Positions 1 to 57,565 of a stretch of 57,565 nt of DNA are shown one piece after another. Both the position numbers and the translations under genes were made by a program. Location of the stretch: the NCBI GenBank assembly GCA_049678885.1, contig JBAUEZ010000126.1:1-57565 (forward strand). The letters are read 5' to 3'. Numbering within the stretch: position 1 is the stretch's first letter; every line of letters begins with the position of its first letter. A model generated the notes under the pieces. The model was not told where the DNA came from, did not search any database, and saw only the letters and a list, made by a program, of their open reading frames with translations. Origin of the DNA: Candidatus Aquilonibacter sp. Lineage in GTDB: Bacteria > Vulcanimicrobiota > Vulcanimicrobiia > Vulcanimicrobiales > Vulcanimicrobiaceae.

Positions 1-475
1 GGATGATGTACGTCAGCGTCTCGTGATGCATCGGCTCGTGTTCGAGAATGTTGTACGCGGCTTGTCCGCGACGCAGTCTTGGCACGGCGGGGTCGATCAG
101 CTTTGCGTTTTGAAGCGCATCGATCACGCGCTCGTCGCAGACGCGCCCGAAAGCTTCGATCTGCGCCCGCGACGGCCAATCCGCGCGCTCGTGAGCGCGC
201 GCTGCATCGGTCGATCCGGGATCGATGCCGCGCTCGAACAGCTTTTCGTACGCTGGATCGATGGGAGTTTGACCGAGCGCGCGCTCGTTGAGCGTCAGAA
301 AGCTAAACGCCGGTAAGTGTCCTTCATAAAAAATGAAGGGGTGACGCAGTGGAATCGGTCGCGCCAGGAACGCGTCGTCGTCGATCAGTGCGAAGAGCTG
401 CGCCGAGCGTTCACGATTGCGCCGGTACCAATCGATGAGCACGCTGCGATTTAAGCCTGGCGTCGTTGAAATCAT
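1..475 (-). CDS. EgtB/OvoA/SUMF1-family sulfoxide-synthase-like protein, N-terminal DinB-like domain (partial; 3' end runs off the left edge)
   Basis: Absent from the ORF track because it has no stop inside the window. Reverse complement from ATG at 475-473 reads MISTTPGLNRSVLIDWYRRNRERSAQLFALIDDDAFLARPIPLRHPFIFYEGHLPAFSF...AYNILEHEPMHHETLTYII with no stop down to position 1. HP-x-IF-x-EGH and HE-x-MH-x-E resemble the metal-binding motifs of the DinB-like domain of EgtB/OvoA-type enzymes. The track ORF 23..316 (+) is antisense to it. Confidence 0.5.
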   Translation of the reverse strand, partial: MISTTPGLNRSVLIDWYRRNRERSAQLFALIDDDAFLARPIPLRHPFIFYEGHLPAFSFLTLNERALGQTPIDPAYEKLFERGIDPGSTDAARAHERADWPSRAQIEAFGRVCDERVIDALQNAKLIDPAVPRLRRGQAAYNILEHEPMHHETLTYII

Positions 476-487
476 AGCCGTCACCCT

Positions 488-3346
488 TTACCCGGATGCG
501 GCGGATGCTTCGCGCCTCCGGATCAAAAAGTCCTCGAACTCGGCAGCCGGCAACGGCGGTGCAACCGCATAGCCTTGAACGATGTCGCAGCTGTGCTCGG
601 CTAGGAACGCAAGCTGAGACATCGTCTCCACGCCCTCGGCAACGACCTTGAGGCCCAGGCTGTGCGCCATGCCGATGACCGTCTTGACAATCGTCTCGTC
701 GAAGACTTCGTGTCCGACGCCGATCACGAACGAGCCGTCGATCTTGAGCACGTCGAGTGCGAAGCGGCGAAGGTATGCAAGCGACGAGTACCCGGTTCCG
801 AAATCGTCGACGGCGATTCGGATGCCTGCGGCCTTGAGATCGCGCACGATGCCGACGGTCTGCGCGGCGTCGGACATCGCGACACTCTCGGTGATCTCAA
901 CTTCAAGAAAGGCGGGATCGAGTTTTGCGTTTTCGAGTGCTTGCAGCACCCGTGCGCGTAGATCGCGTTGATGGAATTGCCGCGCCGAAAGATTGACGGC
1001 GAGTCGCAGCGGTGCCAGCTCCCGGTGCCAACGCTCGACTTGTTTGGCTGCAGTTTCCAGGACCCAATCGCCGAGCGGCACGATCAAGCCCGATATCTCG
1101 GCACTCGGAATGAAGTGCGAGGGTTCGATCAATCCGCTCTTGGGATGATTCCAGCGCAGCAACGCTTCCACGCTGATGATATCGCCGGTGCGGACGTCGA
1201 GCTGCGGTTGGTAGTAGACGACGAATTGATCGTACTCGAGTGCGCGGCGCAGCAGTTTCTCCTGCGAGAGCCGCATGTGAATCGGTGCTTCGAGCGTCGG
1301 GTTGTAGAAGTAGTAGCCGTTGCGTCCGCGGTCTTTGGCGCGGTACATCGCAATGTCGGCGTTCTTGATCAGCGTCTGGTCGTCGCGGCCGTCTTCGGGA
1401 TAGACCGCGATACCGATACTCGCGGAAATGTACTGCTCGTACTCATCCAGCAGAAACGGCTCGCTGACCAGCGCCAAGATGCGTTCGCCGACGTCGCGGA
1501 CGTGCTCGGGGTCGCGGCAGTCGGTGATGAGCACGACGAATTCGTCGCCACCCATCCGCGCGATCGTTGCATCGTCGCCGAGTTCCTTGACCAGCCGTTG
1601 CGCGACCATCTGCAAGAGCCGGTCGCCGCGCGCGTGTCCGAGCGTGTCGTTGACGTCCTTGAAGCGATCGAGGTCGAGGAAGAGCACTGCGACGCGTCCC
1701 AAACGCGATTGAGCCACTTCGATCGCGTCGCGTAACTTCTCGGCCAGAAAGACGCGATTGGGCAGACCCGTGAGCGCATCGAAATAGGCCATTGCGCGTA
1801 AGCGCGCGCGTTGACGGCTGCGATCGATCGTGCCCGCAATCAACGTCGCAATGAGCCCCAAAAGATCGGCATCGGTGGGAGAGAACTCGCGCGTAGCGCC
1901 GGCCGGATCGGCAAAGACCAGCGCGCCGTAGGGCTCGCCGGCGACGTCGAGCCGCATCGCAACGCCGTTGCGGAACGGCACGGGGATCGCCGCACCGGGG
2001 AGCGACGCTACATTTTTCGCCATCGCGATGATCTCGTCGTCGGCAATGGTGTCGGCGCTCGGTTCGCGATAGATGGCTTCGATGCGCGGGGTGCCGTTGG
2101 TCATCTCGACGACCGCACCGAGCGTAAGATCGCATGCGTGACAGCCCATCTCGAGCGAGGCGCGCATGCGCACGTCGGGATAGTCGCCGCTCGCCGCAAT
2201 GAAGTACAAGTTGCGGATGCGTAGGTTCTGCATCTCGGCATGCCGCTCGGCCGTGCGCCGCTCAGTAATATCTTGCAAGACGCCGTACACTCCGACGCGC
2301 TCGCCGCCCTTGTACTGGGGGATGAACGTGATCTCGAGTTCGATCGGCAACCCGCCGGCATCGGGCGCTTCGAGGTTGAATGAGACCGGGTGTCCGCCAA
2401 GCGCGCGCGTGAACGCGGCCAAGGTGCGCTCGCGTTCGTGCTCGGGCACGACCTCGTGGAAGTGCGCGCCCAGCACACTTTCGCGCGCGAAACCGCTGAT
2501 GCGCATCGCCGCGTCGTTGACGTCGATGACCGTGCCGGCGCTGTTCATCGAGAGCACACCATCGGGATTGTGCTCGAAGAGCGAGCGTAGTGCGCTTTCC
2601 GCGGCGCGCTGTTCGGTTTCGTCGCGGCAGATCGCATAGGCGCCCTCGATCTTGCCGTCCCGATACATCGGAATCGACGTGACCGCGACATCGAGTGGTT
2701 CGCCTTGCAGCGTTCGCACGCGGGAGTGATAGAAGAGCGTCTCGCCCTGGAGCGTGCGATCGAGGTATTCTTGGTGCTTGGCTACATCTTGCGGATCGAG
2801 AAATGCCGTGTAGTGCAAGCCGATAATCGCCTCGGGTGGGGCGAGGCGCCGAACCGAGTCGTTGACGTCGATAACGTAGCCCTCGCGGTCCCAAACCGCG
2901 ACGATATCCGGATTGTACTCGAAGAGCGAGCGAAAGCGCTCCTCGCTCTCGGCGAGCGCGTTCTGCGCGGTGAGTGAATCGGTGATGTCTTCGGCGTAGG
3001 AGAGCGCATGATACATGGTGCTGTCTTGGACGGCGAACGTCGTCCAGCGGCAAATGCGGACCTCCCCGTTTGAGCGGTGGTTGCGATTGACGCTGACGAG
3101 GGTACGAATACCGTCGAGACCGTCGAGCCGCTGCTGCACCTCGCGCACGATCGACTTATCGTCTTCTGCGACAAAATCGAACTCGTCAATCGTTTTCCCG
3201 AGTACGTCGTCGGCGACGAAACCGAACATGTCGGCCGCGCGCGCCGACCAGTACGTTACGCGATAGCCGGCATCCCACGCGATGATCGCGAGCGGTGAGC
3301 GCGAGAGTAGTTCGTCGAGGAGACGGAGGTCGCGTTCACCGAGCAT
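488..3346 (-). CDS. Multi-PAS / GAF sensor diguanylate cyclase-phosphodiesterase (GGDEF-EAL)
   Basis: 952-aa ORF with an ATG start. Three PAS-like blocks and a GAF-like region are followed by an intact GGDEF motif (ARMGGDEFVVL) and an EAL domain (VEALLRW, DDFGTGYSSL, KIDGSFV). Confidence 0.9.
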   Translation of the reverse strand: MLGERDLRLLDELLSRSPLAIIAWDAGYRVTYWSARAADMFGFVADDVLGKTIDEFDFVAEDDKSIVREVQQRLDGLDGIRTLVSVNRNHRSNGEVRICRWTTFAVQDSTMYHALSYAEDITDSLTAQNALAESEERFRSLFEYNPDIVAVWDREGYVIDVNDSVRRLAPPEAIIGLHYTAFLDPQDVAKHQEYLDRTLQGETLFYHSRVRTLQGEPLDVAVTSIPMYRDGKIEGAYAICRDETEQRAAESALRSLFEHNPDGVLSMNSAGTVIDVNDAAMRISGFARESVLGAHFHEVVPEHERERTLAAFTRALGGHPVSFNLEAPDAGGLPIELEITFIPQYKGGERVGVYGVLQDITERRTAERHAEMQNLRIRNLYFIAASGDYPDVRMRASLEMGCHACDLTLGAVVEMTNGTPRIEAIYREPSADTIADDEIIAMAKNVASLPGAAIPVPFRNGVAMRLDVAGEPYGALVFADPAGATREFSPTDADLLGLIATLIAGTIDRSRQRARLRAMAYFDALTGLPNRVFLAEKLRDAIEVAQSRLGRVAVLFLDLDRFKDVNDTLGHARGDRLLQMVAQRLVKELGDDATIARMGGDEFVVLITDCRDPEHVRDVGERILALVSEPFLLDEYEQYISASIGIAVYPEDGRDDQTLIKNADIAMYRAKDRGRNGYYFYNPTLEAPIHMRLSQEKLLRRALEYDQFVVYYQPQLDVRTGDIISVEALLRWNHPKSGLIEPSHFIPSAEISGLIVPLGDWVLETAAKQVERWHRELAPLRLAVNLSARQFHQRDLRARVLQALENAKLDPAFLEVEITESVAMSDAAQTVGIVRDLKAAGIRIAVDDFGTGYSSLAYLRRFALDVLKIDGSFVIGVGHEVFDETIVKTVIGMAHSLGLKVVAEGVETMSQLAFLAEHSCDIVQGYAVAPPLPAAEFEDFLIRRREASAASG

Positions 3347-3360
3347 TTAGGGTCACTGAG

Positions 3361-4803
3361 TTAGTGCGCCAAGTACTCAAAGAGCCCGTGAACGCCGCCT
3401 TCGCGACCGAAGCCGGATTCGCGGTAGCCACCGAACGGCGAACTTGGATCGAACTGGTTGAACGTGTTGCACCACACGACGCCTGCACGCAGCCGCTGGG
3501 CGACCCACATGTTCTTGCTGCCCTTTTCCGTCCATATGCCGGCCGAGAGACCGTAGGGCGTGTTGTTGGCTTTCTCAACCGCTTCGTCGGGCGTGCGGAA
3601 GGTCAAGATTGAGAGCACCGGCCCGAAGATCTCTTCGCGCGCGATGCGGTGCGTGGGATGCACGTTCGAGAAGAACGACGCCGGGAAGAAGAAGCCGCGC
3701 GCCGGGAGATCGCATTGCTGTTGTACCAGCGTCGCGCCCTGCTCCACGCCGCTGCGCACCAGCTCCTCGATCTTTTCGAGTTGCGCGCGCGAATTGATTG
3801 CACCGATGTCGGTGTTCTTGTCGAGCGGGTCGCCGAGTCGCAGCGTTTGCAACCGCTCGGTGAGCCGCACAACGATCTCGTCGTGCACGCGCTCTTCAAC
3901 GAGGAGCCGCGAACCGGCACAACACACGTGCCCCTGATTGAAATAGATGCCGTTGACGATACCTTCGATCGCCTGATCCATCGGTGCGTCCGCGAAGACG
4001 ATGTGCGCGGCTTTGCCCCCAAGTTCGAGCGTGAGGCGCTTATCGGTTCCTCCAAGACGTCGCGCGATGATCTTGCCGACCTCGGTTGAGCCGGTAAACG
4101 CGATCTTATCGACGTCGGGATGTTCGACCAACGACGCGCCTGTCGCGCCGTCGCCGGTGATGACGTTAACGACGCCGGGCGGAAGATCGGCTTCTTCGAT
4201 GATCTGGGCCAGGGCGAGCGCCGTGAGCGGCGTGGTTTCAGCCGGCTTGAGGACGACCGTGTTCCCGCAGGCCAGCGCCGGCGCAATCTTCCACGCGGCC
4301 ATGAGCAACGGGAAGTTCCACGGTACGATCTGTCCGCAGACGCCGAGCGACTGCGGCTCGCGTCCCGCGCGCATCACCCATTCGAGTTTGTCGGCCCAGC
4401 CCGCATTATAGAAGAAGTGCGCCGCTGCGGCCGGGATGTCGAAATCGCGCGATTCTTTGATCGGCTTGCCGCCGTCCATCGTCTCGAGGACGGCGAGTTC
4501 ACGCGAGCGCTCGGTGATCGCGCGCGCAATACGGTAGATATATTTGGCGCGATCGGCCGGCTTGAGCTTGCGCCAGTACTTGTCGTAGGCTTTGCGCGCC
4601 GCCCGTACTGCGCGATCGACATCGGCTTCGTTAGCGTACGCGACGCGGGCGAGCGTCGTTTCGCTGGCTGGATTTACCGTCTCGAAGTACGCGCCGCTTT
4701 GGGGCGCCGACCAGCGGCCGTCGATAAACAGCCCGTAGACTTCGCGAATCTGAGGGCGCACGCTCTCCGGCGCCGGAGCGTAGTCGAAGATCGCCATCAT
4801 CAA
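3361..4803 (-). CDS. NAD(P)+-dependent aldehyde dehydrogenase family protein
   Basis: 480 aa with ALDH hallmarks: VPWNFPL, FTGSTEVGK, ELGGK, catalytic Cys context NQGHVCCAGSR, EEIFGPV. Its start overlaps the deoC stop by 4 nt. Confidence 0.9.
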   Translation of the reverse strand: MMMAIFDYAPAPESVRPQIREVYGLFIDGRWSAPQSGAYFETVNPASETTLARVAYANEADVDRAVRAARKAYDKYWRKLKPADRAKYIYRIARAITERSRELAVLETMDGGKPIKESRDFDIPAAAAHFFYNAGWADKLEWVMRAGREPQSLGVCGQIVPWNFPLLMAAWKIAPALACGNTVVLKPAETTPLTALALAQIIEEADLPPGVVNVITGDGATGASLVEHPDVDKIAFTGSTEVGKIIARRLGGTDKRLTLELGGKAAHIVFADAPMDQAIEGIVNGIYFNQGHVCCAGSRLLVEERVHDEIVVRLTERLQTLRLGDPLDKNTDIGAINSRAQLEKIEELVRSGVEQGATLVQQQCDLPARGFFFPASFFSNVHPTHRIAREEIFGPVLSILTFRTPDEAVEKANNTPYGLSAGIWTEKGSKNMWVAQRLRAGVVWCNTFNQFDPSSPFGGYRESGFGREGGVHGLFEYLAH

Positions 4804-5699
4804 TCCTTTGGAATATAATCGGTGCCCGCGTAGTGGCCCGTTTCTTCCTTTTCAAGCTGCATGAGCAGATCGTCGAGGAGTGAGCTCGCGCCTATGCGGA
4901 AGCGGTCGGGGTTCAGCCAAGTATCACCAAGCGTTTCCTTGACGATCACGAGATAGGTCAACGCCTGCTTGGTCGTCCGCACGCCGCCGGCGACCTTCAG
5001 TCCACGCCGTTCACCGGTACGCCGCGCGAAATCGCGAATCGCTTCGCACATTACGAGCGCGCTTGGAAACGTCGCATTGGTACCCACTTTGCCGGTCGAC
5101 GTCTTAATCACGTCCGCGCCGGCTTCGAGCGCGAGATCGCTCGCGCGCCGAATGTTGTCGTACGTTCCGAGTTCGCCGGTTTCGAGAATGACTTTGAGAT
5201 GCGCACTCGAGCCGCAAAGTTGTTTGACCGCGACGATCTCGCCGAAAACCAATCCTTCGTCGCCGGAGAGGAAGGCGCCGCGATCGATCACCATATCAAT
5301 CTCATCGGCACCTGAAGCTAAAGCTGCAGCCGTATCGGCAAGTTTGACCTCGAGACTAGAGAGGCCGCTCGGGAAGGCCGTGGCTACCGAGGCAACTTTG
5401 ACGGTCGTGCCGCGTAGCGCCTCTTTGGCGACCGGCACGAGGTTGGGGTAGACGCAGACCGCCGCGACGCTCGGCACGTTGGGCCAGCCGGGTCGCGGAT
5501 TAACCGCCTTCGCGCAGAGCGAGCGCACGCGCCCGTGTGAATCTTTGCCTTCGAGCGTCGTGAGATCGATGCACCGGATTGCGAGCGTTATGCCTTCGAG
5601 CTTGGCCGACGTCTTGATCGAACGCTTCGCGAGCGCAGCCGCGCGCGATTCGAGCATGACCGCATCGACGCTGACACTGGGGCCTACGAGCGTTGGCAT
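4800..5699 (-). CDS. deoC: Deoxyribose-phosphate aldolase (long DERA-type form)
   Basis: 299 aa. Motifs IDLTTLEG, VCVYP, DEIDMVI, Schiff-base Lys context HLKVILETGEL, and VIKTSTGK with KVAGGVRT are typical of DeoC/DERA class I aldolases. Confidence 0.8.
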   Translation of the reverse strand: MPTLVGPSVSVDAVMLESRAAALAKRSIKTSAKLEGITLAIRCIDLTTLEGKDSHGRVRSLCAKAVNPRPGWPNVPSVAAVCVYPNLVPVAKEALRGTTVKVASVATAFPSGLSSLEVKLADTAAALASGADEIDMVIDRGAFLSGDEGLVFGEIVAVKQLCGSSAHLKVILETGELGTYDNIRRASDLALEAGADVIKTSTGKVGTNATFPSALVMCEAIRDFARRTGERRGLKVAGGVRTTKQALTYLVIVKETLGDTWLNPDRFRIGASSLLDDLLMQLEKEETGHYAGTDYIPKD

Positions 5700-5706
5700 G
5701 CCGGGC

Positions 5707-6822
5707 CTAGAGCGTTCCGCGCTTTTCTTGTTCTTTTTCGATCGAAACGAAGAGCGCCTTGAAGTTGCCCTTTCCGAACGAGAGGCTGCCCTTACGTTGA
5801 ATGATTTCGAAAAACACGGTCGGGCGATCTTGCAGCGGCTTCGTGAAGATCTGCAGCATGTAGCCGAGATCGTCGCGATCGACCAGGATGCGCCGTTCGC
5901 GCAGCACGTCCAGTGCTTCGTCGATCTTGCCTACACGCTCGCCGAGCATCTCGTAGTAGCTATCCGGCGTGTCGAGAAATTCGACGCCGTTATAGCGTAG
6001 CGCATCGATCGTCGCGACGATGTCGTCGGTGCGGATCGCGATATGTTGCACGCCCGAGCCACGATAGAATTCGAGATACTCCTCGATCTGCGATTTCTTC
6101 TTGCCTTGCGCCGGCTCGTTGATCGGGAACTTCACTTGGTGCCGCGGGTCGCTCATCACTTTCGACTTGAGCGCCGTGTATTCGGTCGAGATGTCCTTGT
6201 CGTCGAACGACACGAGCTGTGAAAAGCCGAAGACGCGAGCGTAGAAGTCGCCCCATGCGTCCATCTCGCCCCAGCCGACGTTACCGACGCAATGGTCGAT
6301 GAACTGCAGCCCGGTCTTCTTGCTTCCCGGAAGGGTGCGATGGGCCTCGACGTACCCGGGCATGAACGGCCCGGTGTAGCCGCTGCGCTGGATGAACGTG
6401 TGCACGGTGTCGCCGTAGGCGGCGATCGTGGCGCGGACGATGCGGCCGCTGTCGTCCGAAAGTTCGACCGGAGCGCTCACCGATTTTGCGCCGCCGGCAA
6501 TAGCGCGTTCGTACGCAGCGCGCGCATCTTCGACGACGATTGCAATATCTTTGACGCCATCGCCGTGCAGCGACACGTGACGAGAGATTTCGCTTTGCGG
6601 ATCCAAACTTGCCGTGATGACGAAGCGCAGATTGTTCTGCTCGAGCACGTAGCTCGCGCGATCTTTTATTCCGGTCTCCGGTCCCGCGTACGCGACCTGA
6701 TCGAAACCGAATGCCGACATGTAAAAATGCGCAGCTTGTTTTGCGTTCCCGACGTAGAACTCGACGTAGTCCCAGTCGATGCGCGCCAGTGGATTGCTGC
6801 GCGCCTCGATGCTCGTACTCAT
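5707..6822 (-). CDS. hppD: 4-hydroxyphenylpyruvate dioxygenase
   Basis: 371 aa, two VOC/glyoxalase-like halves. FIDHCVGNV, GVQHIAIRTDDIV, LQIFTKP and FFEIIQRKG...FGKGNFKALF at the C-terminus are HppD signatures. Confidence 0.9.
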   Translation of the reverse strand: MSTSIEARSNPLARIDWDYVEFYVGNAKQAAHFYMSAFGFDQVAYAGPETGIKDRASYVLEQNNLRFVITASLDPQSEISRHVSLHGDGVKDIAIVVEDARAAYERAIAGGAKSVSAPVELSDDSGRIVRATIAAYGDTVHTFIQRSGYTGPFMPGYVEAHRTLPGSKKTGLQFIDHCVGNVGWGEMDAWGDFYARVFGFSQLVSFDDKDISTEYTALKSKVMSDPRHQVKFPINEPAQGKKKSQIEEYLEFYRGSGVQHIAIRTDDIVATIDALRYNGVEFLDTPDSYYEMLGERVGKIDEALDVLRERRILVDRDDLGYMLQIFTKPLQDRPTVFFEIIQRKGSLSFGKGNFKALFVSIEKEQEKRGTL

Positions 6823-6874
6823 GCTGGAGGGCTTGGCGAAGCCTCGGGAGGGGCCCTGTCGAACAACGGTAATC

Positions 6875-7696
6875 GTGACGACTCTTGCCCCAACCGGCGC
6901 CGTGCGCGCCGCCCTCGAGTGCTTGATCGACTATGCTGGTCTGTTTCCGCCTGCAAATCTGCCGATCGGTGCCGCGCTTACTGAATACGAGCAGGCACGG
7001 GAAGGCGTCGCCTCCTGGATGCTCTCGCGCTTTATCGTGAAAGCCGCCGACCTCGATGCGCTGCGTGCACGCGCTGCAGGAAGCAAAAGCATCGAGCTGA
7101 CGGTTATTGCACCGCCCGCGATGTTCGAAGCGGTAGCTGCTGCGCGCCGCGACGGTTGGGCGACGATCGCGAGTCTCGAGGTTCCGCTTGGTGACGGCGC
7201 GATCGACGCGTGCGCGCGGTCGGCGCGCGCGACGCAGGTCGATGACCTGCCGACGTACGTCGAACTCTCGCGAGGCCGCTTAGCGATGGACGAACTCGCG
7301 CAGCGGGGCCTCGGTGCGAAACTGCGCTGTGGCGGCGTGGAAGCGTCGGCATATCCCTCGGTGCACGAGGTCGCCACCTTTATCGCCGCCGCGGTCGACG
7401 CCGGCGTGCCATTCAAGGCGACCGCAGGCCTCCACCATCCTGTCCGCCATTTCAATGAAGGCGCGGGTGTAGCAATGCATGGCTTCCTTAATGTGTTGCT
7501 GGCGGCGGCCCGTGCGGGCGACGTCAGCCAAGACGAGCTGGATGCCACGATCGCCGAGCAAGATCCGGCTGCGCTGCCCCTGCGCGACGAGGCGCTGCTA
7601 CGCCGCGGCCGGGAGCGCTTCGTCTCCTACGGAAGCTGCAGCTTCGACGAACCGGTTGCCGATCTTCGCGCGCTACACGTGCTTCCCGCGGAATAG
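6875..7696 (+). CDS. Conserved-looking hypothetical protein, no family recognised; 5 nt upstream of fahA
   Basis: The track ORF starts at 6779, which would overlap the divergent hppD start (6822), so I prefer the in-frame GTG at 6875; the start is uncertain. Coding-like composition. His-rich motifs: KLRCGG, FKATAGLHHPVRH, HGFLN, YGSCSFDEP. Confidence 0.55.
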   Translation: MTTLAPTGAVRAALECLIDYAGLFPPANLPIGAALTEYEQAREGVASWMLSRFIVKAADLDALRARAAGSKSIELTVIAPPAMFEAVAAARRDGWATIASLEVPLGDGAIDACARSARATQVDDLPTYVELSRGRLAMDELAQRGLGAKLRCGGVEASAYPSVHEVATFIAAAVDAGVPFKATAGLHHPVRHFNEGAGVAMHGFLNVLLAAARAGDVSQDELDATIAEQDPAALPLRDEALLRRGRERFVSYGSCSFDEPVADLRALHVLPAE

Positions 7697-7701
7697 CTCC
7701 G

Positions 7702-9000
7702 ATGCCGCACATCGACTCGTGGGTTCCGGTTCCAGCCGGCAGTGACTTCACGATCTACAATCTGCCCTACGGCGCGTTCGTGCGTGGCGGACGAACGCAT
7801 CTCGGCGTGGCGATCGGCACGCGCATCCTTGACCTGTATGCGCTCGCCGATGCCGGGTTGCTCGACAACGCAAAGCTCGACAATGCAAAGCTCGACAATG
7901 TAAGCCCGCGCGAGCTGCTTCAAGCAGAATCGCTCAACCCGTTCCTCGCCGCAGGTCCGCAACTCTGGAAGAAGGTGCGGCTGCACATCGCCGCGCTGCT
8001 GCGCAGTGACGATCGCGGCGATCCGAGCTTGCGCGAGCGTAGCAACGACGCGTTCTTCGTCGAACAAGCGGACGCAACAATGGTCGTCCCGATGGAAATC
8101 GGCGATTACGTTGATTTCTATTCCTCGCTCGAACACGCAACCAATTTAGGGAAGATCCTACGTCCGAATTCCGAACCGCTGCTCCCAAATTGGCGGCACA
8201 TGCCGATCGCCTATCATGGGCGCGCGAGCACGATCGTTATCGACGGCACCCCGATCGTACGGCCAAGCGGCCAACGAAAGCCCGCAGGTACGGACGCACC
8301 GGTTTTCGGTCCGACGCAGCGGCTCGATATCGAGCTCGAGGTCGGTTTTGTTACCGGGCCAGGCAATCTGCTCGGTCAGCCGATCCGCGCTGCCGCCGCC
8401 CGCGAACACATCTTCGGCATGGTCCTCGTCAACGACTGGAGCGCACGCGACATTCAAGCGTGGGAATATCAGCCGCTCGGGCCATTCCTGGGCAAATCAT
8501 TTGCGACCACGATCTCACCTTGGATCGTGACCATGGACGCGCTCGAGCCATTTCGCATCGGCGGTCCGAAACAAGACCCGCAACCGCTGCCGTACCTGCA
8601 GACGAGCGACCGCGCTGCGTACGACATCAAACTCGAAGTCGAGCTCTCGTCGGAGGCAATGCGGAAGTCGGGTGTCGCGCCGGTGACGGTCTCGCGCACG
8701 AACTTCAAAGAACTCTATTGGAACATGGCGCAGCAGCTCGCCCATGTAACCGTAAACGGCACACAGATTCGTCCCGGCGATCTCTACGCGTCAGGGACGA
8801 TTAGCGGCAGCGCGCCTGACTCGCGCGGCAGCTTTATCGAACTCACGTGGAATGCAACCCAGCCGATCAGCCTGCCGAGCGGCGAGGTGCGCGGTTTTCT
8901 TCAGGACGGAGATGAGGTAGCGTTACGCGGGTGGTGCGAGCAGGGTGACTTTCGCATCGGCTTGGGCAGCGCTCGCGGAAGGATCGTCGCAGCTCGTTAG
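7702..9000 (+). CDS. fahA: Fumarylacetoacetase (fumarylacetoacetate hydrolase)
   Basis: 432 aa. N-terminal SWVPV..SDFTIYNLPYGAF, then DYVDFYSS, HMPIAYHGRASTIV, LDIELEVG, FGMVLVNDWSARDIQ.WEY.PLGPF.GK match eukaryote-type FAH. Confidence 0.9.
   Translation: MPHIDSWVPVPAGSDFTIYNLPYGAFVRGGRTHLGVAIGTRILDLYALADAGLLDNAKLDNAKLDNVSPRELLQAESLNPFLAAGPQLWKKVRLHIAALLRSDDRGDPSLRERSNDAFFVEQADATMVVPMEIGDYVDFYSSLEHATNLGKILRPNSEPLLPNWRHMPIAYHGRASTIVIDGTPIVRPSGQRKPAGTDAPVFGPTQRLDIELEVGFVTGPGNLLGQPIRAAAAREHIFGMVLVNDWSARDIQAWEYQPLGPFLGKSFATTISPWIVTMDALEPFRIGGPKQDPQPLPYLQTSDRAAYDIKLEVELSSEAMRKSGVAPVTVSRTNFKELYWNMAQQLAHVTVNGTQIRPGDLYASGTISGSAPDSRGSFIELTWNATQPISLPSGEVRGFLQDGDEVALRGWCEQGDFRIGLGSARGRIVAAR
7861..7905 (+). 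repeat. 3 x 15-bp in-frame tandem repeat inside fahA (LDNAK-LDNAK-LDNVS)
   Basis: ctcgacaacgcaaag / ctcgacaatgcaaag / ctcgacaatgtaagc, read directly. Confidence 0.9.
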
Positions 9001-10166
9001 CTCACCGGACTCGGCGATTCGAGCCACGAGCGGTAATATTGCTCGTCCTCCACCTCAAGCGCCGATGGTGCAAGCCGTAGCGGTTTGAACGTGTCGACCA
9101 TTACCGCGATCTCGTCGGTCGACTTCGCGCCAAGGCTCGCCTCGACGGCGCCGGGTTGCGGTCCATGCGGCGCGCCCGCAGCGTGCAACGTGACGGAGCC
9201 CTCTTCGACGCCGCGGCGGCTCATGAAGTTGCCGCTGACGTAGAAGATGACTTCGTCGCAATCGACGCTCGAATGATTGTAAGGCACGGGAATAGCCAGC
9301 GGGTGGTAGTCGAAGAGCCGCGGCACGAACGCGCAGAACGCCGCACCCGGCGCTTCGAAAGTCGCGTGTGCCGGCGGCGGCTGATGCAGCTTACCGGTAA
9401 TCGGCGCGAACTCTTCGAGATTGAATGCATAAGGATAGCAGTAGCCGTCCCAGCCGACGACGTCGCACGGGTGGTTCTGCACGATGTAGATCGCGGAGCG
9501 ACCCGCGTTGCTGACGCGGATCTCATACTCGCCGCGCGCATTGATCGGCGCTTTGAGCACGGGCGCGCGGAAGTCGCGCTCGTAGTACGGCGCATGTTCC
9601 TCGAGCTGCCCGAACTCGTTGCGGTAGCGGCGGGGAATCGTCACCATCCCGCGCGACTCGTGCACCAGCATCCGCGTCGGTGAAGCCGGTAATACGCGAT
9701 ATGTCGTGCCGGTTGGAAGGATCACGTAGTCGTGCGCGCGGTATGCGAGCTCGCCGAAAGGCGTTTCGATGACACCCGCGCCATCATGGATGAAAAGCAA
9801 CTCGTCGCCGCCGGTATTCCGGTACCAATACTCCATCGCGCGATCCGCCTGCGCAATCGAAACCGCGAGGTCTTCGTTGCCTAGGAGCGTGCGACGGGAA
9901 TCGATCGCGTCACCACCGGTGTGGATGCGCGCGGTTTTGAAGTGCCGATTGCGAAGCGGTTCGTTCGGCACGAATACTGCTGCCGGACGGTCCCATGCTC
10001 GCACTTCGAGCGTAGCCGTCGGTGGACGCTCATGATAGAGCAAGGAGTAGATGCTCTCGAAGCCTTTGGTCGAGAAGAGCTCTTCGGCGTAGAGCCCGCC
10101 ATCGGGCCGGCGAAATTGAATGTGTCGCTTGTGCGGCAGTGAACCGGCGCGAACGTACGAGGGCAT
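8997..10166 (-). CDS. hmgA: Homogentisate 1,2-dioxygenase (short bacterial type)
   Basis: 389 aa. Motifs LPHKRHIQFR, YAEELFSTKGF, LYH, cupin core with HESRG, YPYAFNL, HPLAIPVPYNHSSVDCDEVIFYV. Its stop overlaps the fahA stop (shared TTAG at 8997-9000). Confidence 0.85.
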   Translation of the reverse strand: MPSYVRAGSLPHKRHIQFRRPDGGLYAEELFSTKGFESIYSLLYHERPPTATLEVRAWDRPAAVFVPNEPLRNRHFKTARIHTGGDAIDSRRTLLGNEDLAVSIAQADRAMEYWYRNTGGDELLFIHDGAGVIETPFGELAYRAHDYVILPTGTTYRVLPASPTRMLVHESRGMVTIPRRYRNEFGQLEEHAPYYERDFRAPVLKAPINARGEYEIRVSNAGRSAIYIVQNHPCDVVGWDGYCYPYAFNLEEFAPITGKLHQPPPAHATFEAPGAAFCAFVPRLFDYHPLAIPVPYNHSSVDCDEVIFYVSGNFMSRRGVEEGSVTLHAAGAPHGPQPGAVEASLGAKSTDEIAVMVDTFKPLRLAPSALEVEDEQYYRSWLESPSPVS

Positions 10167-10169
10167 CAG

Positions 10170-10391
10170 CTACTCCTGTGGGGTGGCGCGCTGCGTTGCG
10201 CTGAAGTCGTTCGAGCGGTGACTCCCGTCGCAGAACGGCTTCGTGGCAGAGCCGCCGCAGCGGCAAAGCACGATATTTTCGGTGACCGTGTACGGATTGC
10301 CGTCCGCATCGATCAGCTGGACGCGTCCCGTCACGAGATACGGACCACTCTCACGAACCTTGATAACTACGTCTTCCATCGTTTGGTTCAA
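10170..10391 (-). CDS. CDGSH-type iron-sulfur domain protein (mitoNEET/Miner family)
   Basis: 73 aa containing the exact signature C-x-C-x2-S-x3-P-x-CDGSH (CRCGGSATKPFCDGSH). Its stop lies 3 nt upstream of the hmgA start on the same strand. Confidence 0.85.
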   Translation of the reverse strand: MNQTMEDVVIKVRESGPYLVTGRVQLIDADGNPYTVTENIVLCRCGGSATKPFCDGSHRSNDFSATQRATPQE

Positions 10392-10453
10392 GGCCTTCGG
10401 CGGGCGTTCGGCGCACTCCGTTGCAAGGTGCTGCTCGTTCGGGAGGGCTGAGC

Positions 10454-11569
10454 ATGAGAATGATCCCGCTCTTTATTGGTATTGCTGTGCTGGCTGCGTT
10501 CGGCCTACTGCTTGCGCCGGGTTCGCCCGGTACGGTTGCAGTTGCGGCAACGCCCACGCCGACGCCGGTAGCGCTGCAATACGACGAGATTTCACGTGTG
10601 ATCATGGCGCCGGGGACTCCACCCGCGCCCGGCGCATTCGCCGCCGACTACCAACTTGCGATGAGCGCACCGCCGCCGCAGGCGACACCGTCGAACATCC
10701 AAACGCCGGCACCGCGTCCACACGGTATCGTTGGGTCGCTCAGCGGAGTGATCCCGGGCATGCCCGGCGGCAGCAACACTGAGGAAGGGGCGCCGGGCGA
10801 TGCCAGCGGCGCAGGGGGGCCGGGCATGCACGGCATGCCGGCGGGCACGATGACGATGATGAACATCATGCGCACCGGCCATCTCGTGCGCTACACGTTC
10901 TACTACACCAAGGGTTGGATACGCCAAGACGATCCGGTTGCGCAAACCGCGACGATCTCCAAGTGTAACGAGCACGTCTTCATCACGCTCGATCTTGCGA
11001 AGAAGACCTACACACAGACAAGCACGCAAGGCTCGAGCGATTGCTTCCAGATGCCGACGATGGGCGGCCCGGCTGGTCGCGGCGGTAGCGCGTCGCGCAA
11101 CACGGCGCCGGGCACCGAGGATTTGACGATAGACGCGACCTTGCAGAACCTCGGCCCCAAGACAATCGACGGCATCCCGACCAACGGTGCGAGTTCGGAC
11201 CTCACAATGGCATCGACCAATGCAACGGGATCGTGTCAGAATTCGCAGTTTAGCGTGTCGCAGGTAAGCTACATCTCGAACATCACCAAGCCGCGGGCGT
11301 TCTGTCCGCTTGCGGCCGCACCCGGCGTTGCAACCGACCCGACGCAAATTGCAGCGCAAGGCGGATGCAAACCGACGTTGCACGGTACCGGGTCGATGAA
11401 CTTCAACAGCACGAAGCTCGAAATGTACTTGCTGATGAGTACGACGCCGCAACAATCGCGAGGTCGCTCAATTGGGATGTTGACCGAGCGCGGTCACGTG
11501 ACGTGGCTCTTGAAAGCGCAAGCCGATCCGCTCTTCGAAGTCCCGGCGGGATTCGCGCCCGCGCAGTAA
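10454..11569 (+). CDS. Secreted hypothetical protein with a Pro-rich and Met/His/Gly-rich linker
   Basis: I prefer the ATG at 10454, preceded by GGGAGGG: MRMIPLFIGIAVLAAFGLLLAP looks like a signal peptide. A low-complexity stretch (PGMPGG...GPGMHGMPAGTMTMMNIM) is followed by a beta-rich domain with paired Cys. No family recognised. Confidence 0.6.
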   Translation: MRMIPLFIGIAVLAAFGLLLAPGSPGTVAVAATPTPTPVALQYDEISRVIMAPGTPPAPGAFAADYQLAMSAPPPQATPSNIQTPAPRPHGIVGSLSGVIPGMPGGSNTEEGAPGDASGAGGPGMHGMPAGTMTMMNIMRTGHLVRYTFYYTKGWIRQDDPVAQTATISKCNEHVFITLDLAKKTYTQTSTQGSSDCFQMPTMGGPAGRGGSASRNTAPGTEDLTIDATLQNLGPKTIDGIPTNGASSDLTMASTNATGSCQNSQFSVSQVSYISNITKPRAFCPLAAAPGVATDPTQIAAQGGCKPTLHGTGSMNFNSTKLEMYLLMSTTPQQSRGRSIGMLTERGHVTWLLKAQADPLFEVPAGFAPAQ

Positions 11570-12046
11570 CTAGCGTTCGAGCGTTGCAGTGACCGTTGCT
11601 ATAGCAAGGATGTGCCCGTGCATGCGGTCGAGCAAATCGCCGGCGCTCAAAGGCTGCGCGGCATTCAGGTTATCGATGTCGAGCGCATAGAGCGTCAAGA
11701 CGTAGTGGTGCAGCTTCCCCGGCGGTGGACACGGGCCGAAATAACCGAGCGTGGTCGAGGAGTCATTGCGTCCGGTTTGATTTGCTGCAAGCTGCGCATC
11801 GCGCACGATCCCATGCGTATCGCGTGGAAGATTGTAGAGCACCCAGTGATAAAATCCGCCGGCGTGCGGGGCGTCGGGATCGTGGAGAATGAGCGCGAAG
11901 CTGCGCGTTCCCGATGGCTCGCCCTTCCACTGTAGCGCGGGCGAGTGGTTTTCGCCGTCGCATGGAATCGCCACCATCGATTTCGGAACCGTCGTGCCGG
12001 CTGCAAACGTTGTGCTAGTCAACACGAGGGCGAGCAGCAGGTCCAC
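11570..12046 (-). CDS. YbhB/YbcL-family phosphatidylethanolamine-binding (Raf kinase inhibitor-like) protein, secreted
   Basis: Motifs DPDAP, FYHW and GYFGPCPP.G..HHY.FTLYALD. The track start (12121) would run into the SRP RNA. The GTG at 12046 is preceded by a perfect AAGGAGG and gives a signal-peptide N-terminus (VDLLLALVLTSTTFAAG). Confidence 0.85.
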   Translation of the reverse strand: MDLLLALVLTSTTFAAGTTVPKSMVAIPCDGENHSPALQWKGEPSGTRSFALILHDPDAPHAGGFYHWVLYNLPRDTHGIVRDAQLAANQTGRNDSSTTLGYFGPCPPPGKLHHYVLTLYALDIDNLNAAQPLSAGDLLDRMHGHILAIATVTATLER

Positions 12047-12097
12047 CTTGTGACCTCCTTGGCAACCCCGACGAGGGGCTTGTGGTATTATGGCGTG

Positions 12098-12213
<116 letters not shown>

Positions 12214-12227
12214 GGTTCCTTATTGCT

Positions 12228-12719
12228 ATGCCAATTGAGACAATTTACGCTGCGCTCGCAGCTTTCATCGCGGCTCTGGTCGCGCTCATCATCTACCACC
12301 TAGCGGTCGTAGCTCCGGCGCTGCGCGGGCTGCAGCAACTCGTCGCCACGCACGATGGCCTGATCGGCGGCGGCGCGGGGGCTTCGGGACGCTTGGCCGC
12401 GATTGAGTCTGCTCTGTCTACCCAGCAAGACGGGCTCAAGAGGGTCGCCCAGCAGGTAAGCGAACTCGAAGCGCTGGCTCGTACCGATATCTCCCGGGTG
12501 GGATTCGTTCGTTACGACGCCTTCGAGGATACCGGCTCGGAACTGTCCTATGCGCTGGCGCTGCTCAATCGTGAGGGCGACGGCTTCGTGATCTCGAGTA
12601 TCTATTCGCGCACCGATACACGGACGTACGGCAAAGCTGTTACCGGCTATAAACCGGCAGTCAACGCCTCGGACGAAGAGCTCCAGGCGATCGAACGGGC
12701 GCGATCGTCGCAGGCATGA
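12228..12719 (+). CDS. DUF4446-family membrane protein
   Basis: 163 aa: N-terminal TM helix, a coiled-coil segment, and a C-terminal VRYDAFEDTGSELSYALALLNREGDGFVISSIYSR..TRTYGKAV block characteristic of DUF4446. Confidence 0.75.
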   Translation: MPIETIYAALAAFIAALVALIIYHLAVVAPALRGLQQLVATHDGLIGGGAGASGRLAAIESALSTQQDGLKRVAQQVSELEALARTDISRVGFVRYDAFEDTGSELSYALALLNREGDGFVISSIYSRTDTRTYGKAVTGYKPAVNASDEELQAIERARSSQA

Positions 12720-13630
12720 TAAACGACAGATATTACGTTAAAATCGTCCCTGAAAAGGGCGAGACAGTCCACCGTTTCCAAGTACGGCGTCGCCACATGG
12801 CCGCTGCACTGGGCGTGCTTGCGCTCATCATCCTGGGTTCGATTGGTTTTGCCTTTGCCGAAGTGATTCGCGCGCGCATCGAGGTCTCGCGTCTCGCCGC
12901 GCAAGCCGCCGCGCAGCAAGCGTCGCTGCGCCAGATCGACAGCCAGACGGAAAAGCTGCGCAAGCAAATGCAGCACGTCCAGAGGCAGAATACCGAGATT
13001 CGCCAGTTGATTGGCGCACCGCCATCCAGCCCACCGGTTCGGCAGAAGACGTCGTGGGCGCGGGGACAATCACTGCCTGCCGTTGCCGCGCGCGTGCGCG
13101 CGCTGAGTGACGAAAGCTCGGCGCTCATCCATGAATCCGACACGATGCGGCAACTCGCAATGCACGTGCTCAACGTGCGCCACCTGCGCGACCTCGCGCG
13201 CGCGCAGATGATCGCAGCCATCCCGTCGATCGATCCGGTCGATGGTGCGCCGATCATCGGGTGCTACTGCTACCGCACCTATCCCGACGTCGAGTTCCAT
13301 CCGGGTGTCGATCTCGAAGCCGACTATGGCGACACGGTCCGCGCTTCGGCGGCCGGCGTCATAGTTGCCAACACATACGACGGCGGCTACGGCATCAAAA
13401 TCGATATCGATCACGGCAACGGCTACCACACGTGGTACGCGCATCTTTCGCGTGTGCTGGTTGCCGTTGGGGCCCACGTCTACAAAGGCGAGCCGATCGG
13501 TCTCGTCGGCGCGACGGGCTTTGCAACCGGGCCGCACCTGCACTATCAGATCATGTACGATGGCTCGCCGGTCAATCCGACGCCGTTCCTCGACGGCGTG
13601 CCGGCAAATGTCTTAGCCGCGCTTCCGTAG
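12716..13630 (+). CDS. M23-family metallopeptidase with N-terminal TM and coiled coil (EnvC/LytM-like)
   Basis: 304 aa. HPGVDLEA, GYGIKIDIDHGNGYHTWYAHLS and GATGFATGPHLHYQI are the M23 zinc-site motifs. ATGA overlap with the upstream gene. Confidence 0.9.
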   Translation: MINDRYYVKIVPEKGETVHRFQVRRRHMAAALGVLALIILGSIGFAFAEVIRARIEVSRLAAQAAAQQASLRQIDSQTEKLRKQMQHVQRQNTEIRQLIGAPPSSPPVRQKTSWARGQSLPAVAARVRALSDESSALIHESDTMRQLAMHVLNVRHLRDLARAQMIAAIPSIDPVDGAPIIGCYCYRTYPDVEFHPGVDLEADYGDTVRASAAGVIVANTYDGGYGIKIDIDHGNGYHTWYAHLSRVLVAVGAHVYKGEPIGLVGATGFATGPHLHYQIMYDGSPVNPTPFLDGVPANVLAALP

Positions 13631-13653
13631 AACCAACACACACCGTGAATTTC

Positions 13654-13923
13654 ATGTGCCAACTCGATCAGGTGATCGTTCGCGTCTTTCAGGCGTACTC
13701 GGTCATCCTATTCATCTATGCGCTGCTCTCATGGATTCCCGATTTGCGCGGGCCATGGATGCGCTATCTTGCCATGCTCGTCGAGCCGGTGCTCGCGCCG
13801 GTGCGCCGGATCATCCCGCCGGTCGGTGGCTTGGACCTGGCCTTCCTCGTGGTCATCGTTCTGATCAACTTCGTGATCATTCCTATTCTGAACCGGGCCG
13901 TCTTCAGCGCGTGTTTCTACTAG
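13654..13923 (+). CDS. yggT: YggT-family membrane protein
   Basis: This is the 3' part of track ORF 13261..13923. ATG at 13654 (or GTG at 13645) gives 89 aa: ...YALLSWIPDLRG...LVEPVLAPVRRIIPPVGGLDLAFLVV..., a typical YggT. Confidence 0.85.
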   Translation: MCQLDQVIVRVFQAYSVILFIYALLSWIPDLRGPWMRYLAMLVEPVLAPVRRIIPPVGGLDLAFLVVIVLINFVIIPILNRAVFSACFY

Positions 13924-13941
13924 TGGCTATCTAGTGGTTAC

Positions 13942-15771
13942 GTGAGCATCAAGGCAGGAAACCCGCACCGAACCGAAATTGCGGCGAACGTCCGCAATTT
14001 TTGCATTATTGCGCACATCGATCACGGCAAGACGACGCTCTCCGATCGCCTCATGGAGCTCACGCGAACGGTCGCGATGCGCAATATGGAAGAGCAAGCG
14101 CTCGACGCGATGGATCTCGAGCGCGAGCGCGGCATCACGATACGCATGCACCCGGTTACGCTCGATTATAAGGCGCGCGACGGCCAGACCTATCAACTCA
14201 ATCTCATCGATACGCCTGGACACGTCGACTTTTCGTATGAAGTCTCGCGGTCGCTCGCCGCGTGCGAAGGTGCGCTCTTGATCATCGATGCTGCTCAGGG
14301 TATCGAGGCGCAGACGCTCGCGAACTATCATCTCGCGGTCGAACACGATCTGACGATCATTCCGGTAATCAATAAAATCGATTTGCCGGCCGCGGATCCC
14401 GAGCGCGTTATGGGTGAAATCGAAGAGCTGCTGATCATCGAGCGCAGTGAGGCCATTTTAGCCAGCGCCAAGAACGGCGTCGGCATCGAGGAGATCCTCG
14501 AAGCGATCGTGAGCCGCATTCCGCCGCCGAAGGGACACCGCGACTATCTGCGCGGCCTCGTCTTTAATGCGCAGTTCGATCCGTACCGCGGCGTCGTCTC
14601 GTACGTGCGCGTGGTCGACGGCGAGCTCAAAGCAGGAAGCCGCTTCATGTCGATGGCGCACGAGAAAGTGTACGAGTGCACCGAGGTCGGTGTGTTTACG
14701 CCGCAGATGCGTCCGACAGAAAGCCTCGGGGTGGGCAGCGTGGGCTACGTCATCGCAAATATCAAGTCGCTTGGTGACATCGACGTCGGCGACACGCTGA
14801 CCGAGGCGGGCAAACCGGCTCACGTACCGCTCGCGGGCTATCGCAAAGCGGTGCCGATGGTCTACTGCGGACTCTACCCGAACGAGGGCGCCGAGTACGG
14901 CGATCTGCGCGACGCGCTCGAAAAGATGAAGCTCAACGATGCCGCGCTGTCATACGAGCCCGAGACGTCTGTGGCACTTGGCTTCGGCTTCCGCTGCGGG
15001 TTCTTGGGCCTGCTGCATATGGAGATCGTGCAAGAGCGGCTCGAACGCGATTTCAGTATCGATCTCATCGCGACGTCACCGTCGGTCGTCTTTCGCGTAA
15101 CCCGCACCGACGGCACGGTCGAGATGATCGACAATCCGTCGAAGCTGCCGGTCAGCAACGTGATCGACACGATCGAGGAGCCGTTCGTCAAAGCGACGAT
15201 CATTACGCCGCCGGATTACGTCGGCTCGATCATGGACATCACGATTTCGCGGCGCGGCTCCCTCCTCAACATGGAGTACTTACACGACGGACGAGTGATC
15301 CTGACGTTCGAGATGCCGTTGATCGAGGTGATCGTGGACTACTTCGATCAGCTCAAATCGCGGACCAAGGGCTACGCCTCGCTCGACTATGAAGTGATCG
15401 GCTATCGCGAAGGCGAGTTGGTCAAGCTCGAGATCTTGCTCAATGGCGAGTCGGTTGACGCTCTTTCGTTCATCGTCGCGCGGGAGAAGGCGCCGGCGCG
15501 CGGTCGCGCGCTAGCAGAAAAATTGAAAGAGCTGATTCCGCGCCAGATGTTCGATGTGCCCATTCAAGCAGCGATCGGCGGCAAGATCGTCGCCCGCGAG
15601 ACGGTCAGCGCTGTGCGCAAGAACGTTTTGGCGAAGTGCTACGGCGGCGACATCACGCGGAAGCGCAAACTGCTGGAGAAGCAGAAGGCCGGCAAGGAAC
15701 GCATGAAGCGCGTTGGCCGGGTCGAGCTGCCGCAAGAAGCCTTCATGGCCGTACTGAAGCTCGAGGATTAG
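13942..15771 (+). CDS. lepA: Translation elongation factor 4
   Basis: 609 aa. G-domain motifs [19 protein letters not shown], plus the LepA-specific C-terminus (...[36 protein letters not shown]). Confidence 0.97.
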
Positions 15772-16364
15772 TGGTCACGTATCTCGCGAGCAAGAACGAG
15801 GGAAAGCTCGCGGAGATTCGCACGATGCTCGGCGACTCGCCGCTCGAGTTGCGCACGTACCCGGCGTATCGCGATCCGGAGGAAGGCCACGAGAGTTACG
15901 TGAGCAACGCGCTGCTCAAGGCCCGCGCGCTGCGATCGCAATTGCTGGAGGCCGGTATCCGCGACGTCGCAGTCCTTGCAGACGATTCGGGCATCGAGCT
16001 CGACGCGTTAGGCGGGAGGCCGGGTGTCGATTCGGCGATTTACGCGGGCGCGAATGCTGCGTGGCACGAGCGTCTAGCGACGATGATGCGCGAAGTTGCG
16101 GCACACGGGAACGGCGGGCGTGGCGCGCGGTTCGTGTGCGTGATGGCCTTGATACGTCCCGACGGTGAAGAGCTTGTGGTCGAGGGCGACGTGCGCGGAG
16201 AGATCGCGCACACCCTGCGCGGCGAGAACGGCTTCGGCTACGATCCACTGTTCTACTATCCGCCGATCGGCAAAACGTTCGGCGAGATTCCGGAACGGGA
16301 GAAGAACCACTTGAGTCATCGCGGCCGCGCGGCGCGTGCCTTGCTCGAAGCGCTGCAGCCGTGA
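15771..16364 (+). CDS. rdgB: Non-canonical purine NTP pyrophosphatase (RdgB/HAM1 family)
   Basis: In-frame GTG at 15771 overlaps the lepA stop. Motifs SKNEGKLAEI, ADDSGIELDALGG.PG..SA, FGYDPLF, EKN..SHRG.A. The upstream part of track ORF 15636.. lies inside lepA. Confidence 0.85.
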   Translation: MVTYLASKNEGKLAEIRTMLGDSPLELRTYPAYRDPEEGHESYVSNALLKARALRSQLLEAGIRDVAVLADDSGIELDALGGRPGVDSAIYAGANAAWHERLATMMREVAAHGNGGRGARFVCVMALIRPDGEELVVEGDVRGEIAHTLRGENGFGYDPLFYYPPIGKTFGEIPEREKNHLSHRGRAARALLEALQP

Positions 16365-17218
16365 ACGAGCCGCAGATCGCCGCCGCGAAAGAAGCGGACG
16401 TACGTGAGATGGCGGCGCGGCGCTGGCCCGACGAGAGCAGCCGGAAACTCTATCTGCACTTGGCCGAAGGTGCGCCACGCGGCGCGCACGTTGCACGCGA
16501 TGCGGGCACACCGGTCGGTATCGCCTTTACGCACCAACTCGAAAGCGAATGGTTCGTCAGCGAACTCTACGTGGAGCCGTCGTTCCGCGGTGCGGGGTTG
16601 GGGTGGAAGTTATTACGCGCGGCCACGGCCGATTCGGGTGACGTCTCGCTAGCGGGTGTGATCGAAGCGAACGATTTGGGATCGCTCGCGTTCTTTCTAC
16701 GCCGCGGCATGGGATTACAGGTGCCGTTGTTGCGTATCGCCGGCGAGATCCCTAAAGAAGACGAGCTGTTGCCGATGGCGGCCGGCGATTATCGCTTTTC
16801 AACGCTGCCGATCGATCCGCGCGGGCATGTAACGATCCTCGCTGCCCTCGATCGCGAGGCGCGCGGCACCGGACGTCCGCATGACCACGTTCGTTTCGCA
16901 GAAACCGCGACCGGGACGCTGTTGCTGATCAACGATGAATGCGTCGGCTATGTCTACGTGTGGCCGGACGGGCGCATCGGTCCGATGGTTTCGGCCTCGT
17001 CCGCATATCTCACGCAGTTCTTCGGGTTCGCGCTGGTTTCGCTGCGGCGCACGTATGGCGCATCGTGGTGCACGGCATTGGTGCCGGGAAGCAACGTGCG
17101 CGTGATGCGCGCCGCCGTGCGCATCGGTCTCGTGCTCGATCAAGTACGCATCTTCGCAACGGATTTGGCGCAGATCGATTTGTCGCGCTACATCGGCTAT
17201 CATGCACTCGATTTCTAA
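16361..17218 (+). CDS. GNAT-family N-acetyltransferase (two-domain)
   Basis: 285 aa. The acetyl-CoA motif A-like VEPSFRGAGLGWKLL is followed by a second GNAT-like half. Start overlaps the rdgB stop. Confidence 0.7.
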   Translation: MNEPQIAAAKEADVREMAARRWPDESSRKLYLHLAEGAPRGAHVARDAGTPVGIAFTHQLESEWFVSELYVEPSFRGAGLGWKLLRAATADSGDVSLAGVIEANDLGSLAFFLRRGMGLQVPLLRIAGEIPKEDELLPMAAGDYRFSTLPIDPRGHVTILAALDREARGTGRPHDHVRFAETATGTLLLINDECVGYVYVWPDGRIGPMVSASSAYLTQFFGFALVSLRRTYGASWCTALVPGSNVRVMRAAVRIGLVLDQVRIFATDLAQIDLSRYIGYHALDF

Positions 17219-17259
17219 AACGCCATACAGGTGGCACAAATTCATGCGACGCTAGTCGC

Positions 17260-17703
17260 ATGATGAAACGTTGCGCAATATGTATGGAGTTGTTACCCAT
17301 CTCGTCGTTTAACAAGAGCTCATTCAAGCGCCGCGGCAGCAGCTATTGCCGAGAATGTCAGCGAATCTATTGCCGCGCCCACTATATTCGTAACGCTTCG
17401 CAGCACAAGTCTCGGCGCATGCTCAACACGAAGCGATATCGCCAGCGAAACCGCGGACTGATGATCTTATACCTAAAAGAGCACCCTTGTGTGGACTGCG
17501 GCGAGGACGACATACTCGTCCTAGATTTCGACCATGCACCGGGCACAAAGACAGCAGATGTCAGTGTACTCGTCAGCCGCGGAGCGAGTTGGCAGAGGAT
17601 AGAAAGAGAAATGGCAAAATGTGTGGTTCGTTGCGCCAATTGCCACCGCAGAAAGACAGCGGTTGACTTCGGATGGTATAAAGGCAGAGACGTCGGGGCG
17701 TAG
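17260..17703 (+). CDS. HNH-type endonuclease / zinc-finger protein
   Basis: ATG at 17260, in frame within track ORF 16939... The N-terminus has CxxC...CxxC (CAICM...CRECQ). The C-terminus CVDCG..DILVLDFDH...KCVVRCANCHRRKT is the HNH beta-beta-alpha-Me signature. Visibly lower GC than its neighbours. The last 10 nt overlap tRNA-Pro. Confidence 0.65.
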   Translation: MMKRCAICMELLPISSFNKSSFKRRGSSYCRECQRIYCRAHYIRNASQHKSRRMLNTKRYRQRNRGLMILYLKEHPCVDCGEDDILVLDFDHAPGTKTADVSVLVSRGASWQRIEREMAKCVVRCANCHRRKTAVDFGWYKGRDVGA

Positions 17704-17769
17704 CTCAGCTTGGTAGAGCGCTCGCTTTGGGAGCGAGAGGTTCCGCAGGTTCAAATCCTGTCGCCCCGA
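17694..17769 (+). tRNA. tRNA-Pro (anticodon UGG)
   Basis: Acceptor stem CGGGGCG/CGCCCCG, D arm GCTC-AGCTTGGTA-GAGC, anticodon arm CTCGC-TTTGGGA-GCGAG, T arm GCAGG-TTCAAAT-CCTGT, with CCA encoded after the discriminator. My hand fold gives an unusually long (7-nt) variable region. Confidence 0.85.
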
Positions 17770-17820
17770 CCAGTTGCGGGGGCGTGGTATCCTAGCGCAG
17801 GGTACCCGCCCCTCGTTTAT

Positions 17821-17894
<74 letters not shown>

Positions 17895-17918
17895 AAGCAT
17901 CGGCCCCGGCAAAATCGC

Positions 17919-17993
17919 GGTGATTGTAGCTCAGTTGGTTAGAGCGCCGGCCTGTGAAGCCGGAGGCCGGGGGTTCGAGCCCCCTCAGTCACC
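17919..17993 (+). tRNA. tRNA-His (anticodon GUG), with encoded G-1
   Basis: An extra 5' G precedes acceptor GTGATTG/CAGTCAC. Anticodon arm CCGGC-CTGTGAA-GCCGG, T loop TTCGAGC, and CCA follows. Track ORF 17920.. starts inside this tRNA. Confidence 0.9.
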
Positions 17994-18093
17994 CCAAAAA
18001 ATTAAAGAGCCCGTCCTCGTTAAATGGGGCGGGCTCTTGCCTGTCCAAGGTACGGTGGGAGTAGGCCCCTCCTTCACGAAGCTACATCGTCCA

Positions 18094-20886
18094 ATGCAAC
18101 GCGAGGGGGTGGACGGACCGCGCGGCAACGACACGGCCGGCATCGTTATTACGGTGTTGGCAGCGATCTTGCTTGCATTTGTGCTGGTGCAGATTTATCG
18201 ACTCGGCAACGAGGCTGGGCTCAGCCGTGACTCGCTGATGCGCGAGCAAGTCGCCGTCGCCGAGACCGGACGCATTCTTCGCGCAATCAACGCGGTCGAC
18301 GACTATCGCTACGCCTTGATGCTGCGAACGCCGCAGCTCGCTCGCGCGCGCGCGGTTGCGCAAACGCGCCTGGAAATGCTGCGCCACGACTTTACCAGCG
18401 GTTCCGCAACGATGTTTGCGATGCAAGCCCAGTGGAGCGATGTCGATCGCGCGTGGTACATGGCGCGCACGTTTCCGGGCGGTCCTGATTCGATTGCGCG
18501 TCTGGGCCCGATGATGGGTTCGTTTCCCGCACTGCTCGACGCGCTCGAAGATCGGTCGGGTCTTACCTACGACCCGAGTCCGCTTGCGCAAGATCTCTCC
18601 GATGCGTACATGCACATGACGATCGCGGATATCTCCGCGACGCGCCGGCTGCAGACCATGGCCGCGTCGGCGGTGCAAGTGCGTGGAATGACGCTCGTGC
18701 AGCGGCTTGACGGCGCCGGCAACCTGATGGGGCTGCGCGATTCCTATGATTTAACGCGCGAGCAGATTCCCACGAATGTTGGACGCCTTGACGCATTGGT
18801 TCCGAGCGGCCGCGCGCAATGGGCACAGCTTCCGGTGTTGGCGGATCGCATGCGCCGGGCCGGTGATGCGTTCGTCGACCTCGTGGTAAACCACGTGATG
18901 CTCCAGGGAGCGCCGACAGTTTCCATCGCGCAGATTCGTCAGAGCGCCAACGCTGCCGAGAGCGCGGCTACAAAGGTTAACGCGCTGGCCGGAACCGCGC
19001 TCGACGCAAGCCTCGCAGAGCGCGGGCGCATCCAGGCCGAGCGGAACCGGTATCTCTACCTCGCCTTCGTCCTCGGCGCGATGATGGTCGTCGGCATCGC
19101 GATGACGATCGCGGCATTCATCGCGCGGCGCGACCGCGTGCTGCTGCGGGACGCCTTACGCGAAGCCGCGCGGTTGCAGGCGGAGCTTGCGCGGCAAGAG
19201 GCCGTGGATGCTCTGCGCTTGACCGAGGCGCAGTTTCGGGCTGTGTTCGACGGAGCGGCGATCGCGATCGGGGTCGTCGATCGCGCCGGCATCCTGCTCG
19301 AAGCCAATGACGTGTACCGCACGATGTTCGGTGACACGATCGATGCGGCGATCGAGGGACATACGAGCGAGCTCGAGTCGATGTGGACGGGCGAGCGCGA
19401 GACGTTCGAGTTCGAGCAGCACGCGCGTTCTGCGTCGGGTCAAGAGATTTGGACCGACGCCACCGTTTCGATCGTCAACGACGAGAATAAACATCCGCGC
19501 TTTGCGATCTGCATGTTCCGCGATAAGACGGAGCTCAAGCACAGCGAACGCCGGATCCAGCACAGCAAGACGCATGACAGCCTCACCGGCCTGCCCAACC
19601 GCGTCCTCTTCGACGAACAGTTGCGGCGCCGATTCGAAGAGGCCGGCGCGCTGCTCGATTCGTTTTTCGCGGTGCTCTTCATCGACCTCGAACACTTCAA
19701 GGAGGTCAACGAATCGCTCGGGCACGCGGCCGGCGATCTCGTCCTCGCCCAGATGGCGGGGCGGCTGCGCTCGTCGGTCGATGCGCGCGACGTCGTAGCG
19801 CGTCTGGGTAGTGACGAGTTTGCGATTCTCTTGCAATCGCTCAGCGACATCATCCACGTCGAATCGGTCGCGCGCCGCATTCTCAACAATCTCTCGAAAT
19901 CGATCGGTATCGGCTCGCGTTCGGTCTTCGTCGGCGCAAGCGTCGGTATTGCCATCGCTTCGTCGAGCCACGAGCGGGCGGAAGACGTAGTGCGCGACGC
20001 AGAGATTGCGATGCAACATGCCAAGATGAGCGGCGGCGCGCGCTTTGCGGTCTTCGATTCGACGATGCACGAACGGGCGCAGAAGCGGCTGCAGTTGACC
20101 AGCGATCTGCGGCTAGCGGTCGAGCGCCGCGAATTCCGCTTGCTCTACCAGCCGATCTGTTCCCTCGGCGATGGCGGGCCGATTGCCTGCGAAGCGTTGA
20201 TCCGCTGGGATCATCCGACGCTGGGCGTGCTCGGCCCGAGCGAGTTTATTCCGTTGGCCGAGCAGACCGGGCTGATACGCGCCGTGGGGAAGTTCGTGCT
20301 GGAAAGCGCGTGCGAACGGTACGCAGTGTGGCGGCGCAACCGCGGCGGCACGCTGAATTTCGGGATACAGGTCAATGTCTCTGCGACGGAACTAAGCGAT
20401 CCGGACTTCGAGCGTACGCTCGTGCAGATGATCGAGCACCACGGGCTCGCGCCGTCGGATTTCACGCTCGAGATCACCGAGAGCGTGGTGCTCGACGCCG
20501 GCACGCGCGCGAATCAGACGATCGAACGCGTGCGCGGACGCGGATTTAAAATCTGCATCGACGATTTTGGAACCGGCTACTCGTCGCTGCGTTACCTGCA
20601 GCAGTTCGAAGTCGATTCGATCAAGATCGATCGTTCGTTTGTATGTGGCAGCGATGGGCGGCTTGCAAGCGAGCCGATCGTGCGCACGCTGATCGCACTC
20701 GCCGAAGCGTACAACGTCCGAATTGTTGCTGAAGGCGTCGAGACTCCCGAGCAACGCGAGATGCTGCGCGGCGCCGGCTGCCGCTACGCCCAGGGCTACC
20801 TCTTCGCGCATCCGCTGGCAGCGGCAGAGCTCACGGAGCGGTATCCCGACGTGCTCGGTCGTATCGTTCGTTCAGCGTCGGCCTAA
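18094..20886 (+). CDS. Membrane-anchored sensor protein: large N-terminal extracytoplasmic domain, PAS, degenerate GGDEF (GSDEF), EAL
   Basis: ATG at 18094 is the first start clear of tRNA-His. A TM helix (IVITVLAAILLAFVLVQIY), about 300 aa, then a second TM (YLYLAFVLGAMMVVGIAMTIAAFIA), PAS, a GGDEF domain with ARLGSDEFAIL, and an EAL domain (CEALIRW, DDFGTGYSSL, KIDRSFV). Confidence 0.85.
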   Translation: MQREGVDGPRGNDTAGIVITVLAAILLAFVLVQIYRLGNEAGLSRDSLMREQVAVAETGRILRAINAVDDYRYALMLRTPQLARARAVAQTRLEMLRHDFTSGSATMFAMQAQWSDVDRAWYMARTFPGGPDSIARLGPMMGSFPALLDALEDRSGLTYDPSPLAQDLSDAYMHMTIADISATRRLQTMAASAVQVRGMTLVQRLDGAGNLMGLRDSYDLTREQIPTNVGRLDALVPSGRAQWAQLPVLADRMRRAGDAFVDLVVNHVMLQGAPTVSIAQIRQSANAAESAATKVNALAGTALDASLAERGRIQAERNRYLYLAFVLGAMMVVGIAMTIAAFIARRDRVLLRDALREAARLQAELARQEAVDALRLTEAQFRAVFDGAAIAIGVVDRAGILLEANDVYRTMFGDTIDAAIEGHTSELESMWTGERETFEFEQHARSASGQEIWTDATVSIVNDENKHPRFAICMFRDKTELKHSERRIQHSKTHDSLTGLPNRVLFDEQLRRRFEEAGALLDSFFAVLFIDLEHFKEVNESLGHAAGDLVLAQMAGRLRSSVDARDVVARLGSDEFAILLQSLSDIIHVESVARRILNNLSKSIGIGSRSVFVGASVGIAIASSSHERAEDVVRDAEIAMQHAKMSGGARFAVFDSTMHERAQKRLQLTSDLRLAVERREFRLLYQPICSLGDGGPIACEALIRWDHPTLGVLGPSEFIPLAEQTGLIRAVGKFVLESACERYAVWRRNRGGTLNFGIQVNVSATELSDPDFERTLVQMIEHHGLAPSDFTLEITESVVLDAGTRANQTIERVRGRGFKICIDDFGTGYSSLRYLQQFEVDSIKIDRSFVCGSDGRLASEPIVRTLIALAEAYNVRIVAEGVETPEQREMLRGAGCRYAQGYLFAHPLAAAELTERYPDVLGRIVRSASA

Positions 20887-20890
20887 GGGG

Positions 20891-20919
20891 TTGCCAAGGG
20901 CAACGGGTCTCGCTACAAT
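20891..20919 (+). promoter_or_regulatory. Sigma-70-like promoter for the tRNA-Lys pair
   Basis: TTGCCA (20891-20896), an exactly 17-nt spacer, then TACAAT (20914-20919), about 40 nt upstream of tRNA-Lys. Confidence 0.5.
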
Positions 20920-20960
20920 TCGTTAGTCCTCGGGTTTGCCGAAGGCGACCGGCGAAATAC

Positions 20961-21033
20961 GCGCCTTTAGCTCAGTCGGTAGAGCAGCGGACTTTTAATC
21001 CGTTGGTCCCGGGTTCGAGTCCCGGAGGGCGCA
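20961..21033 (+). tRNA. tRNA-Lys (anticodon UUU)
   Basis: Acceptor GCGCCTT/AGGGCGC, anticodon arm GCGGA-CTTTTAA-TCCGT, T arm CCGGG-TTCGAGT-CCCGG. Confidence 0.92.
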
Positions 21034-21040
21034 GGTCTTT

Positions 21041-21112
<72 letters not shown>

Positions 21113-21122
21113 CCAAATTTCA

Positions 21123-21162
21123 AAAGGTTCACGTTCTGCGGAAACGTGAGCCTTTTTTGTTT
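21123..21162. terminator. Bidirectional intrinsic terminator
   Basis: AAAGGTTCACGTT / AACGTGAGCCTTT stem flanked by an A-tract upstream and TTTTTTGTTT downstream. It lies between the tRNA-Lys pair (+) and the convergent small ORF (-). Confidence 0.75.
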
Positions 21163-21167
21163 ACGTA

Positions 21168-21413
21168 TTAGTCCTTTGTCTCGGTTATTTCAACGTGGGC
21201 TATCTGGTCGATGTTGATGATGCGCGTAACGCCTTCGGACTGCACGCGAAAGAAGCGATCGGCGAACAACCGTCCTTGCGGTGGCTCCAAGGGATGCATC
21301 TTCCCTTGGGCTGGTGGCCCAATCCAAACCATCTGCTCGAACGATTCAGCGGCAGCACCGCTGAGATTCACGGGCTCCTTGACGCCGCTCAGAAAAACCT
21401 TGACGTGCTTCAT
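21168..21413 (-). CDS. Small hypothetical protein (81 aa)
   Basis: Only the 3' part of track ORF 21168..21782 looks protein-like (MKHVKVFLSGVKEPVNLSG...IINIDQIAHVEITETKD). The upstream part is Arg-rich and antisense to the promoter and 5' end of the next gene. No family recognised. Confidence 0.4.
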   Translation of the reverse strand: MKHVKVFLSGVKEPVNLSGAAAESFEQMVWIGPPAQGKMHPLEPPQGRLFADRFFRVQSEGVTRIINIDQIAHVEITETKD

Positions 21414-21454
21414 AACCGCGCCTTCGGTGCACCAAACGTACAGGCCCGCGGTTG

Positions 21455-21485
21455 TTGAGAAATCTCCGCCGCCGGCTCGTATAAT
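21455..21485 (+). promoter_or_regulatory. Possible promoter of the dehydrogenase gene
   Basis: Perfect TATAAT at 21480-21485 with TTGAGA at 21455-21460. The 19-nt spacer is longer than optimal. Confidence 0.3.
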
Positions 21486-21506
21486 GACGGAACGAGGTAG
21501 CCGCTT

Positions 21507-22400
21507 ATGACGATTCAAACTGTTGCAGTTCTCGGCACTGGAACGATGGGGTCCGCGTTCGCGCGGAGGCTGCTCGGTGCGGGAATGCGCGTGCGCGCGT
21601 GGGATATCTCTCCCGCGTCCGCCGCTCGGCTCGCGGATACGGGTGCCGCGGTTGCGGCGACGCCCGAAGACGCGGTTCGCGACGCTGATGTCGTCTTGAC
21701 GTCGGTGCCGACGATCGCTTCGATCGAGGAGACCATGCCGCGAGCCCTGGCGGCGATGCGTCCAGGGTCGATATGGCTGCAAATGAGCACGATTGGCGTC
21801 GAAGGAACTGAGCGCGCATTTGCGCTCGCCAAGGAACGCCGGCCGGATATTGTCTTCGTCGATGCACCGGTGTCGGGTTCGAAGGTACCTGCAGAACAGG
21901 GGAAGCTGTTGATCCTGGCGTCAGGACCAGCCGCGGCGCTTGATGCGCTCGCGCCCGTGTTCTCGGCGCTGGGTCAAAAAACGATGCGCTGGGACGTCGT
22001 CGGAAGCGGCTCTCGTATGAAGGTTGTGCTCAACACGTGGCTCGCGGTGCTGGGCGAAGGCATCGCTGAAACCGCGCTACTGGCGCAGTCGCTTGACATC
22101 CCCCTCGACGATGTCGCGGCGTGTCTCGGATCGACTGCGCTCAGCGCGCCATGGGCTTTGGCAAAACTCGAGAAGATCGAGCGCAAGAACTTCGATCCCG
22201 ACTTTGCGCTCGCGCTGGCGTCAAAGGATCTACACCTTGCACTCGATGCCGCAAACAGCGCGCACCAACGGCTGCCGATGGTGCAAGCGATTGGCGTGCA
22301 GTGGGACAGCGATCTAGAAGCGGGTTTGGGCGATCGCGACGTTGTCGGCGCTTATCTTGCCCTGACCGCAAACGATCAACGCTTGCCTACTACACAGTAA
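21507..22400 (+). CDS. NAD(P)-dependent beta-hydroxyacid dehydrogenase (3-hydroxyisobutyrate / 6-phosphogluconate dehydrogenase-like)
   Basis: 297 aa. Rossmann motif VAVLGTGTMGSAFARRL, then DAPVSGS and an all-helical C-terminal domain typical of the HIBADH family. Confidence 0.85.
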   Translation: MTIQTVAVLGTGTMGSAFARRLLGAGMRVRAWDISPASAARLADTGAAVAATPEDAVRDADVVLTSVPTIASIEETMPRALAAMRPGSIWLQMSTIGVEGTERAFALAKERRPDIVFVDAPVSGSKVPAEQGKLLILASGPAAALDALAPVFSALGQKTMRWDVVGSGSRMKVVLNTWLAVLGEGIAETALLAQSLDIPLDDVAACLGSTALSAPWALAKLEKIERKNFDPDFALALASKDLHLALDAANSAHQRLPMVQAIGVQWDSDLEAGLGDRDVVGAYLALTANDQRLPTTQ

Positions 22401-22493
22401 ACGAAGCGTAAGGCTAACTACTGTCAAGGCAGAGTCGGTAACGATTCCGTAAAGTAACTGTTATAGCATCGCCAAATCGCCGATTCGACGATT

Positions 22494-24713
22494 ATGCGTG
22501 GTGTAAAAGTATTACTCGCCGTAATGGCGATGGTTTTAGCAGCGTGCGGCGGAGGGGGGGGGAACTCGTCGCTCTCGTCGCTCTCGCCGCTTCCTCCAGG
22601 CCGCGGCAACGCCGCCGCCACTTCCTCGTCGAGCAGCCTGGCGACTACCCAAGGTACGATCAATGCTCTTGTGAGCTCTACCGAGTTCGAGATGGACCAG
22701 ACGGTCGACGGGCACATCTATGTAACAGTGCCCTCGAGCGTCACGATCATCGGCGGATCGCTTGCCGTCGGCGATTACGTACAGGTGACCGGAACCGGTT
22801 GGTCGTCTTCAGCGACCAACATCACAGCGGTCGTCATTACCATCTGGAGTTCGCCGCCTTCGACAACGACCGTGACCGGTACGATTTCGCAGACCACGGC
22901 GTACGGATTTACGCTGACTGTTGCCGGGCAGAGCACGGCCGTACCGATCATCGTGAACGCGTCAGCTACAGTTTCGGGTGGCACGATTGCGGCGGGCGAC
23001 GTGGTCACCGTTGCGGGCGTTGGTTCAGCCAGCGAATCCGTTACTGCGACCACGATTACCATTACCAGGGCAGCACCCCAGGTAACGCCCGCTCCGATCG
23101 CAACACCCGATTTCGAGACCACCCAAGGTACGGTGTACGCAATCCAAAGTACCAGCGAATTCGCGCTCGATCAAACGGTCGACGGCTATATCAATATTGA
23201 CGAGCCGTCGAACGTCCTTGTCTTCGGCGGAACGATAGCCAAGGGCGACTACGTCCAAGTAACCGGAACTGGCTGGTCGACCGCAGCATCGTTAATGACT
23301 GCAGCAGTCGTATCCGTATGGAGCAGCGCGCCGCCGAGTGTAACGGTGACGGGCACCGTCGTTGCGAGCACGAGTTATGGTTTCACGCTCGATGTAAGCT
23401 CGCAATATCCGACTGTCCCAATCGTCCTCAACACCAAGACCATCATAGCCGGCGGAACGCTCGCGGCCGGTGCTTCCGTAACGGTGACCGGCACGGGCTC
23501 GACGGCTGAGTCCATTATCCCAGTACAGGTGGTCATCAATCCGCCGGTCGTGCCTGCGACGCCGACGCCGGGCCCGATCTCGCAAACCCATGTCCTCACT
23601 GCCGATTACCTCGGAACGCCATGGGGCAGCGGTTCGGTGACCTTTTCCCAAGCCGCGCCGTATGTAAGCTGGGCACAAAGTGCTGTGGCGAACGCCACCG
23701 CGCTGCACAACCTTGGAATTCATGTACAAGTGTACGAGGATCCAAACCGCACGGAAGCGGGAGAACCGATGGACACGTCGGACCAAACGACGTACGCGCA
23801 AAGTTGCAGCGGCGTCGACATAACCGACCAGTACAACGGCGCCACGCAGTACGTCATGAACCCGTCGTCATCCGACATGCAGACGCTGTTTCGAAATACG
23901 GTCGCGAACCAGATCGGCAGCAATCCGGTTGACGCAATCTTCGCCGATGACAGCGGTCCCCTCAGCGAATACGAATCGACGTTCTCTCCGTCGCTACCGT
24001 GCAACTACACCGATGCGGCATGGCTGAGCGGAGGTATTGCGCTCGACAACGCCTCGCCGGTTCCCGTGATCTTCAACGGTCTGTCCGTCCTCGACGGGGA
24101 GAGCCCCTCGGAATCGCTCGGTCTTCTCGCGGGATCCAACACGATTGGCGGTAATTTCGAAAGCTGCTACTCCGGTTCGTCGATCGCGAAGAGCGACGGC
24201 TGGCTGTGGCAGACTACCGAAAATACCGAACTCGACGTGACCGGAGAGAACAAGCTGTTCTGGTGCATGACGTACAATACCACGAGCGCAGCATCAGAGA
24301 CCGACGTGCGCCTCTACGTTCTCGCGTCGTTCCTGATGACATATAACCCAACCGACAGCATCCTCTGGGAGCGTTTCTCGACGACGTCGGGTCTCCACGT
24401 GATGCCCGAGTCAGGCTTGGTCGCGCTCGATCCGCTCGTCGCCGCGCCCTCGAACGTGTCGTCGTTGCAACAATCCGGCGGCGCATACGGCCGTCAATTC
24501 GGCCAGTGCTATATGAACGGCGCGTTCGTCGGGCCATGCGCGGTCGCCGTCAACCCCAACTCGGGGGCGCAAGCCATCTTCCCTTTTCCGCAATACCAGC
24601 ACACGCTGGTGCTTAGCGGAAGCGATGTGCTAGATGGCGGAACCGCCGCCACGAATGGGCCGCCGCCGCCGACCTACCTTCCCGCGGATGGTGAAGCGAT
24701 CGTTTTCCCCTAG
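22494..24713 (+). CDS. Lipoprotein: 2 x (~158 aa duplicated module of DUF5666-like beta domains) plus an uncharacterised ~390-aa C-terminal domain (paralog A)
   Basis: 739 aa. Signal peptide with lipobox VLAAC. Tandem modules start at TTQGTINAL and TTQGTVYAI. The C-terminal domain is shared with 48523..50505 and 43402..44577. Confidence 0.85.
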   Translation: MRGVKVLLAVMAMVLAACGGGGGNSSLSSLSPLPPGRGNAAATSSSSSLATTQGTINALVSSTEFEMDQTVDGHIYVTVPSSVTIIGGSLAVGDYVQVTGTGWSSSATNITAVVITIWSSPPSTTTVTGTISQTTAYGFTLTVAGQSTAVPIIVNASATVSGGTIAAGDVVTVAGVGSASESVTATTITITRAAPQVTPAPIATPDFETTQGTVYAIQSTSEFALDQTVDGYINIDEPSNVLVFGGTIAKGDYVQVTGTGWSTAASLMTAAVVSVWSSAPPSVTVTGTVVASTSYGFTLDVSSQYPTVPIVLNTKTIIAGGTLAAGASVTVTGTGSTAESIIPVQVVINPPVVPATPTPGPISQTHVLTADYLGTPWGSGSVTFSQAAPYVSWAQSAVANATALHNLGIHVQVYEDPNRTEAGEPMDTSDQTTYAQSCSGVDITDQYNGATQYVMNPSSSDMQTLFRNTVANQIGSNPVDAIFADDSGPLSEYESTFSPSLPCNYTDAAWLSGGIALDNASPVPVIFNGLSVLDGESPSESLGLLAGSNTIGGNFESCYSGSSIAKSDGWLWQTTENTELDVTGENKLFWCMTYNTTSAASETDVRLYVLASFLMTYNPTDSILWERFSTTSGLHVMPESGLVALDPLVAAPSNVSSLQQSGGAYGRQFGQCYMNGAFVGPCAVAVNPNSGAQAIFPFPQYQHTLVLSGSDVLDGGTAATNGPPPPTYLPADGEAIVFP
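22554..22562 (+). repeat. G9 homopolymer inside codons 21-23 of paralog A
   Basis: Read directly: tgc ggc gga ggg ggg ggg aac. There are nine consecutive G immediately after the lipobox Cys codon. Confidence 0.9.
22644..23560 (+). repeat. Intragenic tandem duplication (2 x ~474 nt) encoding DUF5666-like modules
   Basis: Unit 1 starts near 22644 and unit 2 near 23118. They are similar at protein level (…VDGHIYVTVPSSVTIIGGSLAVGDYVQVTGTGWSS… vs …VDGYINIDEPSNVLVFGGTIAKGDYVQVTGTGWST…) and partly at DNA level. Confidence 0.8.
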
Positions 24714-24731
24714 CGTCAGGCGCGGAGCTTT

Positions 24732-25544
24732 CTATTTCGTCAGCAGCGCGCGGATGCGCTCGGCGTCGTCCGGCGTTGCAGGCGTGAAGATGACCAGGCC
24801 GAGATCGGGACGGCCGTCCACGGAGAAACTCGAGTATTCGAAGGTTACGACTCCGGCGATAGCATGGCGCATCAGCTTGGTGCCGGAGCCGTAGCTGCGA
24901 ACATCATGAATGCGCCACATCGATGCGAACTCGCCGCTCACGCGGCTGAGTTCCTCGACCAATGCCGTGACGCGTTCGGAGGCACCCGCGCGCACGGTGT
25001 CGGCGCGGAAGCCCGCAACGGCGTTGCGCGCCTCTTTCTCCCAGTCCAGCATGCGCGTCTTCGCGTTGGGGTCGGTGAAGATCAGACGTAAAACGTTACG
25101 CTCTTGAAGCGAGAGCGCGCTGTAGTCGCCCATGATGGTCGCCGCTGCACGATTCCATGCAATCACATCCCACGCAGCCGTTCGCACCAAGGCAGGACTG
25201 CATTCGAGCGAATCGAGCACGCGCTGCAACTGCGGCGTAATGCGTTCGGCTTCGCGAAACTGCACCTGTGGCGGGCGTTGTTGCGCAAGTAAGAAGAGAT
25301 GCTCGCGTTCGACTTCGGTCAGCGTCAGCGCGTACGCGAGACGATCGAGCACGTCAGCGGATGGTGTGCCGCCGCGGCCCTGTTCGAGCCACGTGTACCA
25401 GGTGGCGCTGACGTTAGCGCGCTGCGCGACCTCCTCGCGCCGCAGTCCCGGCGTGCGCCGGCGGGTGAGCGAAAATCCGAAGGCCGCCGGATCGAGCTTC
25501 GAGCGCCGGTCTTTGAGGTAGTCGGCGAGTGTATTAGTGTCCAT
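24732..25544 (-). CDS. MmyB-like helix-turn-helix transcriptional regulator (XRE-type HTH + MmyB C-terminal domain)
   Basis: ATG at 25544 (MDTNTLADYLKDRR...). LRREEVAQRANVSATWYTWLEQGR is the MmyB-family HTH signature. Divergent from the SDR gene. Confidence 0.8.
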   Translation of the reverse strand: MDTNTLADYLKDRRSKLDPAAFGFSLTRRRTPGLRREEVAQRANVSATWYTWLEQGRGGTPSADVLDRLAYALTLTEVEREHLFLLAQQRPPQVQFREAERITPQLQRVLDSLECSPALVRTAAWDVIAWNRAAATIMGDYSALSLQERNVLRLIFTDPNAKTRMLDWEKEARNAVAGFRADTVRAGASERVTALVEELSRVSGEFASMWRIHDVRSYGSGTKLMRHAIAGVVTFEYSSFSVDGRPDLGLVIFTPATPDDAERIRALLTK

Positions 25545-25624
25545 ACTAGTATAATGCCACGACTTTAATAGGATAGCGTAGAGGCCTATCATACTCGTTG
25601 TCAGCTTCAATAGAAAGGTTTATC

Positions 25625-26527
25625 GTGCGAGTTTTTGTTACCGGGGCATCGGGTTTCGTAGGTTCGGCGGTCGTGCGCGACTTGCTCGATAACGGCCACG
25701 AGGTGCTTGGGCTTGCCCGCTCCGACGCCGCGGCTGCGTCGGTTGCCGTTGCCGGCGCCGACGTTCAGCGCGGGTCGCTCGGCGATTTGGACAGTCTGCG
25801 CGCCGGCGCGGCAGCTTCAGACGGCGTGATCCACACCGCGTTCATTCACGACTTTGCGAACTTCGCGCAGAGCTGCGAGACCGACACTCGCGCGATCCAG
25901 ACCCTCGGCGAGGTACTCGCCGGATCGGATCGTCCGCTGCTGGTCACCTCCGGTGTTGCCGTTCTGAGCCCCGGCCAACTTGCCACGGAAGACATGACGG
26001 CTCCGTTCATGCCGGATTTTCCGCGCGCTTCCGAACGCGCGGCGGCGGCCGTTGCGACGCAAGGTGTTCACACCGGGGTCGTACGCCTTGCGCCGACAAC
26101 GCACGGCGACGCCGACCATGGCTTCGTTCCAATCCTCATCGGTATCGCGCGCGAAAAGGGTGTGTCCGCATACGTTGGCGACGGTACGAATCGTTGGTCC
26201 GCTGTGCATCGCTTAGATGCGGCGCCGGTCTACCGCTTGGCGTTGGAAAAGGGCGCAGCCGGCGCGAACTTTCACGCGGTTGCGGAAGAAGGCATTCCGT
26301 TCCGCGAGATCGCGGAGGCAATCGGTCGCCGCTTGGGTGTTCCCGTCGTCAGCATGACGCCGGAAGAAGCAGCGGAGCACTTCGGTTGGTTTGTGCGTTT
26401 TGCGGCAATCGACGCTCCGGCCTTGAGCGCGAAGACACGCGCGGAACTCGGATGGAAACCGGTGCAACCCGGATTACTCGCCGATCTCGATCACGGAGCG
26501 TATTTCAAAGTGGCATCACGCGCGTAA
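25625..26527 (+). CDS. Atypical SDR / NAD-dependent epimerase-dehydratase family oxidoreductase
   Basis: GTG at 25625 gives VRVFVTGASGFVGSAVVRDLL (Rossmann TGxxGxxG). About 300 aa. Confidence 0.8.
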   Translation: MRVFVTGASGFVGSAVVRDLLDNGHEVLGLARSDAAAASVAVAGADVQRGSLGDLDSLRAGAAASDGVIHTAFIHDFANFAQSCETDTRAIQTLGEVLAGSDRPLLVTSGVAVLSPGQLATEDMTAPFMPDFPRASERAAAAVATQGVHTGVVRLAPTTHGDADHGFVPILIGIAREKGVSAYVGDGTNRWSAVHRLDAAPVYRLALEKGAAGANFHAVAEEGIPFREIAEAIGRRLGVPVVSMTPEEAAEHFGWFVRFAAIDAPALSAKTRAELGWKPVQPGLLADLDHGAYFKVASRA

Positions 26528-27311
26528 GCGCGCTCATCTGCACGCCTGATGGATCCGCCAGGTCATCGCACATCGCAAAGTGCGTCAGTCCGGGAACCTC
26601 GAGGTAGGCAACACCACTGTCGACGGCGGCGCAGGCTTGCGCGTAGTCGCGCGATTGGCGTACGAGTTCGGGAAGCTCCGCGCCGCCGACGGTCACGGTC
26701 ATCGGCGTCCCGGGCGTGACGTGGAGTTGCGGGCTATCGACATCGAGCTCATGCGGCGTCAGTTGCAACTTGTCGTTGAGATACGTAAACGCAATCGGAT
26801 TGAGATCGAACAGACCGCTGATCGGGAACGCGTAGGCGATCGACGGATGATTGCGATGCATCGCGGTGAGATGACCGCCGGCCGAATGTCCGCTTAGACA
26901 GACCGGACGGTCTTTCATGGTGTAGCGCTCGTTGCTCGCCGCGAGAAAATCCAGCAACATCCCGATTTCGCCGACAATCTGCGTCATCGTCGCCTGCGGC
27001 GCTAACGTGTACTCGGCGAGCACCGCGTCGAAGCCCCGCTCCAGCGCGCCGCGAGCGCAAAGCGCAAAGTCCGCTTTGGTGCACTTCTGCCAATAGCCGC
27101 CGTGAATAAAGATGAAGAGCGGTGCGTTCGTCGCTCCGCACAGGACGTAATCGAAGCGCTCGCGCGGCTCTGGTCCGTACGCGATGTCGCGAATGCAACC
27201 AAACTCGTGATAGAGCCGCGCGCTCTCCGCTTGCAGTCGCGTGTAGGTGGCCTCCCAGTCCGGGTCGGCCTTGGTGTTGCTGTAGGCATCGTCGAGGGCC
27301 GTTTGGTCCAT
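26505..27311 (-). CDS. Alpha/beta hydrolase, arylformamidase (kynurenine formamidase)-like
   Basis: ATG at 27311 (MDQTALDDAYSN...). Oxyanion motif FIHGGYW and nucleophile elbow GHSAGG. The Arg-rich upstream part of track ORF 26505..27821 is antisense to the next gene and was discarded. Confidence 0.75.
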   Translation of the reverse strand: MDQTALDDAYSNTKADPDWEATYTRLQAESARLYHEFGCIRDIAYGPEPRERFDYVLCGATNAPLFIFIHGGYWQKCTKADFALCARGALERGFDAVLAEYTLAPQATMTQIVGEIGMLLDFLAASNERYTMKDRPVCLSGHSAGGHLTAMHRNHPSIAYAFPISGLFDLNPIAFTYLNDKLQLTPHELDVDSPQLHVTPGTPMTVTVGGAELPELVRQSRDYAQACAAVDSGVAYLEVPGLTHFAMCDDLADPSGVQMSALTRVMPL

Positions 27312-27353
27312 TCTCAGGAACCCCGCGCGGCGTTGGTGGTATAGACTGAAAGA

Positions 27354-28301
27354 GTGAAAAGGGCTGTGGGTGCTCTCCTGACCCTTCTGGCGCTGGTCGC
27401 GGTTGCAGCGCCACGCGCCGTCGCGGCACCCGACCCGTACCAGATCTTCGGCAACGCGCGGGCGTATTGGCATCAGCAGCGCTATCCCGCGCTGCTCGAT
27501 TATAGCGTTGCGGTCGATATCATTGAAGGCGGCAACGAGCGAGTCGAGCACTACGCCTCCGAGTACAACGCGGTGACGAACGTCCTGCAGGTCGATCCGG
27601 TCAGCGACTACGAGCGCGCGCACCCGGTGCACCCGAAGGGCATAAACTTGAACATCATGGGCGCGATATCGCTGAACAAGCCGATGCCGTCGCCCGATTT
27701 TCTCGGCGTACCGTACCTCGCGCCGACGTATTCGTTTGGCATGGCGCCGTTCATACCGGCGCCGACGCCGACACCATTCAACTCCGCGGCGTTGGTCGAT
27801 GAGATTCGCAAGGAGTTCCACGATCCCAATCCGCGTGCGACGCCGAGTTCATCACCTTCGCCGGATCCCGGACTGCAAGAGATCGCCACGGTGTATGCGC
27901 ACAATCGCGACTATACGATCACGTTGCTCGGCATGGAAACCGTCGACGGCCACGCCTGCTATCATCTCGGCTTAACGCCGACGCGCGATCCGGGACACTT
28001 CCGCATTCGCCAGGCGTGGATTGACCAACAGACGTTTGCGACGTGGCAATTGCAAGACGCGCTCAATTTCACCAGCGGGCCAACTACAAGCGTAAGCTGG
28101 ACGATTCATTTTGCGCAGATCAACGGCGCGCAATATGTGCGAGAAGAAGACGCGTTGGGGCCGATGAAAGCCGGCGGCGAGATCTACACCAAAGCGAGCG
28201 TGTCGTTCGAGAATGTGCTCGCCGCTAACGCGTCGGCCTTGCATGGCGAACTCATTGACGGCGTCGGGAACCCGCTAGAGGAGCCGCCTCCGGCGCCCTA
28301 A
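27354..28301 (+). CDS. Secreted hypothetical protein, possibly LolA-fold (outer-membrane lipoprotein-sorting protein-like)
   Basis: 315 aa. Signal peptide MKRAVGALLTLLALVAVAAPRAVA. The C-terminal YTITLLGMETVDGHACYHLGLTP...IRQAWIDQQTF pattern resembles LolA-like sorting proteins. Weak call. Confidence 0.5.
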   Translation: MKRAVGALLTLLALVAVAAPRAVAAPDPYQIFGNARAYWHQQRYPALLDYSVAVDIIEGGNERVEHYASEYNAVTNVLQVDPVSDYERAHPVHPKGINLNIMGAISLNKPMPSPDFLGVPYLAPTYSFGMAPFIPAPTPTPFNSAALVDEIRKEFHDPNPRATPSSSPSPDPGLQEIATVYAHNRDYTITLLGMETVDGHACYHLGLTPTRDPGHFRIRQAWIDQQTFATWQLQDALNFTSGPTTSVSWTIHFAQINGAQYVREEDALGPMKAGGEIYTKASVSFENVLAANASALHGELIDGVGNPLEEPPPAP

Positions 28302-28368
28302 GCCGGAAGGAAATAGCCCCACCGCGTTCTATACTAAGCGGTCGCCGTAGTGGGCGGGGACGGTGTTC

Positions 28369-28450
28369 GGGCGAGTGGCGGAACTGGCAGACGCGCTGGA
28401 TTTAGGTTCCAGTGGGGCAACCCGTCAGAGTTCGAGTCTCTGCTCGCCCA
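28369..28450 (+). tRNA. tRNA-Leu (anticodon UAG)
   Basis: Acceptor GGGCGAG/CTCGCCC, D region GGCGGAACTGGCAGACGC, anticodon arm CTGGA-TTTAGGT-TCCAG, a long variable arm, and T arm CAGAG-TTCGAGT-CTCTG. Confidence 0.9.
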
Positions 28451-28537
28451 AGTACCTCGGATTAAAGTGAGTGGTTCCGGTTCGGCCGGGACCGTAAAAA
28501 AGAAAGGTCCCGTGCCGAATCGGGACCGCGAACGAGT

Positions 28538-28609
28538 GCGGAAGTAGCTCAGTGGTAGAGCATCGCCTTGCCAAGGCGAGGGTCGCGAGTTCGAATCTCG
28601 TCTTCCGCT
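28538..28609 (+). tRNA. tRNA-Gly (anticodon GCC)
   Basis: Acceptor GCGGAAG/CTTCCGC, anticodon arm TCGCC-TTGCCAA-GGCGA, T arm GCGAG-TTCGAAT-CTCGT, with CCA encoded. Confidence 0.92.
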
Positions 28610-28619
28610 CCATACGTTT

Positions 28620-28655
28620 AAGGGGCGCGGGCGCGCAAGCGCCGAAGCGCCCCTT
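28620..28655 (+). terminator. GC-rich hairpin after tRNA-Gly (terminator-like, weak U tail)
   Basis: AAGGGGCGC ... GCGCCCCTT followed by CCTAATT. It lies between tRNA-Gly and tig. Confidence 0.35.
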
Positions 28656-28674
28656 CCTAATTGCCCGAAAGGTA

Positions 28675-29988
28675 ATGTTTCCACCCGTGAGCACCTCGAC
28701 GCTGACCCGGCTCGCCCCGACACAAGTGGAGCTGGAGATCCCCATCACCGCGGAAGAACTTGCCGCGGCGCAGGAGCGCGCGTTTCGCCGGCTCGCAAAG
28801 AACGTGAAATTGCCGGGTTTTCGCGCCGGCAAAGTGCCTCGCAAGGTATTCGAGCAGACGTATGGGGCCGAGTCCATCGCCAGCGAAGCCCTCGAAGACG
28901 TTGTCCCTGAGGTCTACGCGCGCGCGGTGCGCGAGCATGAACTGGTTCCGGTCGACCGTCCGAAGATGGAGCTTCTTCCGGCGGAAGAGGGCAAGCCCTC
29001 GCGGTTGAAGGCCACCGTCGACGTGCGGCCCGCGATCGAATTACGCGACTATAAAGGCATTGAAGTCGAGCGCGATCTACCCGCGATCGAGGACGACGAT
29101 GTCGAGCGCAGCCTCACCGCACTTGCAAAAGAGCGCGCAACGCTCGTGCCGGTCGAACGCGCCGCGCAACTGGGTGATGTCGTCACGCTCGATTACGAAG
29201 GTAAGATCGACGGTGTGGCCTTCGAAGGCGGTAGCGCGAAGGGCCAAATGACCGAGCTCGATGAGAACCGGTTCATTCCAGGTTTTGCATCCGGCATCGC
29301 CGGCATGAACGCGGGTGAGACCAAAGAGATCGAAGCCGTTTTTCCAAGCGATTATCCAAAGGAAGATCTTGCCGGGAAGACCGCGATGTTTACCGTGACG
29401 GTGCACGACGTGAAGGCTCTCGAACTCCCCGCCATCGACGATGAATTCGCGAAGACGATCTCCGAGAACGAAACGGTCGATGCGCTGCGCACGGACGTGC
29501 GTAAGCGCCTCGAGGCGATCGCACAATCGCGCGCCCGGCGCGCTATCGGCAATGCGCTGATGGAGAAGCTGGTTGACGCGCACGAGTTTCCGCTTCCGCA
29601 GGTATTGGTCGAGCGCGAGATCGACAACATGGTCAACGATCTCACCGCCCAGATTGCGCAGAGCGGTTTGAGTTTCGACGATTACCTCAAAGAGCAGGGT
29701 AAGACCGCAGACGAGTTGCGAGAAAGCTTCCGCAACGACGCAGAGCAGCGCGTGAAGGCGACGCTCGTGATCGAGGAGATTGCACGCACCGAGGGCATCA
29801 ACGCCACGCCGGCGGACATCGCTGAAGAACTCGCGGCGCTTTCCCGTCAATACGGACAGCCGATCGACCGGATCCGCAAGGCACTGGGCAATAACGTGAT
29901 CTCGCTGATGGAAGGCATCGTCCGCAACAAGACGCTCGAATTCCTCGTCGATAACGCCAAGGTCATCGAGAAGACGGGCAACCCTTAG
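28675..29988 (+). CDS. tig: Trigger factor
   Basis: ATG at 28675 follows GAAAGG. The N-terminal ribosome-binding motif is in ...LPGFRAGKVPRKVFEQ.YG, followed by the FKBP-type PPIase and C-terminal domains. The track start (28552) lies inside tRNA-Gly. Confidence 0.93.
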   Translation: MFPPVSTSTLTRLAPTQVELEIPITAEELAAAQERAFRRLAKNVKLPGFRAGKVPRKVFEQTYGAESIASEALEDVVPEVYARAVREHELVPVDRPKMELLPAEEGKPSRLKATVDVRPAIELRDYKGIEVERDLPAIEDDDVERSLTALAKERATLVPVERAAQLGDVVTLDYEGKIDGVAFEGGSAKGQMTELDENRFIPGFASGIAGMNAGETKEIEAVFPSDYPKEDLAGKTAMFTVTVHDVKALELPAIDDEFAKTISENETVDALRTDVRKRLEAIAQSRARRAIGNALMEKLVDAHEFPLPQVLVEREIDNMVNDLTAQIAQSGLSFDDYLKEQGKTADELRESFRNDAEQRVKATLVIEEIARTEGINATPADIAEELAALSRQYGQPIDRIRKALGNNVISLMEGIVRNKTLEFLVDNAKVIEKTGNP

Positions 29989-30047
29989 GGAAACCGCGCG
30001 GTTACTAGCCGCGTACTACTACCGAGTCGGAGAGAAATTTAAAAGCT

Positions 30048-30656
30048 ATGGGTCATTTGGTACCGATGGTCGTCGAGCAGAGCGCGCGCGGAGAACGCGC
30101 ATACGACATCTACTCACGTTTGCTCAAGGATCGCATCGTTTTCGTCGGCGGACCGATCGACGATCACTTGGCGAACTTGGTGATCGCGCAATTGCTCTTC
30201 CTTGAAAAGGAAGACCCCGACAAAGACATCGACATGTACGTCAACTCGCCGGGCGGCAGCGTCACCGCGGGTCTGGCGATCTACGATGCGATGCGCTTCA
30301 TCAAGCCCGACGTGGCTACGATTTGTATGGGCATGGCCGCATCGATGGGCTCGGTCCTCCTGACCGGGGGTGCAGCCGGGAAGCGCTTTGCTCTCCCGCA
30401 TGCCAAGATCCTGATCCATCAGCCCTGGGTCTCGCAGATCGGGGGCCAGGCTACGGACGTGGAGATCGCGGCCCGCGACCTCATCGCGACCCGCCAGACG
30501 ATTGCCCACATCTACCATCACGCGACGCATAAGCCGATCGAGCAAATCCTTAAGGACATCGATCGCGACTACTACCTGACCAGCGACGAAGCCAAGGACT
30601 ACGGGATTATCGATCACGTTATCGAAGACCGTGGAGCCTTGTCGACGCCGGCTTAA
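30048..30656 (+). CDS. clpP: ATP-dependent Clp protease proteolytic subunit
   Basis: 202 aa. Motifs [23 protein letters not shown] (catalytic Ser), HQP and a catalytic Asp region. Confidence 0.97.
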
Positions 30657-30681
30657 CGCCCAGGAGGACGCCGCCCCCGAT

Positions 30682-31941
<1,260 letters not shown>

Positions 31942-31968
31942 CAGCGTTCAAGCGCTCCTATGTTGACA

Positions 31969-32000
31969 ATCGAACTCTCATCGAGAGTTCGATTTTTTTT
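31969..32000 (+). terminator. Intrinsic terminator of tig-clpP-clpX
   Basis: Perfect 11-bp stem ATCGAACTCTC / GAGAGTTCGAT with a 3-nt loop, followed by T7-8. Confidence 0.9.
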
Positions 32001-32076
32001 GCGTAGCTACCCCGCCTTCCGGGGAAGATGAACCTCCAGATTTCTGGACCCGAAACTACCCAGGCTAAGAAAGCGG

Positions 32077-32640
32077 GTGATTCAAACGAGCGAGCCAATG
32101 GAAAAAGAACCGCCTGAATGCGACCCGGAACACGTGTGCGCACCGAGTGCGCTCATCCCCGCGTGGTGGAGCGGCTTCCTTTTTCACGTTCTCAACCCGC
32201 GTCAGACGACCATGTATTTGTATCTGACCATGCTCAGCGATCCGCGGGGCGAGTGCAGCCCGACGATCGACCAGATCCGCGAGGATCTCGGCCTTTACAG
32301 TTCGTCGATGGTGTTCGAGGCGTTGGCGGCGCTCGATGACTTGGGATTTATCACGCGCATCCGTGCGGCGTTCCCCGGTACGCGGGCGCGGCGCAACCTG
32401 TATCGGCGCCCGTCATGCGAGAGCACGCTGATCCGTCTTATCGAGCGTGGCCGCATCGATGGACATCTGCGCTCGACCAATCCGACGCGCGCGCCGGCTT
32501 CGGCCGAGTCGCAAGCGTTGATCTACGAAGGACTCGCCGAGATGCTCGGTGATGCGTACGAACGCTATCATGCTGCGCCGACCGAAGCCGAGAAGCGCAG
32601 CGTCCTGTTGAGCCTCCTCGGCGCCGACACTATTTCGTAG
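32077..32640 (+). CDS. Hypothetical protein with a winged-helix-like segment
   Basis: 187-aa ORF with an uncertain start. PTIDQIREDLGLYSSSMVFEALAALDDLGFITR looks like a wHTH recognition unit. No family recognised. Confidence 0.4.
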   Translation: MIQTSEPMEKEPPECDPEHVCAPSALIPAWWSGFLFHVLNPRQTTMYLYLTMLSDPRGECSPTIDQIREDLGLYSSSMVFEALAALDDLGFITRIRAAFPGTRARRNLYRRPSCESTLIRLIERGRIDGHLRSTNPTRAPASAESQALIYEGLAEMLGDAYERYHAAPTEAEKRSVLLSLLGADTIS

Positions 32641-33334
32641 CGACGCCATAGACGATATAGCGCCATGCCGGCGGAACGATGACAACGCGGTCGAGCAGCG
32701 AGAGCATGCGCCGTTGGCGCTCGGAGCGACCAAGTGCACTGAAGAACCCGGTCGTGGCTAGGCGTACGCGGGAAAACGGCGCGAGGAAGGACTGCATCTC
32801 GTCAATCGTCACGTAGCGCCAATGCGTACCCCATCTAATGTAGCGTCGCCGCAGCAGCGTGTGCAGCGGACTTGCGGTTAGGTTCTCCGCGAAGAGCAGC
32901 CGGCCGCCGGGACGCAACGCTTGGTACATCGATGCAACCGCCGCCCGCTGCCGTTCGATTGCGCCGTCGTGACCAATTCCGCCGAGAACCGACTTGAACG
33001 CGATAATATCGAAGGTAGACTCGTAAGGGATGCGCGTCGCATCGATGTTCTCGAAGCGGATGCGGTGCTTCACGTGGTGGCGTTCCGCGAGCGCTTCCGC
33101 TTCAATCGGCAGTTTTTGAAAATCGGAGCACACCACAGCGTGACCGCGAAGGGCAAGCCACACCGAGAGTCCGCCGCCCTTTGCGCCGACCTCGAGACAT
33201 TGCAACGGTCGCTCCGACAACGCGGCCTCACGCTCCCAATAGCGCAGCGCACGCGACCAATTTGCAACATCCCAGACGATCGCGTCGTTATCGGAGATGC
33301 GCAGCGGGTACTCCTCCGACCAACGCGCCTGCAT
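32630..33334 (-). CDS. Class I SAM-dependent methyltransferase
   Basis: Motif [13 protein letters not shown], an acidic residue after beta2 (VVCSDF), and post [13 protein letters not shown] prefer the ATG at 33334; the track start (33412) would extend the overlap with the upstream gene. Confidence 0.75.
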
Positions 33335-33827
33335 CGACGTCCTCGGTGACCACCGCCCCCGCTGCGATAACCGCGCCCCTACCGATGCGCACGCCCGGCA
33401 CGATGATCGCACCCGAATAGATCAACACGTCGTCGCCGATCACAACCGGCGCGACGTCGATTGCCAGAGGACCAGCACCGGCGCGCTCGATCGGGTGCCC
33501 GGCCTGTGTCGTGATATGCACGTGGGCGCCAAGATGTACGTTGTTGCCGATCGTTAAGCCGCCGCCGCCCCAAAGCACGCTGTACGGACCGACCTCGACG
33601 TCATCGCCGATCGCGATGAAGCCGCGGCGCTGGTTGACCGTACTTGGATTCAGGTACGCGCCATGGTCGAAGAATACGTTACGACCAACGCTGATCCGAT
33701 CCGCACCGCGGATGATCACGCGCGAGGCGAAGCGGGCGCCGCGCAAGCGGGCGCGCTGCTCTGCGTCGGTCGCTTCGGCTTGCGCCAAGCGTGCGAGTTG
33801 AATCAGTGCGCGAAACAGGTTCACCAA
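33288..33827 (-). CDS. Left-handed beta-helix (hexapeptide-repeat) acyl/acetyltransferase
   Basis: 179 aa with repeated [LIV]-G-x4 hexapeptides ([33 protein letters not shown]...[31 protein letters not shown]). Confidence 0.8.
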
Positions 33828-33954
33828 ACCATGGTCCCAAGGGCGCCGCTTGAATGACTACGGCAGAAGGGCCCGGCGAAGGGGGCCGTCCGCCCCAAGG
33901 CACTTGAGCGCCCTGCATCTCACCCGCTCCGAGAGCTGCCCGTAGGATGGAGCC

Positions 33955-35871
33955 GTGATATCCATTGCCAACGGTCGACGCGCGATCCGGCCGCTGCTGC
34001 GGGCCGCGCTCTTCGTGGTGGATTGCATCCTCGTCACCTTTGCTACGCTCCTCGCGCCGATGGTCGGCGACATCCACAGCGCCTCGTGGTCGCAGCTCGT
34101 GCTGATCGGCGCGATTCTGCTCGTCACCGGCTGCTACGTGCAGTTCCGCTACGAGAGTGCGCGCACGTTCGATTTTCACGACGTCGTTCGGTTACTGGTC
34201 GGGGCGGCAAGCGGTGCGCTCCTCGCGCTGCTCTTCGAAGAGATCCCATCGCCGCTCACCGCTGCCTCTGGACGGCTGGTGGTTATTGCGGCGACGCTCT
34301 CCTTCGTATTGCGGATGTTCGCCCGCATCGCACTGGTGTTACTTCGCAGCTGGTGGCGCCGCCGACGCCCACAAGCCAAGCGTGTGCTCATCGTCGGGCA
34401 CGGCATCGCTGCACACCAAATCGCAAAAGCGATCTTCGAAGATGAGCGAGTCCCTATGCGCGTCGTAGGCTGCGTTGATGACGGGATCTCCGAGCGGCGC
34501 ATCGACGGCGTGCGCGTACTGGGCAAACTTCGCCAACTTCCGGAGCTGGTGCGCAAAGAAGCCGTAGATACGGTGATCGTTGCGATCGTCGGCGCTCCGC
34601 TCTGGTTGATCAACGAGGTCAACGAACTCTGCAGGCGCCTTCCGGTCGAGATTCGCCCCAACGTGAACGTCGTGCCCGACGCAGTAGACGTGCTCTCGGA
34701 GCGAGTGACAATCTCCCGCATTCGGGACATTCGTTTGGAGGACGTGTTGGATCGCGAGCCGGTCGTGATCGACACCGTGGGCATTCGTCCACACTTGGAA
34801 GGGCAGGTCGTGCTCGTTACCGGCGCCGGCGGTTCGATCGGTGGTGAGACCTGCCGGCAGGTCGCGGCTTTCGAACCGGAACTCCTGGTGCTCTTGGGTC
34901 ACGGCGAAAACAGCCTGTTCTCGATCGAGCGCGAGCTGCACGAAACGTATCACTTCACGCGCACGAAAATGGTGCTCGCCGATGTTGCCGACGTGGGGGC
35001 CGTGCGTCACGTATTTAGCACGTATAAGCCGCGCGTCATCATGCACGCCGCGGCCCACAAACACGTGCCGATCGTCGAAGAGAACATCTGCGAAGCAATC
35101 CGCAATAATGTTTTCGGGACAAAGGTCGTAGCGCTCGCCGCCGCAGCTTCGGGTGCCGCGAAGTTCATCCTGCTCTCAACCGACAAGGCGGTTAATCCTT
35201 CGAGCGTCATGGGCGCAACGAAGCGGCTTGCCGAGCTCATCTGCCAGTCGTTTGCCGGCGGTTCGGCGACCGAGTTCGTCTCGGTACGTTTTGGCAACGT
35301 GCTCGGTAGCCGCGGTAGCGTGGTGCCGATCTTCAAGAGCCAAGTCAAGGCGGGCGGCCCGGTGACGATCACGCATCGCGATATGGTGCGTTACTTCATG
35401 ACCATCCCGGAGGCTGTTTCGCTGGTGTTGCAGGCGATGTCGATGGGTATGGACGGCGAGGTCTTCGTGCTCGACATGGGCTCGCCGGTGCGCATCCTGG
35501 ATTTGGCCGAACAAGTAATTCGGCTCTCCGGTTTCGAGCCGTACCGCGATATCGCGATCGTCGAGAGCGGCATTCGTCCGGGTGAAAAGCTCTTCGAAGA
35601 GATGCTCACCAGCGGCGAGGGATTCACCAGAACCTCGCACGAGCGGCTCTTTATTGCCAAACAAGATCGCCTAGACTACGCGCAGCTCAACGACGGCGTG
35701 GATCGGCTTCGTGCCGCCGTTCGACGGCAAGATGCGCAAACTGCACTCGGCGTGCTGCGCGAATTCGTCCCTGAGTACGCTCCCCGTCACGACCTTCCGC
35801 GCGTTGTGCACGTTGAGCGTGGCCTGGTCGCACCCAATCGCACTATCCCCCTCGAGGCTAGCTCAACGTGA
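33955..35871 (+). CDS. Membrane-bound nucleotide-sugar 4,6-dehydratase (CapD / PglF / WbpM family polysaccharide biosynthesis protein)
   Basis: 638 aa. Four N-terminal TM helices, then VLVTGAGGSIG, HAAAHKHVP, STDKAV.P..VMGATKR, RFGNVLGSRGSV. Confidence 0.9.
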   Translation: MISIANGRRAIRPLLRAALFVVDCILVTFATLLAPMVGDIHSASWSQLVLIGAILLVTGCYVQFRYESARTFDFHDVVRLLVGAASGALLALLFEEIPSPLTAASGRLVVIAATLSFVLRMFARIALVLLRSWWRRRRPQAKRVLIVGHGIAAHQIAKAIFEDERVPMRVVGCVDDGISERRIDGVRVLGKLRQLPELVRKEAVDTVIVAIVGAPLWLINEVNELCRRLPVEIRPNVNVVPDAVDVLSERVTISRIRDIRLEDVLDREPVVIDTVGIRPHLEGQVVLVTGAGGSIGGETCRQVAAFEPELLVLLGHGENSLFSIERELHETYHFTRTKMVLADVADVGAVRHVFSTYKPRVIMHAAAHKHVPIVEENICEAIRNNVFGTKVVALAAAASGAAKFILLSTDKAVNPSSVMGATKRLAELICQSFAGGSATEFVSVRFGNVLGSRGSVVPIFKSQVKAGGPVTITHRDMVRYFMTIPEAVSLVLQAMSMGMDGEVFVLDMGSPVRILDLAEQVIRLSGFEPYRDIAIVESGIRPGEKLFEEMLTSGEGFTRTSHERLFIAKQDRLDYAQLNDGVDRLRAAVRRQDAQTALGVLREFVPEYAPRHDLPRVVHVERGLVAPNRTIPLEASST

Positions 35872-37205
35872 AAGTACTGGAAGCATCGTCCCTGCGCGCA
35901 AGCGCGCTCAAGAAGAAGATCGTCGATCGGAGCGCGGTCGTTGGCGTTGTCGGTGTCGGCTACGTCGGGCTGCCGCTGGCAGTCGAGAAGGCCAAGGTCG
36001 GTTTCAACGTGATCGGCTACGATCGCAATCCAATTCGCGTCGATCAGGTCAACCAAGGCCTCAACTACATCCGCGACGTGCACGACCAAGAGCTGACGGA
36101 GGTCGTTGAAGGCGGCAAGCTCAGCGCAACGAGCGACTTCGGAACCCTCGGATCGTGCGATTGCATCGTGATCTGCGTGCCGACGCCGCTCACGGCGAAC
36201 AAGGAGCCGGATATCACGTACATCCGCGGCGTCGCGCAGGAGATCAAGCGATTATTGCGCCCCGGGCAACTGGTAAGTCTCGAGAGCACGACGTACCCCG
36301 GCACGACGGAGGAAGTGCTCCTTACCATACTGGCAGAGTCGGGCTTGCGCGTCGGCGAGGATTTTTTTCTCGCGTTTTCTCCCGAGCGCGTCGATCCCGG
36401 CAACGCGCGCTATACGACCAAGAACACCAGCAAGGTCGTCGGGGGCGTCACCGCTGCGTGTCTCGACGTCGCTACCTGTTTTTACGAGCAGACAATTGCA
36501 AACGTCGTGCCTGTGTCTTCTCCCAAGATCGCCGAGATGACGAAGGTCTTCGAAAACACGTTTCGCGCCGTCAATATCGCGCTCGTCAACGAGATGACCC
36601 TGCTCTGCGACCGTTTGGGCATCAGCATCTGGGACGTGCTCGACGCAGCGGCGACCAAGCCGTTCGGCATCATGCGCTTCGATCCCGGACCGGGTGTTGG
36701 CGGTCACTGTATTCCGCTCGATCCGTTCTATCTCGCCTGGAAGGCGCGTGAGTACGACATGAACGTGCGCTTTATCGAACTCGCCGGTGAGATAAACTGG
36801 ACGATGCCGTATTTTGTTCGCGAGAAAGTCATACGTGCTCTCAACCAGCAAGGCGTCGCGCTCAAGGGCTCCGAGATCTTTGTGCTGGGCGTCGCGTACA
36901 AGCGCGATATCGAGGACTGGCGTGAATCACCGGCGCTCAAGGTGATGCATCTGCTGCGCAACGACGGCGTACGGATCGACTATCACGACCCACACGTTCC
37001 GAGCGTTACCGACGAGCACGGCGCGATGTGGCATTCCATTCCGCTCTCGCGCGAGGTCATGGAGCGCGCGAACGCCGTCTTGATACTCACCGATCACACG
37101 ATGATCGACTACAGGCGCGTGGTGGATTGTTCGCGCCTCGTGATTGACACGCGCAACGCCACGAAAGCGGTGCGCGAGGGTCGAAAGAACGTGGTGATGC
37201 TGTAA
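35868..37205 (+). CDS. UDP-N-acetyl-D-glucosamine (or -mannosamine) 6-dehydrogenase, WbpA/WecC-like
   Basis: 445 aa. GVVGVGYVGLPLA, catalytic Cys context GPGVGGHCIPLDP, and a C-terminal UDP-binding domain. First gene of a WbpA-B-D-E-I-ordered block. Confidence 0.85.
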   Translation: MKVLEASSLRASALKKKIVDRSAVVGVVGVGYVGLPLAVEKAKVGFNVIGYDRNPIRVDQVNQGLNYIRDVHDQELTEVVEGGKLSATSDFGTLGSCDCIVICVPTPLTANKEPDITYIRGVAQEIKRLLRPGQLVSLESTTYPGTTEEVLLTILAESGLRVGEDFFLAFSPERVDPGNARYTTKNTSKVVGGVTAACLDVATCFYEQTIANVVPVSSPKIAEMTKVFENTFRAVNIALVNEMTLLCDRLGISIWDVLDAAATKPFGIMRFDPGPGVGGHCIPLDPFYLAWKAREYDMNVRFIELAGEINWTMPYFVREKVIRALNQQGVALKGSEIFVLGVAYKRDIEDWRESPALKVMHLLRNDGVRIDYHDPHVPSVTDEHGAMWHSIPLSREVMERANAVLILTDHTMIDYRRVVDCSRLVIDTRNATKAVREGRKNVVML

Positions 37206-38190
37206 TGAAGATCGGCGTTATCGGTGCAGGCCGTTGGGGTCGCAACATCCTGCGTGTCTGCTCGCAACTCGGCGTACTGGACAGCATCTGCGATGCGAAC
37301 GAGGCTGCACTGGCTGCAGCCGGCATCGAGTACCCCCGAGCGAATCTCGAATTCGAGATCGGTTCGTTGCTCGAGCGTGATATCGACGCGGTTGCAATCG
37401 CGGCACCGCCGATGGTCCACGCGGAACTCGCGCTTGCTGCGCTCGATGCGGACAAGCACGTGTTCGTCGAGAAGCCGCTGGCGATGACCGTGGAAGATGC
37501 AGCGATGGTGGTACGCGCAGCCCGTGCGCACCGTGCCACGCTCTTCGTTGGGCACCTGCTGCTCTATCATCCGGCGGTGCAGCGGATGCTCGAGCTCATT
37601 CGCGAGGGAGCGATCGGCGAGGTGCGGCACGCGCGCTCGCGACGGCTGTCGTGGGGCACGCTACGCGCAAACGAGAACGTTTGGTGGAGTTTTGCGCCGC
37701 ACGACGTGGCACTCGTCCTCGAGATCTTTGACGAGATGCCGCTCGACGCGAGCGGTGCGCTTTCCGGCTTCATCCGCCCGCAGATCGCCGATTTCGCGTA
37801 CGCCGACCTCACGTTTACGGGTGCTCGCAGCGCGCATATCGAGACGAGCTGGATCGATCCGGATAAGAGTTCGCGCTTGGATGTCTTTGGGTCAAACGGC
37901 GTGCTCTGTCTGGTTGATGCTCCATTAGGGGCGCAGCTCACGCTGACGCCGTGCGGGACGACGTACGACGACGTCGGTCACCCCGAGCTGTGGCGCAGGG
38001 ATGCGCGATGTGTCGATTTCACGCCGGCTGAACCGCTCGAAGCGGAGCTGCGCGCATTCATCGATGCCGCCCGCCACGGGCTGCGGCCGCCGACCGACGG
38101 TGAGAGCGGCCTTGCGGTCGTGAAGGTGCTGAGCATGCTCGGCGCACGAGGCCGGCGCGGCGCGTCGGAGAAACTCGCGGAGGAGATCGC

Positions 38191-38194
<4 letters not shown>
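37205..38194 (+). CDS. Gfo/Idh/MocA-family oxidoreductase, WbpB-like (UDP-GlcNAcA 3-dehydrogenase type)
   Basis: 329 aa. [12 protein letters not shown] Rossmann motif and the EKPLA motif. Position and size match WbpB. Confidence 0.75.
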
Positions 38195-38771
<577 letters not shown>

Positions 38772-38787
<16 letters not shown>

Positions 38788-39896
38788 TTCCAATCCTGGA
38801 TCTGCGGCGCCAGTACCATGCTTTAGAGGCTGACATCGCGCGCGCAGTGCGAGCCGTCCTCGAGAGCGGGCATTTTATCAACGGTCCCAACGTCGAACTG
38901 CTCGAGACCGAGCTCGCCGCATATGCCGGCACAACCTTCGGTGTCGCTGTCAACTCGGGGACCGATGCGCTCCATCTGGCGCTCCGTGCACTCGATATCG
39001 GTCCCGGCGACGAGGTGATCACCTCCCCGTTTACCTTCATCGCGACCTCCGAGGCGATCTCAATGGTCGGCGCGACGCCGGTCTTCGCCGATATCGATCC
39101 GCGGACGTTCAACATCGATCCGCAAGCAACCCAGGCAGCGATCACATCGCGCACCCAGGCCATCGTGCCGGTGCATCTCTACGGTAACCCGGCACCGATG
39201 CAAGAGCTTCTCGCAATCGCCGCGCAGGCGGGGCTCGCGGTCGTCGAGGATTGCGCGCAAGCGATCGGCGCGTCGATCGATGGCGTGCCGGTGGGGAGCT
39301 TCGGCGATGCCGCGGCGTTCAGCTTTTTCCCGTCCAAGAACTTAGGTGCATATGGCGACGGCGGCATGCTCGTCACTTCGCGCAAAGACGTCGCGGATCG
39401 CGTGCGCTCCCTACGGTCGCACGGCGGGCGCGTGAAGTATCATCACGAGGAGCTTGGCGTCAACAGCCGGCTGGACGAATTGCAAGCCGCAATCCTGCGT
39501 GTGAAGCTCCCGCACCTCGATGCGTGGATCGCGCGCCGGCGTGAGATCGCAGGCGCATATTCGGATGCGTTGGCCGAGGACGTCGTCGTGCCGCAGGAGA
39601 CGCCGGGCGCGAGGCATGTCTACCACCAGTACACGCTACGCTTACCCGAACGCGATACTGCGCAGAGCGACCTTGCCGCGCGCGGCATCGGGACGATGGT
39701 GTACTATCCCGTCCCTCTGCATCTGCAGGCAGTCTACGAACCTCTCGGGTATCGGCGCGGCGAGTTCGAACACACCGAGCGGGCGGCGGAAGAAGTGCTC
39801 TCGCTGCCGATCTTTCCCGAGCTGCGCACTGACGAGTGCGAGGCCGTCATCGACGCGCTACGCAGCCTGCGTCGCGGCGCGGTTCCGTCACGGTGA
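38772..39896 (+). CDS. DegT/DnrJ/EryC1/StrS-family PLP aminotransferase, WbpE-like
   Basis: ATG at 38772 ([15 protein letters not shown]...). Motifs [29 protein letters not shown] (PLP Lys), and HQYT near the C-terminus. Confidence 0.85.
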
Positions 39897-40981
39897 AGAT
39901 CCTCACGGTCGTCGGCGCGCGCCCGCAGTTCGTGAAGGCTGCGCTGCTTTCGCGCGAATTGCGCGCACGCCGCGTCGACGAGACGGTCGTCCATACGGGG
40001 CAGCACTACGATTTCAACATGAGCGAAGTATTCTTCAGCGAGTTGCGTATGGCGCCGCCGAAGCACAACCTTGGCGTGGGGTCCTCCTCGCACGCCACCC
40101 AGACCGCGCAGATCATGAGCAAACTCGAACCGATAATGCTCTTCGAACAAGCCGAGCTTGTCGTTGTGTACGGTGACACCAACAGCACGCTCGCGGGGGC
40201 GCTCGTTGCAAGCAAGTTGAACGTGCCGGTTGCCCACGTCGAGGCGGGGTTGCGCTCGTTCGACCGTACGATGCCCGAGGAGATCAATCGCGTCGTGGCC
40301 GATCGACTGAGTACGCTGTTGTTCGCACCGACACGGGGCGCAGCGAATCAACTTCGGCGCGAAGGGATCGAAGAAGGTGTAGCGGTCGTCGGTGACCTGA
40401 TGGTCGATTTGGCGCTCGACATGGCGAAAACCATCGATACCTCGCCTCACGTGCTTGAGCGCTTCGGCGTTCGCCGCCGGGGATATGCGGTCGCGACGAT
40501 CCATCGTGCCGCGAACACTGACGACGTCGCGGTTTTTGCGCGTCTCGTAGCCGGACTGCGTCGAAGCGATGTGCGCATAATCTTTCCGGTCCATCCGCGC
40601 ACACAACCGCTTGTCGATCTGCTTCGGGTCGGCGACTCGGACAACATCACTATATGCGAGCCGCTCTCGTACTTGGATATGCTGGCGTTGCAGATGTACG
40701 CCCGTGTCGTGATCACCGATTCGGGCGGTATGCAAAAAGAAGCCGTAACGCTCGGTACTCCCTGCGTGACTCTGCGCGACCGCACGGAATGGAACGAAAC
40801 GCTCGAAGACGGTTGGAACGTGTTGACCGGCTCCGACCCCGAAGCGATAGCCTCTGCGGCTGCGCGCGAACCGCCCGCCCAGCGTATCGCGCCGTTTGGC
40901 GTGGGAGACAGCGCAGCCAAGATCGTAGACGTCCTGACTGGTGCGACCGTGACGGAGCGCGAGCAATCGTGCGTCTCTTGA
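39893..40981 (+). CDS. UDP-N-acetylglucosamine 2-epimerase (non-hydrolysing) family, WbpI/WecB-like
   Basis: GTG at 39893 overlaps the previous stop (GTGA). Motifs [53 protein letters not shown]. Confidence 0.88.
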   Translation: MKILTVVGARPQFVKAALLSRELRARRVDETVVHTGQHYDFNMSEVFFSELRMAPPKHNLGVGSSSHATQTAQIMSKLEPIMLFEQAELVVVYGDTNSTLAGALVASKLNVPVAHVEAGLRSFDRTMPEEINRVVADRLSTLLFAPTRGAANQLRREGIEEGVAVVGDLMVDLALDMAKTIDTSPHVLERFGVRRRGYAVATIHRAANTDDVAVFARLVAGLRRSDVRIIFPVHPRTQPLVDLLRVGDSDNITICEPLSYLDMLALQMYARVVITDSGGMQKEAVTLGTPCVTLRDRTEWNETLEDGWNVLTGSDPEAIASAAAREPPAQRIAPFGVGDSAAKIVDVLTGATVTEREQSCVS

Positions 40982-42267
40982 GACGCGCGCTGCTGCTCAC
41001 GTACTACTGGCCTCCTCGTCCAGCAATAGCGTCGGTTCGAGCGGAGCACCTCGTTGCGTCGTTAAGCGCGCATGGGTGGGAGGTGGTCCCGGTCGTCCCC
41101 GACTTCGGCGACGTGTGTTACGACCGATCCGTCTGCACCACTGGTGTGGTCGAGTTCAAAGCGCCGGTGCGGCGGTTTCTCGGCGTTCGGGAGGGTGAAA
41201 CAGCGCACGCGCACTTCCATGTGGACGAGCGTGGCGTACTCGAGCGTCCGAGTTGGAAGCAACAGGCCCTCGAAACCGGGCATCGCGTGCTCAGTTTCGC
41301 CGACGGCCGGCTTGGCTGGCTCGGCCCCGGCGTGCGCGCCGTGAGAGAGATCCTGCGTAAAGAACGCGTCGACGCAATTATATCGACGTCGCCGCCAGTT
41401 GCGACGCATCTCGTTGCTGCGGGGGCGCGAGGGGACGTTCCGTGGATCGCCGACTTGCGCGACCCATGGCTGCGCAGCGACGATCTCTCGGGCGGTCCGG
41501 TTTTTCGCGCTATCGACGAGTTGCTCGAGGGCTACGCGTTTCGGGCAGCAGGCGCGCTTGTTACCGTCTCGGAGCCGATCGCGCAGAGCCTGCGTAATCG
41601 CTATCCACATAAGCGTGTCTACGCCATCGCTAATGCATTTTGGAAACGAGAATGGGACGGGATCCCATTCGTCCACCCACCAAAGGCGACGTTCTTGCAC
41701 GCCGGCTCGCTCTATCGCGGCGCGCGCAACCCGCGCCCGTTCTTTGAGGCCCTCGCGCAACTGCGCCGTGAAGGCGAGATCAGCGAGCGCGAGGTCTCCG
41801 TCGAATTCTATGGGGAGCGCGAGAATTGGCTCGAGTGTGAGATCGAACGGTACGGATTGGGTGGAATCGTGGCGCTCTGCGGGCGCCGGCCTCGCGCAGA
41901 GATCCTTGCGCGCGAACGCGCGGCGTCGCGCTTAGTCGTAATCGCCGCAGACGGTGCCGAAGAGCGCGGAACGTATACGGGCAAGCTCTTCGAATATCTT
42001 GGCGCGCGCAGACCGATCATCGCCGTCGGAGGGCCGGCGGAACGGACCGTGATGGACGAGGCGCTTACTCTCAGCGGCGCTGGGGAGCGCCATCGCGACG
42101 CCGGCGGATTGCAGGTCGCAATCATTCGAGCGCTCGAGGAGTGGCGTCGTGGTGAAACGGCGACGCTCACCGAGGAGGCCGTCGCACCGTTCGAACTTAC
42201 GCAGTTCGGTGCGCGCTATGCGCGCGTCGTCGAGGAAGTATCGAACGCGGCAAGCGCATCGCGATAA
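40969..42267 (+). CDS. Glycosyltransferase (GT-B fold, GT4-like)
   Basis: In-frame GTG at 40969. The N-terminal LLLTYYWPP...SVRAEHL pattern and STSPP are typical of a GT4-like subfamily. The upstream part of track ORF 40654.. lies inside the epimerase gene. Confidence 0.65.
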   Translation: MRLLRRALLLTYYWPPRPAIASVRAEHLVASLSAHGWEVVPVVPDFGDVCYDRSVCTTGVVEFKAPVRRFLGVREGETAHAHFHVDERGVLERPSWKQQALETGHRVLSFADGRLGWLGPGVRAVREILRKERVDAIISTSPPVATHLVAAGARGDVPWIADLRDPWLRSDDLSGGPVFRAIDELLEGYAFRAAGALVTVSEPIAQSLRNRYPHKRVYAIANAFWKREWDGIPFVHPPKATFLHAGSLYRGARNPRPFFEALAQLRREGEISEREVSVEFYGERENWLECEIERYGLGGIVALCGRRPRAEILARERAASRLVVIAADGAEERGTYTGKLFEYLGARRPIIAVGGPAERTVMDEALTLSGAGERHRDAGGLQVAIIRALEEWRRGETATLTEEAVAPFELTQFGARYARVVEEVSNAASASR

Positions 42268-43397
42268 ATGTCGCGGTAGCGCTGCGCATTTACACGCCAG
42301 GTTAGGCGTTTGGCCGCGAATCTCCGTGCTGCATCTCCAAGGCGAGCACGCAGAGTATCGTCACCGAGAACGCGCGTAAGCGCAGATGCCAATTCGGCGC
42401 TTGCCCGTGGGGCCACCAACAGCCCGGTCGTCCCGTCGCGGATGATTTCCGGGATTCCGCCTACAGTTGTAGCCACAACCGCGCGTTGCGAAAGCATCGC
42501 TTCGCAGACGACGACGGGTAAGCCCTCGTCGTGACTCGGGAGAACCACCGCGTCGGCTGCACCAAAATGTTCTGCGACGCCGGCAGAATCTCGCTGTCCA
42601 ACCAGTCGCAGCTCGACTCCGGCATCCTTTGACTGTGCTAGCAGCGCTGCCGCATCGGGCCCGCTGCCCACTACGAGTAGAATGGGACGCAAAGGCTTGT
42701 CGATTCGCGCGAGCGCCGCGACCAAATCGAACAAACCCTTCGCGCGGCAAACGGTTCCCGCAAAAGCGACAATCGAGCGATCTTGAGGCAACTGCAGACG
42801 AGCCCGGCATTCTGCGCTATCGCGCGGGAAGAACGTGAACTCGTCGCCACCGTTCCAAATAACCTCTGCAGGCCGCTGGGCTATTCGCTGAATCGACCGA
42901 TCGATAAATGCACTGACCGCGGTTAGGCGCGTCGCCTTGAAGATCGTCTCGCGCGCCGCGCGAAGCAAACCTGGACGTTCGAAGGGCCATCGATAGGCAT
43001 CCCCGCCATGCGCCGTTACGACGGTTGGAACGGGATGGCGGACGGCAATATGTCCCGAGGAGATCAAAAAATGCGCATGTACGATGTCGGGGCGAAAGCG
43101 CTCGATCTCGCGTCGCACCGCCACGTGCACCTCGAACGGCAAATACTCCATGCCGATGTTGCGCGGAGGAACCACGGCGCGAATCGTTCGCACGCTGAAG
43201 CCGTCGATCTCCTCCCTCGGCGGAATCTCGCAATACGCTCGCCATTTGGCACCGATCGGCGGCGCGTACGGAACGACACGCAGGACCTCGCATTCGTGGC
43301 CGAGCTCACGCAACGCTTGCATCTGATGAAGCACGAAGATTCCCGGATTCGGCTGTCGCGCCGACGGGAAGACCAGCGGCAGTACCAATACACGCAT
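42216..43397 (-). CDS. Glycosyltransferase family 4 (GT-B, E-x7-E)
   Basis: MRVLVLPLVFP start at 43397. The C-terminal VLPSHDEGLPVVVCEAMLSQRAVVATTVGGIPEII is the GT4 retaining-transferase signature. Its 3' end overlaps the convergent GT by about 52 nt. Confidence 0.88.
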   Translation of the reverse strand: MRVLVLPLVFPSARQPNPGIFVLHQMQALRELGHECEVLRVVPYAPPIGAKWRAYCEIPPREEIDGFSVRTIRAVVPPRNIGMEYLPFEVHVAVRREIERFRPDIVHAHFLISSGHIAVRHPVPTVVTAHGGDAYRWPFERPGLLRAARETIFKATRLTAVSAFIDRSIQRIAQRPAEVIWNGGDEFTFFPRDSAECRARLQLPQDRSIVAFAGTVCRAKGLFDLVAALARIDKPLRPILLVVGSGPDAAALLAQSKDAGVELRLVGQRDSAGVAEHFGAADAVVLPSHDEGLPVVVCEAMLSQRAVVATTVGGIPEIIRDGTTGLLVAPRASAELASALTRVLGDDTLRARLGDAARRFAAKRLTWRVNAQRYRDIYRDALAAFDTSSTTRA

Positions 43398-43401
43398 TGC
43401 G

Positions 43402-44577
43402 CTACTTGAATGCAATTGTTGCCTGTAAAGGTGCTAGCTGCGCGGGCGGCGGTTGATTTGTTATACGAACCGCGCCGCCGTCGAAGACGCCCGAGCCCGA
43501 TAGGACCAGCGTTCGGCTGTAGCCGGGCAGCGAGACCGGATGCGCGCTGACGGCGTCCGAGTTGACTGCCGCGGCACACGGCCCGACCGAGCGGGCCGCC
43601 AGATAACACGTGCGGTATTCGCGGACGTACGATCCTTTGGCTTGGCGCAACTGCGCGATGTCGTGCACGTCGCCGGTCACGGGATTCAAAGCAACCAGCT
43701 GGCTCTCGGGCATCACGTGCGCACCCGTCGGCGTTTTATAATATTCCCAGAGCACGCTCGTTCTTGGATCGTACGTCAACAGAAACGACGCATAACTATA
43801 CGTGCGAGATGCGTACGCTTGTGTGGCGAGCGTCAAGTCACGCCCATAACAAAAGAAGTACTTGCCCGCATCTGCCATGCGAATCTCAGTGTTTTCTGTT
43901 GCTTCCCATTGCCATCCGCCGACGCTGTGCACGCTGCCCAGTTGGGCATAGCACGACTCCTGCATTCCGCCGATCGCGGCGGCGTTGAGGGCAATCACCT
44001 TCGAGACGGCATGACCGTCGAAAATGCCGAGTCCGTTGTAAATTACGGGCAGGCCGACGTTTTGCATCAGGTAGAGCTCGTCTTGAATCCATTGATCGAA
44101 GCTGTAGTTGCAGGGTGTGTCTTGCGCGTATGCGGCGCCGACGGCGTCGTCCGCGAACACGGCGGTGAAGTTGCCGCCCCCCCGCAGGACCATAGTTCTC
44201 CAAGCCGATGCAAGCGCTCGCGACCGCGGATTGGTGAGCACCTGACCCGGGTAGCTTGCCGACGCACGGACTCTCGTCCCCGAGCACGTGTGCAAGTATT
44301 GACTTTCGTCCTGGCTGTACATCGCGTCCGACGGCTGCAGTCGGTTCGGATCGCTGTACGCGACCGTCTTGACGCCGAACGGGAGGATCTTTAGGGACGA
44401 GGATGCATTCGTCTCGACCCAGCTGAGCCACTGGGCGGCTTGGTTCGCGGGCACGACCTTCGTTCCGGCGTAGCCTCCCCAATAATCCGCTGTTTGAACG
44501 TGACTCGGAACCTGAGCAGTCAGCGCCGCAATCAACGATATCATCACGAGCGACCGTACGAACATTCGCCGCACCAT
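43402..44577 (-). CDS. Secreted protein consisting only of the uncharacterised ~390-aa domain (paralog B)
   Basis: I prefer the ATG at 44577 (MVRRMFVRSLVMISLIAALTAQ signal peptide); the start is uncertain. It shares ADYWGG, DPNR, CSG, FADD, PVIYNGLG, GW.WE.TENTE, ASFLLTYDP, VLWEY, AHVMPE, VGPCAAAVN and TLVLSGSGVFDGG with paralogs A and C. Confidence 0.8.
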   Translation of the reverse strand: MVRRMFVRSLVMISLIAALTAQVPSHVQTADYWGGYAGTKVVPANQAAQWLSWVETNASSSLKILPFGVKTVAYSDPNRLQPSDAMYSQDESQYLHTCSGTRVRASASYPGQVLTNPRSRALASAWRTMVLRGGGNFTAVFADDAVGAAYAQDTPCNYSFDQWIQDELYLMQNVGLPVIYNGLGIFDGHAVSKVIALNAAAIGGMQESCYAQLGSVHSVGGWQWEATENTEIRMADAGKYFFCYGRDLTLATQAYASRTYSYASFLLTYDPRTSVLWEYYKTPTGAHVMPESQLVALNPVTGDVHDIAQLRQAKGSYVREYRTCYLAARSVGPCAAAVNSDAVSAHPVSLPGYSRTLVLSGSGVFDGGAVRITNQPPPAQLAPLQATIAFK

Positions 44578-44730
44578 TGTTCGTATTAACGCAAAGACGA
44601 ACGCTCGTGTCGCCCCCCAATTGGCTCCCTCGATCGGGACTCGTTGGCCCTTTCCGGAAAACGCTAGAGATCGCCGAAGCTTACGAGCCCACCGCTGCAT
44701 GCTGCAAGGACCATAGCAACAGGGCCCTTT

Positions 44731-46896
44731 ATGCCCCATTCACGAGGCCCCATGTTTCCGTTGTTCGGAGTGCCGATTTTTGCGACGATCCAGAGGATGG
44801 AAGAGTCTGTCGCTATCGTCATGTCGACGTTGAACGAGGAGTCCAGCATCGATTCTGCGCTCGACGCGATCGAATCCCAAACCGCCGGTGTGCGGATCCT
44901 CGTCATCGACGGCGGCTCGAACGACACGACTGTCGATCGCCTCCACCGGCGTGCGGCACGAAATCCCCGTCTGCGTGTCCATGCCGATGGCGTGCGCCGC
45001 TCGCTGCCCGAAGCGCTGAACGTCGGGCTCGCCGAGATCGAAGAGTCGTTCGTGGTGAAAGTCGACGCGCGAACGTTTATCGCGCCCGATTTTATCGAAC
45101 GGGCTCTGCAGATTTTCGAACGCGAAGGTCCCTGCGTCGCTTGCGTCGGAGGCCGCCCTGAGCAATACGGCCAGACGAATTTTGGACAGAGCGTCGCGTA
45201 TGCCCGGATGTCTCCATTCGGCGTCGGCGGTAGCGGATACGCCGACACGCGACCGTACGCCGACGTCGACACGGTTCAGTGTGGCGTATACCGGCGCAGC
45301 GCATTACTCGAGGTCGGAGGATTCGACGGTGCGTTGCAGTTCGGTGAGGACGAGGAACTGAATTGGCGCCTGCGCAAAGCGGGATATCGAATAGTTCGCG
45401 ACACCAACGTACGATTTCGCTATGTTGCGCGTTCCACGTGGCGCGGAGCCTTTGCACAGTATCGTAACTACGGTCGCGCTCGAGCTCGCGTCGTGGCCAA
45501 ACATCCGGGTTTTATGCGTCCGCGTCATCTCGTCCCCACTGCAGTGCTGCTCGGCGGCGCTGCGCTCATCGCCGCGGCGCCGTTCTCTCGTCGCGCTCGC
45601 ACGCTGCTCGGCGTCGTCGCGCTCGCCTATGGAGCCGCTGCAGCTGGGGCAGCCTGCGCGGCAGCTCGAAAGGATATTCGGCGCGCTCCGGCCACCGCGT
45701 TCGCCTTCACGGCGCTCCATTTAGGATACGGAATCGGGCTACTCGAAGGGCTGCGCGCGCGTCGGCCGCCGCGACACGATGTACCGAAGAAGGTTGCACA
45801 TCTCACCTCAGTGCACGATCCGGGCGACTCCCGCATCACCGTAAAGGAATGTGCAACGTTGCTCGAATCTGGATATAACGTCGTGCTAGTCGCACCAGGA
45901 GCGCTGCGCAATGCTCCTTTGGGGCTCACATTCCGTTCGCTACCGCTGCCGAAAAATCGCTTCGAGCGTCTGACGCGCACGGTGTGGAACGTCTATCGCG
46001 CGGCCCTAAAAGAGAAGGCCGACGTCTATCACTTCCACGATCCCGAGCTGATCTTCGTCGGACTCGCGCTGCGGCTGATCGGCGCGCGCGTGATCTTCGA
46101 TGTGCACGAAAACATTCCGGCCGATATCGTCGACAAGCCGTGGATCGCGCCTTCGTTGCGGCGTCCGGTCGCGGCAGCCTCTGCTGCCGCCCTGCGCGTA
46201 TTCAACCGATTCTTCAGCGCGGTCATCGCTGCAACACCCACGATCGCGAGCGGACTTCAACACGATCGGCTCGCAGTGGTGAACAATTATCCCCGCGCCG
46301 ACGAATTTGCGGCTGTAGTTGATGATGATTTTTCAGATCGTCCCGCATCGGTATTGTACCTGGGAAGCATTACGCTCATTCGATGTATTGACCGGCTTGT
46401 CGGCGCGCTCGCGCATCCTGAAATGAGTGACGGAATCCGCTTGACGCTGATCGGCCGCTTTGAAGACGCTCGCCTCGAGCAGCGCATATCGGCAATGCCG
46501 GGTTGGAATCGTGTAGACTATCTGGGTTGGCGCTCTCGCAAGGACGTTCAAAGCATCGTCGGAAGGGTGCGTGCCGGCGTTATTCTCTTTCGTACGGGGC
46601 CGAATATCGATGATGCGCTCCCGACGAAACTCTTCGAATATATGGCTGCCGGTCTGCCGGTAGTCGTCTCGTCCACGCTTCGCTGCAGCTCGCTTGTAGT
46701 TGACGCCGGATGCGGAGTTGTCGTTGATCCCGACGACGAAGCAGCGGTTGCACGGGCGATCAGCGATTTGGTGAGCAACCCCAGTTTGGCTCAAGCCATG
46801 GGTGCACGCGGAAGACGTCTCGTGCTCGAACGGTATCTATGGGAGAGCGAAGGCACTCGACTGACGAAATTATACGCGGAGATCGCGACCGCGTGA
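44731..46896 (+). CDS. Bifunctional glycosyltransferase: N-terminal GT2 (ExoA-like, with TM segment) fused to C-terminal GT4
   Basis: 721 aa; the start is uncertain (44731, 44752 or 44797). GT2 part: VAIVMSTLNEE, VIDGGSNDTT, KVDAR, GEDEELNWRL, followed by 3-4 hydrophobic helices. GT4 part: VAHLTSVHDPGDSRI...YHFHDPEL...FEYMAAGLPVVVS. Confidence 0.8.
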   Translation: MPHSRGPMFPLFGVPIFATIQRMEESVAIVMSTLNEESSIDSALDAIESQTAGVRILVIDGGSNDTTVDRLHRRAARNPRLRVHADGVRRSLPEALNVGLAEIEESFVVKVDARTFIAPDFIERALQIFEREGPCVACVGGRPEQYGQTNFGQSVAYARMSPFGVGGSGYADTRPYADVDTVQCGVYRRSALLEVGGFDGALQFGEDEELNWRLRKAGYRIVRDTNVRFRYVARSTWRGAFAQYRNYGRARARVVAKHPGFMRPRHLVPTAVLLGGAALIAAAPFSRRARTLLGVVALAYGAAAAGAACAAARKDIRRAPATAFAFTALHLGYGIGLLEGLRARRPPRHDVPKKVAHLTSVHDPGDSRITVKECATLLESGYNVVLVAPGALRNAPLGLTFRSLPLPKNRFERLTRTVWNVYRAALKEKADVYHFHDPELIFVGLALRLIGARVIFDVHENIPADIVDKPWIAPSLRRPVAAASAAALRVFNRFFSAVIAATPTIASGLQHDRLAVVNNYPRADEFAAVVDDDFSDRPASVLYLGSITLIRCIDRLVGALAHPEMSDGIRLTLIGRFEDARLEQRISAMPGWNRVDYLGWRSRKDVQSIVGRVRAGVILFRTGPNIDDALPTKLFEYMAAGLPVVVSSTLRCSSLVVDAGCGVVVDPDDEAAVARAISDLVSNPSLAQAMGARGRRLVLERYLWESEGTRLTKLYAEIATA

Positions 46897-48515
46897 TTTC
46901 GTCCCGGTGGTTTTGGCTCGTGGTGGGCCTCGCCGTTGTGCTCGGAACGTTCTTTCGCGTCGAGCATATCGAACGCCGGCTATTCTGGACCGACGAGAGC
47001 TGGACGGCACTTCGCGTCTCCGGTCACACGTACGTCGAGGTGAGGCATCTTTTCGACGGACGAGTCCACACGAACGTCGACGTGACACGCTTCCAACAGG
47101 CCGATCCGTATCGCAACCTTTCAGCTACCGTTTCAGGACTCGCTGCCGAAGAGCCGCAACATCCTCCCGTTTTCTACGTCCTCGACCACGTCTGGGCCCT
47201 CATGTTCGGAAGTGCGATACCCGCACTCCGATCTCCGGCGCTGCTCTTCAGTATCGCCGCGATTGCCGGGGCGTACTGGTTCGTCGCCGAACTCTCCGGA
47301 AGCGCGATCGCGGCGGGTGCAGCTGCCGCGATCATGGCCGTCTCTCCATTCTTCGTCAATTACGGGGGTCAAGCGCGCGAATATAGTCTCTGGACGATGG
47401 CCGTTTGCGTTACATCGGCACTTCTGCTGCGCGCACTTCGCCGCCGTACCGCCCTGAGCTGGGTCTGGTATGCGCTGGCCATGGCGGTGAGCTTGTACTC
47501 CGCGCTCTTTATGATCTCCGTTCTTGCTGCACATGCACTCTACGTCATTGTGGAAAAGAGACAAGACCATAGGAGCATCGCTGCCTTTGCAATCGCTGCC
47601 GTCGTAGCGTTCGCGTCCTTCGTTCCATGGCTCCTCGTATGTGTGCATGGCACGCACGCGATCTGGGCCGAGCAGCAGTGGACGCGAATACCCTATCAAC
47701 TCACCGCATTCATTTCGAAATGGGCGTTTAATACAGACACGGTGCTCTTCGATGCTGAGTACGCCGATATGCGGCTGTTGCCTATCGCGGCCGTAATGCT
47801 CTTCGTCATACTATACAGTGCATTTCGCCTGATTCGAGACGAAAGCTTCCGCACGTGGCGGCTGCTCGTGCTCTTAAGCGCCGCGATTGTGCTTCCGCAG
47901 ATCCTGCTCGATCTTGCGACGCGCGGCCATTCTTCGACTGAATCGCGTTACATGATTCCCCTCTGGCTCTCGCTCCTCGTAGCAGTCGCGCTCCTCTTCG
48001 GACGTGCGCTCAGCCGCTCGCGAACCGGCGTCGCTGCGCTGCCGTTCGCCGCGCTCTGTGCGGTGCTTGCCGTGGCAACGTTTTCATCCGCGCGCAACTC
48101 CACGGCGGTCGTATGGTGGGACAACGACGACGACTATCCGTCGACGGCAATGGCAGCGGAGATTGATGCATCCGGTCCGCGGCCGCTCGTCGTAAGCGAA
48201 GGTCATTGGGCGGAAGTGCTCGTGATGAGCCATTATCTCTCGCCGGACGCTCGCCTACTGCTTTTCAAGGGTACGCCGCCGTTCCCGTTGCCAATAGCAC
48301 GCCGAACGTTTCTGCTCGCGCCTTCAGCGCGAACCCTCGCGGCATTCGCTAGGGAACCGCAATACGCGCTCACCGCGGCAGCACTGGCTCCTCCGGGCAG
48401 TGAGGCGCTCTTAGCGTTCCGCGCAGCGGTGCGCAAGCGCCGTCCCGGCGCAACGGACGACGAAGCGCCCGGGGAGTTTCTGTACCGGATCCAAGCGCGT
48501 GTCGCTCGCCGTTAA
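46893..48515 (+). CDS. GT-C fold membrane glycosyltransferase (ArnT / PMT_2, GT39/GT83-like)
   Basis: GTG at 46893 overlaps the upstream stop (GTGA). More than 10 predicted TM helices. First-loop FWTDESW (D-E motif) and EEPQHPPVFYVL are hallmarks of polyprenyl-phosphate-sugar-dependent GT-C enzymes. Confidence 0.75.
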   Translation: MISSRWFWLVVGLAVVLGTFFRVEHIERRLFWTDESWTALRVSGHTYVEVRHLFDGRVHTNVDVTRFQQADPYRNLSATVSGLAAEEPQHPPVFYVLDHVWALMFGSAIPALRSPALLFSIAAIAGAYWFVAELSGSAIAAGAAAAIMAVSPFFVNYGGQAREYSLWTMAVCVTSALLLRALRRRTALSWVWYALAMAVSLYSALFMISVLAAHALYVIVEKRQDHRSIAAFAIAAVVAFASFVPWLLVCVHGTHAIWAEQQWTRIPYQLTAFISKWAFNTDTVLFDAEYADMRLLPIAAVMLFVILYSAFRLIRDESFRTWRLLVLLSAAIVLPQILLDLATRGHSSTESRYMIPLWLSLLVAVALLFGRALSRSRTGVAALPFAALCAVLAVATFSSARNSTAVVWWDNDDDYPSTAMAAEIDASGPRPLVVSEGHWAEVLVMSHYLSPDARLLLFKGTPPFPLPIARRTFLLAPSARTLAAFAREPQYALTAAALAPPGSEALLAFRAAVRKRRPGATDDEAPGEFLYRIQARVARR

Positions 48516-48522
48516 CGCTTTT

Positions 48523-50505
48523 TTACGGGAACGCGATAACCGCCTGACCCGCATCGAGGTATTCCGGCGGCGCCGGCCCTTGCGTCGACATCGTTCCTCC
48601 GTCGAGAACGCCCGATCCGCTAAGCGTTAACGTGTGCCCGAACTGCGGGAACGGAAACGGTGCGACTACTCCCGTCGTCGGATTCAACGCAACCGCACAC
48701 GCTCCGACAAACGCTCCGGCGACAAAACACTCGTTGAACTGTCGCCCGTATGCGCCCCCGGGTTGCTCCAGACTCGCCACGCTGGCCGGCGTCGCCACCG
48801 TGGGATCCAGTACCACGAGTTCCTCCTCCGGGAAGACGTGCAGCCCGGATGCCGTCTCGAAATCCTCCCACAGCACGTCGAGCGAGGGATTATACGTCAG
48901 AAGAAATGAGGCATACGCGTAGATGCGCGCCGCCGTGCTCGAGGAGCCGGCATTCGTGTTGCGCTCCTGACACGAGAACATTTTATTTTGCGCGTTCGTC
49001 TCTAGCTCAGTGTTCTCTTCGGCGGTCCAAAGCCAACCGGTGTGTATGGTGATGGTGTTGGTCGTATAACAGCCCTCGAAGTTTCCGCCGATCGTATTCG
49101 TCGATGGAATCAAACCGAGCGATAGCGAAGGACTATTTCCGTCGACAATTCCCAAGCCGTTGAAGATTACCGGAACGGGCGCAGCGTTCGCTAGCGCGAT
49201 ACTGCCGCTGATCCACGCGCTGTCGGTGTAGTCGCAGGGCAGTGACGGCGAGAATGTGTAGGTAAATTCGCTGAGTGGGCCGCTGTCGTCTTGGTAGATT
49301 GCGTCGTAGTGTGCGCTACCGATCGTGTCTTTGGCGAGGGTTGCGTACGCTGACTGTAATGCGGCTGACGAAGGATTCATCACGTATTGGGTGACGTCGT
49401 CCCAGACGTCCGTCACGCGCACGCCGCTACAGGTCGTTGCGAACGCGGCTGCGGGCGCGGTCGAATAGAGCGCGTCCGTCGTTAGCACGCGATTCGGATC
49501 CAAGTACAGTTGCGTTTTGATGCCCGCACTTGCGATTGCACTGGCGTTGGTCGGTCCCGTTTGCGCCCAGGTTAGATATGGTGCAGCGCTCGAGGCGCTC
49601 ACCGATGTCGTCCCCCAGGGAGTGCCGAGGTAGTCGGCAGTAAGAACGTGCGTTTGCGCTATCGGCACTGGTGTGGGCGTTGCGTGGACATCGGGTGTCG
49701 GATCGACGACAATGACTTGTACGGCAAGTATTGATCCCGAGGTCTCGCCGGTCCCCGTGACCGTTGCCGTAGCGCCTGCTTCGAGCGCCCCTCCCGCGAC
49801 GACGCTGTTCGAAGTCAGCACGATCGGAACCGCTGGATACGAAGAGCTTACCTCTAGCGTGAAGCCATACGCCGCCCCAGCGACGATCCTCCCGCTGGCG
49901 CTTGTCGAACCGGGTGCGCTGCTCGTTTGTGTTGCCACCGTCGCTGTGTACGTAGCCGAAATTGAGCCGGTACCGCCTACTGTTTCGTACTCGCCGACCG
50001 CCGGCGCGCCGCCGATGAACGTCGTGCTCGAGTTCGTAACGATCCACAAGTATCCGTCCTCGGAAGTGTGAATCTGGAAGCCGTTCGTTCGCAACGCGAC
50101 GACCGGGCCTGCAACCGTCGATAGATCGGGCGTCGCGATCGGCGCCGGAGTCGAAGCCGACGTTTGCTGCGTCACGCTCATCGCGGTAATGGAGGTGTTC
50201 AGTGAACCGCTTCCAGTGACGGAGACCTGTTCGCCGACATACGGGTTCGCACCCGAAAACACCGTTGAGGAATTCGTATAGACATTGACGGAGCCGCCCC
50301 CACTAGTTTCAAGCGCGAACTCATTGGCGGCAACCGCAGTGATCTCGCCAGTGGTCTGCACTGTAGAAGGCGTGGGCGAATTGCTAGAGGCCGCCGTGGG
50401 CACGATTGGCGCCGCGCCCGCAAGCCCATGCGAGGCTCCGCCTCCACCGCAGCCCGTTAAAAGCAATGCGAAGAAGAGCGTGACGACAATTGCGCGCTGC
50501 TGCAT
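48523..50505 (-). CDS. Lipoprotein: DUF5666-like beta-domain repeats plus the uncharacterised ~390-aa C-terminal domain (paralog C)
   Basis: 660 aa. Lipobox LLLTGC. Same architecture as paralog A. The C-terminal domain is about 60% identical to A by eye over the stretches I aligned (IAQTHVLTADYLGTPWG..., PVPVIFNGLG, TIGGNFEGCY, GWLWTAEENTELE, GAYGRQF, HTLTLSGSGVLDGG). Confidence 0.85.
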   Translation of the reverse strand: MQQRAIVVTLFFALLLTGCGGGGASHGLAGAAPIVPTAASSNSPTPSTVQTTGEITAVAANEFALETSGGGSVNVYTNSSTVFSGANPYVGEQVSVTGSGSLNTSITAMSVTQQTSASTPAPIATPDLSTVAGPVVALRTNGFQIHTSEDGYLWIVTNSSTTFIGGAPAVGEYETVGGTGSISATYTATVATQTSSAPGSTSASGRIVAGAAYGFTLEVSSSYPAVPIVLTSNSVVAGGALEAGATATVTGTGETSGSILAVQVIVVDPTPDVHATPTPVPIAQTHVLTADYLGTPWGTTSVSASSAAPYLTWAQTGPTNASAIASAGIKTQLYLDPNRVLTTDALYSTAPAAAFATTCSGVRVTDVWDDVTQYVMNPSSAALQSAYATLAKDTIGSAHYDAIYQDDSGPLSEFTYTFSPSLPCDYTDSAWISGSIALANAAPVPVIFNGLGIVDGNSPSLSLGLIPSTNTIGGNFEGCYTTNTITIHTGWLWTAEENTELETNAQNKMFSCQERNTNAGSSSTAARIYAYASFLLTYNPSLDVLWEDFETASGLHVFPEEELVVLDPTVATPASVASLEQPGGAYGRQFNECFVAGAFVGACAVALNPTTGVVAPFPFPQFGHTLTLSGSGVLDGGTMSTQGPAPPEYLDAGQAVIAFP

Positions 50506-50687
50506 ATTACACCCCTAGTATCGCGCCGATATTTTGAATTACCTATCGTCGTTTAGAAGAAACCCTTAGCAAACGTGCTGCTTCTCACACGTAGGTTAGT
50601 CAAGCATGCATATGCTCTTCGTTTAACCAGCCAACGTTCCAACTGTCTCACAACGAATTAGGCACATCGGCCCGCTTGATCCCGCAA

Positions 50688-50703
50688 ACATGTGGGCACA
50701 TGT
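50688..50703. promoter_or_regulatory. Inverted repeat ACATGTG-GG-CACATGT in the regulator upstream region
   Basis: 7-bp perfect arms with a 2-nt spacer, read directly. It sits in the AT-richer 50506-50781 intergenic region. An operator function is only a guess. Confidence 0.3.
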
Positions 50704-50781
50704 ACGGGGTACCCCACTAGACTGAACCTTAGGACTCAATCTGTGGGGTCCCAATTGTATGTCTGGAAAGGACTGGCTTTT

Positions 50782-51441
50782 GTGATCGCAGCGGACAGAA
50801 CTACCAGCGCGTCCGATACGATTCGACTTTACGTAATCGAGGGGCAGGTGCTGTTTGCAAAAGCGCTTTGCCAGGTTTTCGTTTCGGAGAAAAGCATCGA
50901 AGTTGTCGGCGATGCACAAAGCGTGGACGAACGCGCGGTCGCGCGTGCGAAGCCCGACGTGGTAATACTCGATCTCGATGGTGCAACGAACGGTCTCGTT
51001 GAAAGCATCGAACGATGTCACAGCAGCGCACCATCGGCGCGCATTTGCGCACTTACGATGCGCCCGGCCCCGGAGGTGATGCACCGCTGTCTGGCTGCGG
51101 GAGCAGACGCGTACATCATTAAGGATATTATGCCGGGCGAGTTCATCCGTGCCGTGAAGATGGTTGCGGGGGGCGACACGTACGTAGATCCCCGGGTAGC
51201 GGGCGGCTGGCTGAGGCGTCGCTCCTCCGGTGCTCGCGGCGCCGACCTTAATGAGCTTTCGGTACGGGAAACGGAGATAATCCGGCTGATCGCCGAAGGC
51301 CTTTCTAACAAAGAGATCAGCGTCCGGTTAAATCTTTCGGAGAAGACGATCAAGAATCACATCAGTCGAATCTTCTCAAAGCTGAACATCTACGCGCGCA
51401 CGCAAGCCGCGGTGCACGCGATCCGTTTGGGCTTGCTCTAG
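50782..51441 (+). CDS. LuxR/FixJ (NarL)-family response regulator, no cognate kinase in the window
   Basis: I prefer the GTG at 50782, preceded by GGAAAGGA; the track start is 50692. Receiver: LYVIEG..., DVVILDLD, CALT, YIIKD. C-terminal LuxR HTH: LSVRETEIIRLIAEGLSNKEISVRLNLSEKTIKNHISRIFSKL. Confidence 0.8.
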   Translation: MIAADRTTSASDTIRLYVIEGQVLFAKALCQVFVSEKSIEVVGDAQSVDERAVARAKPDVVILDLDGATNGLVESIERCHSSAPSARICALTMRPAPEVMHRCLAAGADAYIIKDIMPGEFIRAVKMVAGGDTYVDPRVAGGWLRRRSSGARGADLNELSVRETEIIRLIAEGLSNKEISVRLNLSEKTIKNHISRIFSKLNIYARTQAAVHAIRLGLL

Positions 51442-52590
51442 CGATCTGATCACGATCGACTCGATGGCCTTGGTAACGACCCGCACGTCACGATCGCGCA
51501 TGGACGGATAAAGCGGAAGCGAGATCAGTTGCGTCCAGACGCGCTCGGTCTGCGGGCACGTGCGCGTTTCGAGAAAGCGATAGGCGCGCAACAGATGGGT
51601 TGGAATGTAATGCACGGACGTGCCGATGTTCGCGTCACGCAACGCGTCGATCAAATTGCCGCGTCCGATCCCCGTTCGCGCTTCGTCGACGGCGATAACG
51701 TACATGCACCAGCTCGCACGATCTCCCGAATTGCACGAAGGGAGGGGGACCCGGATTCCGGGTACGTTCGAGAGGAGCTCGGTGTAGAGAGCGGCGAGTT
51801 CGTCGCGCCGCGCTTGCAACTCCGGAAGCCGGCGTAACTGCCCAAGGCCGATCGCAGCTAAGGGATCAGGCATATTGTACTTATAGCCGGGCTCGGAAAC
51901 GTCGTATTGCCACGAACCGCCGCCGCTGTACCGTTTCCAAGCGTCGCGATCCATGCCGTGCAGCGCTAGCACTCGAGCGCGCTCGGCGAGGGCGTCGTCA
52001 TTGGTGACAAGCATTCCGCCCTCACACGTCGTGAGATTTTTCGTAGCATAGAAGCTGTACGCCGCGGCGTCGCTACACGCCCCGGCCCATCGGCCCCGAT
52101 CGAGCATTCCGGCGGCATGAGCCGCGTCTTCGAGCACACGGATCCCGCGCGCATGGGCGAGCGCTACGATGGCGGCAACGTCGAGCGGACGACCGGCATA
52201 CGGCATCGCAATAATGACCTTCGTTTTGGGTGAGAGAACGCGGGCAACAGATTCGGGTGTGATGCTCAGCGACTCCGGATCGACATCCGCAAAGACAGGC
52301 GTAGCTCCCAATTCAAGCGTACATTGCGCTCCGGCTACGAAGGTAAGCGAGGGCATAACGACTTCGTCACCCGGGCCTGTGTCGAAGGCGCGCAGAGCGA
52401 TGTGGAGAGCTGCGGTGCAGCTGTTCATGGCGACCGCGTTGCGAATACCGCAAGCAGCAGCGAACTCGTACTCAAATCTGTGAACGTGCGGCCCCGTCGT
52501 AAGCCACCCTTCACGTAGCGCGTGCAGCGCGCTCTTCAGCTCGTCATCGGAGAGTGCGGGACGGTAGTAGGGTAGGAATTGATCGGCCAT
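51376..52590 (-). CDS. DegT/DnrJ/EryC1/StrS-family PLP aminotransferase (second copy; PglE/ArnB/WecE-like)
   Basis: ATG at 52590 (MADQFLPYYRPALSDDELKSALHALREGWLTTGP). Motifs NSCTAALHIAL and SFYATKNLTTCEGGM (PLP Lys). The upstream 95 codons of the track ORF are Arg-rich and discarded. The 3' end overlaps the convergent regulator by 66 nt. Confidence 0.85.
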   Translation of the reverse strand: MADQFLPYYRPALSDDELKSALHALREGWLTTGPHVHRFEYEFAAACGIRNAVAMNSCTAALHIALRAFDTGPGDEVVMPSLTFVAGAQCTLELGATPVFADVDPESLSITPESVARVLSPKTKVIIAMPYAGRPLDVAAIVALAHARGIRVLEDAAHAAGMLDRGRWAGACSDAAAYSFYATKNLTTCEGGMLVTNDDALAERARVLALHGMDRDAWKRYSGGGSWQYDVSEPGYKYNMPDPLAAIGLGQLRRLPELQARRDELAALYTELLSNVPGIRVPLPSCNSGDRASWCMYVIAVDEARTGIGRGNLIDALRDANIGTSVHYIPTHLLRAYRFLETRTCPQTERVWTQLISLPLYPSMRDRDVRVVTKAIESIVIRSLEQAQTDRVHRGLRARVDVQL

Positions 52591-53927
52591 AGTGGGGTCC
52601 TTTTGGGAGCGAGCGCAGCGTTGCGTATCAGCATTACGACCATGAACGCCAGCCACAGGTATTTGAACGTCAGGATATCTAAGAACATGCCCGCCATAAA
52701 CAGGCCGATGACCGCGGCTTCGGCCGCGATTCGCACACCGTAGAGCGCGTCGTGCCGGGAAATCGCCCGCAGCGCCCGGAACTGCACAATCCACGCCGCA
52801 ACGAGAATCACCAGCCCTACAACGCCAAGCTCCACGCCTGCGGAAAGAAGAATATTGTGCGGGGCTCGATGCCAAAATGTGTACTGATGTTCGCTAATTT
52901 CTAAAAACGCCTGATCGAATGCGATGGGAAAATTGGCGTAACCGGCTCCAAACCAAAAGTGATTGCGAAACGCTATCAAACCGACGCGCCAGATATCGAG
53001 ACGACCGGCACCGCCGGTTGATGCGGCGATACTAAAGCGCGAAGCGATGTTCCCGTTGAGCGCAAGGGCGGAACTGATCACGGCAAGGGCGACGCCGGAG
53101 GCTAGGAGGCTGGTACGAGCACGCAGCATGATGTAAATCAGGACAACGGCTGCGGCAACCACGGCGCCGCGCGATCCTGATACGGCGATTCCCGTCCACA
53201 TTACCAGCAACGCGCCGGTGTAGGCCGCGCGAAGCGCGAGCGAGCGCGCTTGTAAGAGTCCGATCAGCGCGAGAGCTATGGGCAGGAGCAACGCAGCGGC
53301 GAACTGATTTGGATCCATGGGGTTGTTGTCGATCGATAAGAAGAGGCGTCCGCCTCTCAAGTCCATGCCGCGGCTGAAGAGATACGCGCCATAGCCGGCT
53401 GCGACAGTGCCACTTAACACTACGCTCGCGAGCACGATGTGCAGCGTCCGCTTGTCAAGTGGAACCAGCGAGACCACCACGTAGAGCGCTAGCAGTTGAC
53501 CGAGTGTAAAGAGCTGCGAATAGCCAACTACTGGGTCGGCAGCCCACGTCAGCGACGCTGCAGACCAAACCCAAAGCAGCCCCCAGAGCAGGATGGCGCG
53601 GTCCGGAGCAACCGCGCGACGCGTGCGAATCAGCCAAAGCACGATGCTAGCGCCACAGACAATTGCAAGCAACCGCGCAAGCGTTCCGAACGCCGGTGCG
53701 CCCATCAGGTTGTCAAAAGGCGCCAGCATGACATAGAACGTGAACGGAAACACCAGGGGTTCGCAGATTGCGCCGTAGACAGCCAGCGGACCCAGCACGG
53801 CAGCGAGAGCCAGCGCCACGCCCGTCTTCGTTCCGGCCAGCGCCGTAATACCTAGCGCGGCAAATGCACCAAGTACAAGCATTCCGGTGGTGACTAGTAG
53901 CGGTGGGCGCACGAGCGAACGAATCAT
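52536..53927 (-). CDS. O-antigen ligase / polymerase family membrane protein (Wzy_C domain)
   Basis: 463 aa, about 11-12 TM helices. The periplasmic-loop region contains GSRGA (IAVSGSRGAVVAAAVV) and HRAPHNILL, typical of the Wzy_C/O-antigen ligase family. Confidence 0.75.
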   Translation of the reverse strand: MIRSLVRPPLLVTTGMLVLGAFAALGITALAGTKTGVALALAAVLGPLAVYGAICEPLVFPFTFYVMLAPFDNLMGAPAFGTLARLLAIVCGASIVLWLIRTRRAVAPDRAILLWGLLWVWSAASLTWAADPVVGYSQLFTLGQLLALYVVVSLVPLDKRTLHIVLASVVLSGTVAAGYGAYLFSRGMDLRGGRLFLSIDNNPMDPNQFAAALLLPIALALIGLLQARSLALRAAYTGALLVMWTGIAVSGSRGAVVAAAVVLIYIMLRARTSLLASGVALAVISSALALNGNIASRFSIAASTGGAGRLDIWRVGLIAFRNHFWFGAGYANFPIAFDQAFLEISEHQYTFWHRAPHNILLSAGVELGVVGLVILVAAWIVQFRALRAISRHDALYGVRIAAEAAVIGLFMAGMFLDILTFKYLWLAFMVVMLIRNAALAPKRTPLWPINSYPTTVPHSPMTS

Positions 53928-53930
53928 CCG

Positions 53931-55247
53931 TCAGGCGCTCCTCTCAACCGTGCGCGTGCGCCTACGCCCGAGCAATGCGCCGGCAATGTTCACATAGGTC
54001 GCGAGGTCGCTTAGTCGCGGCACGAGCATCGCGCGCACGTCGATGCGCGTCGCTGACGCAAACCACAAGATGGCCGCGCTTTGGCCCGCAATGTATGCCA
54101 CCGTCGATGCCAGCGCTGCGCCGATTAGGCCGAGGCGCGGGATTAGTAGGATGCTGGCCACGATGCAGATCGCTGCCGACGACGACGCGAGAACGAGCGG
54201 CACTTCAGGGCGTCCCAGTCGAATCGTGAAATATGTGGACATCGGGCTACCGAGCGAAAGAGCGAAGACCCCGACAAGCAGGATGCGTATCGCGGGCACG
54301 ACGGGCATGAACGCCGATCCATAGAGTAGATCCACGGCGATCGGTGCGAGCACTGCAAGGCCCACACAGGAAACACCGGCCACGAGGACGTTGTGGCGTA
54401 CGGCGCGCGCCGCCAGCGCTGCCGCTTCGGTTTCCTCGAGACTCGCAACGTGCGGAGCGGTGACCACTGCGGTGATTTGCGTTGCGGCGAGCAGCGCCTC
54501 GGCCGCGCTGACCGCAAGGGTGTACATGCCGAGCATCGACGGCGTCCCCAACACGGCCACAAGATATACGTCGGACCGGTAATTGAGCAACGTCACGAGC
54601 CCGACGAGCCCCGAGCGTAAGGCGTATTGCGTAAAAGCCCACGGTGATACGGTTCCCGCAGGGAGACGCCGTGCGTCGAGCGCGACCCAAACGATCGCAG
54701 CGACCGCCATGAGGTTCGTCGCGATGAGCCAACCCGCTATAGCTCCGCTCACGTTGCGTTGGCCGGCGGCAAAGAAGACGAGTAACGTCACGGCTAGCAT
54801 CAACGCAATGCTGATGGTAGCAAAGGTTGCGCTGCGCCGCACGCGATGCGTTCCTATGACGTAGCCGGTAACGATCATTAGCGCGGCCGGACCGGGAAGC
54901 GAAATAACCGCCGCCGGCGCAGCCCACATCGTGTGACTGAGAAACGCTAGCGCAGCGGCGGCGCACGCTCCGATGAGCACGAATAGTGATGCGCATACGA
55001 GCGCGGAACGCACAATCGCCCGCCCAGCGGCATGACGTAAGAGAAAATATGAAGTTGCTGAGCTCAGCCCGGTGAACGCTGCGGTCACGATGCCCGCGTC
55101 GACCATCGGCGTGACGTAGAGTCCACGCGCGTGCGTTCCAAGAACGCGCGCGGTGAGCACACCAAGCGCTGCCGCGAACAGCATTGCCAGGATACGCATC
55201 GCGAAAGTGTAGATGCCATCGGTAAAGAGGCGATAGCGGAGTGACAT
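53931..55247 (-). CDS. Wzx-like polysaccharide flippase (MOP superfamily)
   Basis: 438 aa with about 12-14 TM helices and a polysaccharide-biosynthesis-protein-like layout. It lies between the Wzy-like gene and the initiating transferase. Confidence 0.75.
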   Translation of the reverse strand: MSLRYRLFTDGIYTFAMRILAMLFAAALGVLTARVLGTHARGLYVTPMVDAGIVTAAFTGLSSATSYFLLRHAAGRAIVRSALVCASLFVLIGACAAAALAFLSHTMWAAPAAVISLPGPAALMIVTGYVIGTHRVRRSATFATISIALMLAVTLLVFFAAGQRNVSGAIAGWLIATNLMAVAAIVWVALDARRLPAGTVSPWAFTQYALRSGLVGLVTLLNYRSDVYLVAVLGTPSMLGMYTLAVSAAEALLAATQITAVVTAPHVASLEETEAAALAARAVRHNVLVAGVSCVGLAVLAPIAVDLLYGSAFMPVVPAIRILLVGVFALSLGSPMSTYFTIRLGRPEVPLVLASSSAAICIVASILLIPRLGLIGAALASTVAYIAGQSAAILWFASATRIDVRAMLVPRLSDLATYVNIAGALLGRRRTRTVERSA

Positions 55248-55265
55248 TTCCTTCAGACCGCGCGT

Positions 55266-56219
55266 TCAGACCGCGCGTTGCGAGGTGAATTCGCACGCCG
55301 TCTTGATCAGACAGTACAGGTAGAGGTAGACGCCGACGTTCTCCACGTAGAACAGATCGTACGAGAGCACACGGGGTGCGTCGCCGGGCTGCAGGTTACG
55401 AGGCAGATGGAGCTGTGCCCATCCGGTTAAGCCCGGCCGGATAAGATGACGCAGCGCGTAAAGCGGAATCTCGCGGTTGAATCGATCGGCGTACTCACGC
55501 ATCTCGGGACGCGGGCCAACCAGCGACATATCTCCCAGCGCGACGTTAACAAGCTGTGGAAGTTCGTCTAGACTCATGCGCCGCAAGAACGCGCCGCGCG
55601 GCGTAATACGCGTGTCACCTGGACGAACCCATGCAGCGCCGGCATCGTTGCGCAGGGTTCGAAACTTGCCGAGCATAAAATCCTGGTCGTCACGTCCGAC
55701 GCGTCGTTGTTGGAAGACGACCGGCGCGCCGTCACCGAGGCGAATCGTGAGCGCGACGAGCGCGAAGAACGGCGCGAAGACCAGCAGCGCGATAGAAGCC
55801 AAGGCGACGTCGAACAAACGGATGATGCTCAGCTCGATCGCGGCCGAGCGACGGCGCCGCGGGTGGCGCAAACGCTCAATCGCCGGGTCGAAGGAGCGTT
55901 CGCCGCGTCGCATCCGCTGCAGTGCCGCGCCCCACGCGCCCGCGCCGATTGTCCAGAGTACCGCGCCGGCAAGCGCGCCCCACCACGCTAAACCAAAAGC
56001 CAGTGCGAGCAACAAGCCCAGCAACGCGCCGAGCGAAGCGACCGCGCCAGCCTGGTACCATTCATCACGAGTGCGCAGTGCAAAACTTACGCGATAACGT
56101 CCAGCCGCAACCGCTACAACGAACGTCGTCGCAAGGGCGAGAAACGCCGAGGCGGCGCCGCCGAATGGAGCGAGCAGCAAAATGCTCGCGACCGCGACGG
56201 CGACATCGCCCGCCATCAT
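55266..56219 (-). CDS. Polyprenyl-phosphate sugar-1-phosphate transferase (bacterial sugar transferase, PglC/WbaP/EpsL family)
   Basis: ATG at 56219/56216 avoids overlap with the upstream gene. N-terminal TM helices, then RLFDVALASIALLVFAPFF, FQQRRVG, KFRTL, DELPQL.NV..GDMSLVGPRPE. Confidence 0.88.
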   Translation of the reverse strand: MMAGDVAVAVASILLLAPFGGAASAFLALATTFVVAVAAGRYRVSFALRTRDEWYQAGAVASLGALLGLLLALAFGLAWWGALAGAVLWTIGAGAWGAALQRMRRGERSFDPAIERLRHPRRRRSAAIELSIIRLFDVALASIALLVFAPFFALVALTIRLGDGAPVVFQQRRVGRDDQDFMLGKFRTLRNDAGAAWVRPGDTRITPRGAFLRRMSLDELPQLVNVALGDMSLVGPRPEMREYADRFNREIPLYALRHLIRPGLTGWAQLHLPRNLQPGDAPRVLSYDLFYVENVGVYLYLYCLIKTACEFTSQRAV

Positions 56220-56257
56220 TGCGGTGCCGGCATGCTCGAGCCGTTCGGGCAGTGCGC

Positions 56258-57244
56258 CTAGCACGCGCGCCCCGCGAACACAAAACGGCGCGCGCGCTCG
56301 TACCACGCAAAAGCCGGGCTACGAAGATCGCATTCGCGATACGACACCGACGCGGCGCCAAGGTCGGTCTTGAAGCGCTCGACTCCCTCCAATCCTTCGC
56401 TCGCGCCGAGATTGTACCAGCGCACGCCGCGCTCGCAGGCTGCGCGAAGAAGTGCGACGTTGAGCGCGTTGCTTGGACGAAAGCGCGCGGCATCGCGGTC
56501 CATGGCCGCCGACCAGAAGAAGAGCTCCTGCGAGCCGAAGAGCACGACGCCGCCGCCGACCGGACGACCGTCGACGCGTGCAAACCACAACTGCGCGTCA
56601 TCCCCTCCGTACTGTAGTACGCGTACGAGCAGCGCGTACGAGATTGTCGGACGCTTTGACGGCCAGCGTGCACTCGCCGCCTCGAGCATGGCATAGTACA
56701 CCGGTAGTTCGCGTGCCGAAACGCGCGTGCAGACGACGCCGCGACGCAGCGCCTGATCCGCCATGCGCCGCGTCACGCCGCGCATGCGCTTCATGACCGC
56801 ATCGAAGCCGCCGGCACAATCGATGACGGCGGTTTCATGCGTCTTGTTCGTGCTCCATGCCGCGACGGGCGCGGGGCCGAGCGGCCAGGGGATCACCGAA
56901 AGCCGGTCGACGTGGTCGGCGACCGCAGCAATCACGGCATCCGCCTGCGATTGCGTGGCAAGGCCGGCTGCCTCATCGAGTACGCACGTGTAGCCGCCGA
57001 GCGGAAAAGCTAAATACTCGCGAAATGGAATGCGCCGCCGAATCGCGTGCACCGTCGGTAGAATGTAGGTCCGATCGTTGACGCGCACGCGTAGTGGCGC
57101 GGCGCAAAGCGACGGGATCGTTTGCGCAAGGGCGCTTGCCCACGCCGGACGTGCGAAGAACGTCGGCGCTTTGTGGGAATCATCGAACGCGCTCCAACGC
57201 TCGAGAGAGAGCTGCTCGAGGTTCATGAGGCCGCCTGCTCCCAC
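56258..57244 (-). CDS. GNAT-fold acyl/aminoacyl-transferase of the FemAB / CelD (Acetyltransf_6) type
   Basis: 328 aa. The C-terminal VGGGVVLFGSQELFFWSAAMD...SNALNVALLRAACERGVRWYNLGAS...GV.RFK resembles FemAB-related/CelD-like proteins found in exopolysaccharide loci. Confidence 0.6.
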   Translation of the reverse strand: MGAGGLMNLEQLSLERWSAFDDSHKAPTFFARPAWASALAQTIPSLCAAPLRVRVNDRTYILPTVHAIRRRIPFREYLAFPLGGYTCVLDEAAGLATQSQADAVIAAVADHVDRLSVIPWPLGPAPVAAWSTNKTHETAVIDCAGGFDAVMKRMRGVTRRMADQALRRGVVCTRVSARELPVYYAMLEAASARWPSKRPTISYALLVRVLQYGGDDAQLWFARVDGRPVGGGVVLFGSQELFFWSAAMDRDAARFRPSNALNVALLRAACERGVRWYNLGASEGLEGVERFKTDLGAASVSYRECDLRSPAFAWYERARRFVFAGRAC

Positions 57245-57565
57245 GCGGCGGTGATCGTTTCAATGCAGCGCTCGCGCGAGTAGGCGCGCTCGATATAGCG
57301 CGCCGCTTCGCCTTGCACGTCGAGTTCGCCGCGTTCATGCGCGTCGAGCAGCGTGCGAAGCGCGGATTCCAGTTGCTCGTAATTCTGCACGCGTGTGACG
57401 AACGGGAAGCTCTGCGTCCACAGCACGTGACGTCCATGCCCTAGCGCCTCCAGCGTCATCAGGGACAGCCCGTCGTGCGTCGTAAAGCGCACGAGCACGG
57501 TCGTTTGCGCGTAGATACGCGCAAGCGATGTTTGCCAACCAAAACGTGTCACGTTCGCGCTGGGC
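57223..57565 (-). CDS. Glycosyltransferase family 4, C-terminal part only (5' end beyond the right edge)
   Basis: ...VLVRFTTHDGLSLMTLEALGHGRHVLWT... is the E-x7-E region of a GT4. The reading frame is open to position 57565. Its 3' end overlaps the next gene by 22 nt. Confidence 0.65.
   Translation of the reverse strand, partial: PSANVTRFGWQTSLARIYAQTTVLVRFTTHDGLSLMTLEALGHGRHVLWTQSFPFVTRVQNYEQLESALRTLLDAHERGELDVQGEAARYIERAYSRERCIETITAAWEQAAS

Follow-up and report, generated by a model that had tools for sequence, protein, structure and literature searches.

An unannotated TIM-barrel protein family encoded next to fumarylacetoacetase as a candidate non-GST maleylacetoacetate isomerase

Gene content of the locus

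The window, by which we mean the whole stretch of 57,565 nucleotides from Candidatus Aquilonibacter sp. analysed here, encodes the homogentisate pathway enzymes HppD, HmgA and FahA, each recognised by its profile matches (Table 1), as the first-pass annotation of this DNA had stated. That annotation also pointed to an ORF of about 273 aa lying 5 nt before fahA and divergent from hppD, and both its coordinates and its translation agree with our own reading. The frame of this ORF, hereafter gene X, is open throughout and yields an intact protein; its stop codon, TAG, extends to position 7696, and fahA begins with an ATG at 7702 on the same strand. The start codon is a GTG situated 52 nt from the divergent hppD, and the region in between is presumably a promoter region shared by the two genes. 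The convergent orientation of hmgA and fahA is also found in the loci of relatives.

The public gene call (P0005) places the start 9 codons further downstream, at GTG 6902, and gives a protein of 264 aa. Since the earlier N-terminus is conserved in relatives (e.g., MTTSATAPAVRAAF in P0141), sequence comparison favours the start at 6875. A third candidate, ATG 6779, was ruled out because the frame would then run 44 nt into hppD.

Table 1. Features of the gene X locus, with positions in the window
Feature	Positions	Strand	Remarks
hppD, 4-hydroxyphenylpyruvate dioxygenase	5707..6822	-	TIGR01263, 463.9 bits; divergent from gene X
hppD/gene X divergent intergenic region	6823..6874	.	52 nt; sequence only
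gene X	6875..7696	+	273-aa protein of an unannotated TIM-barrel family; candidate maleylacetoacetate isomerase (no activity data)
KLRCGG motif	7319..7336	+	residues 149-154, sixth barrel strand
FKATAGLHHPVRH motif	7412..7450	+	residues 180-192, seventh barrel strand and following loop
HGFLN motif	7478..7492	+	residues 202-206
YGSCSFDEP motif	7628..7654	+	residues 252-260, end of eighth barrel strand
fahA, fumarylacetoacetase	7702..9000	+	TIGR01266, 516.5 bits (cut-off 375)
hmgA, homogentisate 1,2-dioxygenase	8997..10166	-	HgmA_N/HgmA_C; short divergent form, 389 aa; convergent with fahA

Conserved residues and predicted fold

The protein was initially described as belonging to no known family, and this description stands: it has no match at E<=1 in Pfam or NCBIfam, and searching the PDB with its sequence and with a profile returned chance matches only. 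Its homologs number in the thousands, counted as cluster representatives, and carry the RefSeq label "hypothetical protein". The four motifs singled out in the first-pass annotation are all present and coincide with invariant or nearly invariant columns in an alignment of 265 homologs. R151, G153 and G154 are invariant in the first of them (with K149 conserved in 99.6%), K181, T183, G185 and H187 in the second (R191, 98%), and F204 and N206 in the third (H202, 99%), while the fourth contains Cys255 (codon 7637-7639), invariant in the fahA-linked clade. C255, R151 and H187 occur without exception in the 265 homologs. In more general terms, the family is recognised by the motifs DYAGLFPP, KLRCGG, KATAGLHHP-R, HGFLN and YGSCSF-EP and by the invariant residues E130, R151, K181, H187, N206 and C255, all of which are found in the protein of the window. 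In paralogs from Bacteroidota that are not linked to fahA, C255, R151 and H187 have been lost, and K149, K181, E102 and, mostly, E130 have been kept.

An AlphaFold2 model of the protein (pLDDT 95.6) shows an eight-stranded alpha/beta barrel, that is, a TIM barrel. The C-terminal ends of the modelled barrel strands, the place of the active site in TIM barrels, carry the invariant polar residues D19, E102, E130, K149, R151, K181, T183 and S254/C255, and DSSP assigns E102 to strand 97-106, K149 to strand 147-151 and K181 to strand 180-183. That Cys255 clusters in space with the lysines is inferred from these predicted strand positions only, without coordinates or a residue-level superposition. 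The nearest structure is deoxyribose-phosphate aldolase (DERA; class I aldolase, PF01791), whose barrel can be superposed on the model: six DERA structures rank at the top (Z 12.3-14.3, rmsd 3.3-3.8 A over ~190-218 residues), and the best Foldseek match is 1n7k (E 1.7e-4). With an identity of 11-17%, this likeness holds at the level of the fold only; gene X has no Pfam DeoC match, and an hhalign comparison of the family alignment with the DeoC encoded in the window itself gave a probability of 0.2%, i.e., no relationship. In the model of gene X, strand 4 bears an acid (E102) and strands 6 and 7 a lysine each (K149 and K181), where DERA has D102, K167 and K201; any equivalence of these residues is putative, as it goes by strand number alone. 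The invariant Cys, Arg and His of gene X are not known from DERA.

Linkage of gene X to fahA

Of 80 loci compared, 62 have gene X immediately before fahA and in the same orientation. They come from more than ten phyla (Eremiobacterota, Actinomycetota, Acidobacteriota, Planctomycetota, Gemmatimonadota, Chloroflexota, Cyanobacteria, Verrucomicrobiota and lineages of the Bacteroidota group, among others), and this adjacency survives where every other neighbour has been rearranged. In two genome samples, 32 of 37 and 31 of 39 carriers have it within ~3 kb of fahA. The operons annotated in RefSeq are hppD-X-fahA-hisC-hmgA-permease in Priestia megaterium, hmgA-X-fahA in Rhodococcus rhodochrous and hmgA-X-fahA-CoA transferase A/B in Streptomyces, as compared with phhA-hppD-hmgA-fahA-maiA in Sphingobium. 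The isomerase is the sole standard step without an annotated gene in the first three, and gene X occupies in these tyrosine operons the isomerase slot that maiA fills in Sphingobium.

The linkage goes as far as natural full-length X-FahA fusions (P0272, P0273, P0275, P0276 and P0279), with the open frame of P0273 recurring unchanged in contigs of three metagenome samples. An apparent HmgA-X fusion (P0277) was not counted, as it may be an assembly artefact: a 1.4-kb stretch without genes follows it and both HmgA ends are missing. Predictions of a complex between gene X and FahA, made with two alignments, scored 0.00 and are informative in neither direction.

Not all members of the family are linked to fahA. 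The copies elsewhere adjoin unrelated genes, including those for PD40-repeat proteins, a MatE transporter, an esterase and a histidine kinase, which indicate no alternative function.

Co-occurrence with fahA and absence of maiA

Among 151 Acidobacteriota genomes, gene X and fahA occur together in 19, gene X alone in 1 and fahA alone in 3, the remaining 128 having neither (Fisher p = 5e-20, a value inflated by related genomes), so that fahA is present in 19 of the 20 carriers. Gene X without fahA was found in a few genomes (G019, G028, G047, G048 and G463). In the sample of Cyanobacteria, fahA was detected in the seed genome only, which leaves this sample uninformative.

The lack of a MaiA, originally noted for the window, extends to the whole assembly (3.15 Mb, 92.7% complete), in which neither TIGR01262 nor MDMPI_N (PF11716) has a match and a full-length GST is absent, the only GST_N_3 matches being two glutaredoxin-like ORFs of ~84 aa with a CPYC motif. 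Likewise, none of 50 genomes bearing gene X has a maiA above the cut-off (TIGR01262, 171 bits). In 46 fahA-positive genomes, gene X was found in 37, maiA in 2, both in none and neither in 7. The complementarity of the two genes reaches p = 0.035 in these first 46 genomes and 0.16 when pooled; it rests on only two maiA-positive genomes, and the Pseudomonadota were not systematically sampled. On plasmids, gene X was found only in Streptomyces, Priestia, Rhodococcus, Pseudonocardia, Nonomuraea and Kovacikia; the matches of a tblastn search with MaiA, among those listed and the genera summarised, are all from Pseudomonadota.

Is a dedicated isomerase always required? Of 80 fahA-positive genomes of Bacteroidota, 41 lack any gene X match, 7 have only a cysteine-less paralog and none has maiA. 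Because so many fahA-positive genomes possess neither gene, either the pathway can do without a dedicated enzyme or other solutions to this step exist, and this weakens the argument that gene X fills a gap. One fahA-positive genome without gene X or maiA has, directly after fahA, a gene of the DinB/MST family, to whose superfamily the thiol-dependent maleylpyruvate isomerases belong, and therefore the slot adjacent to fahA serves different types of isomerases. A gene with a Flavin_Reduct domain follows fahA in some Bacteroidota; profile comparison detected no relationship between it and the gene X family.

Proposed function

For the homogentisate pathway, a part of textbook metabolism, the only known isomerase is a glutathione transferase. 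Many bacteria degrade tyrosine via homogentisate without a gene for a GST-type isomerase. The 1985 literature reportedly describes a glutathione-independent maleylacetoacetate isomerase activity in Gram-positive bacteria, for which no gene is known. Our literature search met with no paper in which a non-GST enzyme for this step is named, and according to a paper of 2018 the isomerase gene of Bacillus thuringiensis cannot be identified (PMC6193087).

Gene X is inherited together with the fumarylacetoacetase gene, in the same orientation and sometimes fused to it, and FahA takes the product of the isomerase. On these grounds we consider it probable, though by no means secure, that gene X encodes a non-GST maleylacetoacetate cis-trans isomerase, perhaps acting through its own cysteine; the reaction is inferred, and there are no activity, mutant or expression data for the family, nor is any RNA run listed for 5707-10166. 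As part of the same reading, in this organism gene X would best be explained as standing in for the GST-zeta enzyme, which depends on glutathione and is not homologous to it (MaiA/HmgC/GSTZ1; EC 5.2.1.2, TIGR01262). A non-orthologous replacement of the isomerase was the hypothesis of the first-pass annotation, and it gains support from the absence of maiA, from the physical tie of gene X homologs to fahA across many phyla, from the operon slot and from the fusions. Nor did the structural comparison suggest an unrelated known function, the match being only to a generic aldolase-type TIM barrel. Nevertheless, the fact that the fold nearest to the predicted one is that of an aldolase (Z 14, 11-14% identity) and not of an isomerase counts against the isomerase reading.

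Gene X and MaiA would share their reaction and their position in the pathway, and both are clustered with hmgA and fahA, but they have no relationship in sequence or fold: gene X has no GST domain, and its model is a TIM barrel, not a thioredoxin-like fold with a helical domain, and has TIM barrels as structural neighbours. Furthermore, the nucleophile of MaiA is glutathione, whereas that proposed for gene X is its own Cys255. The thiolate of this residue would attack maleylacetoacetate at its C2=C3 double bond, with K149, R151, K181 and H187 binding the two carboxylates and polarising the 4-oxo group; K149 may form an iminium by analogy with the Schiff-base lysine on the equivalent strand of DERA. 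Rotation of the C2-C3 bond and departure of the thiol would then deliver fumarylacetoacetate to FahA. Under this mechanism a diffusible thiol would be unnecessary, which would fit the presence of the family in lineages with different low-molecular-weight thiols, as is the case for Actinomycetota, Bacillota and Cyanobacteria.

A mechanistic analogue exists in the maleate cis-trans isomerase of the Asp/Glu racemase superfamily, a cofactor-free enzyme whose cysteine adds to the double bond; its fold is unrelated, its substrate is maleate and it has no sequence match to gene X. The DinB/MDMPI maleylpyruvate isomerases (the mycothiol-dependent PF11716 and its bacillithiol and cysteine relatives) are, in turn, non-GST enzymes of Gram-positive bacteria that catalyse the same type of isomerisation as that proposed for gene X. 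Their substrate is maleylpyruvate, an intermediate of the gentisate pathway, they require a thiol cofactor, and they are built on a four-helix DinB bundle in contrast to the predicted barrel of gene X, which has no PF11716/DinB match. It is only tentatively, and with clearly less confidence than we have in the isomerisation itself, that we suggest gene X as the founder of a new class, namely a TIM-barrel cis-trans isomerase independent of any thiol cofactor that would use its own invariant cysteine together with an aldolase-like lysine pair on the 4-oxo group, the activity being again inferred.

If gene X does found such a class, it would be the gene for the unassigned glutathione-independent activity of Gram-positive bacteria and, beyond them, the homogentisate-pathway isomerase of many phyla outside Pseudomonadota and eukaryotes. 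On the isomerase reading, a "hypothetical protein" family without Pfam, NCBIfam or PDB relatives would gain a function, and pathway-annotation tools could fill in a missing step of tyrosine and phenylalanine catabolism in more than ten phyla. Should the mechanism be right, the TIM barrel would be seen in a new catalytic role, that of a cofactor-free cis-trans isomerase.

Alternative explanations

Does the invariant cysteine carry out the chemistry, or is this left to a diffusible thiol? Gene X might isomerise maleylacetoacetate with mycothiol, bacillithiol, cysteine, glutathione or ergothioneine, Cys255 having a structural or binding role. To our knowledge, all characterised isomerases of maleyl-type ring-fission products do use a thiol cofactor, and an EgtB-like gene (DinB_2 + FGE-sulfatase) is found beside hppD in related Eremiobacterota loci. 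However, Streptomyces, Rhodococcus, Priestia and cyanobacteria use different thiols, which makes a single conserved cofactor pocket less likely, and the invariant cysteine, at the catalytic face of the predicted barrel, is lost exactly in the unlinked paralogs. We thus regard dependence on a diffusible thiol as unlikely, while leaving it some room.

A comparably small chance is left to gene X being some other enzyme that works with FahA in the last segment of the pathway, perhaps one that interconverts the keto and enol forms of maleyl- or fumarylacetoacetate (a tautomerase) or one that clears a reactive side product, in which case the cis-trans step would be spontaneous, thiol-assisted or performed by an unknown protein. 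In favour of this, the tight linkage is specifically to fahA, a dedicated isomerase may indeed be dispensable in view of the many fahA-positive genomes with neither gene X nor maiA, and an aldolase-type fold with conserved lysines on strands 6 and 7 would suit carbonyl or enol chemistry. Against this, organisms with maiA, such as Sphingobium, need no such enzyme in their operon, gene X and maiA never occur together in the genomes examined, and the only unannotated standard step in the three Gram-positive operons is the isomerase.

Much weaker is the case for gene X assisting HppD or HmgA as an accessory factor. Such a role has a precedent in the fungal HmgX, a 256-aa protein without known domains whose gene is divergent from hppD and which is needed for homogentisate formation (PMC3203155); it resembles gene X in its size, in its unknown family and in the arrangement of its gene within a tyrosine cluster, including in the window a short spacer shared with hppD. 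Nonetheless, the step at which HmgX acts is that of HppD, and maiA is present too in the fungal clusters that contain hmgX (PMC4374905), whereas gene X tracks fahA and was never seen with maiA in the genomes examined. Moreover, hppD is within 10 kb of gene X in only 30 of the 80 loci, as opposed to the 62 with adjacent fahA, gene X is in some cases fused to FahA, and the ESM Atlas clusters nearest to its protein are all bacterial. From this genomic evidence alone, we see very little likelihood of a shared role.

Finally, a function unrelated to tyrosine breakdown, with the place next to fahA being merely historical, could account for the unlinked family members and the few in genomes without fahA, but is hardly credible in the face of a linkage kept over more than ten phyla despite the reshuffling of all other neighbours, of the fusions to FahA and of the near-perfect co-occurrence with fahA in Acidobacteriota.

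Gene content of the locus

The first-pass annotation had described an ORF of unknown family (hereafter X; 273 aa) ending 5 nt before fahA and divergent from hppD, a placement that the coordinates and translation of the window confirm. The start at 6875 is preferred, though flagged as uncertain, because the longer N-terminus is conserved among relatives; the public gene call for the same sequence begins nine codons downstream and yields 264 aa. The scores of the neighbouring fahA and hppD far exceed the NCBIfam equivalog cut-offs, whereas hmgA, a divergent short form of 389 aa, owes its recognition to the Pfam HgmA domains alone, its score with the NCBIfam hmgA equivalog being just 62 bits (cut-off 510). 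The Rhodococcus ortholog of this short form is merely named 'cupin domain-containing protein' in RefSeq.

Some further features of the region can be mentioned in their own right. The N-terminal domain of the window FahA contains a short tandem peptide repeat. Downstream of hppD, on its strand, lie genes for a DeoC-type aldolase, an aldehyde dehydrogenase and a PAS/GGDEF/EAL protein, a string that recurs in a related genome (L004). Related Eremiobacterota loci also carry near hppD an EgtB-like gene (DinB_2 plus FGE-sulfatase), which hints at ergothioneine synthesis there.

Coordinates of the features discussed, in the window or, where an L number is given, in the locus of a relative
Feature	Position	Strand	Remarks
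X	6875-7696	+	open frame of 273 codons, GTG start, TAG ending at 7696
fahA	ATG at 7702	+	5 nt between X stop and fahA start
Repeat in FahA	7861-7899	+	residues 54-66, DNAKL DNAKL DN
hppD	5707-6822	-	52 nt from X start, opposite strand
DeoC-type aldolase	4800-5699	-	
Aldehyde dehydrogenase	3361-4803	-	
PAS/GGDEF/EAL protein	488-3346	-	952 aa
hppD to PAS/GGDEF/EAL string	488-6822	-	
hmgA, short form	8997-10166	-	convergent with fahA
EgtB-like gene	L004:269-1531, L005:5548-6807	-	near hppD
X-FahA fusion	L091:5001-7352	+	783 aa; also L092, L093
X and histidine kinase	L040:2321-4223, L050:9986-11889	+	Obscuribacterales
Divergent Bacteroidota X paralogs	L125-L131, e.g. L126:4004-4978	+	neighbours HU, HemN-like and hexapeptide-transferase genes
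DinB_2/DinB/MST-like gene	L100:6278-6784	+	168 aa, directly after fahA
Flavin_Reduct-domain genes	L119:3099-3998, L117:2093-3013, L108:2554-3375	-	near fahA, role unknown

A new TIM-barrel family

Even with E values up to 1 allowed, X matches nothing in Pfam or NCBIfam, in keeping with its initial description, and neither single-sequence nor profile searches find a relative among PDB sequences. It is by no means an isolated protein: phmmer, run exhaustively against 1.84 billion cluster representatives, returned 4362 homologs at E <= 0.001 (3169 at E <= 1e-10), and a word-indexed search more than 6600 relatives, every named match, RefSeq included, being a 'hypothetical protein'. This is a new protein family, and the four motifs originally quoted are all present and form its conserved core in the homolog alignment.

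An AlphaFold2 model built on a 48-sequence alignment (mean pLDDT 95.6, pTM 0.92) shows eight main beta strands with helices between them. The structure search that the first-pass annotation had proposed retrieves TIM barrels, a placement with which the ESM Atlas agrees, and ranks deoxyribose-phosphate aldolases on top (Z 12-14, 11-17% identity; best Foldseek E 1.7e-4). The likeness is at fold level only, since a profile comparison finds no relationship between X and the DeoC protein of the same window. In 265 homologs E130, R151, G153, P161, K181, T183, G185, H187, F204 and N206 are invariant, and conservation reaches 99% or more at K149, E102, H202 and C255. Active sites of TIM barrels lie at or just after the barrel strands, and in the secondary structure of the model D19, E102, E130, K149/R151, K181/T183 and S254/C255 fall on or just after strands 1, 4, 5, 6, 7 and 8, respectively. 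That the conserved residues are near one another in space is inferred from this predicted secondary structure alone, without coordinates.

Linkage to fahA

Eighty loci with X relatives were taken from one-genome-per-species contigs, and FahA, HppD and HmgA were located in them by tblastn. The loci come from Eremiobacterota, Actinomycetota (Streptomyces, Rhodococcus), Acidobacteriota, Planctomycetota, Gemmatimonadota, Chloroflexota, Cyanobacteria, Verrucomicrobiota, Rhodothermales, Ignavibacteria, Chlorobiota and others. In 62 of them fahA follows X within tens of bases on the same strand, whereas only about 30 have hppD or hmgA within 10 kb; hmgA was found elsewhere in seven of ten genomes having the X-fahA pair without a nearby hmgA. 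Several of the 18 loci without adjacent fahA are truncated by the contig end, and ten genomes of this kind had fahA elsewhere (6), a frameshifted copy (1) or none (3); no fahA was found in the X-bearing genome G048. In two Obscuribacterales loci a histidine kinase follows X in place of fahA, and TIGR01266 fahA was not found in either genome.

In RefSeq-annotated operons the order is hppD-X-fahA-hisC-hmgA-permease on a Priestia megaterium plasmid, hmgA-X-fahA on Rhodococcus rhodochrous pNit and hmgA-X-fahA-CoA transferase A/B on a Streptomyces plasmid, while Sphingobium has phhA-hppD-hmgA-fahA-maiA; X thus occupies the expected isomerase slot in the first three. A search for longer proteins also revealed full-length X-FahA fusions in two Sphaerisporangium species and in metagenomes, three samples of which share the same 783-aa open frame with X N-terminal and FahA C-terminal. 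One seeming HmgA-X fusion is of doubtful authenticity and was left out of the count.

Distribution of X and maiA

The genome-wide search proposed at first pass finds no maiA (TIGR01262) in the window's genome, which is 92.7% complete, and the model is above cut-off in none of 50 X-bearing genomes. fahA-positive genomes were sampled in three sets, each being the phylum to which one genome belongs: a Streptomyces genome (13 of 151), the genome holding locus L081 (12 of 201) and a Terracidiphilus genome (22 of 151). The unpublished G170 is in the count of 13 only and was left out of all later searches; the remaining 46 comprise 37 with X, two with maiA (both without X), seven with neither and none with both. 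The proposed co-occurrence check bore out the expectation in 151 Acidobacteriota: 19 of the 20 X-bearing genomes also have fahA, three have fahA only and 128 neither (Fisher p = 5e-20, inflated by shared ancestry). Among plasmid and chromid records, FahA is on 252, mostly of Pseudomonadota, and X on 23, all from Actinomycetota, Priestia or a cyanobacterium. MaiA-like genes are on 193; Pseudomonadota account for every genus in the search summary and every row among the matches listed.

The pattern is not clean in Bacteroidota, where fahA is present in 95 of 251 genomes. The first 80 of these include 39 with an X-family match and none with maiA, leaving 41 to 48 without any candidate isomerase. 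The match is fahA-linked in 31 of the 39 and, in seven, weak, unlinked and amid housekeeping genes. These seven paralogs have lost C255, R151, H187 and the GSC motif, keep K149, K181, E102 and mostly E130, and probably have a different function.

Proposed function and alternatives

Which step could X catalyse? The annotated Gram-positive operons leave just one standard step of the homogentisate pathway without an annotated gene, namely the cis-trans isomerisation of maleylacetoacetate. Isomerase is the best-supported function on five grounds: X looks like an enzyme; it is genetically bound to FahA, which consumes the isomerase's product; several lineages have it placed between hmgA and fahA; others have it fused to FahA; and it was never seen with maiA. 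The replacement hypothesis of the first-pass annotation is thus supported by its own proposed tests, and we consider it reasonably probable that X is a cofactor-free maleylacetoacetate cis-trans isomerase, its function being unproven.

Assignment of the reaction rests on inference, and that of the mechanism doubly so. For an enedioate of this kind to undergo cis-trans isomerisation, a nucleophile must add to the double bond; known enzymes employ glutathione or another thiol, and maleate isomerase employs a cysteine of its own. Cys255 is proposed for this role because it is conserved at the putative catalytic face and lost in the paralogs that left fahA; the conserved lysines, arginine and histidine might serve to bind the carboxylates, with the 4-oxo group either polarised by these residues or converted to an iminium.

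A less probable possibility is a tautomerase, or an enzyme for a side product, that acts together with FahA; it stays alive because many genomes contain neither X nor maiA. That X performs the same isomerisation with a diffusible thiol seems rather improbable to us: X-bearing lineages presumably use different low-molecular-weight thiols and, as the family spans them, independence from such a cofactor can be argued for, not proven. Conceivable but improbable is that X is an HppD helper like fungal HmgX, whose gene is divergent from hppD (PMC3203155), as X is in the window; nevertheless, X tracks fahA and not hppD, and HmgX coexists with maiA (PMC4374905), with which X has never been seen. A function unrelated to tyrosine breakdown is unlikely in view of the FahA fusions and of a fahA linkage that extends across more than ten phyla.

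For Gram-positive bacteria, isomerase activity on maleylacetoacetate and maleylpyruvate that does not depend on glutathione was reportedly described in 1985. According to a 2018 paper, the isomerase gene defies identification in Bacillus thuringiensis (PMC6193087), and the literature searched contains no paper assigning the X family or naming a non-GST maleylacetoacetate isomerase. The isomerase claim for X is directly testable.

Other genes beside fahA

Three Bacteroidota without X or maiA have hmgA-hppD-fahA clusters in which a Flavin_Reduct-domain gene (about 270-310 aa) lies a short distance downstream of fahA. A DinB_2/DinB/MST-like gene, from the superfamily of thiol-dependent maleylpyruvate isomerases, directly follows fahA in the Acidobacteriota genome G452, which also lacks both. 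Nothing consistent lies next to fahA in the remaining genomes of this type examined. It is possible that the G452 gene encodes a thiol-dependent isomerase in the same slot.

Follow-up and report, generated by a model that had tools for sequence, protein, structure and literature searches.

Predicted secreted endo-glycanases distantly related to GHL15/GH168 in and near a Wzx/Wzy polysaccharide locus of Candidatus Aquilonibacter

Three ORFs of Candidatus Aquilonibacter sp., here called A, B and C, are predicted to encode paralogous extracytoplasmic retaining endo-glycanases of a divergent clade in the GHL15/GH168 superfamily that process the polymer of their own locus, a reading to which we assign a probability of about 0.6. 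They lie in a window of 57,565 nt, the whole stretch of DNA that was analysed (contig JBAUEZ010000126.1, GCA_049678885.1, positions 1 to 57,565). The homology, fold, conserved residues, secretion signals and synteny described below suggest hydrolytic activity, a retaining mechanism and the locus product as substrate. Due to the fact that the domain is encoded inside a surface-polysaccharide cluster, it would most likely trim or release the cell's own sugar polymer.

Three paralogous proteins and their locus

The three ORFs of the original prediction were all recovered at the positions given in Table 1, where strands are added. The frame of B is open as far as 44739, and the gene call places its start at 44565 (387 aa); homologues are 387-392 aa long, and thus a start at 44577 or 44565 is favoured. 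A, B and C have in common a C-terminal domain of ~375-385 aa, in which B is 36-39% identical to A and C (E about 1e-78 to 1e-81). In pairwise BLASTP, identity was 53% across 621 aa for A-C, 39% across 377 aa for B-C (E 5e-80) and 36% across 375 aa for A-B (E 8e-78). Such similarity is far above the chance level, and the three proteins are paralogues. Both BLASTP and an alignment of the three proteins (A1) bear out the shared long C-terminal domain that had been claimed, and all of the conserved blocks listed at that time were found in A1: TADY.G, DPNR, CSG, DD, PVI(F/Y)NGL, IGG..E.CY and GW.W...ENTE, followed by ASFL.TY.P, LWE, HV.PE, VG.CA.A.N and TL.LSGS.V.DGG. The close homology of A and C also held, with the estimate of ~60% identity being somewhat high.

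Table 1. Coordinates of the ORFs, domains, predicted catalytic residues and locus in the window
Feature	Position (nt)	Strand	Size, residues or basis
ORF A	22494..24713	+	739 aa
Catalytic domain of A	23586-24710	+	res ~365-739; PF14885 match and alignment
A, predicted D485	23946-23948	+	
A, predicted E556	24159-24161	+	
Wzx/Wzy-type polysaccharide locus with B and C	33955..57244	.	extends to window edge
GT4 glycosyltransferase directly downstream of B	42216..43415	-	same strand as B
ORF B	43402..44577	-	391 aa
B, predicted acid/base E207	43957-43959	-	
B, predicted nucleophile D143	44149-44151	-	
ORF C	48523..50505	-	660 aa
(β/α)8 barrel and C-terminal β-sandwich of C	48526..49653	-	res 285-660 (start ~285); AF2, Foldseek and alignment
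C, predicted acid/base E477	49075-49077	-	
C, predicted nucleophile D406	49288-49290	-	

Inspection of the N-termini agrees with the earlier description of the three proteins as secreted. A lipobox was seen in A (LAA-C18, LAAC-GGGG) and in C (LLTG-C19, LTGC-GGGG, then a Gly-rich disordered linker), and B starts with a plain signal-like hydrophobic segment, with the catalytic domain alone behind this signal peptide. The same division runs through the family, whose long forms mostly carry a lipobox and GGGG and whose short forms have plain signal peptides (inspection and regex). Moreover, six Cys are kept in 96-100% of the 269 sequences of the family alignment, six being conserved in the domain of C; these would form three probable disulfides, and together with the lipobox or signal-like N-termini they fit a periplasmic or surface location. 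The phylum of the family's hosts, Eremiobacterota, is diderm (PMC9758169, PMC6664022).

Upstream of the catalytic domain, A has four small β-barrel modules in an a-b-a-b arrangement, and C has three modules of ~65 aa, which are six-stranded β-barrels in the AF2 model (res 48-113, 129-194 and 200-267). Both proteins have Ser/Thr/Ala-rich linkers. The modules were paired by Foldseek with tandem cold-shock/OB domains (7zhh). They resemble DUF5666 (PF18914), a domain for which we know of no function, in the six-stranded barrels of the C model and in weak matches of three of the seven modules (E 1e-4 to 0.04); however, the other four gave no DUF5666 match at all, and every module scored below the gathering threshold of 27 bits, the best reaching 22.5 bits (E 1.4e-4). 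When the first 285 residues of C were searched against a protein database, nothing was retrieved, C included, probably owing to low complexity of this region.

Annotation of the window confirmed the context in which B and C had been placed, i.e. among glycosyltransferases, a GT-C enzyme and Wzx/Wzy genes. The locus begins with a WbpM/PglF-like dehydratase, a UDP-sugar dehydrogenase, a GFO oxidoreductase, a hexapeptide acetyltransferase, a DegT aminotransferase and a 2-epimerase, continues with two GT4 genes, B, a GT2-GT4 fusion, a PMT_2 GT-C gene and C, and after C holds a LuxR response regulator, a second DegT gene, Wzy_C, a Wzx-like ORF, Bac_transf and a FemAB/GNAT-like gene. Thus B and C sit amid WbpA/B/D/E/I-like and WbpM-like sugar-nucleotide genes, glycosyltransferases, Wzy_C, the Wzx-like ORF and Bac_transf. 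The sugar-nucleotide genes are those of a UDP-ManNAc3NAcA-type pathway and suggest a high content of N-acetylated amino and uronic sugars in the polymer. The stop of B is either 4 nt short of the GT4 gene downstream or overlaps with its start. ORF A is ~9 kb upstream of the locus, amid unrelated genes.

Fold, family and predicted catalytic pair

From the sequence, the domain had been guessed to be a glycoside hydrolase in which a β-sandwich tail follows a (β/α)8 barrel, and the AF2 models of B (pLDDT 96.1, pTM 0.92) and C (pLDDT 86.7) consist of just such a (β/α)8 barrel and a small C-terminal β-sandwich, which Foldseek matched to glycoside hydrolases only. The best PDB matches of both proteins were GH168 endo-fucanases (8rg5, 9f9v, 9jom, 9nhf and 9jog), with full-length coverage, E 3e-10 to 1e-7 and TM 0.54-0.66; for C, 9f9v ranked first (E 4e-11). 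GH66, GH191, GH114, GH36 and GH31 came next. A lyase role, which the original prediction had also allowed, is disfavoured by the fold and was rejected because the structural matches of B and C contain no lyase fold.

At the sequence level, A matched the Pfam family PF14885 (GHL15) over res 429-620 with 20.8 bits (E 4e-4), below the gathering threshold of 27 bits, and B and C gave no PF14885 match at E<=1. In a sample of 60 homologues, however, PF14885 was matched by 41 at E<=0.01 and by 22 at E<=5e-6 (about the Pfam cut-off; best E 4.4e-12), and no other Pfam family matched more than three members. A precomputed PF14885 match was present in 49/120 listed homologues, some of which NCBI already names 'putative glycoside hydrolase'. 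MeGH168 (PDB 9NHF; sequence from PMC12210190), a crystallised GH168 enzyme, matched the full PF14885 model at 8e-62 (210 bits), and hence GHL15 corresponds to CAZy GH168. Membership of the window copies is therefore transitive, through close homologues that reach the threshold and a bona fide GH168 enzyme in the same model.

By hhalign, the family and the MeGH168 or GH168 alignments were colinear over 238-287 columns with E 0.036-0.13, which is not significant alone; thus it is the Pfam model and Foldseek that carry the homology claim. The family was missed by a narrow HMM made from 22 close GH168 sequences, in which the D-containing β4 motif alone aligned (E>0.03). In sequence searches of the PDB, neither B by itself nor a 60-sequence profile retrieved more than chance matches, and nothing was found in NCBIfam. 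Models of PF03537 or of the related GH114/GH135/GH166/GH191 families matched neither A, B and C nor any of the 60 homologues, and membership of those families was rejected at the sequence level.

We conclude that A, B and C belong to a divergent branch of the PF14885 GHL15/GH168 superfamily, to which their link is remote. Hence it was inaccurate at the family level to call the domain unassigned. The novelty expected for it, provided that it matched no characterised Pfam or CAZy family, is lost only by half, since the link to PF14885/GH168 is real but the window copies fall under the Pfam threshold and their context and probable substrate differ from those of the GH168 fucanases. It also follows that the Pfam and CAZy models for GHL15/GH168 miss many true relatives.

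In GH168, the nucleophile is an Asp on β4 and the acid/base a Glu on β6 (PMC11685898, PMC12210190). When B was compared with MeGH168 by profile-profile alignment, D143 paired with D167 and E207 with E237, and the further pairs were Y74-Y96, N181-N213, PE290/291-PE332/333 and R319-R354. On the B side these residues are invariant or nearly so (89-100% of 269 family sequences), and their GH168 partners are invariant in a 22-sequence GH168 alignment (A3); P77 of B is also nearly invariant in the family, yet lies outside the aligned pairs. The spacing from D to E is 64-71 residues in the family versus 70 in MeGH168. In the AF2 model of B, D143 follows strand 139-142 and E207 closes strand 203-207, so the predicted pair would occupy the GH168 positions, Asp after β4 and Glu at the end of β6, an equivalence that rests on sequence alignment and a secondary-structure string. 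Conservation was 263/264 for D143, 266/267 for E207 and 267/267 for both R258 and E291.

Related loci and proposed role

Among 45 distinct related loci, 42 have the same Wzx/Wzy polysaccharide-cluster genes within 10 kb of the domain gene, and this conserved synteny supports both the proposed tie to a glycan locus and an extracytoplasmic glycan-processing role. The order C→B→GT4 recurs, the spacing from B to GT4 is 2-3 nt in loci L001 and L002, and GT4b is present in 32/47 loci. None of the 45 related loci has the PMT_2 GT-C gene, which was thus rejected as a general functional partner. Most related loci hold 2-5 copies of the domain; such a number of paralogues is unusual for a simple 'trimming' enzyme. 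The 45 loci come nearly all from Eremiobacterota MAGs, as almost all retrieved homologues do, but genomes were scanned with one peptide pattern only, and therefore this apparent restriction may be partly a search artefact. By their source names, the related loci belong to soil, peat or terrestrial MAGs.

In the mechanism that we propose, the barrel of each protein would keep a clan-D-type retaining pair, with the Asp as nucleophile and the Glu as acid/base. B would be a soluble secreted form, co-transcribed with GT4, and A and C would be membrane-anchored lipoproteins in which a stalk of β-barrel modules holds the catalytic domain. The domain family is a constant part of a conserved Wzx/Wzy surface-polysaccharide cluster, one with amino- and uronic-sugar genes, and hence the enzymes would most likely make endo-cuts in the cell's own polymer once it has been exported, whether to trim it, control its chain length, release it or remodel it. 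In other exopolysaccharide systems, an analogous part is played by PelA, Sph3, Ega3, PslG and BcsZ.

The closest characterised relatives are catabolic endo-fucanases (PMC11685898), and copy A lies outside the biosynthetic locus; moreover, the multiple paralogues resemble the GH168 expansions of polysaccharide degraders (PMC11685898). These points would suit catabolic or offensive glycanases which degrade an exogenous plant, algal or fungal glycan or the biofilm matrix of competitors, with the position in the locus being incidental. Against this, in 42/45 loci the domain belongs to the same biosynthetic cluster, where B is tightly coupled to GT4. In the window, L001 and L002, the domain genes have no sulfatase, fucosidase, SusC/D-like or transporter gene as a neighbour, and the sources are terrestrial rather than marine fucoidan degraders. 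A catabolic function is thus unlikely. We regard as similarly unlikely that the proteins are mainly transglycosylases or remodelling enzymes, by which polymer segments would be transferred, cross-linked or attached to an envelope acceptor rather than hydrolysed. By fold and catalytic pair the proteins resemble retaining enzymes, and many of these transglycosylate; the Foldseek matches include GH31 and GH66 transglycosylases, and GH114 is reported to transglycosylate weakly (PMC12054363). A set of specialised paralogues in one locus, with forms tethered to the membrane, would also suit envelope assembly. However, those GH168 members that have been characterised hydrolyse their substrates (PMC11685898, PMC12210190), and no sequence feature separates transferase from hydrolase.

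Proteins predicted to be periplasmic or lipoprotein-anchored might instead act on peptidoglycan and open the sacculus for polysaccharide export or turnover, for which Cwp19, a GHL10 TIM-barrel protein of the C. difficile cell-wall-polymer locus, offers a precedent (PMC5765458). Pfam and Foldseek indicate GHL15/GH168 and the α-glycosidase-like superfamily and neither GHL10 nor known muramidase or lytic-transglycosylase folds, and a cell-wall glycosidase is thus very improbable. Least probable is that A, B and C are pseudo-enzymes, i.e. non-catalytic glycan-binding or structural surface proteins. A and C do show traits typical of surface proteins, namely linkers rich in Ser/Thr/Ala and repeated β modules, and in the window the PMT_2-type GT-C gene, for whose product they might be substrates, lies on the other strand from C, with 8 nt between its end and the 3′ end of C. 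However, that gene is missing from the 45 related loci, and at least 263 of 269 sequences retain the two predicted catalytic residues, which argues for catalysis.

Within the preferred reading of endo-glycanases acting on their own polymer, we tentatively consider a more far-reaching version, which at present seems doubtful: the clade may be a distinct new GH family or a deep GH168 subfamily, apparently restricted to Eremiobacterota, that moved from catabolism to envelope biogenesis. The 2-5 paralogues of a locus, of the soluble B type and the lipoprotein-tethered A and C types, would then be specialised as chain-length, release and remodelling machinery for a Wzx/Wzy polymer with a high content of N-acetylated amino and uronic sugars. 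The domains of A and C are very acidic (pI 4.05) and may recognise a cationic or zwitterionic repeat unit. To our knowledge, GH168/GHL15 is so far known only as marine fucoidan-degrading endo-fucanases, and if this version were true the superfamily would act on a second class of substrates, other than fucans, and would take part in biosynthesis. A distant GH168 branch in an Eremiobacterota surface-polysaccharide cluster, often in several copies, would widen the superfamily's substrate range and biological role. Eremiobacterota are abundant in soils and peat and barely cultured, and the domain family would offer a concrete handle on their envelope glycan, with B being small, single-domain and confidently modelled by AlphaFold.

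Comparison with known glycosidases

Known members of GH168/PF14885 are retaining endo-α-L-fucanases of marine Bacteroidota, Planctomycetota and Verrucomicrobiota, such as Fun168A, Fun168D/E, PbFucA, Rho5174 and MeGH168. The window family has in common with them the two-part architecture of barrel and C-terminal β-sandwich and its best full-length Foldseek matches; the Asp(β4)/Glu(β6) pair can be aligned, as can the YNG, PE and R motifs, the distance from D to E is similar, and about one in three family members scores at or above roughly the Pfam GHL15 threshold. In contrast, identity is only 10-16%, the window copies score under the Pfam cut-off, six Cys are invariant where MeGH168 has one, and a signal peptide or lipobox with β-barrel stalk modules is added. 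Moreover, in the window as in the related loci the genes belong to a Wzx/Wzy biosynthetic cluster of terrestrial Eremiobacterota and not to fucoidan-utilisation loci with sulfatases and fucosidases. Due to this different architecture and locus context, the substrate is almost certainly not a sulfated fucan.

The GH-D-like α-glycosidases (GH27/31/36/66/97) likewise have a nucleophile on β4, an acid/base on β6 and a TIM barrel followed by a β-sandwich, and gave numerous Foldseek matches (E 1e-8 to 1e-6). However, those enzymes are much larger and multi-domain, and the signal at the sequence level was one marginal PF01055 match in 1/60 members.

Biosynthetic clusters with their own glycanase are well known, and our proposal is therefore not a new principle. 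PslG, BcsZ and the C-terminal domain of PgaB are glycosidases of exopolysaccharide clusters, and the hydrolase domain of PelA (GH166), Sph3 (GH135) and Ega3 (GH114) are encoded in the biosynthetic cluster of their own substrate (PMC12054363). With PelA, Sph3, Ega3 and GH191 the likeness is a functional analogy, that of extracytoplasmic retaining endo-glycanases with a (β/α)8 barrel, an Asp/Glu pair at its C-terminal face and genes located in the substrate-making cluster (PMC12054363). GH114 and GH191 structures were significant Foldseek matches to B and C, and GH114/166/191 have acidic substrate clefts, as the domains of A and C are acidic. These structural matches, however, were weaker, covered the barrel only and ranked below GH168, and PF03537 was not matched. 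Finally, the pathway here is of the Wzx/Wzy type with several paralogues per locus, whereas PelA, Sph3 and Ega3 belong to synthase-dependent systems with one.

The three ORFs and their predicted structures

ORFs A, B and C, three secreted paralogues with a common C-terminal domain, were all confirmed at the positions given in the table, and every motif listed in the original prediction was found in their alignment. A longer form of B, extending to 44739, is possible; the shorter form is favoured because its homologues measure 387-392 aa. The C-terminal ~375-385 residues are readily alignable, and BLASTP gave 53% identity over 621 aa for A and C, 39% (E 5e-80) for B and C, and 36% (E 8e-78) for A and B. 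Judged from sequence comparison, this resemblance is true paralogy and chance is ruled out. At their N-termini, A and C carry lipoprotein lipoboxes (LAA-C and LTG-C, respectively), each followed by GGGG, and B has a plain signal-like hydrophobic segment.

From an alignment of 60 sequences, AlphaFold2 modelled B with very high confidence (pLDDT 96.1, pTM 0.92); the model comprises eight β-α units (strands 29-33, 53-56, 70-75, 139-142, 178-181, 203-207, 240-245 and 274-278) followed by a β-sandwich from ~residue 294 to the C-terminus; the early guess of a (β/α)8 barrel with a β-sandwich tail was thus correct. Modelled at full length (pLDDT 86.7), C shows three extra six-stranded β-barrel modules (residues 48-113, 129-194 and 200-267), which are linked by disordered stretches, with a disordered tether between the lipid-anchored Cys and the first module; in A the modules number four and alternate as a-b-a-b. 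These modules matched DUF5666 weakly (best 22.5 bits, under threshold) and were paired with tandem cold-shock/OB domains by Foldseek. A search of the N-terminal 285 aa of C against a 5.8-billion-protein collection gave no match at E<=1e-3, so that C was missed as well; full-length C orthologues, β modules included, exist in four loci from other genomes (L002, L024, L026 and L031; 49-65% identity, ~620 aa), and the protein search, through its word index or bias filter, probably cannot cope with the Ser/Thr/Ala/Gly/Val-rich N-terminus.

Relation to GHL15 and GH168

Pfam gave no significant match for B or C, and A scored 20.8 bits against PF14885 ('GHL15'), under the cut-off of 27. We found 198 relatives of B, almost all of which belong to MAGs of Eremiobacterota type (Baltobacteraceae, Vulcanimicrobiaceae, Ca. 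Eremiobacter); some homologues are named 'putative glycoside hydrolase' in the database, and 49 of the 120 listed have a precomputed PF14885 match. When 60 family members were scanned singly, 41 matched PF14885 at E<=0.01 (best E 4.4e-12) and 22 at E<=5e-6, approximately the gathering score, and any other Pfam family was matched by at most 3. GHL15 is still termed a 'hypothetical', uncharacterised family (PMC5765458). The sequence of MeGH168, a crystallised GH168 enzyme (PDB 9NHF; Table 1 of PMC12210190), covered the whole PF14885 model upon scanning against Pfam (E 8e-62); the Pfam counterpart of CAZy GH168, a family of retaining endo-α-L-fucanases (PMC11685898, PMC12210190), is therefore GHL15. 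Independently of the Pfam evidence, Foldseek searches of the PDB with the B and C models ranked GH168 structures top with full-length alignments (8rg5, 9f9v, 9jom, 9nhf, 9jog, 8rg3 and 9jos; E 4e-11 to 1e-7, TM 0.54-0.66, 10-16% identity), above GH66, GH191 (TM1410), GH114, Ega3, GH36 and GH31. The domain, which had been called unassigned, thus falls in a named superfamily (PF14885/GH168), some members of which, by the cited papers, have been characterised from 2020 onwards, and what stands of that claim is that it forms a remote clade, mostly missed by the curated model.

When 1.84 billion representative proteins were searched exhaustively with an HMM, no more than 580 clusters fell in the family at E<=1e-3, and 292 passed E<=1e-30. 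All of these members have the domain at their C-terminal end, and many have long N-terminal extensions; most long forms carry a lipobox, and short forms plain signal peptides.

In GH168, the nucleophile is an Asp at the end of β4 and the acid/base a Glu at the end of β6 (D167/E237 in MeGH168, D152/E228 in Rho5174, D206/E264 in Fun168A; PMC11685898, PMC12210190). Profile-profile alignments of our family with GH168, not significant alone (E 0.036-0.13), are colinear across 238-287 columns and pair Y74, D143, N181, E207, P290-E291 and R319 of B with Y96, D167, N213, E237, P332-E333 and R354 of MeGH168, respectively. The residues on the B side are 89-100% conserved in 269 family sequences, and their MeGH168 partners are invariant among 22 aligned GH168 sequences. 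In the B model, D143 immediately follows strand 139-142 and strand 203-207 ends at E207; D and E are 64 residues apart in B and 71 apart in both A and C, compared with 70 in MeGH168. Among the 269 sequences D143 (263/264), E207 (266/267), R258 (267/267) and E291 (267/267) are invariant or nearly so, six Cys are each conserved in 96-100%, and the set is complete in A, B and C, which speaks for catalytically active proteins working under oxidising conditions outside the cytoplasm. The catalytic domains of A and C are extremely acidic, with hardly any Lys or Arg (pI 4.05, 7-8 K+R in ~375 residues), and B is near-neutral (pI 6.4, 25 K+R); a cationic substrate, adaptation to an acidic habitat or resistance to proteases might account for this acidity.

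The polysaccharide locus and its conservation

Positions of the ORFs and surrounding features
Feature	Position	Strand	Remarks
ORF A	22494-24713	+	739 aa
Domain of A	23586-24710		
ORF B	43402-44577	-	391 aa
ORF C	48523-50505	-	660 aa
Domain of C	48526-49653		
N-terminal 285 aa of C	49651-50505	-	
Wzx/Wzy-type cluster	33955 to at least 57244		contains B and C
WbpA/WbpB/WbpD/WbpE/WbpI-like set	35868-40981	+	complete: UDP-sugar dehydrogenase, GFO oxidoreductase, hexapeptide acetyltransferase, DegT aminotransferase, 2-epimerase
GT2-GT4 fusion and PMT_2-type GT-C	44731-48515	+	between B and C, opposite strand
LuxR/GerE-type response regulator	50692-51441	+	divergent from C
Large PAS-GGDEF-EAL protein	488-3346	-	c-di-GMP turnover
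Large PAS-GGDEF-EAL protein	17920-20886	+	c-di-GMP turnover
Homogentisate-pathway cluster	5707-10166		HPPD-like dioxygenase, fumarylacetoacetase, homogentisate dioxygenase-like; unrelated to A, B and C

The cluster starts with a WbpM/PglF-like dehydratase and the Wbp-like set (UDP-ManNAc3NAcA-type pathway); from the latter, a 2,3-diacetamido-2,3-dideoxy-uronic acid is predicted in the polymer. Two GT4 genes, B, the GT2-GT4 fusion, the GT-C gene and C come next, and the LuxR-type regulator, a second DegT aminotransferase, Wzy_C, a Wzx-like ORF, Bac_transf and a FemAB/GNAT-like gene follow C. The stop of B and the start of the downstream GT4 are a few bases apart, and this pair is spaced by 2-3 nt in two related loci (L001, L002). 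ORF A lies ~9 kb upstream of the cluster, flanked by a 3-hydroxyisobutyrate-dehydrogenase-like gene on one side and an MmyB-like regulator on the other. The second PAS-GGDEF-EAL protein ends ~1.6 kb upstream of A, and both such proteins may have a part in regulating the polysaccharide.

Scanning a single genome for each species with one peptide pattern yielded 45 distinct loci, essentially all from Eremiobacterota/Vulcanimicrobiota MAGs, with two contigs unidentified; Eremiobacterota are diderm and have LPS (PMC9758169, PMC6664022). When the proteins of the window's locus served as tblastn queries on the whole set of 47 loci, GT4b turned up in 32 of them; the LuxR regulator, DegT1 and DegT2 each had a match in 31, Wzy was recovered from 27, Wzx from 24 and the GT2-GT4 fusion from 19. 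Only three loci (L027, L030, L047) lacked any cluster protein match. Hence the association with a glycan locus, proposed from context, holds in nearly all related loci. Most loci have 2-5 domain copies within ~21 kb; L038 and L045 have four or five within ~20 kb. In several, a C orthologue lies directly upstream of a B orthologue; C→B→GT4 is thus a conserved order, which in the window is broken by the opposite-strand GT2-GT4 and GT-C genes. No counterpart of the PMT_2 GT-C was found by tblastn among the 47 loci, and this block looks like a lineage-specific insertion.

The LuxR regulator, among the best-conserved cluster genes (identity as high as 89-90%, in L026 and L031), is a candidate for a regulator dedicated to the locus. 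Wzx, Bac_transf and the C orthologue (58-65%) likewise reach their highest identity to the window in these two loci. Together with L014 they are contigs labelled Acidobacteriota (Ca. Acidiferrales/Acidoferrum) that contain the family and the same cluster, reflecting either mis-binned Eremiobacterota, horizontal transfer, or an origin of the window nearer these MAGs.

Proposed role

From the fold, family link, conserved residues, secretion signals and synteny, we infer activity, mechanism and substrate as follows: A, B and C would be retaining endo-glycosidases that belong to a divergent GHL15/GH168 clade, work outside the cytoplasm and act on the polysaccharide of the surrounding cluster (probability about 0.6); they may trim or remodel it, set its chain length or release it. 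Catabolic or antagonistic glycanases would be nearest to GH168's own activity, and we consider this role unlikely, as we do, to the same degree, transglycosylases. Peptidoglycan glycosidases, for which the GHL10 protein Cwp19 offers an analogy (PMC5765458), are quite improbable, and slightly less credit still is given to non-catalytic surface proteins because the catalytic pair is near-invariant.

The superfamily itself is already known; what is new is a GHL15/GH168 clade, apparently restricted to one phylum, with a genomic role unlike that of known GH168. PslG and BcsZ are established to process polysaccharide in their own clusters. The same holds for PelA (GH166), Sph3 (GH135) and Ega3 (GH114), whose role on the polysaccharide of their own cluster is established (PMC12054363). 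The likeness of A, B and C to these five enzymes lies in the glycanase role proposed for them within a polysaccharide cluster.
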